A DNA stretch of 44,213 nt, the filler included, from Jimgerdemannia flammicorona (Eukaryota), in assembly GCA_003990765.1 (NCBI GenBank). It is 2 parts of 2 records of this genome, joined end to end, with 100 filler letters (N's around TTAATTAATTAA, not from the genome) between each part and the next. Parts side by side here need not be neighbours in the genome. Positions count along the whole stretch, not along the records: positions 22,158 to 44,213 come from RBNJ01001343.1; 1 more part is not named here. The stretch is one strand, 5' to 3'. Positions 1 to 44,213 of the stretch are shown here, piece after piece (within the stretch, counting starts at the first letter, position 1; each line of letters opens with the position of its first letter). The notes beneath the pieces were generated by a model, which had not been told where the DNA came from, made no database searches, and saw only the letters and a list, made by a program, of their open reading frames with translations. Position numbers and translations under genes: made by a program.

Positions 1-16
1 AAAAAAAAAAAAAAAA

Positions 17-450
17 AGAGGTGAATCTTGTGAATTTAAGTATAACTTATGATTACATTGTTGATGAATTCTATGTCTTAGTTAGAGATAAGTTCTTCTG
101 GAGGTCTATATCTGAGTGTGAGTCTATGGAGAAGGCCTATAATGGTTAAGATATGTAATTTCCATTGGGAAAGCCTTAGGCCACTTAGTTAGATATTCTA
201 CAAATATAAGAATATACTTGTTTCTTCTTGGTATAACTAGTAGGGGTCTAATTATATCTACTCTCCATCTCTGGAAGATATTGTCTAGTAGTATGATTGG
301 TTGTAATAGTGCTTGGTGGTTCTTTCTTCTTTAGTACTTCTGGCAGATGTCACATTTCCTAAATATGTTCTGGACTTATGTTCTGAGATTGGGCCAATAT
401 TGGTATATTGTTTGCAGCTTCTCTTCTATATTTACCTTTCCTTAATGGGC
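17..450 (-). pseudogene. Integrase N-terminal/core fragment
   Basis: Minus strand reads IDIIRPLLVIPRRNKYILIFVEYLTKWPKAFP, matching the retroelement integrase start (xDxxGPLP..GNxYILVxVDYxTKWPEAxP); boundaries approximate. Confidence 0.8.
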
Positions 451-559
451 TTTCTGATGTTCTTTTCAGATGAGATCTTCTTGTGTCTTAATAGTCTGAG
501 AAGCTTCCTTTAGGGTATAGTTCTTAGGTATACCCTTCTTCTGATTCATTAGGGTTGGT

Positions 560-1900
560 AGGAAAGTATATTAATATTGTTGTAGGCATTCCCTGCATTA
601 TGGATGATAGTGATTTTGTAATCCTAGAGGATGTGGATCCAGCAGGCTAGGATTCCAGTAGGTTCCTTGTAGTTGAATAGCCATTTAAGGGCTGTATGGT
701 CTGTTATCAGGGTGAACCTTTTTCTGATAAGGTAATGCTTAAACAAGGTGACTGCTTATATGACTGCAAGGAATTCCAATTTAGTGCTACCATAGTTCAT
801 CTGCTGCTGATTAGTAGCTCAGCTTGTATAAGCTATCATATAGTGTTGTTGGTCAAGTCTTTCTTGGACTAGAACTTCTCACAGACCATCTTTGGAAGCA
901 TCTGTATATAAGATGAATGGCTTCTGTAGATTGGGGTAGATAAGAATTTGTGCAATAGTTATACAGTACTTGAGTTTCTTGAAGACTTTCTCTTGTGATT
1001 CTGTCTATTTGTAAGGTACTCCTTTTTTGAGAAGAATTTGGATTGGAGCAGTAATTTGGACAAAATCCTTAATAAATCTTCCATAATAGGATACTAGTAT
1101 CAAGAATGATAGTGTTTCCTTCAGGGTTTTAGATATTGGCCAATTGTTGATCTTTTCAGTTTTCTTTAGGTATATGGATTCCTTTTTTCAAAAGGATGAA
1201 TTCAAGGAATTCAAGTTCTATTTCCCAAAGTAGCATTTCTTAGCATTGAGTCTCAGGTGGTTCTTGCAGGTGAGCTTGAAGAATTCTTCTAGGTAGTACA
1301 AGTATTCCTTGAAATTTACTGAATAAATGTTGGAATCATCCATGTATACAATCAGGCAGTAGTAGATAAGGGAGGTATAGACTGAATTCATCATCCTCTA
1401 GAAGGTGTAGAGTATATTGCAAAGACCAAAGAGTATTTGGAGGTATACAAACAGTTTTCCTAAAGCAAGGAAAGCTGTCTTTTAAATGTCTTTTGGATTC
1501 ATAGAGATCTCATAGAATCATACAAAAAGGTCCATACTATGGAAGTATCTGATATCTTGTAACTGGTCCAAGAGGTCATCAATTCTGGGCAAAGGGTAGG
1601 CATTCTTTTTAGTGACTGAATTGAGTTTTCTGTAATCTATGCAGCATCTCTATCCTCCTTTCTTTGATACAATAAGTTTGGGCTGGCCCAAGGGCTAGTT
1701 GAGGGTCAGATGACTCCATTGTCTAAGAGTTCTTGAATGTGCTCCTTTTAAAATATCTTTAGGTAATAGGGTATTCTATAGGGTTTCTGTCAGATGGGTG
1801 TTATATTTCCTATATTTATACTGTGGTAATTTGATGGATTATATGGCAGATTGCCATAAACAGTAGTGAAGATATCTTGATATTTGTTGAGAAGCTCTAC
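560..1900 (-). pseudogene. Gypsy reverse transcriptase and RNase H, degenerate
   Basis: [27 protein letters not shown] (~1565-1650), VYMDD (~1336-1350), FILYTDAS (~895-918), TDHTALKWLF (~677-706); boundaries approximate. Confidence 0.9.
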
Positions 1901-2361
1901 TAGTTATTGCCATTACTGGGATATCAATTCTTCTCTAATATTGATAGAAGGCTTCACTGTCTCCTAGGTTGAAGAGGGGTCTTTCCTTTCTTCTGAGACC
2001 TTTTGCTATTTTCTGATAAGTTTAGTTCATAAACTTCTCTATAAGTTTGATTGATTAATGGCACCAGATGTCCTATGATGATTCTCTTTGGCAAGATGAT
2101 GGTCTCTCAACTTTGATTAGTTGCTTGAGAGTGTACTGAATTCATCTTGTCAGGAAATATGTATTCTTCTATATCCAGGTATAGGATATCTTCATTGGGT
2201 TCAAAGAAGAGGTTTCTGGGTCAGGTGGTGCAAAGATTTCGAAGGTGGTTTGCTCTCCAGGCTCTAGGATGAGATTCTTGTGCAGTTTGACTAATTGGTG
2301 GTACACTTACTGGGGGACATTCCTCTTGAGGTAATTGACCTGAAGGAGAAGTACTTCCTTC

Positions 2362-2780
2362 TTATTTGAGCTTCCAAATCCTTTAGCTTGTCTTGTTCCT
2401 TCAATTAGTTCAGAGACTTCTTATAATTGCCAGATCTTGAATTCTATGAAGACTGCTTGAGCAATCTTCTGTCCTCTTAGGATTCAGTACCATTCTGTAC
2501 TACTGTTGTGTAGAATGACCTTGATTTCACCTATATATTCTGGGTCAATGGTTCCTCCTTCTACAGTTATTTCTTGTCTAGCAAGTCTAGACCTTGAGGT
2601 CAGTTGAATGTAAGTTCCTTGAGATAGCTGTATGGCTAGTCCAGTTCTGATCATCAGTGTACTTCCAGGCATGATAGGTTCATCCTCCATGCTGTAAAGA
2701 TCATACACTACATCTTCTTGGTGTGTTTTGGTTAGAGGTTTGGCCTTGGGATATAGTAGGGCATACTGGATAACATCCAT
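2362..2780 (-). pseudogene. dut: Trimeric dUTPase domain within Gypsy pol
   Basis: ORF 2484-2780 has YDLYS, SRSRL, GTIDPEYIGEIKV; the frame continues through stops to KIAQAV and QAKGFGSS (motifs 4 and 5). Confidence 0.92.
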
Positions 2781-4129
2781 ACTGAGTTTAGAATATCCTT
2801 GGGCTGAAGCTCTACTAGTAGAGAGCCTCTAAGCTCTGAGATTGAGGTGTGGCCATCTGGCTCCAGTAGAGGGATCTTAGAGATAATTGATTTCTCTTTT
2901 TCCTTTAGAGTCTAGGGCTTCCATGAAGTTGGTGACATCTTCTACCCATCCTTGATAGGTTGTATACCTGATGAGAGCTATGATGGCTTCTTCTAAATTA
3001 TAGATCTTGAGGGTCCTTCTTCCTGGCTTCTTGGTCTGGCTTTTTCAGATCTGGTCTCTATTATCTCCTCTCTTCAATGTGTGAATTATGACATTATGGC
3101 TGAGGTGAATCTTCTGATGTTTGCAGTCTTAGTAGTCTGGGTGTCTTCTATGGTTGCAATACCCCATTGCTCAGAAATGCCATTCCTGATTATTGATCTC
3201 TTGTTGTCTTGGGAATTGGTATCAATCTTGGTCATAAGTTGGAGGAAGAGTGGCTTAGGAATATACTTCTGTTCAGGTGAAGAGACCTTGTCCTCTGAAT
3301 CAGCTTTACAACTTGGTGGTAACTTCTTGAAAGATGGTTAACTATGCAACTATAGTTAGAAGTTCTAGTCTTCAGGGTCTCTGTCTCTCTTATTGGTCCA
3401 TGAGGTGGTACTGATAGCAGTAGTCTCAGAGAGAGTAGAATACTATTTGATGTGGACATCTTCCTAGCTGAAAGGCTCTTTCTTGATGTGTTTCTTACTT
3501 AAAAATAATGAGAATTATACTGGGTCTTTCTTCAATATTCCAGGGATCATTATCTTCAGGTAGTGTCCAGCAAGGATCATCCCAAGAAATGAGTTTGGGA
3601 ATATCTTCTTCTTTAGATACTTCTTGTTCAGGAATCTCCTGTTCAGTGGTTTCTTCTTCCTCAGATGATTCTTAATCCCAGATTGCTTATACTTCTGCAG
3701 CTTCAGCTGCAGTAGTTTTTGGAACATGTCTGTATTTCTTCTTTTTCTTCTGCACTCAGGGCAGACCATACCAGGTGAATTCCTTGTTCCAATGATTTTG
3801 GAGAAGTGCTTGGAGCACTTATATCTGTTGAGATAGGAAGGGCATCCTTTGATTTCTCCTACAATGGATCCAATGGTAATGGGGACAATGTTTTTGGCCC
3901 ATATATTGTCTTCTGGTCTGTCATCTATCAGATTGATTTGGGAATTCAGTCTGGAATCATTTCCATCTTCAGATTCTTCTTTCTTTTCTATGGTAGATTC
4001 TTTACTGCTGGCATATTCTTCCTGGATAGTGACCTTCTTCTTTTTCTTTAATTGGTCATAGCTGATTATCTTGACTCTGTACTTCTTGCCTCAGTAGTCA
4101 AACTTGAGTACTTGTTGACCAATATCAAC

Positions 4130-4420
4130 AACTATATTCATTTTCTTCATCCAGTTGATATTAAGAATTATGTTATAGGTGACAGCTTTGGTGACAACAG
4201 CTTTTGGGATAGAGAACTGAATGTATCAAAGGAAAATAATGATGTTTTGTACTTCTCTAAGGGGTTGAGTTTGGGCTCCATCTGTTACTATAATACTGAG
4301 ATTGGATGGTACATCAAAGGGCCATTGGAGGGTATCCAGGAATTATTTGGCAATGATACAGATAGCTGCTCCTGTATCAATGAGGATTTTTATCTTTTGT
4401 TCTCCAATATCTTTATATAG
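4130..4420 (-). pseudogene. Retropepsin aspartic protease
   Basis: Minus strand IGEQKIKILIDTGAAICIIA around 4350-4410; boundaries approximate. Confidence 0.85.
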
Positions 4421-5546
4421 GTAAGTGCTGACATGTCTCTCTATAGCCTGGACAGAGATAGAGACTAGTTCTTGCCATGGGATTGGGACTTGGTCAGTGC
4501 TAGACCTAGTGGTCCTCAGTAATTTGTTTCAGACTTCAGCTGGTATCAGTTGCAGGAACTGTAGGAGAGGGACTTCCATTTTGGCTTCTTGAATCTTTTG
4601 CTGGGCCTCATCATAGATGTCTCTAATTATGATCTTTGAGGTTTACTTCTTCTTGGTCCTTGGGGCAGCAGGTTTCCGTTCTTCTTATTCCATTTCTTCA
4701 TTCTTTGATGACAACTCATTTATCTTGGAGACAAAAGGTAAGAGAGTCTAGAGAGATATTTCTACTTGCTTCTCTTTATCTTCTTTATCTTCTTCTTGGA
4801 TGATTCTTCTGCTCATATTCCTGGATGGTCTTTCTATAGGTCTCTTCCTCTTCTCTGCTGGATAAACTGTCTTTTAGATGATGACTTTGGCTGGGTACAA
4901 GTATAGATCACTGTAGTCTTCACTATTGCTTTCTTCTTTGAAATCTTCAATAGGGTGAGCTTCAGTCTTCTTGTACTGAGTTTCATTCCTTCAGTTTGGT
5001 GGTTCTGATTCCTTTTGGTCACTTCTTCTGTTGTCACATTCTGTAGTATAGTGTCTGAATTATCTACAATGGAAGCATTGGACTTATGTCTTTTCTCTTA
5101 CTGGTGGCTCCTGTTATCTCTTGGTGCATAACCTTAATTCCTTCATGGGAGGTATCCTCAGTTATCTTGATAACTCTGATTTTTACATATGGTAAGTTTT
5201 TCAATCTGTCCAACCAATTGGTCCAACTTGGAGCTAAGGTCTTGGATTTTGCTTCTGTCCTTCTTTCCTTCTTTGGCTGGTCTTCTTTCCTCAGATCTTT
5301 TCTGTTCTTAGAGGAGTCCTTGTAGAGCTTTAACCAGGATGTCTTCTTTGTTATCCTTCTTGTCATAGTCACTCCAGATAGTTTCTTGTCTGATATTGAA
5401 GAATCCTTGAACTATATCTACTTGCTCTTCAGACCTTCTGATGCTTAGGGTGCAGATATGCTGGGCAATGTTCAGGGGAATTCCATTCATGAAGGTCATT
5501 AGACCTATGATATCTTAGTTAGTGGCATTGAATCTGGCTGCATACA

Positions 5547-5586
<40 letters not shown>

Positions 5587-5679
5587 GTCACTTGGACTTC
5601 TTTATTATAAAACTATCTAATACAACAAGACCCAAACTAATAACTACTATAACTACAAATACAAGGAAGGGCCCATCAA

Positions 5680-8600
5680 CCCACACCTTCTTTCCACTGC
5701 ACCCCCCTCTCATCAAGCACTAGGTGCTCCTAACTCCTCTGAACAATATCTAGTTCCTTTCTCATGGCCCCCAACTGGGGCCTCTTCCCCTGATATCACC
5801 ACCCTTACACTACTTCCAGAAGTAGCCCCTTCTACTGCTCCACCAATTCACCAATTCCCATCCAAGGATTCTTCTCCAATACCCATCACCAGTGTATTAC
5901 TATTAGGACCCAGATACTAATAATCTGGCCCAGGCCACTCCAAATGTCTCCAATCTCTTCCACCAGTTGCTGCTTGATCACCCAACTGGTGGGGCCCCCT
6001 GCTTGCTCACTCTTGCCACCCCAATAACTTTCTAACATCTGCCAAAATCCCTCAACCCCTGGACATGCTGCCATAATATGCTTGGGCATCTGCACCACAC
6101 CCCCATCCAGCTCACAACACCACTTACATTCCTTTACACCTTCAGCCTCCAACCATGCTGTCCTATATCTCAGCATGACATTCCTCTATATAAATCTCCA
6201 CCATACCACTCAGAACTTTGCAGCATAACCTTGAGCAAAGAGGTCCTCCAACCCCAAATCTGATCCTACTCCCAATCTTCCTCAACCCCAGCCTTCTGTC
6301 ATCCAACTGGCCACCTCTCAAGTGGACCCATCTGGATCCATTCCATCACCCCAGACAAAGAGTATTCCACCAACTAGTTGCCATCAATATGAATATCTCC
6401 AAGTTACCACCATCACTGCTCTATGTTCTCCTCTTCACCCAGCTCTGGACCTGTGAGTCCTATTGCAAGCCAAGCTTCTACAATATCTCACCAGAACTCC
6501 CAGTAGCACAACCTGCTAACCCTTCCAACCTGAAGTAAGTCTCACATGTCCTACTAAACCTCACTATGGGGGCAAAACCTGACTTCTCAATTGTTTATAG
6601 TCAGTTTGCCCCAACTATCTATTCCTAATTCTGTCAGTCAACAACTCCACCAGCTCTGAAGTATCTTCAGCTATCTCCTAAAATCCACCAGCCCCAATCC
6701 ACCATCTACTGTCTGCATCACCACTGTCTCCCAACTAATCTGTGGCCTTTGTCCATATCACAGCCATCTTTCTACCATCTTCTTCAGTTTCTGAACCACC
6801 CAATCTGAAAAATCCAAATGATATCCCAAATACTACAACTTTGGTAGCCAATACACATTCAAAACTACAATCCTCTCCACCAATGAGAAGCTCCTTCCTG
6901 ACCAGCTGACAAAAGCACTCTCCCACTTCTGTATTATTCCACACTACTACTCCTTCAGCAGCACTATCCAATATACTGAAAACAAAACACCTAAATAATG
7001 GACTGTCTCTCCAGTATGGACCAGTCACCCAAAATGTCCATGTTCTTCCAAATCAGCTCCAAGCTCCATAGTCTCACACTTGCTCCAATTCAGCTTTGCC
7101 CCTACCAGCCTCTCATACTGCCCTACCCCTTTCTGCAATCTTGCTACATCTGCCATACAGCCTAACCCAACCACCATATCATCAGTGAAGGCCCCCAGCT
7201 TCCCGACCACATCCCCTATCTTCAGTCTGGTAAGCCTCTCCTTCAGCCAAGCCAACAACAGCTCCAAGGACAAAATATAGAGTAGGGGCAAAATAGGATC
7301 TCCCTGTGGCATACCTCTCCCCAAGACAAACTCTGGGCCACTCCATCTATTCATTAGTACTACAGCCCAGTAGTCTTGCACTAGGCCCATCAGTTTCTGA
7401 GTCTCCACTATCCCAAATCCTGCCTTCTGCAAAACTGCCTCCAAATAGTTCTACCTCACCCTGTCGTAAGTCTTTTTCTGATCTAAAAACACTATTCTCC
7501 CATCTATTTGCCAGCTTCAACAGCCCTCCAAAATGTTTTGCACCCAGGCTATGCTGTCTCAGATCTGTCTCTCCTTCACAAACTCTTACTGTTCTTCATC
7601 TACCAATTGTCCAATCCATCATTGCATCCTCTCTGCCAGGATCTTAGAGACCAACTTCCTGTTCACATTCAGTAACATAATGGGCCACCAGTTCTGCCAC
7701 ATATGCCAATCCCCTTTCTCCTAATAGAGCAGAGAGACTAACCCTAAGGAGCCATTGCTGATCCAGCAATCTTCACTCAATATATAATTTGCTATTTCAA
7801 CAAGCCATCCCCTAAACTTAACTCAAAACTCCTTTCAGAACTCTCAAGGCAGTCCATCCTCTCCTGGTGATGAACCAGCCTGCACTTTCCTCAGAACCTC
7901 CAACACCTCCTCCAGGGCCACCATACCCATTACCACCCCACCTATCTCAGGTACCACTACTACTGACCAGCTGCCAACCAAATTGACATTATCCTCCACA
8001 GAAGCCTCTCTCCCCACCAGCCCTCCTCTGTCTTGCCATAGAGTGCACCATTGACCAGAGATCTCACTAAGTATATTAGCAATACCAGTAATCAACTCTA
8101 TCCTCTCACAATACTGAAGCCCAGCTATGCTGCACTCTCCTGGCCTTCAAGATTCCTGACAAGTATTTAGTGGGTTGCTCATCTTCTTTCAACCACCTCA
8201 CCTGCAGTCTTGCCAAAAGTCCATCTATCACCCTATCCTCTGCTGCCTTCAAATCCAATTGCAACTCAATCACCTCTCTGGCCAGCTAGGAGTGCCATTT
8301 CCCTGATAAGTCCTCCTTTTCTAGGAATTTTAGCTGCCAATGTAACCCCTGTTCAACTCTCCTCTCTCTATCCTTCTGCTCCCTCCCAGCTACCTCCCCC
8401 ACATTAGGTCAATAAGTACCTACCAAATGTTTAAATTTCCCCCACCATTGTGCTATTGACTGTCTACTGTTCTTCCACTGCATTACTTCCTGTTTCATAA
8501 TTACCACAAATTGGTCTCTCTTCACTTGTCTTTTGAGTAGTATCACATTGAGTTGCCATCTACCTCCACCTCTATTAACCATCTGAAACCTCCCACACAC

Positions 8601-9305
8601 CTCAACTCCCCAGTGATCTGATCAAGGACACCACTAGATATCTGTTGAATCCAATATATTATCCCAGCATTCTGCTATCAGAATCCAATCGATCCTCATT
8701 TCCACCAAGTCCTCTCCAACTGGGTGCCACCTAGTAAATGGCCCTGGTCTCTCCCCTTGACATTATCATACCCCATCAACCAGTTCCATATCCCTCTCAA
8801 CCTGAAGCCATCATGAAAGCCCAGCAGATACAGCTACACCAACTCCACCATCAGATCTATCTAATGTCCTGTCATGTACTATATTAAAGTCTCCACCCAG
8901 AATATCCAGCCCAACCTCATTGTGATCTCCCCAAGTCAGCCAACCCTCTACCCATTGGTTTCACTCCCTGCTAACTGCTGGCAGATAAGCAGAGCTGACC
9001 ACTAGTCTATCTCCAGCTCCTCCTTTCAATCTCCCCCAGACCAATTGATCACCATATATCTCAACCTCCTTCAGCTCACCTCTCTCCAAGCCAACCAAAA
9101 TGCCCACCTGCTCATTCCAACCTGTACTTCCATATTACTCTCTGCTCTAATCCTCATAATCTTGCTCCCCATAGACTTGAATATCCTGCAGAAATACCAC
9201 ATCATACCTCCTAACCTTCAGCCAATGAAATAGATGCTTTGCTTCACTCTATCATGCAAATCATTGATATTTAATAATAAAATAAGTTGACTGTTCATCA
9301 TCATG
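5680..9305 (-). pseudogene. LINE ORF2: APE endonuclease, RT, C-terminal Cys/His motif
   Basis: ILGGDFN..LDR (~8855-8905), SDH (~8613-8621), WQLN, SPGEDGLP, NWWPIMLLN, GMPQGDPILPLLY, FTDD, CKWCC..HIMAAC. Confidence 0.9.
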
Positions 9306-9309
9306 AATA

Positions 9310-11160
9310 GAAATGTTTAAAGCTCCACTGGAATCACCACCACCTTTTCAGCTCAACTACAGATTATTGCCCTCTGTTCTTCACAGATAGCCCTCCAGAT
9401 ATGGGTTCCATTCACACTACTGCAGAAGATATTCATTTACTCAGATGCCATCTTCCTGATGTCAGCCATATGGTCCTCATCTACCTCATATCCTTCATCA
9501 TTCAGAAGTGCTACCACCATCACTGTCACCAACTTCAGCCCCTGCAATGACATATAGTGGAACCCTTCCCACACCTCCTGAGATCTATTAAATACATCCA
9601 CTTCCTTAATGTTCTTCTCTGCAAGTTCCTCAAGCACTGCCTGATACCAGTCATCAGCCATTATTACCAGGGGTCTAGGGGTGGTAGACCTTGGAGTACT
9701 ACTCAGTTTTTGTAGCATCTCTCTATTCTCTGAGACATCAGAGACCACATCTACCAGGTCATCCTCCTCTACACCCTTCTCCAGCCACACCACTTCACCT
9801 ACCTCTAGATATTCCCAATGAATATTTACTACCCCTGCCATGTGAACATCCTCCAACTGAGTCTCTGACACTATCTCAACAACTTCCTCAAAACCCTCTA
9901 CATCCACCTCCTCTCTATCAGCTCACTTCCCCTTCACCAGTATATGAACTGAGTTCTCCACACCTCTCAATTACAAAAAGGACACCTCAGCCATCTCTAC
10001 CTCTTCCATCTGACTCTTGGCCATCTCCATCCTTTCTTCTTCCTCTACTTTCAAGCCCTGAAGGACTGTCTGCTGGTGCTTTCAGTTTGCCCTCTGCCAT
10101 CTCTTCCTCCTCCCATCCATCAGAATCCAGATCCAGTCCTTGGTGAACTCCTCTCATCTACTCTTCTACAATTCCTTTGCAGTCTCTCTCTCCTCTAGGG
10201 TGAGCAGAAATTCCTCCTCCTCCTATTCAGAACCCTTCCTTCTCCACACCTTGCACTCCTGCTCTCTAACACAAATTATTTCTGGCCAGTCCCTCCCTAG
10301 CCCTGTGGCCTCCTTGTCTTCCAGCCTCACCATCATCTCACAGTTGTCATTCCTCAGCTTGGTCCCCTCTCAGAACATAAACCCAAAGTCAACCATCTCA
10401 CTGAAAGCCCTCAGTATCTCTGCCATAATTCCCTTAGTCTCCTGTCTCTCTAGTATCAGCAGCCCCTCAATCACCAGATATATAGCACATGGATCCCACC
10501 TCAAGTATCTTGCCATACCAACTTTGATATTCTTGATGACCAGCCCTTTCTCCAAGGCTTTCACCATCTCCTCCTCCTCTATAAACTCTATCTCAACTAC
10601 CTCAGCCAAAGAGATAAACTTCAGCAACTCTACCCCAGTTATCTCCTCTCCCACTAGTCACAAGACCTCCCAAGCAGACATCTCCAGCCCCAAAAAATTT
10701 GCCAAGATGGCCCACATCAACAATGACTTGTAGAAGAAGGGGCACACCACCAGTTCACCAGAGCCTGCTACTATCATAGTCTTCTTCTTATTCTTGGATA
10801 CTCTAGCAGTCACCCCAGCCACTGACTCAGCCCTAGGAATACTGGTCTTAACTACACTACTTCCAGACCCCTGGCCCCTGACAGGCACCTGACCAGTCAC
10901 CTGACCAGTCACCTGGCCGGTCACCTGACTCCTACCCCTGTTAACACTATATTCCACCTGCCCCACCCCTATGGGCCTAGTAGCCACCCTTCTGCCCCCT
11001 ATCACTGTGTACTAACTCTCAATACTAACCTGCCTCTCCTGATCACCTATACCTCCAGCTCCAGCACCAGCCCCAGCTGCCACTGTGAAACTCCTTGGGA
11101 GACCCAGGCCAGGTCTTCTTCTCTCCAAATACTTAGAGCTTAATGGACCCTTAGTTGCCA
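9310..11160 (-). pseudogene. LINE ORF1 remnant
   Basis: Series of Glu/Val/Gly-rich minus-strand ORF fragments (10658-11005, 10370-10654, 9437-9907) upstream of ORF2 inside the TSD-bounded element; no diagnostic motif recognised. Confidence 0.6.
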
Positions 11161-12254
11161 TCTAATGAAAACTCTACAGAATTTGATGAAACTTATTGTA
11201 TACTGTAACTAGACTCCTGCTGTACCTTATACACCAGTATTGATGAAGTGAAAACTTGAAAATATATTGCTTTTCACAAAAAGATGTCTGTGTAGCTTAG
11301 CTCACTCCAAATGGTTTGAGCAAAAGAAGTCCTGTATGCATTCTCTTCTAGATTCTTATAAAGAATGCTCTGGGCAATTCTCCAAAGTTCATCTCATCTC
11401 TATGATGGATTCTTGAGCCTTGTGGTGGGTTTCATTCCCTGCATATTTTTTGATGAGCCAGTAGACTATGGCTTCATATTTTAGCTCATAAGATGCTGCT
11501 GCTTATATTTGTACTGCTATTTCTGAGTGTGGGTCTCTTGCTGTTCAGTGGAAAATTCCTCTAGCTGGTTCTCTGAGCTGGGCCTTGTAGATGGTGATTT
11601 TCCTTTCATCTGAGAGATTCCTCAGAGCAGTTATTTCCTCAATTCTATCAAGGAATTCTCTAGGATCCTCCTTCCAGATATCCTGTAAAAGTTGGTAATA
11701 AGGTGGCCATTTTATTATCACTTTCTTCTAATTCTAGTTCTGGTCTGGATTCTGATTCAGATTCTGACTCTGATTTGCTTTCTGAACTGTTACTGCAAAT
11801 GAGAGTACTTGGGTATCTTGAGGATGGTGTTCTGGATCTTAGATAAAGTGGAATGAGCCCAGGTATTTTTGAAGGAGCTATTTCCAATTCTGCAAGGACT
11901 AGTGATAAATGTTTAATAGGTGAGACTGGTGGGACTTCTCTGGAGTATCTAGCTACTGAATGCCAGACTTGTATAAAGAAATCTTCTAGTTCTTATACAA
12001 GTTCTTCAAATTGTCCAACAGGTCTATCTGTATTATCTGATTGATCTCACTGAGGATTTTGAACTATGCTGGCTTCTGGTTAGGCTTCTTCCAATACTAT
12101 ATAGTTAGCAAGTCTTAAAGTAATTACTTCTCTTCCTATTTAGATACTAGTGATGACAAGTTCTCCTATAGTGGCAGAGATTGGTGTTGTATCAAATATA
12201 TCCAGTTTGACTATAGGTTCTTGTGAGCTGAAAAATCACATTGATTTTGAAATC

Positions 12255-12272
12255 TTCCAAGTTGAGCCCCCA
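12255..12272 (-). promoter_or_regulatory. Primer-binding site, probably tRNA-Pro
   Basis: Minus strand TGGGGGCTCAACTTGGAA begins 2 nt after the LTR end; TGGGGGCTC is the tRNA-Pro-type PBS start. Confidence 0.75.
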
Positions 12273-12274
12273 AA

Positions 12275-13575
12275 TATAATATACCTGGTTCAATGGAGGC
12301 AAATTACAAAGTTGAGAGTTGATGTAGTTTGGCTTGAGCCCCTAGTTACTTTGTAAAAAAGTAACAAAATGTTTTAAGATTTCTGAGGTCCTTGGTATTT
12401 AGTAGTATAATAGTCAATCTGGATACAATGGTAGTTCCTCTGGTTATGTAGTGGTCAATTTATGTATTGGTTTTCTTATTGAGATGGATTTCTGAGTGTA
12501 GCAGTGATTTTGTTTGACAGATAGTCTTTATATAGCATAGTGATCTCTTTATACATAATGGTCTGGTAATTTAGCAGTTTTTCTTATGTGATTTCTGCAT
12601 GATGATCTCATATAGTATAATGATCTCTGTGTGGTATAGTGGGTCCCTTATATGTGATATTCTGGTAATTCAGTAGATAACTCAATTTGGCAAATAACTC
12701 AGTTTTGGTATGGATTCTCCTGAATTGGCAGCTTACTGGAAATAAAGAATAGTGCAAACTCTACTGAATCAGACTCTCTGAGAATAATACTTAAGTGGTA
12801 CAGATTCTTCTAAATCAGCTTACTGGGAATAGATAAATAACTCAGATGGTATAGATTCTTCCTGAATCAGTGGGTTTCTTTGGAAATAATAACTGGTGGT
12901 AGATTCTTTCTGAATCAGTAGCTTACTGGGAAAGGTTATCTTCTTGGCAAAGTTATATCAAAGACTGGCTTCATTTGTATGAACAAATCACTATAAAGTT
13001 GTGTCTAGTAGACTGGCTTATGGTAAGGTTCCTTAAGGCTCTCTGGGAATATAGATAACCCAGAATTAGTAGCTTATTCCTTAAGTGGCAGATTTTTCTT
13101 CAAAAGGTAGTGAAGTTCTTCCTTGAACTTTGGCAGCAAATCTTCAGACTTATCTGATAAGTGAATCAAGGCTTTGTATTGGAAAGTAGACCAGAGTGGG
13201 AATAAGGAGACCAATGCTCAATCTTTAGAGGCTTCTTTGGTTTGTACTTCAATTTGGACTAAGGTTTATTCACTCTTGTCTCTGAGGTATTTTATATATT
13301 GTTATTGATATCTGATTACTATCTGGATAATTATAGATTCACTACTTCTGGTAATATTAGGGTGTGTCCTCAGGATATAAGTGTGTCTGCAGGATATAAG
13401 TATATCTATAGGTTATAAGTGTATCTGCCAGATATAGATATGTCTTCAGAATATAGATAAATAACTCTGATTCAGTATCCTAGCTAATTATAAGTATAAT
13501 ATATATGAGTAACTATGCTATACTGAGGATTTATATCATCTGGCTATGTTATACTACTTGTACTTACTTGTCACA
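12275..13575 (-). repeat. 5' LTR of the Gypsy element (~1.3 kb)
   Basis: Alignable at both ends and internally with 13952-15283 (e.g. GTTTGGCTTGAGCCC, TTTAGTAGTATAATAGTCAATCTGGATACAATG, CTTGTCACA); adjacent to PBS. Confidence 0.85.
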
Positions 13576-16260
13576 GTATAAATAAGAGACTAGGGTATTG
13601 GTATGGAGAGATACTTTGAAGAATTAGAGAGGAATATATATCTCTCTAGGGAGTAGAGTTATCATCTTAAATATTTACTGGCTGCTAAAGCTATAGTACT
13701 TGGTATATTATCTGGACTTTCAGTATAAGTGGTGAAGAGGCTGATAAAAGTAGCTAAGAACTAGATCTGGACAGAGTGAAGGAATTAGATCAGGTGAGAG
13801 ATTTTGGCAATAAGTGTGAAAAGGTGAGATTTGAGCCTAGTGGACTTCTCAAAGAGATTATATTGCCTAGTTGACTTCTTTAAGAAATTGTATTGCCTTA
13901 AGACCTAGTGACTGAAGAGAGCAGCAGAGTTGAAAGGAGGGGGCTGGGTACTGTATCATACCTGGCTCAATAGAGACAAATTACAAGGGTGGGGGTTGAT
14001 ATAGTTTGGCTTGAGCCCTCAGTTACTTTGTCAAAAGCAACAAAATATTCTGAGATTCCTGAGGTCCTTGTTGGTGTTTAGTAGTATAATAGTCAATCTG
14101 GATACAATGATAGTTCCTCTGGTTATATAGCAGTCAATTTATAAGTTGATTTCCTTATTGAGATGATTCTCTAAATATAGTGGTGGTTTGTGAATGAGTT
14201 TCCTTCTTGGGTCAACTGAGAATTGGTAGAATTTTGTATATAGCACAATGATCTCCTTATGTGTAATAGTGTGGCAATTTAGTGATTCTCCTTATGTGAT
14301 TTCTGCATAATGATCTTGTGTAGTATAATAATCTTAGCAGTATTCTGTATTTGATAGAGAACTTGATTTGGTGGGTAACTTGGTTTTGGTGTAGATTCTG
14401 GGCTTTTTGAATGTTGTGAATTCTTCTACTCATAAGGAAGAATACTGGTAGCAGATTCTTCTGTATTGGCTCACTGAGAACAAACAAATAACTCAGATGA
14501 TGTAAGTGGCTCAGATAACTCAGATGTTATAGATTGTTTCTGAATTAGTAGGCTCTCTGGAAATACTACTTGAGTGGTACAGATACTTCCTAAATTGGTG
14601 GCTTCAATCAGGAAATATAACTGATGGCTTTGGGAAAGGATCTCTTAGCAAAGTTGTATCAAAGACTGGCTTTGTTTATGTGAATAGATTCATTGTAAAG
14701 TTGTATCAGAAACTGGCTTATATAAGGTGGCTTTCTCTTAGGTAGTGGAAAAGGTAGAAATCTTCAGACTTATCTGGTAAGTAAACCAAAATAAACTTGT
14801 TCTTTATATTGGAAAGTAGACTGGAGTGGGAAAGGAGCAAAGCTCACAATCTCCTAGTAGTGGCTGTAGAGCAGGTGTTTCTTCTAAGTATTGTAATCCT
14901 TTCTAGTTCAAGTGGCTTTTGGCTGACATATCTCTTGAAGTATAGTAGGCAGACTTGTCTTTTGCTTTGTATTTCAGAACTGACATTTATTCACTCTTGT
15001 CTCTGGGGTATTTTATACAGTTGTGGTTGCTATCTGGTTACTATATTACTAACTATAGATTGCTAACTATGGCAAGTGTTCCTTAAGGGTACAGTGTACC
15101 TTGAGAATATGGTATACTTTAAGGATATGGTATATCTGGAGGATACAGGTAAACATACTGTTTCTGGTATCTCTGACTAAATATACAGATTGGTGCAGTA
15201 AAGCAGTCTTGGTTGCTTAGTATACTAGATATAGAATATGACTAATTTATGATTTCAGTGATACAATTCTGTTGCTTGTCACAGTACACTTGATATAGAA
15301 GATATAGAAGATATGATATATATATTTCTGAAGATCTTCTAGAGACTTGCTGCCAGTCATGGGCAGAAAGAGAAGTCAACAACTGTAATATAGGAGATTC
15401 TGGTAGAGTGTGTACAGGATTGATATTAGATGGGAAGATCATGTTGAGAAGAAGTAATAGAACTCAAAAATATAGCAGTGATATTAGCTGTTGATGGTGG
15501 GCTCACCTGTGATTGAATTTGATATAGGGGCTGAAGTAGATAGTCAGCAAGAGACTGGGTAGGATCTGTGGCCAGAAGGTTGGTAGTAAGAAGGAATAGG
15601 CAAGGAGTAGAACTTGAGGGGCTGTAAACCTGAAGATTGGAGATAAAGAAGTAGATCCCTCCCAAATTTTAAGTAGTTTGGTAGAGAGTACTGAGACAGA
15701 ATATTATATTAAACTTCAGGTCTGGACATTTGATTGTAGAGGGTGTCTTTAAGTGTGAAAAATATATGAGAGTAGAGTAAAAGGCAATGGTAGTGCAGAT
15801 CCCAGAATACTAGTTAGAAGAGTATAAGGTGCTTGGTGATTTTTGGAGAGAGATCAGACATTGTCTGGAGGGAGATAATAGGAGAGGTGGGTTGGGTCAA
15901 TGGGGAGTATTAAAGGTATAGCTATTTGGGGGTATTGAGGATGACTGGCTCACATTAGGATTAGCTCTAGCTATCTGAGTTAGAATAGCAAGCTACTGGT
16001 AGGAAATATTTAAGAAGAGCAGAATGATGATAACTGTAGAAAAACTGGTTAGATAGGAGCAACTGATGATAGATATTCTATCTAGATAGTAAAGGAGATG
16101 AAGTCTTAGTGGGGATTGCTGATGGAAATTGATGGTAGTTATTTGTAATAAAAGTAGAGAGAGAATTAAAACTGTAGGTTCTGAGATAGTATTTAAGAGG
16201 ATTAGGATAGAAGAGTAAGTAAGTGTGAGAGTAGGCTCACTATTTGGGTTATACAACCTT
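13576..16260 (+). mobile_element. Older plus-strand LINE ORF2 3' relic that hosts both LTR insertions
   Basis: ~13630-13700 resembles the post-RT LSLxGRxxxxN..KLWY region; ~15795-15860 VVQIPEY*LEEYKVLGDFWREI parallels VVQMPKHIMAACPGVEGFWQML of the minus-strand LINE; very degraded. Confidence 0.55.
13952..15283 (-). repeat. Solo LTR of a related family
   Basis: TGT...ACA termini, flanked by GTAC on both sides (13948-13951, 15284-15287); no internal region. Confidence 0.85.
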
Positions 16261-17599
16261 TGGAAAGCACTTACAACTTTTTTTTTGGAGAAAAGAGACT
16301 AGCAACATAGTGACTGACAGGCAATCTGAGGTATATACTGGGCAGAGTGGCCTAAGTGTATTCAACTGGCAGTATGTGGAGAGAGGCCCTGACCTGGGGG
16401 GTGATATGAGGGGGCTGCTGGTAGAAGGATGCAGAAGGGGAGAAGACAGTAGTGGAGAACAGGGGTCTGAGAGAGTGAGCTTTGCAGAGATGATAAAGGG
16501 GAGACAGCAGGCATCTGGACTAGAGGGATGGCTGAGGAAAGGCAAGGAGATGGAGAAGATGGTAGTATATATGGGGATATTGCTCTTAGTGGTATGGGCG
16601 TGGAGCTGGAGATATAGTAGCTGGGGTGAGTATGATGGCTGATGGTGATGAGATTACCAATCTGGAAAAAAATCCAGATGTGACTACTGATGGTACAGCT
16701 GAGCAGCTGGGGCTTGGAAGGCAGGGAGATTTGGTAGATAGTATGATGGACCTGGCAGTATAATGATATTTAATTATTATATAGTCTAAATATCTAATTC
16801 AGAAGATTTCAGCTATCTCTGGAACTATTATATTAGTTTTAATAAGTGCAAAATAGATTTGCTTACTAAGACAGTTAATAAAAACTACAATAATATCTTG
16901 TTCTACTCAGATCTTAGAAGTTAGATAATAAAGTCTTTTATGATTTGATTCCAGTTATAGATAGAAATAAGCAGAAACTGTAGGAGTTTAGCTAGTAGTT
17001 TATTACTATTATTAAATCTTTAGTATATATTATAAGACTATAAAGATCTTGATGTTTCTTATTATTTTTAACTAGTAGAATTCTTTAGAGATAAGAATGT
17101 AGTTTTTTTTAAAAATAAAATATTCAGCTACTGATATATATATTATAAAGTTCTTATATAATCTTAAGATAGAGAGTATTATATCTAGATACTACTAAAC
17201 TTTTGTAGTCTTGATAGATGAGTTTATCTAATGTAGATAAATCTCTTGACTAGTACTCAGAATAAATCAAATTGTATTAAATTTAGATGAAATTCAATTT
17301 AATTCAAACCAGTGATACTTAAGTAACTCTAGTGTTTCTGACTAAACTCTAGAAGTCTAGCTAACTTCTGCCATAACTGAGACCAGTATATAAATCCCAG
17401 AGACTTAAGAAAATCCCCCTATTGAATCTAAATTCTAAGACAAATTCAGTCTGTAAACAGCAAAGAACTAGTCTCTTATATTTGCAGTTATCAAGAAAGA
17501 CACTATGACTATAAATACTTTTAAGTGAGTACTTCCTCATACTAAAGGCTGCTTAGTATACTTGTATACTAAGTCTCTAAGTAATATCTTGTTTCTCTA

Positions 17600-19324
17600 A
17601 TTATCTAAGAATGGTTTCATTCTCTCTGAGCAGAAGAGTGCTACAGAGAGATCCACTGTCACTGATCCTGTATATGCTATCCCTGGAGCCTCTTTTAGAT
17701 ATGATTTGATAAAAGGTGGGAGGGTTGGACATTCTGGAGATTAATTGGAAGGTGGGGGCCTTCATTAATAATATGATGGTCATGTTAGAGTTAGTGAAGA
17801 ATGTGATAGTACTAAAAGATATAATAGAGTAATATAAGAGATACTCAGATACTAAGCTTTACTGGCATAAGTGGGAGACTTTGGTGTTAGGAGGAGAGAT
17901 AGTAGGTGGAGATATAATTGGAATAATTATCTCCACAGAAGAGGCTGTTCACTACCTAGAGATCTACTTCTCAGTATATGGCTTCTTTTTATCTTATAGA
18001 CAATGAGAGCAGTGGTTAGCAAGTAGAGGAGTACTCTCTTGGGGTGGGGTGGTCGTCAGGTACCATTTGGACTTTTTGGTATGGATGGTCAAGAGATTGT
18101 TGAAGATAGCCAGAACCTAGATATGGGTAGGGTGATAGAGTCAGATTGGTTGAGAGGTGTTGACCTTACTAGTAAACTAGAAAGGACTAGGTCTGGTGGA
18201 TTTTTTCAAGCACCTTTATTACTTATGAGTGTGGTGGCTGAAGTGAGCTAGTAAGTTGAGAGATAAAGTAGATTCCTCTATAGAGAGTAGGAGACCTGAT
18301 TCTTTTTCCATAGTGTGATTAGAACTTACTATCTCTGGTAACTTTGGAGGAGAGTCAGAGGATGCACTTTAGGGGATTCTGGTAGAGAGTGGTTGATGGG
18401 GCTCACTATATTAGTCTCTGATAGTAGGGTGATGAGAGGGAGAAGAACTGAAGACCCCAGATATAGAGATAGAACTGCCTTCTATTGGGTAGAGTATCAG
18501 TGGATAACTTTTGCTTAGAGAATAGCATGGAGTATCTTTGGGAGCATGGGAGAGATCTGTGACCTGAGGCATAGCAGGGGGTGGGAATTGACAAAGAGTG
18601 GGATTGGAATGAAATTTGATTGTAGAGCAAGCAGACAGTAAGATAGATTCCCCTCAAGTTTTTGATGGTATAGTGGAGACTTCTACAGTATAATTTAATG
18701 TTGAACTACTGGTTGAATCACTTGGTGGAAGAAGGTATCCAGGAGTGTGAGGAGTGTCTGAATGTCAGACAGGAGGAGAGAGTAGTATAGACTCCTAAAT
18801 ATTGGCTAGTGGAGTGTGAGATAATAGGTGACTTTTAAAGAGCAATTGTGGAGTAGCTGAGAGTATACCTGTTAGGGCTAGTGGTGGGAGGGAGGTAGGG
18901 TGATCTCTGGAGAAGGCTAGTGAGGGAGTTGGGGGATAAGTAGTTGATATTAAAATGAATGCTAGCTATTTAGATCAGACTTTCCAGACATTGGTTATAT
19001 ATATTTGAGGAAGATCAATAGCTGATACTAAGGGTGAGGATTACTATATAGAAGTGACTAATGGTGGACTTATTGAATAGGTGGTAGAGGGAGTGGGGTA
19101 CTAGTAGTAGGTATTAGAGGTAACTAGTAGAGACAATTTATAAGAAGAGTAGAGAGAGAATTGGAGTAATAGGAGAGATGGTAGTATTTTAGAGGAATAG
19201 TATAGGGGGGAAGAAGCCTTATTGTAGGATTGGGTGAGGGGTTCATTTGTATTAGTATAATATAGATAGTTTACTAATAAAGTAGAAGTCCTTATAATAA
19301 TAATAATAAAAAAAATAAAAAAAA
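17600..19324 (+). mobile_element. 5'-truncated plus-strand LINE relic with A-rich tail
   Basis: RRVLQRDPLSLILYMLSLEPLL (RT motif, ~17630-17697), GAFINNM (decayed FADD, 17755-17775), (TAA)n/poly(A) at ~19295-19324. Confidence 0.75.
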
Positions 19325-20552
19325 TTGGAGAGAGGAAAGAAAAGAGAAGATAAAGGAGAGAGAGAAGAGGAGAATATATAATAGATTATTTAACAGAAGT
19401 AAGCAGGTCATAAATAATAGAAATAGAATAGTTATAGTAGTAGACCAAGAAGTTATCAAGAACTCAAACAGTCAACACTCAGTCAAAATGATAGGAGCAG
19501 TATAAAATAAGATAATAAATCTTATTCTAAATATACTTATAAAGAGTACAATGAGGATGATTGGAATGATAGTCAGAGAATGTTGGAAATGAGAGAATTT
19601 AAAATAAACAATAGTCTGAAAGAGGAAAAGAGAAATGGAAAGATCCAAAAAGAGGATATTAGTTATACTGAGTATCTAAGTAATAGAATGATGAAGAGAG
19701 TAGATACTATAAAATATACTGGAGATATTAATACCAGCAATAGCAAGGATAATAAAGTCATCAATATAGTGGTAAAAAAAAATATCTCTAGTCCAGAAGG
19801 TAATAGTAAGTGGTGAAGAAGTATCATATAATATATGAAGCTCTTGAACCAAGCCAATAATATTAGTAAGAGTGGGGCAAAATTCATTTCTATAGCAATA
19901 CTAGAAGTTGCCAATAGTTGACTTAAAATAATTTAAGTAATAGATGAGGAGCATAAGCTCAATAATAAAAGCCAATGAGACTGGAAAATCTAAAGAAAAA
20001 ATAATAGAACTCAGAAAATAAAGGCAATCACCAATCTCATCAAATTGAATAGCAGTGTAGAAAGAGGAGAAATTACCAGAGACCAAGTAAAAAATATAAT
20101 AAATAGGTATAATAGTAAAATAAAAAAGTATAAGCTCCTGAGTATTATAAAGAATCATATATATATATTTAGGCCCAAGATAGTACTGTAAAAGTATTAT
20201 CTAAGAGAGAAAGAAATGTGATAACTATTTTGAGATCTCAGTAGTAAGTGAGCAATAGATAGCTGTGATGAGATACTAAGCTAAAGTAGGCTTATGAACT
20301 TTAGGAAGAGTATAGAAAATCAAGAGACAAATATCTGATTAGGATAAAGAGTCTTAGAAGAAGTGAAAAATGAGAGATATAAATGGAGGATCTGAAAGCA
20401 AGGCTATATAAGTAAATTTAACCTAAAGAGAGAGAGTATCTTATCCAATTTAAGGACATATGGCTTATAAGCCACAGTACAGAGGAGGGAAATAAGCGCG
20501 TAACCTGCGCCTCTCTCTCTTCTTTCTCCCTCACTGCATTCATACACCCGCA

Positions 20553-20939
20553 ATGACCTTACTCGACAACGACGCATTCCTAACACAGCTCACCCGCTGC
20601 TTCGAAAAATCAAAGGCTAACGGCACCGTCTACATCACAATGAAGCGCCAGCCGGAAAAACCGCCAAAGAAGGACGCCAAGAAAGACGCTAACAAGGATG
20701 TCCCCATGGCCGACGCGAAAGACGACGACGACGACCGCGAGCACCCATGCCTAGTGAGAGCCGTCTACAAAAAGACCAAGATCAGCGCCCTGGTACACGC
20801 ATCGAACACAGACCGATTCCAGTTCAACTACGGTAACATCGTTAAGGTCCACATGGACTCGCTCAAGAAGAAAGACCGCAAGGCCAAGACCGCGCTGAAG
20901 AAGCGTACCGCCAACAAGAAGCCCAAAGCGACGGCGTAA
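20553..20939 (+). CDS. SRP14: Signal recognition particle 14 kDa subunit
   Basis: Intact 128-aa ORF: LLDNDAFLTQLTRCFE..GTVYITMKR..CLVRA..KISALV..F...Y..IVKVHMDSLKKKDRK, the characteristic SRP14 pattern; GC- and CpG-rich. Confidence 0.95.
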   Translation: MTLLDNDAFLTQLTRCFEKSKANGTVYITMKRQPEKPPKKDAKKDANKDVPMADAKDDDDDREHPCLVRAVYKKTKISALVHASNTDRFQFNYGNIVKVHMDSLKKKDRKAKTALKKRTANKKPKATA

Positions 20940-21149
20940 GACCAATGTTTTAGGGAATGCGTGTATGTGTTCCCGCCGCGGGGGGGGGGGGGGAAGGGGG
21001 GTATACGACAACGAAGGGAGGGTGAATGGCTGATAGCGTTGTGCCAGATAATATCTGTAAAATATACCTGGCGGGGTAAATGATGGGATATCAAAAAAGA
21101 GATTGTGGACTAGGTTTAGCGTTGGGGGAGATGTAAGAGCTGCATGTCT

Positions 21150-21683
21150 GCTTTACTGGCCCCGCTTCAAAGTGGGATCTTGAACATGATGGTGCATGCG
21201 TCGCGAACGTGTCCGTTTAACGTGGTTGCATTCTTCAAGTCGAGCCCGTCCAACCACAATATATTCCCCTGGTTAAGGACAACGCTACATCAACTTCATA
21301 GAGTTTATATATCATACATGTCTGGGATTCAATTTGATATTCCGCCACGGCTTTCGACAAACGCGTTATAAAATCGACAAAGGAATGCAAGAGGATACGG
21401 ATAGAGGGCCGGAGTCGCGAACAAGATCATAATGATTTCGAAGGCTGGCGTCGAAATGGCAACGGCCCGTCAAATCCACTTCTAGAAACAAAGGCGAGCA
21501 AGTAAGTGAGTAATGCGCGAAGCACAAAAAAAATGCCCAACCTATACCATTACTCACACAATTCATATTGATGCAAACGTAAATGGCCTCCCCGTCCGGC
21601 TTGTACAGGACCCTCATCGTACTTCGGCAGGACATGCAGATGGACGTAGTCACGTCCAGATTCCGGGAGCGCTTGAGAGGCAT
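21150..21683 (-). CDS. Possible small spliced Cys-motif (zinc-ribbon-like) protein convergent with SRP14
   Basis: ATG at 21683, MPLKRSRNLDVTTSICMSCRSTMRVLYKPDGEAIYVCINMNC, then GTGAGT donor (21557) and a pyrimidine-rich TAG acceptor (21482); downstream exon structure unresolved. Confidence 0.4.
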
Positions 21684-22057
21684 GTTGGGGTGGTGTGTCG
21701 GTAAAGATGGGGAGTGGGGAGCGAGAGAGGGTTGATCGAATGGAATATGTGCTGCAGGATCTGTATTCTTCCCCCCTTTTTTTCTTTGACACGCGGACGG
21801 GAATATTCTCGTGCGCGTACACCCTCGGAATACTTGTTGCATCGGTGGGTGGGTGGGTAGAGATCAAGTTGGATGTATTTTGTTTCGATTAGCTAGCTTT
21901 TCGAAGCCGCTCCTACGCAGGATTTGGCTGGGTGGAGTCTGAGAGGCGTGCGGCTGTTGATACTTTTGAATGCACTTACATGTAAAGAGAGAGAGAGAAG
22001 ATGACGGCAATATTGTATTCCATCCTTAAATCCCCCCGAGCTCCAACCATCTCCCCC

Positions 22058-22157
22058 NNNNNNNNNNNNNNNNNNNNNNNNNNNNNNNNNNNNNNNNNNN
22101 NTTAATTAATTAANNNNNNNNNNNNNNNNNNNNNNNNNNNNNNNNNNNNNNNNNNNN
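22058..22157. other. Assembly gap with synthetic six-frame stop linker
   Basis: 44 N + TTAATTAATTAA (22102-22113) + 44 N = exactly 100 nt. Confidence 0.97.
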
Positions 22158-22184
22158 CACCTGGCCTACCCCTATTAGTGCCTC

Positions 22185-23343
22185 CCCATCTTGCCCATCT
22201 TGCCCATCTTGCCCGGTTGCCTGGTTGCCCATGTCATTTTTCCCATTTTGCCCATCTTGCCCATGTCGCCCATCTTGCCATCTTGCCCGTCTTGCCCATC
22301 TTGCCCATGTTACCTGCGTCTTGCCCGTGTCATTTTGCCTGTTTTGCCCGTCTTGCCCATGTTGCCCGACTTGCCGTCTTGCCCGTCTTGCCCGTCATGC
22401 CCGTGTTACCCATCTTGCCCGTCTTGCCTGTCGTTTTGCCCGTTTTGCCCGTCTTGCCCATGTCGCCCGTCTTGTCTTGCCCATGTTGCCCATCTTGCCC
22501 ATTTTGCCAGTCTTGCCCCTGTCGTTTTGCCCGTTTTGCCCATCTTGCCCATGTCGCCTGTCTTGCCGTCTTGCCCGTGTTGCCCATCTTGCCCATTTTG
22601 CCCGTTATGCCCGTCTTGCCCGTTATGCCCATCTTGCTCATTTTGCCCGTTTTGCCCGTCTTGCCCATTTTGCCCGTCTTGCCCATTTTGCCCGTTTTGC
22701 CCATCTTGCCATGTCATTTTGCCCGTTTTGCCCATCTTGTCCATGTCGCCCGTCTTGCCGTCTTGCCCATCTTGCCCGTCTTGCCCGTGTTACCTGTCTT
22801 GCCCATCTTGTCCGTCTTGCCCGTCTCGCCCATCTTGCCCGTCTTGCCCATCTTGTCTGTCGTTTTGCCCGTTTTGCCCATCTTGCCCATGTCGCCCGTC
22901 TTGTCTTGCCCGTATTGCCCATCTTGCCTGCTTTGCTGGTCTTGCCCTGTCGTTTTACCTGTTTTGCCCATCTTGTCCATGTCGCCCGTCTTGCCGTCTT
23001 GCCCGTGTTGCCCATCTTACCCGTTTTGCCGGTCTTGCCCGTGTCATTTTGCCTGTTTTGCCCATCTTGCCCATGTCGCCCATCTTGCCCATGTCGCCCG
23101 TCTTACCATCTTGCCCATGTTACCCATCTTGCCTGTTTTGCCCGTTTTGCCTGTCTTGCCTGTCTTGCCCGTCTTGCCCGTCTTGCCCGTCTTGCCTGTG
23201 TCATTTTGCCGGTTTTGCCCGTCTTGCCCATGTCGCCCATCTTGCCGTCTTGCCCATCTTGCCCATGTTGTCCGTGTTGCCCGTGTTACCCATGTTGCCC
23301 ATGTTGCCCGTCTTGCCTGTGTCGTTTTGCCCATCTTGCCCCG
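22185..23343. repeat. 9-bp tandem satellite (consensus CTTGCCCRT) with irregular higher-order units
   Basis: Directly visible; variants CTTGCCCGT, CTTGCCCAT, TTTGCCCGT; recurrent GTCRTTTTGCC marker. Confidence 0.95.
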
Positions 23344-23505
23344 AAATTCTTGAAATCCTTGTAACTTGCTGAAACTAGAAGCTATGGCTATGCTGAAAAG
23401 ACCAGGCGGGACTCCTATATCTAAGGGATGAGGTACACCTGTTGGCGCTCCTTGGAGCCTATATTTGTGACCTCCAAAACTTGAGAAGCTCACCATCCTG
23501 GTGGC

Positions 23506-23904
23506 TTAGACGCGGAGCCAACTATTTGGTCCGAGTGAAAGGTCATCGTTCGGAGACCTTTCTTTTGTTGCCACTGACAATCGCAGGGTTTTCTGGCGTA
23601 TATACGAGCAATCCTTTCCCAAGCCGCGACATCTCGAACAGGGTTCATTTCTATTGCAAAATTTTCTACTCTTGTCACAATTATTGCAGCACTGTTTTTT
23701 TGGTTTGTTTCTTTTCAAAGGGGAAGAGTGGATATTTTGTGGTGATTCGCTAAGAAATTGAAAGCTATGCATTTGGGGATTGGTGCTTGTGTGCATATGT
23801 GCAGTATTTGGTATGTCGATACTTGTCTTCGACGACGAGCTTTTTATATCAGTTTCATGTGAACTTCGAAGGATTAAATGTGCCCCTGCCATATGATGGG
23901 ACAT
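23506..23904 (-). CDS. Zn(II)2Cys6 binuclear-cluster domain protein (short, possibly truncated)
   Basis: CNNCDKSRKFCNRNEPCSRCRGLGKDC = Cx2Cx6Cx5Cx2Cx6C, preceded by a basic stretch; start codon uncertain. Confidence 0.88.
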   Translation of the reverse strand: MSHHMAGAHLILRSSHETDIKSSSSKTSIDIPNTAHMHTSTNPQMHSFQFLSESPQNIHSSPLKRNKPKKQCCNNCDKSRKFCNRNEPCSRCRGLGKDCSYIRQKTLRLSVATKERSPNDDLSLGPNSWLRV

Positions 23905-24337
23905 GACCCAGATCTAAGGTACTGTATTGTACACAAATATGGTGCGGCGCACGTGCAGCACCAACAAATACTGCTCCGGCGACTCGAGTCTTCACAAAAC
24001 CCCCACATTTTCATATCTTTTAGGCATTCAGATACACTTATACCCTCACAGCTACACATTCTATTGTATTTGTCTCCATTATGAATGCCTATAATGGTGA
24101 CAAAGAGGTAGAGTCTGTGGTGCGTCGACTGCTATGTGTGCTAAATAGTCTTAGTGAGGTCAAACCATATAATAATACACCCTCTCCTAGTGTCAGGAGT
24201 CTTCTGGAAAATATTTTCCAGAAGACTATGATGCGTTTGGTGATGTAGATGCTTGCAACGTAGCTTAAATTATATGTTACATTTATAAGATCTATCATCC
24301 TGAGATGATAGATCTAAAATCAATACAATAAAAGGAT

Positions 24338-24421
24338 TGCTCTGAAGTGGATTCGAACCACTATCCAACTGCAACAGTATATGTGTAAATCAGTTGCACT
24401 ACCAATTTGAGCTAATGGAGC
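24338..24421 (-). tRNA. Intron-containing tRNA-like gene/pseudogene (anticodon reads TAC under canonical numbering; identity uncertain)
   Basis: A box TAGCTCAAATTGG; perfect T arm AGTGG-TTCGAAT-CCACT; acceptor GCTCCAT/TCAGAGC pairs 6/7 if two CpG transitions are reversed; ~10 extra nt in anticodon loop; T4 run downstream. Confidence 0.65.
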
Positions 24422-25435
24422 CAATTTTCTAGCATTGTGTAACTGCATAGTGCTTTCTACTAGAAATCTGTAGATTCATCAGTGGTGATTTCGGATCTAT
24501 GGATCGTTTTCGCTGCATGGATATTTCATTTGCATTCTGCTCAGAGGTGACTGGGACTATGCACACAATATGGGAAATATTCGAGTATCTTACTCCTCTC
24601 TTTGCACCATTTAGGCTTCCGTTTGTTATGAATAATTTTTTGGGGTTTAATGTATTTATGGCAGTTTTTATTAACACCGGGACTCAGTTTGACTTGAACA
24701 AACATGGGAATTGTGATCGGCTCAGATTGTCGTATATCGGTATCTATAGAAACGTCGATCACGAAATTACATCAGGCCCCCACATTTTCTGGCATGGAAA
24801 ATGAGGATTTTGGATCAGTGAGATACATGACCCATGCCTCCGCTGCCACAGATTGTGATTTTGTTTGGTAACAGCTGCGCAAGATTCTTACTGTTGGAGA
24901 TGTGGTTGACAAACAAATCATTCTTTCTCTGTTGTCGAAAGGGTCGGAGAGTGGACTGATCATATATCACTCAAATAATATCCTATGTTAAAATATTACC
25001 TAGTATAATTTCAACCTTCTAAAGCATGAGGTTGGTAATGATGATATAGTTGAATTACATTCTCTTCTCTTTATATTCTCTCAAATCAATGGTTAATTTG
25101 AAATTAGCATATGGTAGATAAAATGCCTAAAACGTATATTTGTATTGTACTAACCAAAACCTACTTTATATTTCTAACTAAATCTTGTTTTTTTTTTGTT
25201 ATTCTAATAAAATCTTGCTTTTCACTAACCAAATGCTGAATTTGTTTTTATGCTACTAAGAGTATTTCATTCGGATTATGGACTAAACGAAATTTGAACT
25301 CCACCCAGGATACTGATGATATCCAACTTGATCCTTTTGGATGGTATTTGACTAATTTCAGATCTATCAGGACCACTGCAATTGCTCTCTAGTTCGGCCT
25401 GCGAGGCAGTGCGATGGTGATCCTTCTTTGAATCG

Positions 25436-25990
25436 GTGAGCAACTGGTTGGGCAGTTTGGCGGTGGGCAACTGGTTGGGCAGCTTGGTGGCAAGCAACTG
25501 GTCAGACGGCTGCTTGGCGGTGGGCAACTGGTCAGACGGCTGCTTGGTGGCGAGCAACTGGTTGGGCAGTTTGGCAGTGAGCAACTGGTTGGGCAGTTTG
25601 GCGGCGAGCAACTGGTTGGGCAGTTTGGCGGTAGGCAACTAGTTGGGTGGCTTGGTGGCAAGCAACTGGTCGGACGGCTGCTTGGCGGCGAGCAACTGGT
25701 CGGACGGCTGCTTGGCGGTGAGCAACTGGTCAGACGGTTTGGCAGCGAGCAACTGGTCAGATGGCTGCTTAGCGGTGAGCAACTGGTCGGGCGGTTTGGC
25801 GGCGAGCAACTGGTTGGGCGGTTTGGCGGCGAGCAACTGGTTGGGCTGCTTGGCGGCAGGCAACTGGTTGGGTGGCTTGGTGGCAAGCAACTGGTCAGGC
25901 AGTTTGGCAGCGAGAAACTGGTTGGGTGGTTTGGCGGTGAGCAACTGGTTGGGCTGCTTGGCAGCAGGCAACTGGTTGGGCTGCTTGGCA
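25436..25990 (-). repeat. Coding-type tandem repeat of mixed 27/30-bp units (AKQPNQLLA / AKQPSDQLLT) within a probable spliced pseudogene
   Basis: Core GCAACTGGT repeated about 19 times; ORFs 25639-26079 and 25276-25638 share a frame across one TAG. Confidence 0.85.
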
Positions 25991-27134
25991 GGATGCCTCT
26001 CAGTGTCAGAGTCAGATTTGAATTCTTCACTGTTATTGATTTCGAATTGGATCGGTCTTAGCATACTCTTGCAATTCAAGCATGAGCAATGGAATCAATT
26101 TGGATATAACTCGAAGTTAAGCCAAATGAGGTACTTTTGGAAATTCCCTAGAAATGTGATAACCAGTATTTAGTTTATTTCTAAAAGGAAGTAAAACATA
26201 TGCAAATATAGTCATACCAAACAAAATATGCTGTCTCGATGGATGTCCATAAATTGTCAGATACGATTGACCAATATATGGCCCGGTTTTATGCTGCCGC
26301 TAGTACCAGGAGTACCCCCTTGGGAGTTCTAGTAGAATGCGACCTAAACATAGCATACACAATACATCAAAGCTATAGAATAATATAACAATTCATTCAT
26401 AGGTATTTTGATATTTACGTGTATTATTCTCCTTATGATATATGGCGAGCATGTTTCCCAGACATACCATTCGATCAGGGTCGTGGTGCTCTACCATATC
26501 GGCGCATCTCGGATGCATATATGTGCCATCTGAGTTGGCAGGCGGATCAATCGGGGTTGAATGGGTGGATTGTTTATGGTGAGGTTTGATGAGCATTTTG
26601 TTTGATAAAGAGAAATTGTAATTTAACCATATATTTATATCATTTATTTCATATATGTCAATCATTTCGCATAGGTTTCCACCAATGGTGAGTCATTGAT
26701 CACTTATCAGACGTTTTTGATCATGTTAATTACATTGGTGATATACGTATGTAGTTTTAATATATGACTCAGTATTATCATGAATCAGCCATATTAATCT
26801 TCATTTTCTAGTTTGAGTAAGAGTCTTAAAAGCTTTTAATATATGCATAAACCTGCTTCATGCAAGAATTACATTCTTCGTTCTCAACTGTAATATAACC
26901 TGTAGACATACATATGCAACCCTTAATCAGTATCCTTACAATTAATCAGTGATACTATGGTGTATGCTTTTGATGTAAGTTTGTGAACATACATATTATA
27001 CAATATATATTGCATATATTAATTTCACTAGGAAAGTAAAATGATTGAGTATTAACATCTAAGTGATAAATAAATTTAAATCATGTGAGTCTATCATACT
27101 ATAACCTATGTGTTTGAGTCCCATCCAACATATG

Positions 27135-27297
27135 GGTACCTTTTGTTCTTTGGCATTTTCACTTTCTTGGCCTCGGCCATCTCCCCCATGAGCACCGGTT
27201 CAGGAAGCTGTGGTCTGTTGTCCAGAACGACGAAGCACGATCATATGGGGCTGAGGTCACTGAAGAATGCCTCCAGCTCAGCGCTCGTCGCATCATA
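27135..27297 (-). pseudogene. Isolated RRM fragment resembling RRM1 of Nop4/RBM28
   Basis: YDATSAELEAFFSDLSPI*SCFVVLD...KNKRYPYV; S and * revert to G and R by single CpG transitions; GC-richer than flanks; family assignment from memory, not a search. Confidence 0.65.
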
Positions 27298-28757
27298 GAT
27301 TTATGGCAATACTGAGATGATTGATGTTAATGAGTTAGCCCAACCCCAAATTGATCACCCCATGTGTATCTAATGATCTGTCGAAAGCGAATTACCCCCC
27401 CTCTGTTGGTGATGGTATAAAATACTGCATGGAGATGGCTCCCACTGCTGTATCTCCCAGTGAGTCCGCATGTGCAGGCTTGTTGACTGTAGTATTTTCT
27501 CACTCGAGACTATGACTGAACATCAATTGTAATTCTGCCATTCAATATACTTCCTCTTACTCAATACTACTGATTGAACTCACACTTTATCGCTTTGGTT
27601 ATCTCCAGATATACGGAAACAGGCAATATTCTGGCTAGTACTAACCCCATAGTATGACTATGGTCGAGTGTCCTGTTGTCGTCGATGGTGAATACGTACT
27701 CCTTCAGCGTGAACTGCATGGTGTCTACATCCATGGCCTGTCAAATGACAGATATGGAGATGTGGTACAGACGAGTCTGCAGAATGCCTGTATGATCAGC
27801 TCTGGATTCGGTCTCGCCACAAGGCACTGCGCAACGTCTGTAAGTATTGGTGAAGATTTCGGCACCCAAGTTGGAGTTATAATGGAAGTAAGGTTGGTGG
27901 TTGTCATTGGGTCTGTACGTTTAGGTGGCGAATATGGGGGGGGGGTATGCTCGAAGAATGGCTATTCGAGAAGAGGTTTGGGCGCTGTTGTTTCATAGGA
28001 GACAGATGAGCGTTCATTCACTTTATATTTTACCGAAATCTACTATGTTTGAGATGTGTTTTGAAACCTCTGCATATCCCTTAGTTCCTTCATTACCAGA
28101 CGAGCAAGAGCTCTCTTTTATTTTAGTGACCTGTGTAAGATATATATATAGTTGTGATGTCAGCTCATAGAAAGTATATTTCATCTGCATACAAAGTAAT
28201 AATATCAATTACCATTTACTATAAGTGCTATTAATATGACTCCTAATGTGAGGATATGTAATCACATGACAGCATACCTTTATTAGTGTAATATAATCAG
28301 TCTAATTACAGTCCCTGACACTGAACTGTATCAACATTTGTTTATTATGGAGGACATTCTCACCAGGTTCTGTACAGTCATATGTCCATCCCTCCCTCTC
28401 AATCTTTGCGTGCCCTTCACATCTGCACTCTCCCAATTTGCTGCTGTCATTGCCCTCTGTGATTCCTTGACAGACATCGCTCTTGTCCACAAATACTTGA
28501 ATGATGGTGTCATTGTACTTGTTCACTCCCATGAGATTAAAACTCCCACCCTACAAGGAGTGATCATTAACAGTAACGAGACTACTACCAAGATACCAGA
28601 TGGGCCAAAAATAATCTCTAAAAAGTGAGCGCACAAAACCAAGCTAAAAGGTTAGTCTATCCTATATTTTATTAATGTAAACAAATATAATGCAATTGAT
28701 CACTTATGTATTTTCTTTTGAGGGAGTCTAGGTGTCAATAAACAGGGTGTAAAACAT

Positions 28758-29213
28758 GTGCTCGACAAGAACACATTCATCAAGGCTGTCCAAGATGCCC
28801 AACATCTTGTCAAGGACTCCGAATTTGTTACAACAACCCTTCCCATTACTGAAAACTGTACTCTTGTTGAGATAGAACGTTATCGTCACCAATCTAATAT
28901 AGGCACGACACATGGCCTAATTGTTCAATACCTGCTTGGCAGACATGTGGACCGAATTACCAGAGAGCTACCAGAGGGAACGAGAGCGACTCGAGATGCG
29001 GCGTTCAGCAGACAATATCGGACAGAAGCAGGTCTTGATTATTCTGTGAATATTAGGAGTCAGGTACACCGATTGCGACTTGTTTACAGTATTTTAAAAA
29101 ATCTTACTGTAAGGGAGGTCTTGGCAATTCGTGGAGTTGTAGTATCACATTTATTCAATATTAGCCATGATGAGGCCAGACAGCTCTGTGTTGTGATTTC
29201 TAGCAAAATATAA
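28758..29213 (+). CDS. Hypothetical protein, probably last exon of a spliced gene
   Basis: 151-codon open frame with protein-like composition; no recognised domain. Confidence 0.45.
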   Translation: MLDKNTFIKAVQDAQHLVKDSEFVTTTLPITENCTLVEIERYRHQSNIGTTHGLIVQYLLGRHVDRITRELPEGTRATRDAAFSRQYRTEAGLDYSVNIRSQVHRLRLVYSILKNLTVREVLAIRGVVVSHLFNISHDEARQLCVVISSKI

Positions 29214-29446
29214 ATGTATATCTATTCCACATGTAAATTCGGGGAAAGTGCAGTTGTGTGCCCAGTGGGACTGGTGTGCACCCATGATTGTCTACGCACA
29301 ATCCAGGATCATTATTATCAAACAAAATAATCTGATAGTTTCTTTGTGGGGTTTAAAAATAGTATTCACTGTTGTACGTCACTCATTTATTCAATTGATG
29401 GCAAGTAGTTCTGAGTTATCTAGAAACTAAGATACTAACTATTTGT

Positions 29447-29800
29447 TCAGATATCATATGGGCTTGTTGTGAATAAATCTGTATTATCTAGCTCCATGAT
29501 GAGCATCCATTCAGAATTGACCCCAAGACTCTCCATCGTAATGCTTTCATTATTCATGTCAAAGTTGACAAGAGATGTGCCATCCATTCTCTTCAAGATG
29601 AAATTGTCTCCTTTGGGATTGTGGTCTGTCTCGAGGGTGTGGAGCAGGCAGCCGATGTCATTGGAGGTTTCGATTTTGAGTAGATGTGTTGTTCCGTCGA
29701 GCCATTGAATGTTGATTGTCACAAATTTTCTGCTCGATGTATCGGCTGCTTTCTGAACTTCTGGACAGAATTTTTTAAAATAATTTTGTTCAGATGCCAT
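29447..29800 (-). CDS. Small ubiquitin-like/UBX-like beta-grasp protein, copy A (intact)
   Basis: VTINIQWLDGTTHLLKIETSNDIGCLL..FILKR..ITMESLGV..MLIME resembles the UBX/UBL pattern; duplicated at 41969-42325. Confidence 0.65.
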   Translation of the reverse strand: MASEQNYFKKFCPEVQKAADTSSRKFVTINIQWLDGTTHLLKIETSNDIGCLLHTLETDHNPKGDNFILKRMDGTSLVNFDMNNESITMESLGVNSEWMLIMELDNTDLFTTSPYDI

Positions 29801-29893
29801 TGTTTAATGAAGGAGTGAGTGGTAAAAAGCGTTTATTTATATTGCATCCTATTGACAGTAACAGTCACATATATGTTTATAACATAAGTATCA

Positions 29894-29948
29894 GGGAAAG
29901 TGCATTCATGTGGATGGGATAATCCTGTCCACGTGAATGCACTTTCCC
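29894..29948. repeat. Long palindrome family, full copy 1
   Basis: GGGAAAGTGCATTCATGTGGATGGGAT-A-ATCCTGTCCACGTGAATGCACTTTCCC; mismatches explicable as CpG transitions. Confidence 0.95.
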
Positions 29949-30199
29949 CAATGACTGCAGTTGTGTGCCCAGTGCGCCCATTACATGGGACTTGGACGAT
30001 CAAGCATATACTTTATAAAACATCGACTATACAAATTCTCTGAGTCGTATTTTGCGATGATTGTATAATGGATTCATCTCGAACGATGTAAGTAATTGTC
30101 TTGAACATTAATTTACAATATTCTATCACTAACACCCATTGTTATTATTTATTCCGAAGTCCATACTTTTGTTTCTATAAAAAAATGGAGTAAATTAAA

Positions 30200-33100
30200 T
30201 TACGATATATATAAAATGCCAAATATAATAATATCATTTACACTAACCTTTTCCACTCCGCCTCCACTGACTAAGGAATTCATTCGTTTGGTTACAGGAA
30301 AGGGTTTTATAGTTTTAAGTATCGCAATTACCTCTTCGCTGAAAAAAAACCTAGCATTTGTACTATCAATCATAATTGTTAGCTCCTGCGTCTCCTCATT
30401 ATATCCACCGACAATGGTGGTCTTGGATAGCTGGACAATTAGTATACTGATGGACGATATGACATTAGGTGGGTATACATCTACAAGATATTGCAAGATC
30501 TGCTCCCTCTCCACAGTGTATGATGCAGGCTGCTTTTTGTTGGTGAAAAACATTTTGGGTGATGTAGTCTTGATAGCTGGTTCAGTATCGATTGTCAGAG
30601 AAAACTTGGCCTGTACAACTACTGGAATGCGTGTTATATTGTCATCACTGCTGCCATCCTCTGGTGGATGTACACAAATAATGAATACGACATCAGGACC
30701 TGTCTTTTTGGGTGGCATGAGAAATGTCTCACGTGGGTCCTCGAGATACAACAGCAGATTGTCCCTTCCACAGAGATTCTCAGGTTTGGTATCACTGTGG
30801 TGTCGAAGAATGGTAATCTGGCAGGAGAATACCCATGCAAGCCACTCGTATTTGCTAATGAATTGCTCGAACAGAGGATGGACATCCAGGCGTGGCTTCG
30901 AGTTCCATGTGTTGTCAAACAGATCGAAGAGTGGCTCGAGTAGATACCGTTCAAAGAGATCGCCGAGATGTTGAGGCGCCCAGCGGGCCTGCCCCATCTT
31001 CTTGAGCAATGTCTGGCTGATGGTCAAGCTGTTACGTGGGATGTCATCACCATCAAGGCCATCACGAATGAGACAGAAATATGCCATTGCTGCCAATGAC
31101 TCTGATAACCCGGCCACCACTACCACTGTACCAGCCGCACCATCATCGATGCTGACGAGCTGTGCAAACCCATGCTCCACAGCAAGCACCTCTTCTTTGG
31201 GGATGACAATGCTATCTGAAAATGCATGGTAGTTGAGCACCGCCTCCTCGATGACCGGCCATATTTTCGACTGCTCGCATATCAGCGAGAGACAGCCCTC
31301 CAGCTGAGTGACCAGGAGGTCCACCGTGCTGTTACGCCAGTATCGAATGGTCGCATTTGTGACTGTATCTGCTTCTATAGGCCCTTGGATGGCATTTTCC
31401 AGGAATCAGACAGTAAACCAACAATGGCCACGGAGATAGTCGAAAACAGACTCGATCTGATTGTCGGTGAGTGGCCTGAGAAACTGCTCAACAAATGCCT
31501 GCATCTCTGCAATGTTATCGAACAGTGTGTGACACTGATAAAATATGTCTTGTCAATCGATGCCTTTCCAATTGTGCTCCCTATCGCATCCATAAGATGG
31601 TCGATGTGAAGTCCTGTCCCCGCGAGTATGGTACATATGACACTATGTCCACCGACGATTCCCATCACGGTGTGCAGAAGTATTGTGAAATATGAGCATT
31701 TCTTCGTAGTCGATGTGGTAGAGGGATATATGTCCTGCTGCTTGGCGATGGCAATCTGCGCCTCATCTATTGCAACAGGTATCTTCGTGGCTTTGGTGTG
31801 CTCCAGGATCGTGTCAACAGTCTTGATAATATAGGTTTGAATATGGTCAGTATCTGAGCCTGCGAATATTTTCCAGAGATCAATCCAGAAGTCAGGAGGG
31901 TCGATGCCGACACTGCCTGGCAGCAACTGCATCAGAAGCCATATCTTTGGTGTGAATCTGGATGACCGCATTTGTGTAAGCTTCTTGAGGACATAGAGAC
32001 GTGCCACCAACACCACACGGGCCTTGACGAGTGCTTTGGCATTGTTACTTTCCAGTTGGTCACCCCATAGCCATGACGAAACGGAGGCTTTGTCCAAGTC
32101 TCTGGACCCCAGATTTCCATCAACACCTCCGGCATTGAGTGTGAGATATATGCCGAATGTCCAGCAGAACAGTTCATAAATGCTATGCGTTTTCCCAGCT
32201 CTGTTGATGTTGAATAAATATAAATTAGAAAGAGATATATGGTATTTATTGAATGCCAGTAAAATGAATACTTACCCAGATGTTCCAATCAGCATGAGCC
32301 ACACCTGCTTCAACATCCGGTCATGCAACTCACCAAGCTCATCTCGACTGATAAACCCCGAGTCATCTTTGCCTTCCAGTAGCGAATGCAATATCAACGA
32401 AGGCGTTCTTCCACCATTTACTGTAGGTATCCTGGCATTGTTGATATACATGGCACATGGATGATTTTCTGTCTGATACAGCTGTAATGGGAAGCCATTG
32501 GCGATTATCGATTCAAACGTCAGTCACCACTCATGCCATTGGGCATCCGCTCTGGCTCGGATCATTTCAAATAGGGCATCAATCTTGTCATCTACAGCTT
32601 CAGTCAACGCTGCTGGCAATGGTGTGTCTATTGCAGTATAACATAACACATAGAAATTGGGGGTCAATCTCAATGGACTCTATCATTTTTAAATATTGTT
32701 CACTTATAATATGTTAAGTATTATTTATACTAATATACAGCTATTATAATATACATTTCACCGTGTGTGTTGTTTCATCCGAGTATAAGGACATTTCAAA
32801 TCGCGTTGTATTGGTAGACATAACCTCCCTCCATACCCCCGCACAGCATTCGTAATCAAAGTCACCCTCCAGAGACTATCACCATGCCACCTATTGTTGA
32901 CTATATTTGTAGCCTTTTTTTGTGAGAGTACCAGCATACCTTCAATAGTGCGATTCAGAGCTCCCAATATTGACGGTCTGTGTGAGTTGTCTGTGGGTAT
33001 AATAATGATATTGTCAGTATATAATATATAATACATTTTAATAGTCAACAATTTCAATATCTAATCATTACCTACAAGTACTTGTGCAGTCAATCTGACA

Positions 33101-33462
33101 ATGGATTCAGTGTATTCAATAATGACATGAATGTACTCATCATTGAGAAGATCGGGAAAGCACCTCTGTACTTTGAACAATACTGGTAGTTCTTCACCAC
33201 CTAATACCTCAATGATGGCGGAGTTGGGGTTGGCTTGTAATGCAGTGAGCCTATCGTTCAGCGTATAGAGGGGTATGTTGACCTTCCAGAGAGTGAATTC
33301 ATTGATGGCGACATGATCAAAGTGTGGGACTAGCTTTGCCTTGATATGTTCTCATAGATTGTCAATACTGGCATTTTGGTGAATTGTAATAGAAAACATA
33401 TGTCTGGAAGGAGGGGTCTCGCCGTAGACAAGACAGTTGAGCATGATGTTATCGGTTGATAT
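30200..33462 (-). pseudogene. Crinkler (CRN)-type gene: ubiquitin-like header, P-loop NTPase, PD-(D/E)xK REase; spliced, disrupted
   Basis: LNCLVYGE..F.I.I....IDNL*EHIK...FTLWKVNIP...IHVIIE header; Walker A GTSG/AGKT split by an intron (~32207-32275); Walker B PVAIDEAQ; GPDVVF...VVQAKFS. Confidence 0.88.
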
Positions 33463-33829
33463 TCTGTATATAAATGGTAGACCTTTATTAGTATTGGTAT
33501 AAAGTTCTGGTAGAAATGTGTTTGGTTTATACAACTTACTGTAGTTGTGATTGTCGCGTTATCAAACCAGTTGTGGATTATGTATTAACTAAAGTGGCTT
33601 GGTATTAAAGTCAACAAATTACTTGGAGACATCATGCATTCCTTATAACAGTCTCACTTATAATTAGATGAGTCCAAGCCACAACTGAACCACCGACACA
33701 AGATGGACATGTCCTGTTGTGGAAACGTAGTGGCTGAGACAACCGTATCCAACAACTGTTTTTGTATAAAAATAAATTATATAAAGGGCATTACCACATA
33801 TAAATAATTGTATCCTCTGTCTGTGTGCC

Positions 33830-35166
33830 ATGACTCCAATTTCTGCAGAAGTCTTCCTAAACATATACATCCTCCTCAATAGAAGATGTGATATATTTGC
33901 AATCTCTCTTGTCTGTCGTATATTCAGACAATATACCAACCTGCCTCTGGCACAGGCACACTTGCTTGTTACACTATTCGGCAACACCATGTCTCTGGCC
34001 TGTGGTATTGCACTGCTTCCACATCTCATCGATGATAAGGTGTGTGAACTGCTTGAACACCACGGTGCAATAGTCATATCCCGCATACTGGAGACAGCCT
34101 ATTCCACCTCAGTTATTGATGATGAGACCAAGCAAGCAATTATCGAATGGTTTGCCAGATGCCAGATCGTGCTGCCCATGGACCGTATCTGGCTCAGAAT
34201 TTGTACAGAAATGGATGCATAGACAGATGCTCACTCAGCAGTAGAGATACCGTATGACAGTCAAGCTGTAAAAGACTTCATCCAATACATGGATGCTGGA
34301 GACTTTGTCCCAATCCCTTTCTTCAAGTACCATATGATTGAGGGAGAGCCTGCACAGTACTGGCAGATACTTAACGAACTGAAATCAAATGGAAGTTAGG
34401 AATCATGGATGGATCTTCTCTGTCTTGCAGCCATCTTGGCCCCTGAGGCATTGGAGAGAGCAGTCAGTTGTGAATACAGAGTGCCAGACTGGCCTGGACA
34501 GGATGTGTTTGAATGTCTCTGTGGTGCCGCAATACTGTATGGTTAGAGACAGGAGCCATGATGACAATGCTTATCGAGTATGGGCTCATGCATTTGGATG
34601 ACGAATACATTACCCAACGTTCGCTTACACCAGAATGCAAAATCGTCTTTCACTATATAACAGCGGAAAGCTGTATACCAGCCATCAAGGCAGCCACTGC
34701 AATTGGAATTGAGCAGTATGTTGCTACATTTATGACACAAGATGAGCTTGATGATGAAACAATTGAATACATGGAATATCTCAAACCGCAAGTACTATCG
34801 TGCACATCTCACATAAGGAATGCAATTGAACAATATGTGGTGCCAAACCACAGCAACAGCATGCCTGGGAAAATCAGATATACTCGCATACTGAACCAAC
34901 TTGCATTGTGGATACTGGAGCAATGGCCTCGTCCTGGCCATATCACCAGACTGGTCTTCGACAATCTTGTATTAAGCATGACCAGAGGTCTTGAGATGTC
35001 AGATGTTGTATCAAAATACCTTAAAGGAGGGTACATATTCTCTGACAGACATCGAGAGTGGATTACCAACAGTCCAAAAAATTTGGCGCTCGTGACAAGC
35101 TGGAGGAGCATGAAGACACAGCCACCTATATGGCTGTGGGCCCAGCAGGGTAGCCTCTGTAAATGA
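33830..35166 (+). pseudogene. N-terminal F-box-like protein, apparently intronless, with stops and a frameshift
   Basis: ISAEVFLNIYILLNRRCDIFAISLVCRIFRQ fits the F-box consensus; frame continues past TAG at 34220 and shifts near 34540 into ORF 34513-35166. Confidence 0.65.
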
Positions 35167-35533
35167 GTAAATAAATGATTTGCCCCATGTGACGTGTGTT
35201 CCAATTAGAGAGATATACTATAGTCGACAATTGAGTTTATTAGATGGCATCCCCATTACTATTTAGTAAGAAAGAGTCAAATAATATCTGAGCGACGTTT
35301 GCTGACAAATGAGTTTATTGTAATTTTACATGGTCGCATGTTCTCGAATATGTGACATCTCACCACCCTCCAATACTCAGATAGGACACAACAGATGTTG
35401 TTGACATATAGCATCTGCAAGAAGGAGCAACTCACGATATCACAGTAAATAAGTATGATATGTGGCTTGGTATCATGTGCCCCAACAGAAGACATATAAA
35501 ACTAAATACATACTTTGGTACATACACCTAACC

Positions 35534-36551
35534 ATGTCTACTAAATGTCTGCAAAATGCTCAGGAGTGCTTCTGCACCCTGGATGAATATCTCGAAGAAT
35601 TGATTACACGATGTCTAGTATCTAATATGCCATTTCCAAACACGGATACCACCTTCTATGCCTGGCTCAAGGAACTAATTATATCAGTTCCTATACAGCA
35701 GGAGCTGGTAAGCTATAGACTTTATTATTATTATTATTATTTTGCATCTTCTTTGTCATCCTTTATTCAATTTCTGTCCGCACTACTCACAGGAGCCTGA
35801 AATATCTACCCCCATACAATATACCCATAAACATCCTTGTGAAGAGGAGGGGGATAGTGGTGAAGGTCCATCTGCTCCAAAACATGCTCGCTTTGAAAAG
35901 GTATTCCTCTTTTTCCTAGATCCTAATTATATCAGTCATTTAGTAATATTCTGGTATATTTTATAGGATTTGTCATCGCCCCCTCCCCGCCACCGCCACT
36001 GTGGTATCTTGAAGAATATACAACAAGTATTTCTACAAACTGATAGAAGCCGGTCTCCAACCCCACCAATCTATGAGCCTACAGAGGATGAGCTAGCCCA
36101 GACGGAGTCCTTCAGGACTACTGTTATGGAGGTGGTAGCCAATCCCACACCAGTCCAGCTGTCTACTCTGAGGGAAAAATACTCACCGGACACACTTAGC
36201 GGACTGTTTGGCTCTGTTCCAGCTGCCCTGAAAACAGCTGGTGTATCATTCCCTTCAAGTGATCTTAAGGGTACTTTGGATCAACTGATTGCAGTAAAAA
36301 AGTTTCAATGCTCACTCAGGGGACCAGAAAGAGCTCGCTATGAACAGTAGATCAGGTAATGCTTTGGTTTGAAAAATTTAATCTTTCTTACAAATGTGAT
36401 GCTTCCACCAAATTTTGATGCTCAGGTAGTAAAACATGAGTATGGGGCACTATACTCTTGTGTATGCATTGCATATGAGCTGGCCCGCACACTACCTGCA
36501 ATGCCATTTTATGTAGTAGTTGACAAGAAACTTGTTATAATAGATACATAA
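35534..36551 (+). pseudogene. Three-exon hypothetical gene with premature stops
   Basis: ATG 35534; GTAAGC..CAG intron (~35707-35791) and GTATTC..TAG intron (~35901-35967) join ORF pieces in frame; stops near 36348 and 36357. Confidence 0.55.
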
Positions 36552-36732
36552 CAAATTGTATAATTTCAATAGATAGATTCCTATAGTATTATATTGTCTG
36601 TCAGTTCAGTACAATTGATATAACAATTTTCGATAACATACATCTTATTCATCAATATTCCTTAGACTGCTGAGACACTTCAAAAGAGGCTGTTTTAATA
36701 GTTTTAGAAACACCCGATGATGATGGAAAGAA

Positions 36733-37807
36733 CTAGGAAGAACACGAAGTTGTGAAGGGTCTCATCAACGTGTCCTTGTTTAAGAGACCTCTCCATGCAA
36801 TGTCTCCTGCTTCAAAATCACCAACAAGACTAATATCATCACAGTCTGAGCAAGTACCCCCTAAAATGTAATTTATTGTATAGCTGCACATTTCCAATAA
36901 ACAAGTACAGTCTATCAAACTATCTGTGAATGGGTGGATGGCTTGCTCATGCCAATCATAGGCCACGACACTCTTCACACTTCGGTCTGCATTCTGGCTC
37001 ATCTTCGGTGACTCTTGGCAGCCAGAAGGCATCAATGAGAGCGAAGTCTGTACATGCCTTTGCTAGACTCCATCGGTGGTCTACCTCTGGATGAAGGATT
37101 CCACGTATGAACTCGGAAAACACAGGAGTGTAGTTATGCTGGAATGCGCTATCATCATTTAACACCTCATTAATGATTGCCTGTTTACTACTGATGATCG
37201 ACACTTGGTTCATAAGAACTTGGTACAGACTGATGCCGAAGGACTGCACGTCGTCTTTTTCCAGGTTGAATCACTGCTGTGTATTGTATTCTTTACCAGC
37301 ATGAATTGTTGTACAGTCAAAGTCAAAAAGCTTCACCTCTGGCATGTTGTCTGGGTGGAATGTGTAAAATATACTCTGTGGCTCGAGGTTGTGGTGGTAG
37401 ATGCCACATCCATGAAGATAATATAGAATGTCGAGGACTTGGGAGAATATGAATTTGATATTCATTTGTACGTTGAGGTCATCCACCATAATCTGACATT
37501 CGCCCTCCTTTGGCATGGACATGAATTGACTGTATAAAGAGCCAATCACGGGCTCCATGAGTAGGTATATTGCATTCTGATCTTTGTGGTGATGAATAAC
37601 CCTTCTGATGTTGGGATGTTGGGCTGCTGGAAGGTTGTTGCCAATGCACCAGTTGTCGACAACCTTTAGAAAATGCACAGTTCCATCACTTGCTCTGGTC
37701 TTGTATATAGCGCTGTTCATCCCCTTGAGGATGGGTTCACCAATGATATTGACACCAAACATGAGGGCACTAGCATTCGGCTGCAGAGGTTGTTCACGAC
37801 ACAGCAT
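36733..37807 (-). pseudogene. Compact intronless Ser/Thr protein kinase-like gene with Cys-rich tail
   Basis: HFLKV, HPNIRR, IYLLMEP, YLHGCGIYHHNLEPQSI, VKLFDFD, DVQSFG, ILHPEVDHRWS; in-frame TGA at 37271; probable frameshift near 36960. Confidence 0.85.
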
Positions 37808-38214
37808 TTGGAATGAATATCGATTGCGCAGTGTGTTTCAATAGCAGTATGAGTTGGCTATTTATTCACTTGTAAACCAAACAATAAATGGCTATATCTA
37901 GTAGGTTGACATACACTGTAATATATTTAAATGCAACTGTATTTCTCCTGGGTAGTTAAGTTGCAGTTGAAACAAAGAAAAGCTGTGCTACCTTTCCAAC
38001 ATTGTATCATATATGGAGATTACTCATTTATAGTATATGAGCATCAGCAACAACGAAATAGGACTATTGCTGATGTTGTATTCTCCTGGATAACAAATGA
38101 TAGCTACTAGATTCAGATTGTAACTATATTTATTCAAATACATTTACTAATTATATTGTTATAATATATATACTTGAATATTTGTTGTATTAAATGTGAT
38201 AGGGTATTCATTGT

Positions 38215-38847
38215 TCATGGATCATCTATAGTTAGTTCTCCATCATCATACCATTCATCCTCAAAGGGTTTATCATCATCAGACCAATCATCGTAAAAGG
38301 TTGGTTCTTCATAGCCATACCAATAATCCTCAAAGATTTCGCCATCGTCATACCAATCATCCTCAAAGGTTTCGTCTTCATCAGAACAATCATTGTAAAA
38401 GGTTAGTTCTCTATCAGTATACCAACTGTCTAGGGTTGGTTCTCCATCATTATCAACAATTGGTGGTGGGGATTGAGGACGAACACAATTGGGATATCTC
38501 CAATTATCGTCGTCATCGTCATCAGTATCATCATCGTCGTCGTCATCGTTGTCATCGTCATCATTGTTGTTGTTGTTATTGCTATGATTGGGGACATCCC
38601 CATTGTGTTCGTCATTGTCGGGGTTATTGTTCGTATCAGCAGTGCACTGGATTTGGTCGAGATGTATGTCACGGGCTTGTATAATGTTGATATAGATGAT
38701 TACACGGAGCTGGGAGCTGGCACTTGGTTTTGATGGAAAACCAAAGGATTATGATCAGAGAGCTGGTTATTCTGTAGACAGTTTGCATATTTGCTGTTCT
38801 GAGTGTTGTAAGTCCAGAATGAACCTTTTTAACCCTTTGGTCATCAT
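38215..38847 (-). pseudogene. Highly acidic low-complexity protein with repeated Trp/Tyr-Asp motifs
   Basis: One frame with three stops (TAA, TGA, TAA) then a poly-N/D tract and repeats such as FEDDWYDDGE, FEDEWYDDGE, TFYDDWSDD. Confidence 0.5.
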
Positions 38848-39915
38848 TGGTTTGAGTACTTGTTTGGCCAAGATAGGGGGTTCGACTTAAATGGTACTGA
38901 CTTTAGCATCTGAGAAGATTTCTCAGTATTGTACAATTATAGCAACTTCATGTGAATAATATAGATGGAACCTACGACAACAGTGAGATTTATACAGCAT
39001 ATCTACTATATTTGCCCTCTGCCTCAAATATAGATGTGTGAGACAGAGGTACTGTTGGGACTTTTATACACAGTGATAAGTATATACAATAGACTCCGAC
39101 ATATGAGTTCAGAACAGAGTCTCTTGGACAGTGTGAGACCTAATTTATTTATAAATGGTATAACCTAGTTTGGGTTGTGTCAAGCGCAGTTTAAGCCTCT
39201 TGTCAAAACAGTCATGCAGAGTTCTGACATCATCCTTTCTTTCTACAAAACAAACTGTTCAACTAACATGTCACTGCATCCTACACTGACAACAACTACT
39301 ATTTCATTTGGTATGAAATAACCCCTCTTTAATCTCTTTAATCACTACAACTACCTCTCTCATTACTAATCACTCTCATGTTTATACCTCTTTCTTAGAT
39401 TCTACAAGAATTCACCCAGCATTCTTCCAACAGCAATGTCAACCTGTTGCTTTCACCGCTACAACTACAATAGCTAGTTTAGAATATAATGTTGCCAAAT
39501 TGAGCCCCATCTTTTTTGGGTACCCGACTACACCAAGCAAGAGCAGTACTCACTCAAACAATAAATATAGGCTGTGATGTCGAGTTGCATGTTGATAGTA
39601 TCCATTTTGCAACCACACTGACCACTACTACCACAGCACTTTATACTTGTATTGTATGCATATAATACGTTTATTCGATAAATAAAACATAGTTATTGGC
39701 TTAAAATTTTGTCCTTCCCAATTGCTGTCACCTTGGCAACAAACATATCTGCTGAGGCGACATCCAATTATACTGAGGTGTTGACTTTGGGTGTCAATAA
39801 TAGAAATATGCTGAGTTTCTTGATAGATTACACATGACGGATAAATGCCAGCCAGTGTAACCCTGGGCAAGTAATGTTGATTCCAAATTAGTGATATAAT
39901 TGTTCCAGGCCCACT

Positions 39916-39961
39916 ATGTCATTGTCGGGAAAAGTGAATGCACTTTCCCCGACAATGACAT
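39916..39961. repeat. Palindrome family, centre-deleted copy with different outer arms
   Basis: ATGTCATTGTCGGGAAAAGTG-AATG-CACTTTCCCCGACAATGACAT. Confidence 0.9.
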
Positions 39962-40913
39962 CACCAGTAGTTGTGATGGTCACCACCCAACGAATATTTA
40001 CAACAATTCGAATTTATTAGTAATTGTGCTAGAGCTACCAAACTTTACATCGTAAAGTGAATATTGACTGCTTATTTGGGTTGAATAATGAAAAAGGGGT
40101 TTCTCGTTCTTTGCTTGTATACATAGAAGTGTCGATGGAAGAGATCTTGTGATATGTGACTCAGATTCGGAAATAGGCTTCCACGTTGATGTTGTTAGTG
40201 ATATGTTACACATTATGCAAGTCAAGTATTTTGGACGACCGTCACAGTAATGCAATAGATGATCAGCTTATAAGTCGCTTGTTACAATATGACAACTCTT
40301 ATAAGAAAAGCCTTATATTCAACAGCATTTATGCCACTAAACACATTGACAAGAGGCTCTCACCTGGAGTTGTGTGCCAATGTATATGAAGCAGATGAGG
40401 TGTCAAGGTTCTCTATATATCCATTGGATAAAGAACTTGAATGAAGTATATGCATTCATATCTGATGTGTCAGACCAAGTGAGCTCCAAAATCTGTGCAA
40501 TGCCGACTAGTTATGATACTGATTTATTGCATGGGGTAATAATCTCTGACAACACTGGTAGAAACACCACCAGTGTTGTCTGTAAACTGCGCTTTTGCAC
40601 GGCAATAAATGGCTGATGCATTTTTGGTTATGTTCTTTGTTTGTCCCCCTTATATATGCCTTTTCATATGTCATCTGTTCATTTTGACTCTGGTTTTGGG
40701 TTCGCTCCCTTGATACCTGCTACCTTCTTCCTCCTCCATAAGCTGGGTAATTGAATCTCTCACTAAGTTTGTGTTGTCGGCTTTTATCTATAAAGATTAG
40801 AATTAGTAGAGTAAACGATTTGTTTTACATAGTTATATAAATCATTGCCTGTGAGGATAATGATATATTATGGAACTTGTATTGTTGTCTGTAAACATTT
40901 GCTTATTAGTAAA

Positions 40914-40965
40914 GCAACTGATTTTACACATATGCTGATAGTGGTTCGAATTCACTTCAGGGCAA
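40914..40965 (+). pseudogene. Degenerate second copy of the tRNA-like sequence (inverted relative to 24338-24421)
   Basis: GCAACTGATTTTACACATATGC-TGATAGTGGTTCGAATTCACTTCAGGGCAA matches the anticodon/intron and T-arm parts of the first copy. Confidence 0.75.
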
Positions 40966-41067
40966 ATATATTTTATATTGATATAATAGATAGAGAATAC
41001 AGATACGTTTATCGATAATGTTTTAGAATATACATCTCCTAAAACATCTCGACAACAGAGCATTGTA

Positions 41068-41532
41068 TTATTTACATGGTTTGAGCTCACCGAGCTCATT
41101 TAGCATACAAAACAGTTGACGCACTATTGGCTCTGTTTTTCTATCATTTATATCAGCTGATGCAGCAGCAACGCCATCAGTATTTAGTGCTTCGATATCC
41201 GCACCATTGCGAAGTAGAGCAATGAGTATAATAGCATCTTGCTCATCTCTGGTAGTGGTGGCAGTAATATTTGGAGTGTGTATGTGTTCCTGTAGCATTT
41301 CAGGTAACAACATCCACTTTTTGAGCATTACTACAGTATTATAGAAAATATGACCAACAGCTGTGTGCAATGGCGTATTGCCAAACACATCTGGGTTACT
41401 CAGCAAGGTTGCATCAATCAATGCTTGGATGTTTTCGATGTCACTACCTCTAATTGCATAGTGTAGTGTATAGTGCTCTTTAACTGTAGCGCGTTGGGCA
41501 TCAATTGCAGAACGTCAGACACCGCGATCCAT
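41068..41532 (-). pseudogene. Small ankyrin-repeat protein
   Basis: TLHYAIRG, DVFGNTPLHTAV, LLRNGADIEALNTDG; ATG 41532 with in-frame TGA at codon 6. Confidence 0.85.
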
Positions 41533-41700
41533 ATTTGCAAAGCCTAGAGTTGATGTGGAGTTGGTTAAAAGCTAAACAGGATGTATGCTAATTGAAATAT
41601 TATCTATACAGGATGGTCTTGGTATTCACGTAATATTATTTAAGAGTGTGACGTCTCACAAACACGTGAAGGTTTGGTAATCACAGACAATACGTCAGCG

Positions 41701-41761
41701 TTGGGGAAAGTGCATTCACGTGGATGGGATTATCCTATCCACGTGAATGCACTTTCCCCAA
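41701..41761. repeat. Long palindrome family, full copy 2
   Basis: TTGGGGAAAGTGCATTCACGTGGATGGGAT-T-ATCCTATCCACGTGAATGCACTTTCCCCAA. Confidence 0.95.
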
Positions 41762-41968
41762 TGACTGCAGTTGTGTGTCCAGTGGGACTAGTGTGTGCCC
41801 ATGATTGTCTACGCACAATCCAGAATCATTATTATTAAATAAAATAATCTGATAGTTTCTACACATTGTTTGTGGGGTTTAAAAATAGTATTCACTGTTG
41901 TACATCACTCATTTATTCAATTGATGGCAATTCTGAGTTATCTAGAAACTAAGATACTAACTATTTGT

Positions 41969-42325
41969 TCAGATATTATATGGGCTTGTTGTGAATAAAT
42001 CTGTATTATCTAGCTCTATGACGAGCATCTATTCGGAATTGACCCCAAGACTCTCCATCGTAATGCTTTCATTATTCGTGTCAAAGTCGATAAGAGATGT
42101 GCCATCCATTCTCTTCAAGATGAAATTGTCTCCTTTGGGATTGTGGTCTATCTCGAGGGTGTGGAGCAGGCAGCCGATGTCATCGGAGGTTTCGATTTTG
42201 AGTAGATGTGTTGTTCCATCGAGCCATTGAATGTTGATTGTCACAAATTTTCCACTCAGTATAATGTTATTCTGACCTTTATTAAGGTTTTGACAGTATC
42301 TTTCAAAATAATCTTTTTCAGCCAT
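41969..42325 (-). pseudogene. Ubiquitin-like/UBX-like protein, copy B (TGG to TAG stop)
   Basis: Near-identical to 29447-29800 from KFVTINIQ onward; stop at 42029. Confidence 0.75.
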
Positions 42326-42409
42326 TGTTTAATGAAGGGATGTGAGGTTTGTGGTGGTATTTATTTATAATACACCTATTGACAGTGACAGTTATGTACA
42401 TGTTTGTGA

Positions 42410-42487
42410 CGTGAGTATTGGGGAAAGTGCATTCACATGGATGAGATTATCCCATTCACGTGAATGCACTTTCCTCGACGCTCATGT
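42410..42487. repeat. Long palindrome family, full copy 3 with extended decayed arms
   Basis: CGTGAGTATTGGGGAAAGTGCATTCACATGGATGAGAT-T-ATCCCATTCACGTGAATGCACTTTCCTCGACGCTCATG. Confidence 0.92.
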
Positions 42488-42809
42488 AATTGGGAGGAAG
42501 TCCCCATATTCCCACGCTGTTGTGAATCATCAAACACACCGTCTAGCCATGAACTCCAACCATGACCTGGTCGTGATTGAATTACCACACCTTGTCATTG
42601 CAATCACGACACCACACACACTATTGCCACATGTCCCAATTCTGTAATTACCGGAAATTGGTATTGTCCAGGAACTGGAAGGAGTTTAGATGAGGGTTTT
42701 GTATACCCAATAATATATTTATTTATCAAATGTGAAATCGGCCTTTTATTCCATCAAAGGAGGAAATATAAATAAGCAGTGCAGCCATGACAGAAATCTC
42801 TTTCAAATC

Positions 42810-43590
42810 TTATGGATATATAGTATCATAATAGGTGCTGACTACAACAGATTGTTTGGGCTTGCTACACCAAATTATATTGCTATACTGTTTGGCATTA
42901 TACCATTCCAAAATGATGTCATACTTCCATTTCTCCTCATCAAACATACACCACACTGCACTGGGGCAAAACTCCTCAGCAACCAGAGTCAGCATCTCAT
43001 CACCCTCGTCCTCGACATCGAAAACGGGGTGAATCTCCACATTAAGCCCCAGCTCAGTCACAATGGCATACAGCGTGCGATCACACCCCTGGAGTATTTT
43101 GGGAAATGTCATCGTAAATTCCTCTACTTTGCCATGGTCTGGTGTGAGTGGATATGCGTGTTGTAAGCCAAAGGCAAGCACACCACCATTGGGCATGAAA
43201 CCCACACAGGTGATAGCTGTGTTGAGCATCTTGTACAGTAACAGATGTCCGAGATTGAGGCTCGATGTTGTTGGGATGTCATGGTGTAACATAAGGTTGT
43301 ACGTGAGCATGATACCAAAGCCAGATGTGAGTGGATGGATGGTGTATGGACATTTCTTGCGGAATGCTGTCCATTGGATCTTTTCAGCATCCTTTGACCA
43401 GTCAAATAAGTTGGTAGTGTTCTTGTATCGCACAATGAGTTAGCCACCACAGCAGGTTGTTGGCGGACAGACAATAAGCAAAAGGTCACCATTGTTGTGT
43501 AGAGTCTCGTAATATGTCCTTCCATGGGGTGTGTGGATGGTGAGTTTCAGTAGCTGTGGAATGATAGTTGCATTGCCTGGGGCCATATGT
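42810..43590 (-). pseudogene. Fungal-type 2OG-Fe(II) oxygenase-fold gene lacking catalytic residues, 5'-truncated
   Basis: LLKLTIH..LLIVCPPTTCCGG*LIVRY..FDWS..IQWTAF..IHPLTSGFGIMLTYNL..FMPNGGVLAFGLQHAYP..LQGCDRTLY follows the family pattern GGxLxVRH..FDWS..IQWAAFYSDCEHEVxPVTSGHRxTLTYNL (recalled, not searched). Confidence 0.75.
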
Positions 43591-43593
43591 TAG

Positions 43594-44213
43594 CAGTAGT
43601 GCATCACAACTCGAGCCGACCCATGTACATATTTAACCTGACCCGGAATTATACGTCACCCATCTTTAACCCGACCCAGAATTATACGTCACCCATCTTT
43701 AACCTGACCCGGAATAATATGTCACCCGTCTTTAACCTGACCCGGAATAATACGTCACCCGTCTTTAACCCAACCCAGAATTATATGTCACCCATCTTTA
43801 ACCCGACCTGGAAACATACGTCACCCGTCTTTAACCCGACCCGGAATTATACGTAACCCGTCTTTAACCCAACCTGAGAAATATATGTGACCCAACCCGA
43901 GAAATATACGTGACCCGACCCTGACCCATATTTAACCCGACACAGACCTGTCTTTAATCCGCCTTTAAGCTACAAGGCACCAAAAAAAATATATTGCACA
44001 TCTAAGATATATTTAGAATAAACAAACAGAAACATAATTAGGAATCAGAAATCAAAATGAAATCGGAAATAAATAGGAAGTAAATCAGGAAAATAAAGAA
44101 CTTACCGGTGTGAACAGATCTTACTCTTCATCGCTATAAACCAACTGATCCTCCTCTTCATCGCTATAAACCAACTGATCCTCCTCCTTCTCATATTCTG
44201 AATCATCTTCCTC
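43594..44213 (-). mobile_element. Possible terminus of a DNA transposon (hAT-like) with subterminal repeats
   Basis: Oxygenase homology stops near 43594; TAGTGCATCACAAC then ACCCG repeats; minus-strand acidic ORF end EEDDSEYEKEEDQLVYSDEEEDQLVYSDEE* (stop 44121-44123); other end not in window. Confidence 0.4.
43632..43965. repeat. 33-bp tandem repeat (7 full copies, then degenerate), ACCCG-rich
   Basis: Consensus TTTAACCCGACCCGGAATTATACGTCACCCGTC, units starting 43632, 43665, 43698, 43731, 43764, 43797, 43830. Confidence 0.95.

Follow-up and report, generated by a model that had tools for sequence, protein, structure and literature searches.

A probable decaying cluster of multi-copy, lineage-specific genes on a 22-kb contig of Jimgerdemannia flammicorona

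When a fungal genome presents a dense block of small and heterogeneous genes, several of them broken, it has to be asked what such a collection is and how it came to be damaged. One such block fills most of the second half of the window, by which we mean the whole 44,213-nucleotide stretch of Jimgerdemannia flammicorona DNA analysed here, filler included, and an earlier note had read it as possible cargo of a giant mobile element or as an endogenised DNA virus. We think it probable that the block is a decaying, non-viral cluster of multi-copy, lineage-specific genes that has been subject to methylation-type decay at CpG. Its members would be a Crinkler (CRN) gene and a relic of a CRN C-terminus, a degenerate kinase, an F-box-like gene, a small ORF within a 0.7-kb repeat bordered by palindromes, a fragment with ankyrin repeats and a Zn2Cys6 ORF; the cluster is not a working system.

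Limits and contents of the block

The window is made up of a left piece of 22,057 bases and a separate right piece of 22,056 bases (22158-44213), with an artificial spacer between them (Table 1), and the island under study is nearly all of the right piece. We take this piece to be a whole contig of about 22 kb from the genome of this fungus (Endogonales, Mucoromycota). Positions 23400 and 43590, which had been offered as limits, are not the ends of an element; they coincide with the inner edges of the tandem arrays with which a single contig starts and finishes. Pfam was run on 130 ORFs of at least 55 aa in the block, with E up to 0.05, after three more ORFs that are frames of the 9-bp array had been excluded, and the claim that there is no intact housekeeping gene held among these 130.

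Table 1. Features of the window, with positions counted from its first base
Feature	Position	Strand	Remarks
Artificial spacer joining two separate pieces	22058..22157	.	44 N + TTAATTAATTAA + 44 N
9-bp tandem array, about 124 copies	22185..23317	.	left end of right contig
Small Zn2Cys6 ORF	23509..23913	-	Pfam Zn_clus E 1.9e-4, 21.9 bits (cut-off 21)
tRNA-like relic	24338..24421	-	Rfam RF00005 31.9 bits (gathering score 29)
Second, degenerate relic of CRN C-terminal nuclease-like domain	24547..24978	-	26-33% identical in tblastn with family members, lowest E 1e-14
27-bp tandem array, about 20 copies	25434..25989	.	9-residue repeat on - strand, upstream of CRN relic
Repeat unit copy 1, with 118-aa 'UBL' ORF (29450-29803)	29249..29947	-	ends in ~53-nt palindrome (29895-29947)
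CRN pseudogene	30200..33444	-	N-terminal Crinkler domain, P-loop, PD..QxK nuclease-like C-terminus
F-box-like gene (weak match)	33830..35166	+	Pfam F-box-like E 0.095, 12.9 bits (cut-off 24.3)
127-aa ORF	35967..36347	+	sub-threshold matches only
Kinase-like gene	36956..37807	-	Pfam Pkinase 51.5 bits
Acidic repeat-rich ORF	38218..38748	-	33-nt repeats, D/E/W/Y-rich; frame without start codon
Ankyrin-repeat fragment, 148 aa	41071..41514	-	Pfam Ank 24.1 bits (cut-off 21.1); TGA bounds upstream side
Repeat unit copy 2 (41766-42474), with palindromes 41705-41757 and 42422-42474	41705..42474	-	'UBL' ORF 42032-42328
ORF with lead to prolyl-4-hydroxylase-type 2OG dioxygenases	42813..43589	-	TAA interrupts at 43440-43442
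33-bp, 23-bp and 30-bp tandem arrays	43628..44186	.	right end of contig

The CRN gene retains a full N-terminal domain (PF20147, 60.5 bits, E 2.9e-16, profile positions 1-106 of 106, with the stop read as X), and it does not encode an intact protein, being broken by three in-frame TGA stops (33352-33354, 32524-32526 and 31406-31408) and by a frameshift near 31520-31550. Its Walker A motif, GTSG|AGKT, unbroken in relatives, is interrupted at 32201-32275 by an intron of 75 nt with GT..AG borders, so that the spliceosomal intron is verified by homology; an apparent TAA stop at 32272-32274 lies inside it. The expectation that many genes of the block would be intronless is thus borne out only in part, as the CRN has spliceosomal introns. 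No family was named for the C-terminus by the Pfam scan; at the level of motifs it carries a modular, putatively NTPase and nuclease-like enzymatic domain, in which P237-D238 and Q265-x-K267 are invariant in eight sequences. Relatives of this C-terminus amounted to 19 matches among 1.84 billion representatives, and the 12 that are named are all fungal (J. flammicorona, Entrophospora and Rhizophlyctis rosea). The same species holds three other paralogs of it, at 34-45% identity, and an 11,291-base contig carries one of them, P0006 (RUS28849), as well as a paralog of the kinase, P0023 (RUS28851). The second relic has two in-frame TGA stops of its own.

The kinase is interrupted once, by an in-frame TGA at 37271-37273. 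Its sequence still matches the Pkinase profile although the catalytic HRD aspartate and the DFG motif are absent; HHN and DFD stand in their places, in the window and in the paralogs (HYN/NFD in P0027; QYT for HRD in P0025). The kinase is thus predicted to be catalytically degenerate, and a kinase family without its catalytic motifs is now documented. Paralogs lie on four other contigs, namely P0023 and P0027 (88% identity), P0024 (58-63%) and P0025 (50-54%), and at the site of the TGA three of the four have Arg while P0025 has Pro. A public protein of J. flammicorona at NCBI, P0022, is identical to the read-through of the window's kinase at 269 of 269 residues, with a 14-codon gap in the 283-column alignment that spans the stop and lowers the reported identity to 95%. 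The public gene model has excised the 14 codons around the TGA as an 'intron', although they are coding in three paralogs; in effect it masks a premature stop with an invented 42-nt intron.

The F-box-like gene is broken by two TAG stops, one at 34220-34222 and the other at 34397-34399, and shifts frame near 34540; its paralog on another contig, P0026 (88-89% identity), has Trp and Gln at the two TAG sites. The 'F-box' label survives only as a weak lead, the match lying below the Pfam cut-off. Much the same can be said of the pair of supposed ubiquitin-like ('UBL') genes, where the two-copy unit is real and the label remains a weak lead: neither ORF has a Pfam or a PDB match, and the AF2 single-sequence model (pLDDT 37.8) is unusable. 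The two units, of about 0.7 kb each, are identical at 627 of 682 aligned bases (92%), 44 of the 55 differences being transitions, and the second ORF is shortened by one TAG at a site where the first has a Trp codon. There is no sign of purifying selection on these copies, since five residue differences over 72 aligned codons are accompanied by about one silent change in an alignment read by eye.

The remaining features are smaller. The Zn2Cys6 ORF has its six Cys spaced C-x2-C-x6-C-x5-C-x2-C-x6-C in a small intact frame (CpG o/e 0.93), and the tRNA-like relic carries a 12-nt insert in the anticodon region, with three acceptor-stem pairs unpaired and no tRNA called there by ARAGORN. These two, together with the CRN, kinase, ankyrin and acidic features, were all confirmed by the tools. 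The 'oxygenase fold' is a different case, a weak lead from a language model: the ORF at 42813-43589 has a feature score of 0.95 to a cluster named prolyl 4-hydroxylase, and PF13640 occurs in 11% of the members of another cluster, while Pfam and PDB gave no match and the AF2 model has a pLDDT of 29.1.

Breakage and mutation spectrum

The earlier note had nearly all of these genes broken by stops of the C>T type. This is correct for five features (CRN, CRN relic, kinase, F-box-like gene and UBL copy 2), and does not extend to the Zn2Cys6, acidic and ankyrin ORFs, in which no such stops are shown. TGA is the sole stop codon that a CpG transition can create, and all six stops in the CRN, the CRN relic and the kinase are TGA; those of the kinase and the F-box-like gene sit in frames that are open in relatives. 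It might be held instead that the genes are functional, the breaks being introns, assembly errors or read-through in an ordinary expressed cluster of fast-evolving genes. To this reading belong the public annotation of the kinase as protein-coding, the CRN TAA that does fall within a genuine intron, and the open frames of the Zn2Cys6 ORF and UBL copy 1, and the two frameshifts could be errors of a single short-read assembly. We nonetheless regard it as highly unlikely, given that the codons excised from the kinase are coding in its paralogs, that the stops lie within conserved coding stretches, that there are two frameshifts relative to relatives, and that the UBL copies have diverged with no mark of purifying selection.

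The direction of change can be followed by setting the window's kinase and F-box-like gene against P0023 and P0026 over 504 codons. Among 58 residue differences, a single transition would account for 47 (23 at CpG sites) and a transversion for nine, and two require more than one change. At 33 of the 47 transition-type differences it is the window that has the T/A state, an asymmetry that is inflated because the paralogs are known as annotated proteins only and are biased towards intact copies. In composition, the block has a CpG o/e of 0.55 with CpA at 1.38 and TpG at 1.34, and CpG o/e ranges from 0.26 to 0.93 in the block features (21 of 21 tested), compared with 1.02 and no TpG/CpA excess in the SRP14 region of the left piece; since this comparison has a single unmutated stretch of 1.85 kb, from another contig, as its control, a CpG o/e near 0.5 might be common genome-wide. 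The deficit, the reciprocal excess and the transition bias are found together, as 5mC-deamination-type CpG decay would predict, but deamination at CpG alone does not account for the spectrum, because around half of the transitions occur at other sites. Depletion in the left piece is far more extreme, with 8 CpG against 778 expected. Such strong decay directed at CpG, incomplete in the block and nearly complete on the contig beside it, suggests a role for cytosine methylation in shaping the repeats of this lineage.

Repeat-induced point mutation (RIP) raises TpA/ApT and lowers (CpA+TpG)/(ApC+GpT). Across 23001-44000 these indices are 0.46-0.95 and 1.11-1.77, the second running in the opposite direction, and RIP of the ascomycete type was rejected.

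The view that the block was repeated and mutated is upheld by the paralogs at 88-89% identity on other contigs, by the duplicated UBL unit, and by a load of C>T and G>A changes in genes and spacers alike. The true copy number of the block genes is inferred. In the process that we propose, the DNA was probably cytosine-methylated and silenced because it is repeated. The comparisons above show that C>T and G>A transitions have built up in it, about half of them at CpG; these changes produced TGA and TAG stops, and the stops, with the frameshifts, have turned at least five gene-like features into pseudogenes.

Viral and mobile origins

Giant viruses often carry genes of the kinase, ankyrin, F-box-like and tRNA-like kinds seen here. 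A contig left over from a giant DNA virus (Nucleocytoviricota) that became endogenised and then eroded might have such a content, and it may count for this reading that word-indexed searches matched the kinase and F-box-like families in no species but J. flammicorona. Giant endogenous viral regions do occur in fungi, among them one of 1.5 Mb in Rhizophagus irregularis, some of whose genes have introns (PMC10640383, PMC13533422). All the same, we judge a viral origin extremely unlikely for this contig. The earlier note had itself remarked that no hallmark gene was present, and Pfam found no domain of a major capsid protein, PolB, A32 ATPase, VLTF3, D5 primase-helicase, RNA polymerase or recombinase among the 130 ORFs; IMG/VR scans gave no true relative, the only match (L001) being a phage ORF that has just the seed peptide in common. 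The relatives that were found are fungal, as are all the named relatives of the CRN, which has a verified spliceosomal intron, and 22 kb without a gene for replication, transcription or the virion would be unusual.

A second possibility is that the contig comes from the interior of a large mobile element present in many copies, whether a cargo transposon or a composite unit that flanking transposons have spread, and that this element carried a cassette of CRN, F-box-like and kinase genes around the genome before it was silenced. Several genes do have paralogs at a similar divergence (88-89%), the contig breaks at tandem repeats, and the paralogs of the CRN C-terminus and the kinase, two accession numbers apart on the 11,291-base contig, recall the order CRN ... 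kinase of the window; a precedent is the teleost CRN-like amplification through adjacent transposons described in PMC12957317. Yet on that 11-kb contig the CRN C-terminus is only ~36% identical against 88% for the kinase, so that the loci are not simple copies, and the F-box-like paralog sits on yet another contig. By Pfam, none of the contig's 130 ORFs has the domain of a transposase, recombinase, integrase or reverse transcriptase, whereas a giant cargo-carrying transposon (Starship-like or similar) should encode a recombinase or transposase, and no terminal repeats of the block are visible within the contig. We consider this origin unlikely. A more speculative version, which we also doubt, would make the contig one dead copy of a several-kb composite selfish unit, in which a 'toxin-like' Crinkler NTPase-nuclease gene is coupled with an F-box-like gene and a pseudokinase. 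Such a unit would have multiplied in the Jimgerdemannia genome, either by its own means or carried along with repeats like the 0.7-kb one between palindromes, before cytosine methylation shut it down and it mutated; if true, an early-diverging fungus would here harbour a genomic parasite built on a Crinkler gene.

With the decaying, non-viral cluster as the preferred reading, a tempting false lead is removed, namely that this mycorrhizal fungus harbours an island derived from a giant virus or a giant transposon. Similar blocks in repeat-rich early-diverging fungi would usually be decaying clusters of paralogs.

Comparison with known systems

The block resembles the 1.5-Mb region of R. irregularis and the Mycodnaviridae of zoosporic fungi in its dense small ORFs for signalling and repeat proteins, its pseudogenes and its possible methylation (PMC10640383, PMC13533422). 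It differs in having neither a marker gene nor viral relatives, and in the spliceosomal intron of its CRN.

Another likeness is with the Crinkler (CRN or CR-type) effectors of oomycetes, chytrids and Glomeromycotina, which share the full N-terminal domain, a modular C-terminus (here a P-loop NTPase motif combined with a nuclease-like PD..QxK motif) and the habit of being multi-copy and divergent inside a single genome. The C-terminal modules of CRN proteins have reportedly been classified by Zhang et al. 2016 ('Transposons to toxins'). Unlike those effectors, the window's CRN is a pseudogene, its C-terminal family is rare with named members from early-diverging fungi only, and the organism that carries it is mycorrhizal, not a pathogen (PMC12574304); CRN genes with an NTPase and nuclease-like tail are nevertheless now documented in Endogonales. 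The teleost gene AACRNL, which amplifies via adjacent transposons, is likewise Crinkler-like, multi-copy, in repeat-rich DNA and in a non-pathogen (PMC12957317), but its C-terminus is an ADP-ribosyltransferase where ours is NTPase and nuclease-like, and the window's CRN is dead and no flanking transposon was found beside it.

In its decay the block is like the methylated transposons of Basidiomycota and the genomes of vertebrates (PMC13297926), with which it shares a CpG deficit, an excess of TpG and CpA, a dominance of transitions and, in the kinase, the change of Arg to a TGA stop; it departs from pure CpG decay in that about half of its transitions fall elsewhere. The lineage of Jimgerdemannia is usually discussed for 6mA.

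Limits and gene content of the block

The block at 23400-43590, which the earlier note had proposed as an island carried by a giant mobile element or an endogenised DNA virus, has as its limits the inner edges of two terminal tandem arrays, that is, the ends of a contig, the assembly having broken at these arrays. The finding spans one entire small contig of the Endogonales fungus Jimgerdemannia flammicorona (Mucoromycota). In the window of 44,213 bases an artificial spacer (44 N, TTAATTAATTAA, 44 N) parts a left piece of 22,057 bases from the right piece of 22,056 bases that carries the block; because the left 22 kb is a separate piece, from a different contig, it was ruled out as genomic context and was not used as such. 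Several reading frames are open through the first of the two arrays, which is 1.1 kb long and built of the 9-bp unit CCCGTCTTG; on the minus strand it reads as collagen-like Gly-x-y repeats (GKT/GKM), with a match to Pfam Collagen under the cut-off of that model. The Zn2Cys6 ORF is its immediate upstream neighbour and shares this frame, with one TAA between them.

Stop-to-stop ORFs of at least 55 aa overlapping the right piece from 23300 onward numbered 133, and the Pfam scan took in 130 of them, the other three being frames of the 9-bp array. Domains at or over the Pfam cut-off bear out in part what had been noticed from the sequence alone, namely the Zn2Cys6, Crinkler (CRN), kinase and ankyrin genes. 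The labels 'UBL', 'F-box' and 'oxygenase fold' were not confirmed. For 'F-box' Pfam gives F-box-like at E 0.095 and nothing else, and PDB sequence searches with the UBL ORF, the oxygenase-like ORF and the N-terminus of the F-box-like ORF returned no meaningful match; single-sequence AF2 models were unusable for both 'UBL' (copy 1, pLDDT 37.8) and 'oxygenase fold' (pLDDT 29.1). A language-model search leads toward prolyl-4-hydroxylase-type dioxygenases for one stretch near the right end, which we treat as a lead. ARAGORN called no tRNA for the tRNA-like sequence matched by Rfam. The acidic ORF, which has no in-frame start codon and no family match, comes after a poly-Asp/Asn tract and is made up of 33-nt repeats encoding W-Y-D-D-G-E-like units.

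Features located in the two pieces, in order of position
Feature	Position	Strand	Basis or remark
Retroelement relic, RVT_1	1221-1397 and 7028-7450	-	CpG-free part of left piece
Retroelement relic, dUTPase	2487-2828	-	CpG-free part of left piece
SRP14 ORF	20496-20936		Left piece
Artificial spacer	22058-22157		
Tandem array, left end	22185-23317		9-bp unit
Zn_clus	23509-23913	-	Pfam, at or over cut-off
tRNA-like sequence	24338-24421	-	Rfam, barely over threshold; 3 acceptor pairs broken
CRN C-terminal relic	24547-24978	-	tblastn with family members
UBL unit, copy 1	29249-29947		
CRN gene	33444 down to 30200	-	
CRN intron	32201-32275		75 nt, GT..AG
CRN in-frame TGA stops	33352-33354, 32524-32526, 31406-31408		
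CRN frameshift	~31520-31550		Against all relatives
Crinkler N-terminal domain	33064-33351	-	Pfam, at or over cut-off
F-box-like gene	33830-35166	+	
F-box-like frameshift	~34540		
Kinase-like gene	36956-37807	-	
Kinase in-frame TGA	37271-37273		
Pkinase	37274-37837	-	Pfam, at or over cut-off
Acidic ORF	38218-38748	-	
Ank	41071-41514	-	Pfam, at or over cut-off
UBL unit, copy 2	41766-42474		
Palindromes of UBL units	29895-29947, 41705-41757, 42422-42474		~53 nt, near-perfect
Stretch with dioxygenase lead	42813-43439		Language-model search
Tandem array, right end	43628-44186		

Decay of the genes and its mutational pattern

The kinase-like gene is broken by a single in-frame TGA and scores 51.5 bits against Pfam Pkinase when X is placed at the stop. 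Its public protein (P0022, named at NCBI as a kinase-like protein of J. flammicorona) is identical to the read-through of the window at 269 of 269 residues, the reported identity of 95% being an effect of a 14-codon gap in a 283-column alignment. These 14 in-frame codons, which hold the TGA, are left out of the public model as a 42-nt GT..AG 'intron'; since three paralogs use them as coding sequence, a pseudogene is concealed by the annotation. The family counts four more members in J. flammicorona, spread over four other contigs, and at the TGA site three of them (P0023, P0024 and P0027) have Arg and one (P0025) has Pro. That TGA might be read as a sense codon is ruled out, because the paralogs have these ordinary residues there and other genes of the block have TAG and TAA stops. 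All five members lack the HRD aspartate (HHN, HYN or QYT) and have DFD or NFD where DFG is expected, and the kinases are therefore predicted to be inactive; they have in common a conserved C-terminal WLPRVTEDE motif and, judged on sequence, are a lineage-specific family of predicted pseudokinases.

The other genes are damaged in similar ways. The F-box-like gene has a frameshift and two TAG stops, where its paralog, P0026 (88-89% identical, on another contig), has Trp and Gln. In the CRN gene there are three TGA stops and a frameshift, and with X at the stop the Crinkler domain scores 60.5 bits over the entire Pfam model; a second, degenerate relic of its C-terminal domain, absent from the earlier list of features, contains two more TGA stops. 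The 'UBL' ORF sits in a ~0.7-kb unit present in two copies (627 of 682 aligned bases identical), the second truncated by a TAG at a Trp codon of the first. Near-perfect palindromes bound these units; copy 1 no longer has the left one, and ~27 nt of the unit start again beyond its right one, an arrangement that suggests a hairpin-plus-body repeat.

The claim that the DNA is transition-mutated proved right. Compared with P0023 and P0026, the window shows 58 residue differences over 504 aligned codons, comprising 47 single transitions (23 at CpG, and 33 with the T/A state in the window), 9 transversions and 2 multi-step changes; transitions also account for 44 of the 55 differences that separate the two UBL units. 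Across the block CpG o/e is 0.55, with CpA at 1.38 and TpG at 1.34, and depletion extends over genes and spacers alike (CpG o/e 0.26-0.93 in 21 of 21 features tested); on the other contig, CpG o/e is 1.02 in the SRP14 region, where neither CpA nor TpG is in excess. Classical RIP of the ascomycete type is ruled out by the dinucleotide indices. The pattern is that which would be expected of methylated-cytosine deamination, chiefly at CpG, in silenced repeated DNA, half of the transitions being non-CpG; PMC13297926 provides background on this process.

The left piece has peculiarities of its own. CpG is nearly absent from 1-20496 (8 observed against 778 expected in the first 20,000 bases); the next CpG past 18054 is at 20497, one base inside the SRP14 ORF, and from that ORF on CpG o/e is ~1.0. 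Over long tracts, base composition is very strongly strand-asymmetric, in opposite senses at 6000-11000 (C 34%, G 12%; GC skew about -0.5) and 15000-20000 (C 11%, G 25%; GC skew about +0.45), exceeding what CpG loss alone would give.

The Crinkler gene and the origin of the block

That the DNA is repeated holds at least in parts, as the paralogs of the kinase, F-box-like gene and CRN C-terminus attest. Two proteins encoded on one contig of 11,291 bases, with accession numbers two apart, are paralogs of the CRN C-terminus and of the kinase, the latter 88% identical. The CRN part of that contig is only ~36% identical to the CRN of the window, and the two loci are therefore not simple copies of one unit. 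A composite selfish unit centred on the Crinkler gene, of which the block would be a dead copy, is in our view unlikely. Metagenome contigs gave no match to the kinase alignment and two short ones at 29% identity to the CRN alignment, which are uninformative on synteny.

A viral or giant mobile element origin is unsupported. Among the ORFs of the right contig, Pfam found no capsid, polymerase B, packaging ATPase, recombinase, transposase or reverse transcriptase domain, and IMG/VR scans with the CRN and kinase alignments and the oxygenase-like, F-box-like and UBL ORFs found no relative except one phage contig, judged a chance match, in which a 104-aa ORF has just the seed peptide in common. 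Giant endogenous viral regions exist in fungi, as PMC10640383 and PMC13533422 describe, and these 22 kb could in principle be an eroded fragment lying inside one; yet the evidence points toward fungal, intron-bearing, multi-copy genes, and we regard a viral fragment as highly improbable. The Walker A motif of the CRN gene (GTSG|AGKT) is divided by a GT..AG intron but uninterrupted in relatives such as P0005; the gene is spliceosomal and of cellular type. Our best reading is that the block is probably a group of lineage-specific paralogs decaying within repeat DNA that is prone to methylation.

The C-terminal part of the CRN gene, for which Pfam names no family, has a narrow distribution. With its 401-aa ORF, a homology search limited to a near-length range gave no match, and a full HMMER scan of 1.84 billion representative proteins yielded only 19 relatives at E <=0.001. 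Twelve of the 19 are named: three paralogs in J. flammicorona, seven proteins of Entrophospora (Glomeromycotina) and two of the chytrid Rhizophlyctis rosea. Two motifs, PD and QxK, do not vary among eight aligned sequences and resemble those of the PD-(D/E)xK nucleases.

Follow-up and report, generated by a model that had tools for sequence, protein, structure and literature searches.

A short intergenic palindrome, here called P, occurs in five copies (P0-P4) in a 44-kb window, i.e., the whole stretch of DNA that was analysed, and detectable homology between two duplicated units in this window ceases exactly at the palindromes on both sides. We tentatively read P, with a confidence that stays a little short of even, as a small foldback- or MITE-like palindromic repeat acting as a passive hotspot of recombination and breakage. 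P would extrude as a hairpin or cruciform, or stall replication, and would then be broken. Repair could draw on another copy, through unequal exchange or ectopic gene conversion, or simply join the ends, and would thereby duplicate, convert, and shuffle the adjoining segments. The first copies may have spread by transposition or within duplicated segments. P is most likely a small repeat prone to breakage, a dedicated gene-cassette system being the less probable reading, and no present host function of P is indicated. Judged on five copies in one window, it is a well-documented yet ordinary kind of repeat. If the breakage reading is true, the locus would provide a compact natural case in which short perfect palindromes fix the limits of duplications and gene-conversion events within an accessory-gene region of a fungus. 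Its clear footprints would be the mosaic arms, the loss of centres, and a young tract resembling conversion, and it would help explain the shuffling of Crinkler-like, ankyrin, and kinase arrays in early-diverging mycorrhizal fungi. The significance would be much greater if P bounded many different modules genome-wide.

Five copies of one palindrome

The family comprises three near-full copies, P1 (29882-29960), P2 (41692-41770), and P3 (42409-42487), each with a centre of 1 nt (A at 29921 in P1, T at 41731 in P2), and two deletion derivatives, P0 (29229-29252) and P4 (39916-39961); none is assigned to a strand. An inverted-repeat search returned 27-nt arms with 89% complementarity for P1 (29894-29948) and 30-nt arms with 97% complementarity for P2 (41701-41761), the best-preserved copy. 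P3 has the longest arms (39 nt, 42409-42487) yet is the most decayed copy, being 79% complementary with 8 mismatches, all transitions, while the centre-less P4 has 21-nt arms, 95% complementary, around a 4-nt loop. P0 is a remnant with an nhmmer E value of 0.04. The three full copies and two derivatives described in the first-pass annotation are thus present where it had placed them, and they far exceed the chance expectation: an 18-nt arm motif, allowing at most 3 mismatches, has 8 matches in the window versus 0.17 expected, none of 100 shuffles reaches 8, and all 8 fall within the five copies, including the P0 remnant at 29243-29260. Folded as single-stranded DNA on both strands, four of the copies give z values from −5.96 to −12.57 in 8 of 8 cases, with 0 of 200 shuffles folding as well, and the P copies are the strongest hairpins of the gene-bearing half of the window. 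An nhmmer profile built from the arms detected no sixth copy anywhere in the 44 kb, all five copies lying inside 13 kb and the remaining 31 kb having none. Searches of viral, metagenome, and prokaryote collections, none of which contains fungal genomes, gave 0 matches. With five copies within 13 kb and no matches in these collections, the mobility and the family size of P are unproven.

P is a CpG-rich, non-coding, single sequence family of 61-79 bp with about half G+C (0.48-0.49 in P2). The two inverted boxes per palindrome noted earlier are both intact, as CACGTG, in P2, but P1 and P3 retain one each, the second being altered by one transition, so that 2 of the 6 boxes in the full copies are mutated. 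Within the inner 30 nt, the six arms of the full copies differ by transitions only, which makes a perfect ancestor of the inner ~61 nt reasonable; of the perfect ~77-bp ancestor proposed at first, the outer ~9 nt are palindromic in P3 only. The right outer arm of P1 and P2 differs by transversions and a 3-nt indel, and decay across the copies shows a RIP-like transition bias (56 transitions to 17 transversions). P0 consists of a diverged left outer arm and the first 12 nt of the core, followed directly by the shared right flank, with ~64 nt missing between two TGCA microhomologies; the centre of P4 is missing between GTG microhomologies. Both deletions therefore lie between direct repeats of 3-4 nt and removed the centre. 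Compared with P3, P4 has an identical set of four changes in each outer arm, as selection for pairing would have it, though not significantly: over four P copies, 5 pairs have both sides changed, and 149 of 500 shuffles equal that number. P1 and P3 are 80% identical and the adjoining 5′ flank 77%, so the palindrome is no better conserved than its surroundings. Taken together with the 79% complementarity of P3 and covariation within the range of shuffles, this argues that there is no selection on pairing.

Structurally, P is what a MITE is expected to be, short, non-coding, and made up almost entirely of inverted repeat, with arms of 27-39 nt around a 1-nt centre. The fixed-length TSD of such elements (TA for Stowaway- or MADE1-like ones) is absent from the four copies compared. 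That no TSD was obvious had been remarked at the outset, and this holds: no exact flanking direct repeat occurs at a consistent offset (four copies, offsets 0-44, k 2-9), and the one place with TA/TA is the pair of outer ends of the P2...P3 composite. The lack of a TSD argues against a foldback/MITE-like element, and so may the lack of a transposase or autonomous partner among the 119 of 134 window ORFs searched.

The duplicated unit and its boundaries

Four of the five P copies stand at the ends of two copies of one ~0.75-kb unit carrying a small orphan ORF. Unit A (29253-29881, minus strand) comprises a 3′ flank, the small orphan ORF (29447-29800, minus strand, 117 aa), and a 5′ flank with a TATA-like box; its duplicate, unit B (41771-42408, minus strand), carries an ORF of 98 aa (42029-42325, minus strand) shortened by a TGG>TAG change. 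By blastn and global alignment, homology covers 29249-29947 versus 41766-42474 plus the palindromes, and nothing further out. Within the duplication lies a younger tract of 481 nt (29249-29729, without strand), 96% identical to 41766-~42250, which starts at the palindrome, ends within the ORF, and differs by 19 transitions and 0 transversions. It has 458 matches and 19 differences, as opposed to 161 and 54 in 29730-29948 (Fisher p 1.4e-15), and the 219 nt of the unit outside the tract are 75% identical. The test suggested by the first-pass annotation, namely whether homology breakpoints between paralogues coincide with the palindrome, was thus positive, since the A/B homology ends, and the younger tract begins, at P.

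P1 is itself a mosaic. Its right arm and the following 26 nt match P2, with 1 of 46 positions of the right arms differing and the outer arm and 26-nt flank in common (29894-29974 is 95% identical to 41704-41784). These 26 nt to the right of P1 (R′, 29949-29974, without strand) repeat the unit start as it occurs after P0 and P2, and the homology of R′ ends at 29974. The left arm of P1 is of the P3 lineage: it has flank and lineage in common with the left arm of P3 and continues the old 5′ flank of the unit. Informative arm sites are few, amounting to 15-nt outer arms and one shared derived core site. The left outer arm of P0 is strongly diverged from that of P2, although the adjoining unit is 96% identical. 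The different relatives of the two P1 arms indicate that each copy joins segments of different histories, and the ends of the A/B homology, the start of the younger tract, and the P1 mosaic point to recombination at or in the palindrome, for which a dedicated enzyme is not needed.

A possible but rather unlikely alternative is that P is a passenger of local duplication which arose once here, multiplied with the ~0.75-kb unit, had no role in rearrangement, and belongs to no genome-wide family. An inverted-duplication accident, for example, could have provided such a single origin. The confinement of all five copies to 13 kb, with four of them bounding two copies of one unit, agrees with this alternative, as does the absence of P elsewhere in the window and in the viral, metagenome, and prokaryote collections; moreover, P1 and its 26 nt repeat the unit start much like a truncated tandem array. 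However, no homology of P4 with the unit or with any other flank could be detected: compared with the flanks of all the other copies, its own flanks score no better than shuffled sequence (6 of 6 comparisons). The left flanks of P0 and P2 are likewise unrelated, as are the right flanks of P1 and P3, so that one palindrome is found in at least three unrelated flank contexts and is all that those junctions have in common. Furthermore, the younger tract and the P1 mosaic each switch inside the palindrome, which also speaks against a passenger. With four of five copies in one duplicated unit, the independent junctions are few.

Neighbouring ORFs and chromosomal setting

The stop codon of a minus-strand ORF lies 37-323 nt upstream of each of the five copies, with the same asymmetric flank of P toward the ORF. 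The earlier claim that a gene 3′ end faces each copy therefore stands as far as nearby stops are concerned, but only two of these ORF types are supported as genes; a plus-strand ORF of 101 aa overlapping P3 is unsupported. The uniform placement of all five copies 3′ of minus-strand ORFs, facing the same side, is not predicted by random breakage. It is what would be expected if minus-strand read-through transcripts folded P into a hairpin of 30-39 bp serving as a 3′-end or termination signal, or as a Dicer substrate for small RNAs, a reading that we consider improbable. Mimiviridae 3′-end signals and MADE1, which gives rise to mir-548, have been named as precedents for such RNA hairpins. As RNA, P is predicted to fold very stably, with energies of −38 to −57 kcal/mol and z of −7.4 to −11.8. 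The sole Rfam families that it resembles are hairpins of miRNA precursors, and none comes near the threshold. In addition, a separate hairpin located 18-20 nt past the stop of two ankyrin paralogues remains paired although 5 of its 11 pairs have changed on both sides, suggesting that this genome may have 3′ hairpins with a conserved structure. Nevertheless, the only hairpins in 24 kb to stand out are P and one other, most ORF ends being without one, and P itself has no significant covariation, with pairing down to 79% in P3. An AATAAA is present ~55 nt past the stop of the small ORF, well ahead of P0, and in a head-to-tail array any intergenic element comes to lie downstream of some ORF. Hairpins after most genes, of the Mimiviridae type, are not seen: with tandem repeats excluded, only 5 clusters in 24 kb pass −25.7 kcal/mol, and 4 of these are P.

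On their other side, P1 and P3 precede the small-ORF ATG by 94 and 84 nt and the conserved TATA-like box by ~55-60 nt. P2, ~260 nt downstream of small ORF B, precedes the ATG at 41530-41532, the start of a broken ankyrin gene, by ~160 nt; 4 of the 7 CACGTG occurrences in the window are within P. The CACGTG pair might be bound by a bHLH-type factor, as a dimer, that drives the minus-strand gene which follows, perhaps bidirectionally, but this is just as improbable as a function of the transcript. No supported gene is found downstream of P0 and P4, the genes that would be driven are broken (by TGG>TAG in ORF B and, in the ankyrin gene, by an in-frame TGA that follows codon 5), and a perfect palindrome of 61-79 bp far exceeds the needs of a factor site. 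The mutated boxes, and an identity between P1 and P3 in no excess over that of the flank, speak against it as well.

It is very unlikely that P represents the crossover site of a eukaryotic, integron-like gene-cassette system, acted on at its centre by an as yet unseen recombinase or a hairpin-processing nuclease. Such a system would excise and insert small gene modules belonging to Endogonales arrays of Crinkler-like, ankyrin, and kinase genes, which evolve fast. In the attC-like form of this proposal, to which we give an equally slight chance, a circular cassette with one P would integrate through a crossover between the centre of its P and that of a P in the chromosome, yielding P-cassette-P with hybrid arms. 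At locus B, the chromosome-facing arms (P2 left, P3 right) are indeed of one type, complementary bar 3 transitions and 1 transversion, whereas the cassette-facing arms are of another, asymmetric type. One cassette is also found in two unrelated contexts with P on both sides each time, and P is located 3′ of co-oriented ORFs. Yet homologous exchange in the 60-bp identical core makes the same hybrids enzyme-free, and the P copies are decaying and deleted rather than maintained. They represent one near-perfect sequence that is not cassette-specific and differs by random transitions. Of the role as cassette boundary or recombination site put forward in the first-pass annotation, the homology breakpoints at P thus remain; set against it are a single cassette type (two copies) bounded by P, the lack of P in most intergenic gaps of the array (positions 30-44 kb), and the absence of a recombinase of any class from the window ORFs searched. 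Domains of tyrosine recombinase, protelomerase, HUH/Rep, polB, capsid, or DDE transposase were sought and not found in 119 of 134 window ORFs of at least 75 aa, in keeping with the initial impression that no cognate enzyme is visible. A domain search identified SRP14 (99% identical to a Jimgerdemannia protein), Zn2Cys6, and retroelement fragments in the window, which, going by its sequence, looks like chromosomal DNA of an Endogonales-like fungus. This gene content argues against a giant-virus or Mimiviridae context, and the fungal chromosomal setting and the lack of protelomerase, HUH/Rep, polB, and capsid domains speak against the origin or resolution site of a large element or virus that had also been considered; a protelomerase telomere-resolution site finds no support, since no such domain was found in the window ORFs searched and the copies are internal to chromosomal DNA.

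Comparison with known palindromic systems

Integron attC sites are imperfect palindromes, diverse in sequence and specific to their cassettes, in which some boxes are conserved and some bases unpaired. P resembles them in being a palindrome located 3′ of small ORFs that share one orientation, and in having hybrid sites where a cassette joins its surroundings, but differs in its eukaryotic host, its near-perfect identical copies, its one cassette type, and the lack of an integrase in the window. The palindromes of the Mimiviridae 'hairpin rule' are gene-specific, AT-rich, and found after most genes of the virus; P shares with them its strength and its intergenic position downstream of ORFs, whereas it is one repeated sequence that follows a minority of ORFs and lies in the chromosomal DNA of a fungus. 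Foldback (FB-type) transposons have long inverted-repeat ends composed of subrepeats, generate TSDs, and are associated with rearrangements. The P2...P3 unit, with a palindromic structure at each end, resembles a small FB-like composite, although divergence between the left outer arms of P0 and P2 is far greater than in the interior, an argument against movement of P-unit-P as one element.

The MITE MADE1, as outlined in the source cited, consists of two 37-bp inverted repeats around 6 bp and derives from Tc1/mariner (PMC1784062). MADE1-type MITEs share with P a length of ~80 bp, two inverted repeats of ~37-39 bp, a tiny centre, a very stable hairpin, a non-coding nature, and a location near genes. 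Unlike MADE1, P, of which five copies are seen, has no detectable TA or other TSD and no mariner-like partner seen in the window; it is CpG-rich with CACGTG boxes and coincides with duplication boundaries. Palindromes such as the human PATRRs are sites of breakage and rearrangement, and are described, in what the source says of their make-up, as several hundred bp long, >90% AT, and mutually unrelated in sequence (PMC7999016). With 61-79 bp, about half G+C, and one sequence family, P falls outside this description, and being far shorter and less AT-rich than palindromes with documented breakage argues against its being a hotspot. What P has in common with PATRRs, as far as they are characterized there, is a near-perfect palindrome associated with rearrangement, with homology breakpoints inside the palindrome, hybrid palindromes, and centre-less copies.

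Copies of the palindrome and their distribution

The palindrome P, a short recurrent repeat with CACGTG boxes, occurs in five copies (P0 to P4). A repeat search confirmed the positions proposed in the first-pass annotation by recovering four inverted repeats, with 39-nt arms (42409-42487), 30-nt arms (41701-41761) and 27-nt arms (29894-29948), each around a 1-nt centre, and with 21-nt arms around a 4-nt loop (39916-39961). Including outer arms, the near-full copies P1, P2 and P3 occupy 29882-29960, 41692-41770 and 42409-42487, and the deletion derivatives P0 and P4 occupy 29229-29252 and 39916-39961. An 18-nt arm motif, with at most three mismatches allowed, matches the window eight times against 0.17 expected, a count attained by none of 100 shuffles; all eight matches fall within the five P places, and an nhmmer profile detected no additional copy in the window. 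Folding of four copies as DNA gave z between −5.96 and −12.57 on both strands (8/8 folds). A 60-nt sliding RNA fold from 20 to 44 kb yielded nine clusters below −25.7 kcal/mol: P copies account for four of them and a coding tandem repeat with 27-nt units for another four; the ninth, at 24186-24245, is an unrelated hairpin. Outside P, CACGTG is found three times in the whole window as against a rough estimate of about 2-4 for the gene half alone, which indicates no enrichment.

A strict palindrome pattern had no match in viral_contigs, metagenome_contigs or genome_contigs, which cover viruses, metagenomes and prokaryotes. A looser gapped pattern returned two, two and no loci, respectively; the three of these four loci that were examined are hairpins of bacterial terminator type with A/T flanks, have only a 12-nt arm word in common with P, and were set aside as chance matches. 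At its gathering threshold, Rfam gave a single weak tRNA match and nothing else; in E-value mode it offered miRNA-precursor matches only for the P copies (24-38 bits against thresholds of 43-91), which were set aside as generic hairpin matches. A literature search found no account of a palindrome family like P from Endogonales or Mucoromycota. As had been noticed at first pass, target-site duplications (TSDs) are not apparent: exact matching revealed none around the P copies, and a search allowing transitions is too permissive to carry meaning. Helitron-type ends, CACTA ends and a GTTGTG box common to the right-hand flanks were by-eye ideas that five copies do not support.

The duplicated unit and histories within the palindrome

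Four of the five P copies belong to one duplicated unit, in the order P0-unit A-P1 and P2-unit B-P3; the two units align at 87% in blastn (29249-29947 versus 41766-42474). Within each unit lies a small ORF on the minus strand, of 117 aa in A and 98 aa in B, that has no Pfam family and no homologue among 64-205-aa proteins. Atlas leads for it do not exceed 0.90, and a SUMO-like cluster is among them at 0.88. Its identification as a ubiquitin-like Crinkler header is guesswork, as the AlphaFold model is unusable (pLDDT 38).

Beyond the palindromes, transition-tolerant local alignments of the two loci, scored against shuffles, reached 57 on the right (shuffle maximum 89) and 46 on the left (shuffle maximum 76). 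These scores lie inside the shuffle null, and the A/B homology therefore stops at the palindromes on both sides, which is the coincidence of homology breakpoints with P that the first-pass annotation had proposed to look for. On its right, P1 is followed by a 26-nt repeat of the beginning of the unit (29894-29974 versus 41704-41784, 95%), an arrangement like that of a truncated tandem array. The P4 flanks match no other flank, 6/6 comparisons being within the null, and from the flank comparisons as a whole the palindrome occupies at least three unrelated contexts. That P is a mere passenger of a local duplication is considered unlikely.

The divergence between the units has two tiers. In the younger tract (29249-29729), 458 positions match and 19 differ (96%), all 19 differences being transitions with no transversions; in the remaining alignment (29730-29948), 161 match and 54 differ (75%; Fisher p 1.4e-15). 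The young tract, with a length of about 480 nt, has the palindrome as its starting point. In the arm table, the right arms of P1 and P2 differ at 1/46 positions and have a derived A and the outer arm in common, and the left arm of P1 groups with the left arm of P3 and the old 5′ flank. The left outer arm of P0 has strongly diverged from that of P2, though the adjoining unit is 96% identical. These discordant arm and tract histories suggest that each P copy may join segments that differ in age or origin. The arm histories would also favour exchange at or within the palindrome and speak against movement of P-unit-P as one composite element, a reading that goes no further than suggestive because the informative sites are few.

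Genomic setting and decay

Of 134 stop-to-stop ORFs with at least 75 aa, the Pfam search covered 119; the other 15 are alternative frames of tandem-repeat tracts or lie antisense to included ORFs. It identified dUTPase and RVT_1 (2.4-7.5 kb), SRP14 (20496-20936), collagen-like repeats with a Zn2Cys6 domain (23.0-23.9 kb), a Crinkler N-terminal domain (33064-33351, minus strand; E 4.4e-5, at the Pfam cut-off), a protein kinase (37274-37837) and ankyrin repeats (41071-41514). The hunt for enzyme and capsid genes envisaged in the first-pass annotation came back empty when run on the window: no recombinase, transposase, Rep, polB or capsid domain was present in these 119/134 ORFs. The SRP14 ORF matches a partial Jimgerdemannia flammicorona protein at 99% identity and 73% coverage, and an Endogone sp. 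protein at 78% identity. Of 1.84 billion representatives, 19 are relatives of the 401-aa ORF beside P1 (P0001); a J. flammicorona hypothetical protein is the best of those with a name. The relatives of SRP14 and P0001 in Jimgerdemannia and Endogone indicate that the window is probably chromosomal DNA of an Endogonales-like (Mucoromycotina) fungus and not of a virus, as had initially been entertained.

Many genes of the window are broken. The Crinkler-like gene (30203-33351, minus strand) combines the N-terminal domain with P0001 as its C-terminal ORF, with many stops between the two and a frame full of stops upstream of 31405; a 30%-identical fragment of its C-terminal domain lies at 24574-24978 (minus strand). 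In the ankyrin gene near P2 an in-frame TGA follows the fifth codon, and the small ORF of unit B terminates at a TGG>TAG change. Paralogous segments at 24095-24430 and, inverted, 40895-41135 (75% column identity) comprise an ankyrin C-terminus, a hairpin and a tRNA-like sequence. Their hairpins (24198-24227 and 41018-41047) lie 18-20 nt past the stop codon of each ankyrin paralogue; of 11 aligned stem pairs in these two sequences, five differ on both sides, one differs on one side and none is broken. The tRNA-like sequence (24338-24421, minus strand) is a weak Rfam match (31.9 bits, gathering threshold 29) not found by ARAGORN, has a degenerate inverted copy at 40905-40982, and is followed 20 nt from its 3′ end by a hairpin with a 14-bp stem (24286-24317). 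Three coding-looking tandem-repeat tracts (22106-23505, 25400-26030 and 43560-43910) are built of 9-nt (Gly-X-Y collagen-like, beside the Zn2Cys6 domain), 27-nt (PNQLLAAKP-like) and 33-nt units. Immediately upstream of the collagen-like repeat stand two N runs of 44 nt each (22058-22101 and 22114-22157), a scaffold gap or masked stretch; the contig on record for the SRP14 protein is 22057 nt long, so a scaffold join falls within the window.

Between units A and B (29249-29948 versus 41766-42475), 56 transitions and 17 transversions were counted. The mutated fraction by the base 3′ of C is 12/24 for CpG, 31/121 for CpA, 6/51 for CpC and 5/72 for CpT, a preference of CpG > CpA >> CpC, CpT, and the spectrum is of RIP-like or methyl-C deamination type. 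RIP proper is known from Ascomycota, and a RIP-like spectrum in duplicated DNA is notable for a Mucoromycotina-like fungus. CpG content also divides the window: positions 1-20300, with retroelement fragments (RVT_1 and dUTPase), hold 8 CpG against about 694 expected, and the gene-bearing remainder (20301-44213) holds 663 against 1054, the switch being sharp near 20.3 kb, just ahead of the SRP14 gene. The first 20.3 kb are strongly strand-asymmetric (for example, 33% C and 12% G at 5501-11500; 11% C and 25% G at 15501-20300). This CpG-free region also contains two direct copies, about 0.75 kb each, from an old duplication (12281-13029 versus 13958-14728), which are 68% identical at a spacing of about 1.68 kb.

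In P3, all eight arm mismatches are transitions. The stretch deleted from P0, between two TGCA words, measures about 64 nt, and that deleted from P4, between two GTG words, 35 nt; the centre is gone in both. Centre loss is the classic fate of hairpin-forming DNA. That such DNA is prone to loss of this kind is made as a general point in PMC7999016.

Five pairs are changed on both sides across the four alignable copies, mostly symmetric outer-arm changes in P4, and this covariation is not significant, 149 of 500 shuffles also reaching five double-changed pairs. P1 and P3 are 80% identical, no better than the adjacent flank (77%). Neither the covariation shuffles nor this comparison with the flank gave any sign of purifying selection on the sequence or pairing of P. 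An RNA hairpin, acting as a 3′-end signal or small-RNA precursor, would accord with the location of all five copies 37-323 nt past minus-strand ORF stops, but most ORF ends lack a hairpin, and this explanation is judged improbable. A role of P as a CACGTG promoter module is likewise improbable: the distance to an ATG downstream is 94 nt for P1, 84 nt for P3 and about 160 nt for P2, but the CACGTG boxes decay at the neutral rate.

Nature of the palindrome and likeness to known systems

The preferred reading, held tentatively and resting for all that concerns P on one 44-kb window, is that P is a small foldback or MITE-like palindromic repeat whose copies behave as passive hotspots of recombination and breakage. 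A dedicated attC-like site, akin to those of integron cassettes, is highly improbable. The hybrid-arm pattern at locus B (P2-unit B-P3) is that expected from circle integration at the palindrome centre, but homologous exchange inside the identical 60-bp core yields it too, and the Pfam search of 119/134 window ORFs brought up no enzyme for it. For the foldback repeat, a place in the MITE class is provisional; exact matching shows no TSD, the copies counted are the five of the window, and no partner element is seen. In form, P is like MADE1, a palindromic MITE which PMC1784062 describes as two 37-bp inverted repeats around 6 bp: both consist of paired inverted repeats round a tiny centre. In behaviour, P resembles recombinogenic palindromes such as the human PATRRs portrayed in PMC7999016, but differs from them in being far shorter and not AT-rich.

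What the first reader, a model, noticed from the sequence alone, without database searches (positions are those of the whole stretch)
29241..29970. A one-gene module (palindrome, ubiquitin-like gene, palindrome) duplicated 12.5 kb away with ends at the palindromes
Seen: 29241-~29950 and 41703-~42475 are direct-repeat copies. Similarity starts at GGGGAAAGTGCA of the left palindrome and ends at the right palindrome, and the outside neighbours differ (hypothetical gene and CRN versus ankyrin and oxygenase). The sequence after palindrome 29894 (AATGACTGCAGTTGTGTGCCCAGTG) repeats the module's own left start. Inference: the palindrome-bounded unit, not a random segment, is what moves or recombines.
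Basis: partly seen in the sequence, partly recalled or inferred. Interest (0 to 1): 0.8.

Follow-up and report, generated by a model that had tools for sequence, protein, structure and literature searches.

The report
Palindromes that shuffle giant-element genes
The duplicated ubiquitin-like gene is one of many pieces of a giant, now decayed, fungal mobile element whose genes are separated by copies of one 65-base palindrome, and comparing copies of the element shows that pieces flip, drop out and change neighbours at these palindromes.

Summary
The duplication is real (87% over ~710 bp, no similarity outside), and the 117-aa protein folds like ubiquitin. But copy A's left 'palindrome' is a 12-bp remnant, and the module is no special one-gene cassette. 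The palindrome (32+1+32 bp) occurs 53 times on 28 contigs, all parts of a multi-copy giant element with a Pol-delta-like polymerase and a Starship-captain-like recombinase. Between copies, three internal inversions and one clean 1.45-kb loss end at palindromes (chance about 5% per end). The central A/T base differs between copies at 9 of 16 matching positions, while the rest of the core shows 3 transversions in 1216 bases: the sites were repeatedly flipped or exchanged. A sister element in this genome has its own, different palindrome (75 copies). Best reading: baculovirus-hr-like palindromes that double as orientation-free recombination hubs (0.53); a recombinase-driven natural 'SCRaMbLE' is not excluded (0.27). 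No enzyme is tied to the sites. The scan noted this element kind before on other DNA (e1-7415832); the shuffling evidence is added here.

The parts
22158..44213 (.). Contig C1343: a piece of one decayed copy of a giant multi-copy element
   Evidence: Nearly all of it aligns at 77-94% to other palindrome-bearing contigs; CpG observed/expected 0.58
28155..28190 (+). Degenerate palindrome arm remnant, left boundary of the neighbouring 'X' interval
   Evidence: Read from sequence; same position carries a clearer arm in C7158 and C9738
28738..29226 (+). Hypothetical gene 'X'; lies beside a different interval across an arm remnant in C13066
   Evidence: homologue without Pfam hit
29241..29252 (+). 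12-bp remnant of a palindrome arm: left scar of module A
   Evidence: same scar in C7158 and C9738
29253..29888 (.). Module A interior
29447..29800 (-). 117-aa ubiquitin-fold protein, start codon about 89 bp from the palindrome
   Evidence: relatives at 28-42% identity in named Endogonales records
29889..29953 (.). Full 65-bp palindrome (32-bp arms, 1-bp centre)
29954..29974 (+). Repeat of the module's own left start: head-to-tail (circle or tandem) junction
   Evidence: longer (about 40 bp) in C7158, C9738, C89
30200..33474 (-). Crinkler-type gene in pieces, right neighbour of module A
   Evidence: Crinkler N-terminal domain in homologues
39916..39961 (.). Palindrome with its centre deleted
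   Evidence: z = -9.6
39962..41698 (.). Ankyrin-gene interval, inverted between its two palindromes in contig C6027
   Evidence: ankyrin hit in the C10417 homologue
41699..41763 (.). Full palindrome, left boundary of module B
41764..42415 (.). Module B interior; ORF 42029-42325 (-) ends at a premature stop
42416..42480 (.). Full palindrome, right boundary of module B
42810..43525 (-).

Best explanation
The palindromes are cis-acting sites of a giant, self-replicating fungal element, comparable to the homologous regions (hrs) of baculoviruses. SHOWN: they are confined to the element, intergenic, were identical at all positions before C-to-T decay, and are the break points of inversions, a clean deletion and neighbour swaps between copies; their centre base is randomised. 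INFERRED: because each site is a perfect palindrome, any two sites are at once direct and inverted repeats, so recombination between them gives inversion, excision or duplication at will; a circle or tandem made between the two palindromes around the ubiquitin-like gene left the head-to-tail junction at 29889-29974 and placed the gene in a second context. INFERRED, least certain: the trigger is hairpin/cruciform formation and cleavage during the element's own replication, repaired by homologous recombination or template switching with the element's exonuclease and structure-specific nucleases; this also explains centre-deleted palindromes, arm scars such as 29241 and co-copied flanks. Shuffling would then be a consequence of an origin/enhancer role.
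For: 53 full sites on 28 contigs, 354 kb of 231 Mb. 263 of 273 core differences are C>T/G>A; transversions 3/1216 in cores vs 67/2898 in flanks, p = 2e-7. Three nested inversions (1.6 kb, 1.66 kb, 190 bp) have all 6 ends at sites; 4.8% of bases lie within 100 bp of a site. One 1.45-kb interval is absent in C89 with one whole palindrome left and flanks starting at the core edge. Centre base A and T both occur at 9 of 16 orthologous positions, 16 of 33 pairs discordant. Several rearranged junctions stand in 2-3 diverged copies, so they arose while the element still spread. Element contigs encode a family B polymerase (E 6e-76), ERCC4 nuclease (5e-19), SAE2/CtIP-like (4e-5), RNase III and a weak YqaJ hit (0.005, under cut-off). 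Imprecise products are common: 4 centre-deleted sites, 10 arm remnants, short inserted copies of the opposite flank. 44 of 106 flanks begin with a TGACGT-like motif against 0.2% background. A sister element has a different palindrome, often in clusters 84-134 bp apart, matching the description of hrs as alike within a genome and different between species (PMC3496565, passages).
Against: No origin, enhancer or cleavage activity was tested. The nucleases are not tied to the sites by any result; the yeast work on Mre11/Sae2 and Mus81 at palindromes (PMC8053094, abstract only) used far longer repeats (recalled). Rad52 hits lie on two contigs outside the palindrome set. Arm-to-arm correction was not detected (outer arms p = 0.24; core p = 0.84 after matching for decay). 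Only 4 of 51 insertion/deletion rows have an end within 50 bp of a site, so most length variation has other causes. Precise junctions fit a site-specific recombinase equally well. The assembly is fragmented and no complete copy is in hand.
Confidence: 0.53

Rival explanations
1. Natural SCRaMbLE: the element's tyrosine recombinase recognises the palindrome as a symmetric site (like loxPsym) and inverts, excises and reinserts the intervals.
For: A DUF3435-like recombinase gene lies at the element's end in 7 contigs. Sharp core edges, strong conservation, both inversions and deletions, precise junctions. The sister element's site has 16-19 bp arms round an asymmetric 10-bp spacer, a loxP-like layout, with 7 of 76 spacers hybrids of the two orientations, and its contig C1628 carries a phage-integrase-type recombinase. 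Symmetric loxPsym sites give deletions and inversions alike (PMC4691749, passages).
Against: The element's known terminus shows no likeness to the palindrome arm (score 16-18 vs shuffled 16). 32-bp arms with a 1-bp centre are unlike 11-14 bp arms with a 6-8 bp spacer (recalled). Many junctions are scarred. The reciprocal hybrid spacer was never seen in the sister family (0 of 76). The recombinase hit is under the Pfam cut-off (E 0.0036, one exon).
Confidence: 0.27
2. Passive repeats: a MITE-like palindrome spread through the element, and ordinary host repair recombined or broke the copies after integration.
For: Sharp ends and once-identical copies fit a small insertion; 65-85 bp of identity suffices for ectopic recombination (established knowledge); two of the three inversions are seen in a single copy each (C6027, C89).
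Against: No excess of target-site duplications for k = 3-8 (p 0.11-0.61, 52 sites); all 98 pattern matches lie on element contigs; tenfold lower transversion rate than flanks; rearranged junctions shared by several copies.
Confidence: 0.11
3. Integron-like array: one-gene cassettes, each with its own site, excised as circles and inserted at a receptor site.
For: The head-to-tail junction after 29889 is what a cassette circle would leave; the module has two contexts.
Against: 0 of 52 sites have attC-type ends; genes face both ways (30 five-prime, 21 three-prime neighbours) and intervals span 190 bp-10 kb, including the polymerase core; no empty site.
Confidence: 0.06
4. Assembly artefact: short-read assembly switched paths at near-identical palindromes.
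For: 35,354 contigs; one contig ends in a mirrored palindrome (C18432) and one inside a palindrome (C19968); no reads could be laid.
Against: Longest exact match between the two sites bounding an inversion is 37 bp in C6027 and 11 bp in C856, and C89's site 34052 shares at most 19 bp with any other site; one C89 breakpoint has lost its palindrome altogether; centre bases still differ in 9 of 17 pairs whose sites have no perfect inverted run over 25 bp; rearranged junctions recur in diverged contigs.
Confidence: 0.03

Closest known systems
Baculovirus homologous regions, especially the single 58-76 bp palindromes of tortricid granuloviruses (PMC3496565, passages)
   Same: Dispersed intergenic palindromes of similar size, alike within one genome and different in a sister genome, in a large DNA with its own family B polymerase; cruciform potential; clusters in the sister element; indels gather round hrs (PMC11097085, passages).
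   Different: Here the palindrome was perfect with a 1-bp centre; the host is a fungus and the element is integrated, with a captain-like recombinase; inversions of whole intervals are mapped to the sites; origin activity untested; no baculovirus structural genes seen.
Starship giant transposons (PMC11162782, passages)
   Same: Giant cargo-carrying element with a DUF3435-like tyrosine recombinase as its first gene and a sharp terminus in a shared target.
   Different: That paper found no Starship recombinases outside Dikarya; its three mentions of palindromes concern target sites, not internal arrays; this element has its own polymerase and nucleases.
SCRaMbLE / loxPsym (synthetic; PMC4691749, passages)
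   Same: Many symmetric sites between genes; outcomes are inversions, deletions and duplications at the sites.
   Different: Natural; 65-bp site; cognate enzyme unknown; many junctions imprecise.
Integron cassette arrays and shufflons (recalled)
   Same: Repeated sites between accessory genes and a tyrosine recombinase nearby.
   Different: No attC ends, no common gene orientation, no fusion of gene halves, sites identical rather than diverse.

Membership tests
Baculovirus hr | Dispersed intergenic palindromic repeats, alike within a genome | tested here: met
   53 sites, differences almost only C>T/G>A
Baculovirus hr | Sequence differs between related genomes | tested here: met
   Sister element has an unrelated palindrome
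Baculovirus hr | Acts as replication origin or enhancer | not testable with these tools
   Only indirect: TGACGT-like motif at 44 of 106 flanks, start codons 56-90 bp away at several sites
Baculovirus hr | Lies in a baculovirus-type genome | tested here: not met
   No baculovirus structural family among the Pfam hits of 105, 80 and 24 reading frames; fungal host
Starship | DUF3435 tyrosine recombinase as first gene | tested here: inconclusive
   E 0.0036, under cut-off, one exon, at the shared terminus; 7 contigs
Starship | Both termini with short direct repeats at a specific target | tested here: inconclusive
   One terminus found, three of five flanks homologous; the other terminus not located
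Starship | Recombinase falls within the Starship clades | not tested
   No tree built; PMC11162782 reports none outside Dikarya
Integron | attC sites with RYYYAAC...GTTRRRY ends | tested here: not met
   0 of 52 (motif recalled)
Integron | One-gene cassettes in one orientation | tested here: not met
   Intervals 190 bp-10 kb, both orientations
MITE | Target-site duplication | tested here: not met
   No excess over shuffled flank pairs
MITE | Copies scattered over the host genome | tested here: not met
   All 98 matches on 28 element contigs
Symmetric recombinase site (loxPsym-like) | Both inversions and deletions end at the site | tested here: met
Symmetric recombinase site (loxPsym-like) | A cognate recombinase acts on the site | not testable with these tools
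   Terminus unlike the site
Endogenous Nucleocytoviricota | Major capsid protein and A32 ATPase | tested here: inconclusive
   No match to PF04451 or PF04665 in the genome; the capsid control rang nowhere, so absence is not shown
Ubiquitin-like fold | Beta-grasp fold | tested here: met
   Model of pLDDT 61; 148 PDB matches at E <= 0.001, led by SUMO, ubiquitin, UBX
Ubiquitin-like modifier (conjugated) | C-terminal di-glycine | tested here: not met
   No GG at or near the C-terminus in the window protein or its copies

The most novel reading that the evidence does not exclude
A natural eukaryotic SCRaMbLE: a giant fungal element carries some 25 symmetric sites between its genes and its own tyrosine recombinase inverts, excises and duplicates the intervals in any orientation, each element family having its own site.
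Probability: 0.27. Interest if true: 0.92.

Novelty: new variant of a known kind. Interest (0 to 1): 0.7.

Why it matters
It shows, from copies in one genome, how a giant eukaryotic mobile element reorders and duplicates its cargo: at its own symmetric sites, with a readable marker (the centre base) for how often each site was turned over. If the sites are hr-like origins, fungal giant elements replicate like large DNA viruses, and palindromes give a way to find and delimit them. If the recombinase acts on them, this is a natural orientation-free shuffling system and a possible new recombinase-site pair. Either way it extends cargo-carrying recombinase elements to a fungus whose ORF relatives lie outside Dikarya.

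Tried and rejected
Palindrome patterns in viral and metagenome contigs: no match; sister YqaJ protein in viral contigs: none. Sequencing runs: none was listed, so no read check. Word-index search with the C6027 copy of the ORF: nothing; PDB by sequence: nothing; single-sequence fold pLDDT 38, uninformative; atlas gave only a lead (Rad60-SLD, 0.88). Two of four HMMER hits (P0121, P0123) are repeat artefacts and were dropped. Rfam on 28000-43000: none; ARAGORN: none. Arm-to-arm homogenisation: an apparent excess in cores (40 vs 27.7) vanished when decay load was matched. Tree of 8 module copies does not separate A from B. First flank classification missed arms and was replaced; several class splits there (12/13, 11/47, 34/46, 17/45) are the same position, so the raw 20 of 39 partner switches overcounts slightly. 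Literature: searches returned no paper; none describing palindrome-bounded shuffling in a fungal giant element; subscription journals are largely missing from this library, and supplements were not read.

Full report
Observation. The two stretches align at 86.9% over 717 columns and the 500 bp outside them do not align better than shuffles. Three full palindromes (29889-29953, 41699-41763, 42416-42480) and one with its centre deleted (39916-39961) fold far better than 200 shuffles (z -6.9 to -11.9); the left end of copy A does not (z +0.3), being a 12-bp arm remnant. The 117-aa ORF has no Pfam hit but two real relatives by HMMER and a ubiquitin-type fold; it lacks a terminal di-glycine. Copy B's ORF ends early.

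The palindrome family. The host is a fungus (Zn2Cys6 gene; 231 Mb, 35,354 contigs). A tight pattern gave 98 matches on 28 contigs and none for the reversed control. I fetched those 28 contigs and C13066 whole (354 kb) and found 53 full sites and about 16 partial ones. The core is 32 + 1 + 32 bp with sharp edges; 263 of 273 differences are C>T or G>A, mostly at CpG, so the sites were identical before decay; the centre is A in 27 and T in 26. Between orthologous sites cores show 3 transversions in 1216 bases, flanks 67 in 2898. There is no excess of target-site duplications and no attC end. 44 of 106 flanks start with a TGACGT-like motif (background 0.2%); genes face the sites from either end; intervals run from 190 bp to 10 kb.

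The element. The contigs are pieces of several copies, mostly 75-95% alike, of one large element. C89 carries both window-like sequence and sequence shared with C94; C94 carries four palindromes, an intron-free family B polymerase stretch (best hits fungal Pol delta, about 43%), a weak YqaJ hit and a DUF3435-like recombinase exon next to a sharp terminus shared by other contigs. Another palindrome contig encodes ERCC4 and RNase III, another a SAE2-like protein; five contigs, including the ERCC4 one, are tied to the rest only by the palindrome and short flanks. No NCLDV capsid or A32 match was found, with weak controls.

Shuffling at the palindromes. With sites masked, pairwise alignment gave 27 strand-switch rows and 51 indel rows. 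Twenty strand-switch rows reduce to three nested inversions, each with both ends at sites: the 1.6-kb ankyrin interval beside module B (C6027 against the window and C10417), a 1.66-kb interval (C89 against C5154, C1102, C10114, C13066) and a 190-bp interval (C19968, C856 against C13591, C94, C352). With 4.8% of bases within 100 bp of a site, six such ends have a chance near 1e-8. Of the other seven rows, one has an end at a site, two are C89 rearrangements away from sites and four appear to be matches between inserted retroelements. Only 4 of 51 indel rows end within 50 bp of a site; most look like transposon insertions and small indels. A 1.45-kb interval is missing in C89 with one whole palindrome left. 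At these junctions the flanks start at the core edge in both arrangements. Most telling, the centre base is both A and T at 9 of 16 orthologous positions (16 of 33 pairs; 9 of 17 pairs without a perfect inverted run over 25 bp), that is, at random, although it is never C or G. The sites were turned over or exchanged many times while their flanks hardly changed.

The module. Its 3' end meets three different neighbours and its 5' end three. Context A stands in the window, C7158 and C9738, context B in the window, C6027 and C10417; C89 has a B-like promoter end in an A-like context. The repeat of the left start after the right palindrome is shared by four contigs, so it is old; it is the junction expected from a circle or tandem made between the two flanking palindromes (inference). 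No empty site was seen.

Mechanism. Symmetry makes any two sites both direct and inverted repeats, which accounts for inversions, deletions and duplications without assuming an enzyme (inference). I favour an hr-like role with cruciform-triggered repair (0.53) because the element carries replication and structure-specific nuclease genes, scarred products are common, the terminus is unlike the site and the sister element repeats the layout with another palindrome in hr-like clusters. A recombinase acting on the sites (0.27) is kept alive by precise junctions and the loxP-like sister site with hybrid spacers. Passive repeats (0.11), an integron-like array (0.06) and misassembly (0.03) fit worse. 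No result links any protein to the sites, and no reads were available.

Comparison with what is known. Granulovirus palindromes of 58-76 bp act as origins (PMC3496565, passages); Starship recombinases were reported only in Dikarya and their palindromes are target sites (PMC11162782, passages); loxPsym gives deletions and inversions alike (PMC4691749, passages); Mre11/Sae2 and Mus81 attack palindromes in yeast (PMC8053094, abstract); PMC11097085 and PMC4746121 were seen as passages and do not map inversions to hrs. Integron, shufflon, loxP and MITE features are recalled. Ten searches found no description of palindrome-bounded shuffling in a fungal giant element, in a library lacking most subscription journals. 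Verdict: works like hrs, is not a member of any tested family; a new variant of a known kind, interest 0.7.

Noticed in passing
G000 C88, C164, C1628, C2821, C3301 (L128-L132, L141-L144, L148-L154): A sister element, about 133 kb, gene-dense, three contigs without CpG loss (o/e 1.07-1.19), with 75 copies of a different palindrome (16-19 bp arms, asymmetric 10-bp spacer), often in clusters; YqaJ, ERCC4, RNase III, ribonucleotide reductase, many ankyrin/TPR/F-box genes, a phage-integrase-type recombinase at C1628:17.4-18.9 kb. No second copy seen among the contigs fetched; deserves its own study.
   Followed up: partly
Sister palindrome spacers, e.g. C88:22479, C164:37066, C2821:8062: 7 of 76 spacers read as hybrids of the two orientations, none as the reciprocal hybrid.
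   Followed up: partly
G000 C127 and C138 (L133-L140): A third related element with RPA, Mus81-type nuclease, a histone and YqaJ, and other hairpins including one of about 250 bp at C127:32711.
   Followed up: no
C94:30300 region, C3107:12170, C10083:3330, C720, C2582: Sharp element terminus upstream of the recombinase; in three contigs the outside flank is the same host repeat, suggesting a preferred target.
   Followed up: partly
C10127:921-1412: A 490-bp insertion with a palindrome in its middle, joining flanks that elsewhere bound a 2.2-kb interval.
   Followed up: partly
window 24198-24406 and 40905-41124: Second, inverted similarity (74-80%) with small hairpins at 24198 and 24288, the latter also in C89.
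   Followed up: no
window 22177-23340, 25407-26031, 43566-43907: Tandem arrays of 9, 27 and 33 bp inside the element.
   Followed up: no
P0122: The same ubiquitin-fold domain is fused in front of a VIT domain in a named Endogonales protein; the sister element has a VIT-VWA gene.
   Followed up: no
window 22058-22157: The window joins two separate contigs through an N spacer; the first half is unrelated to the finding.
   Followed up: yes
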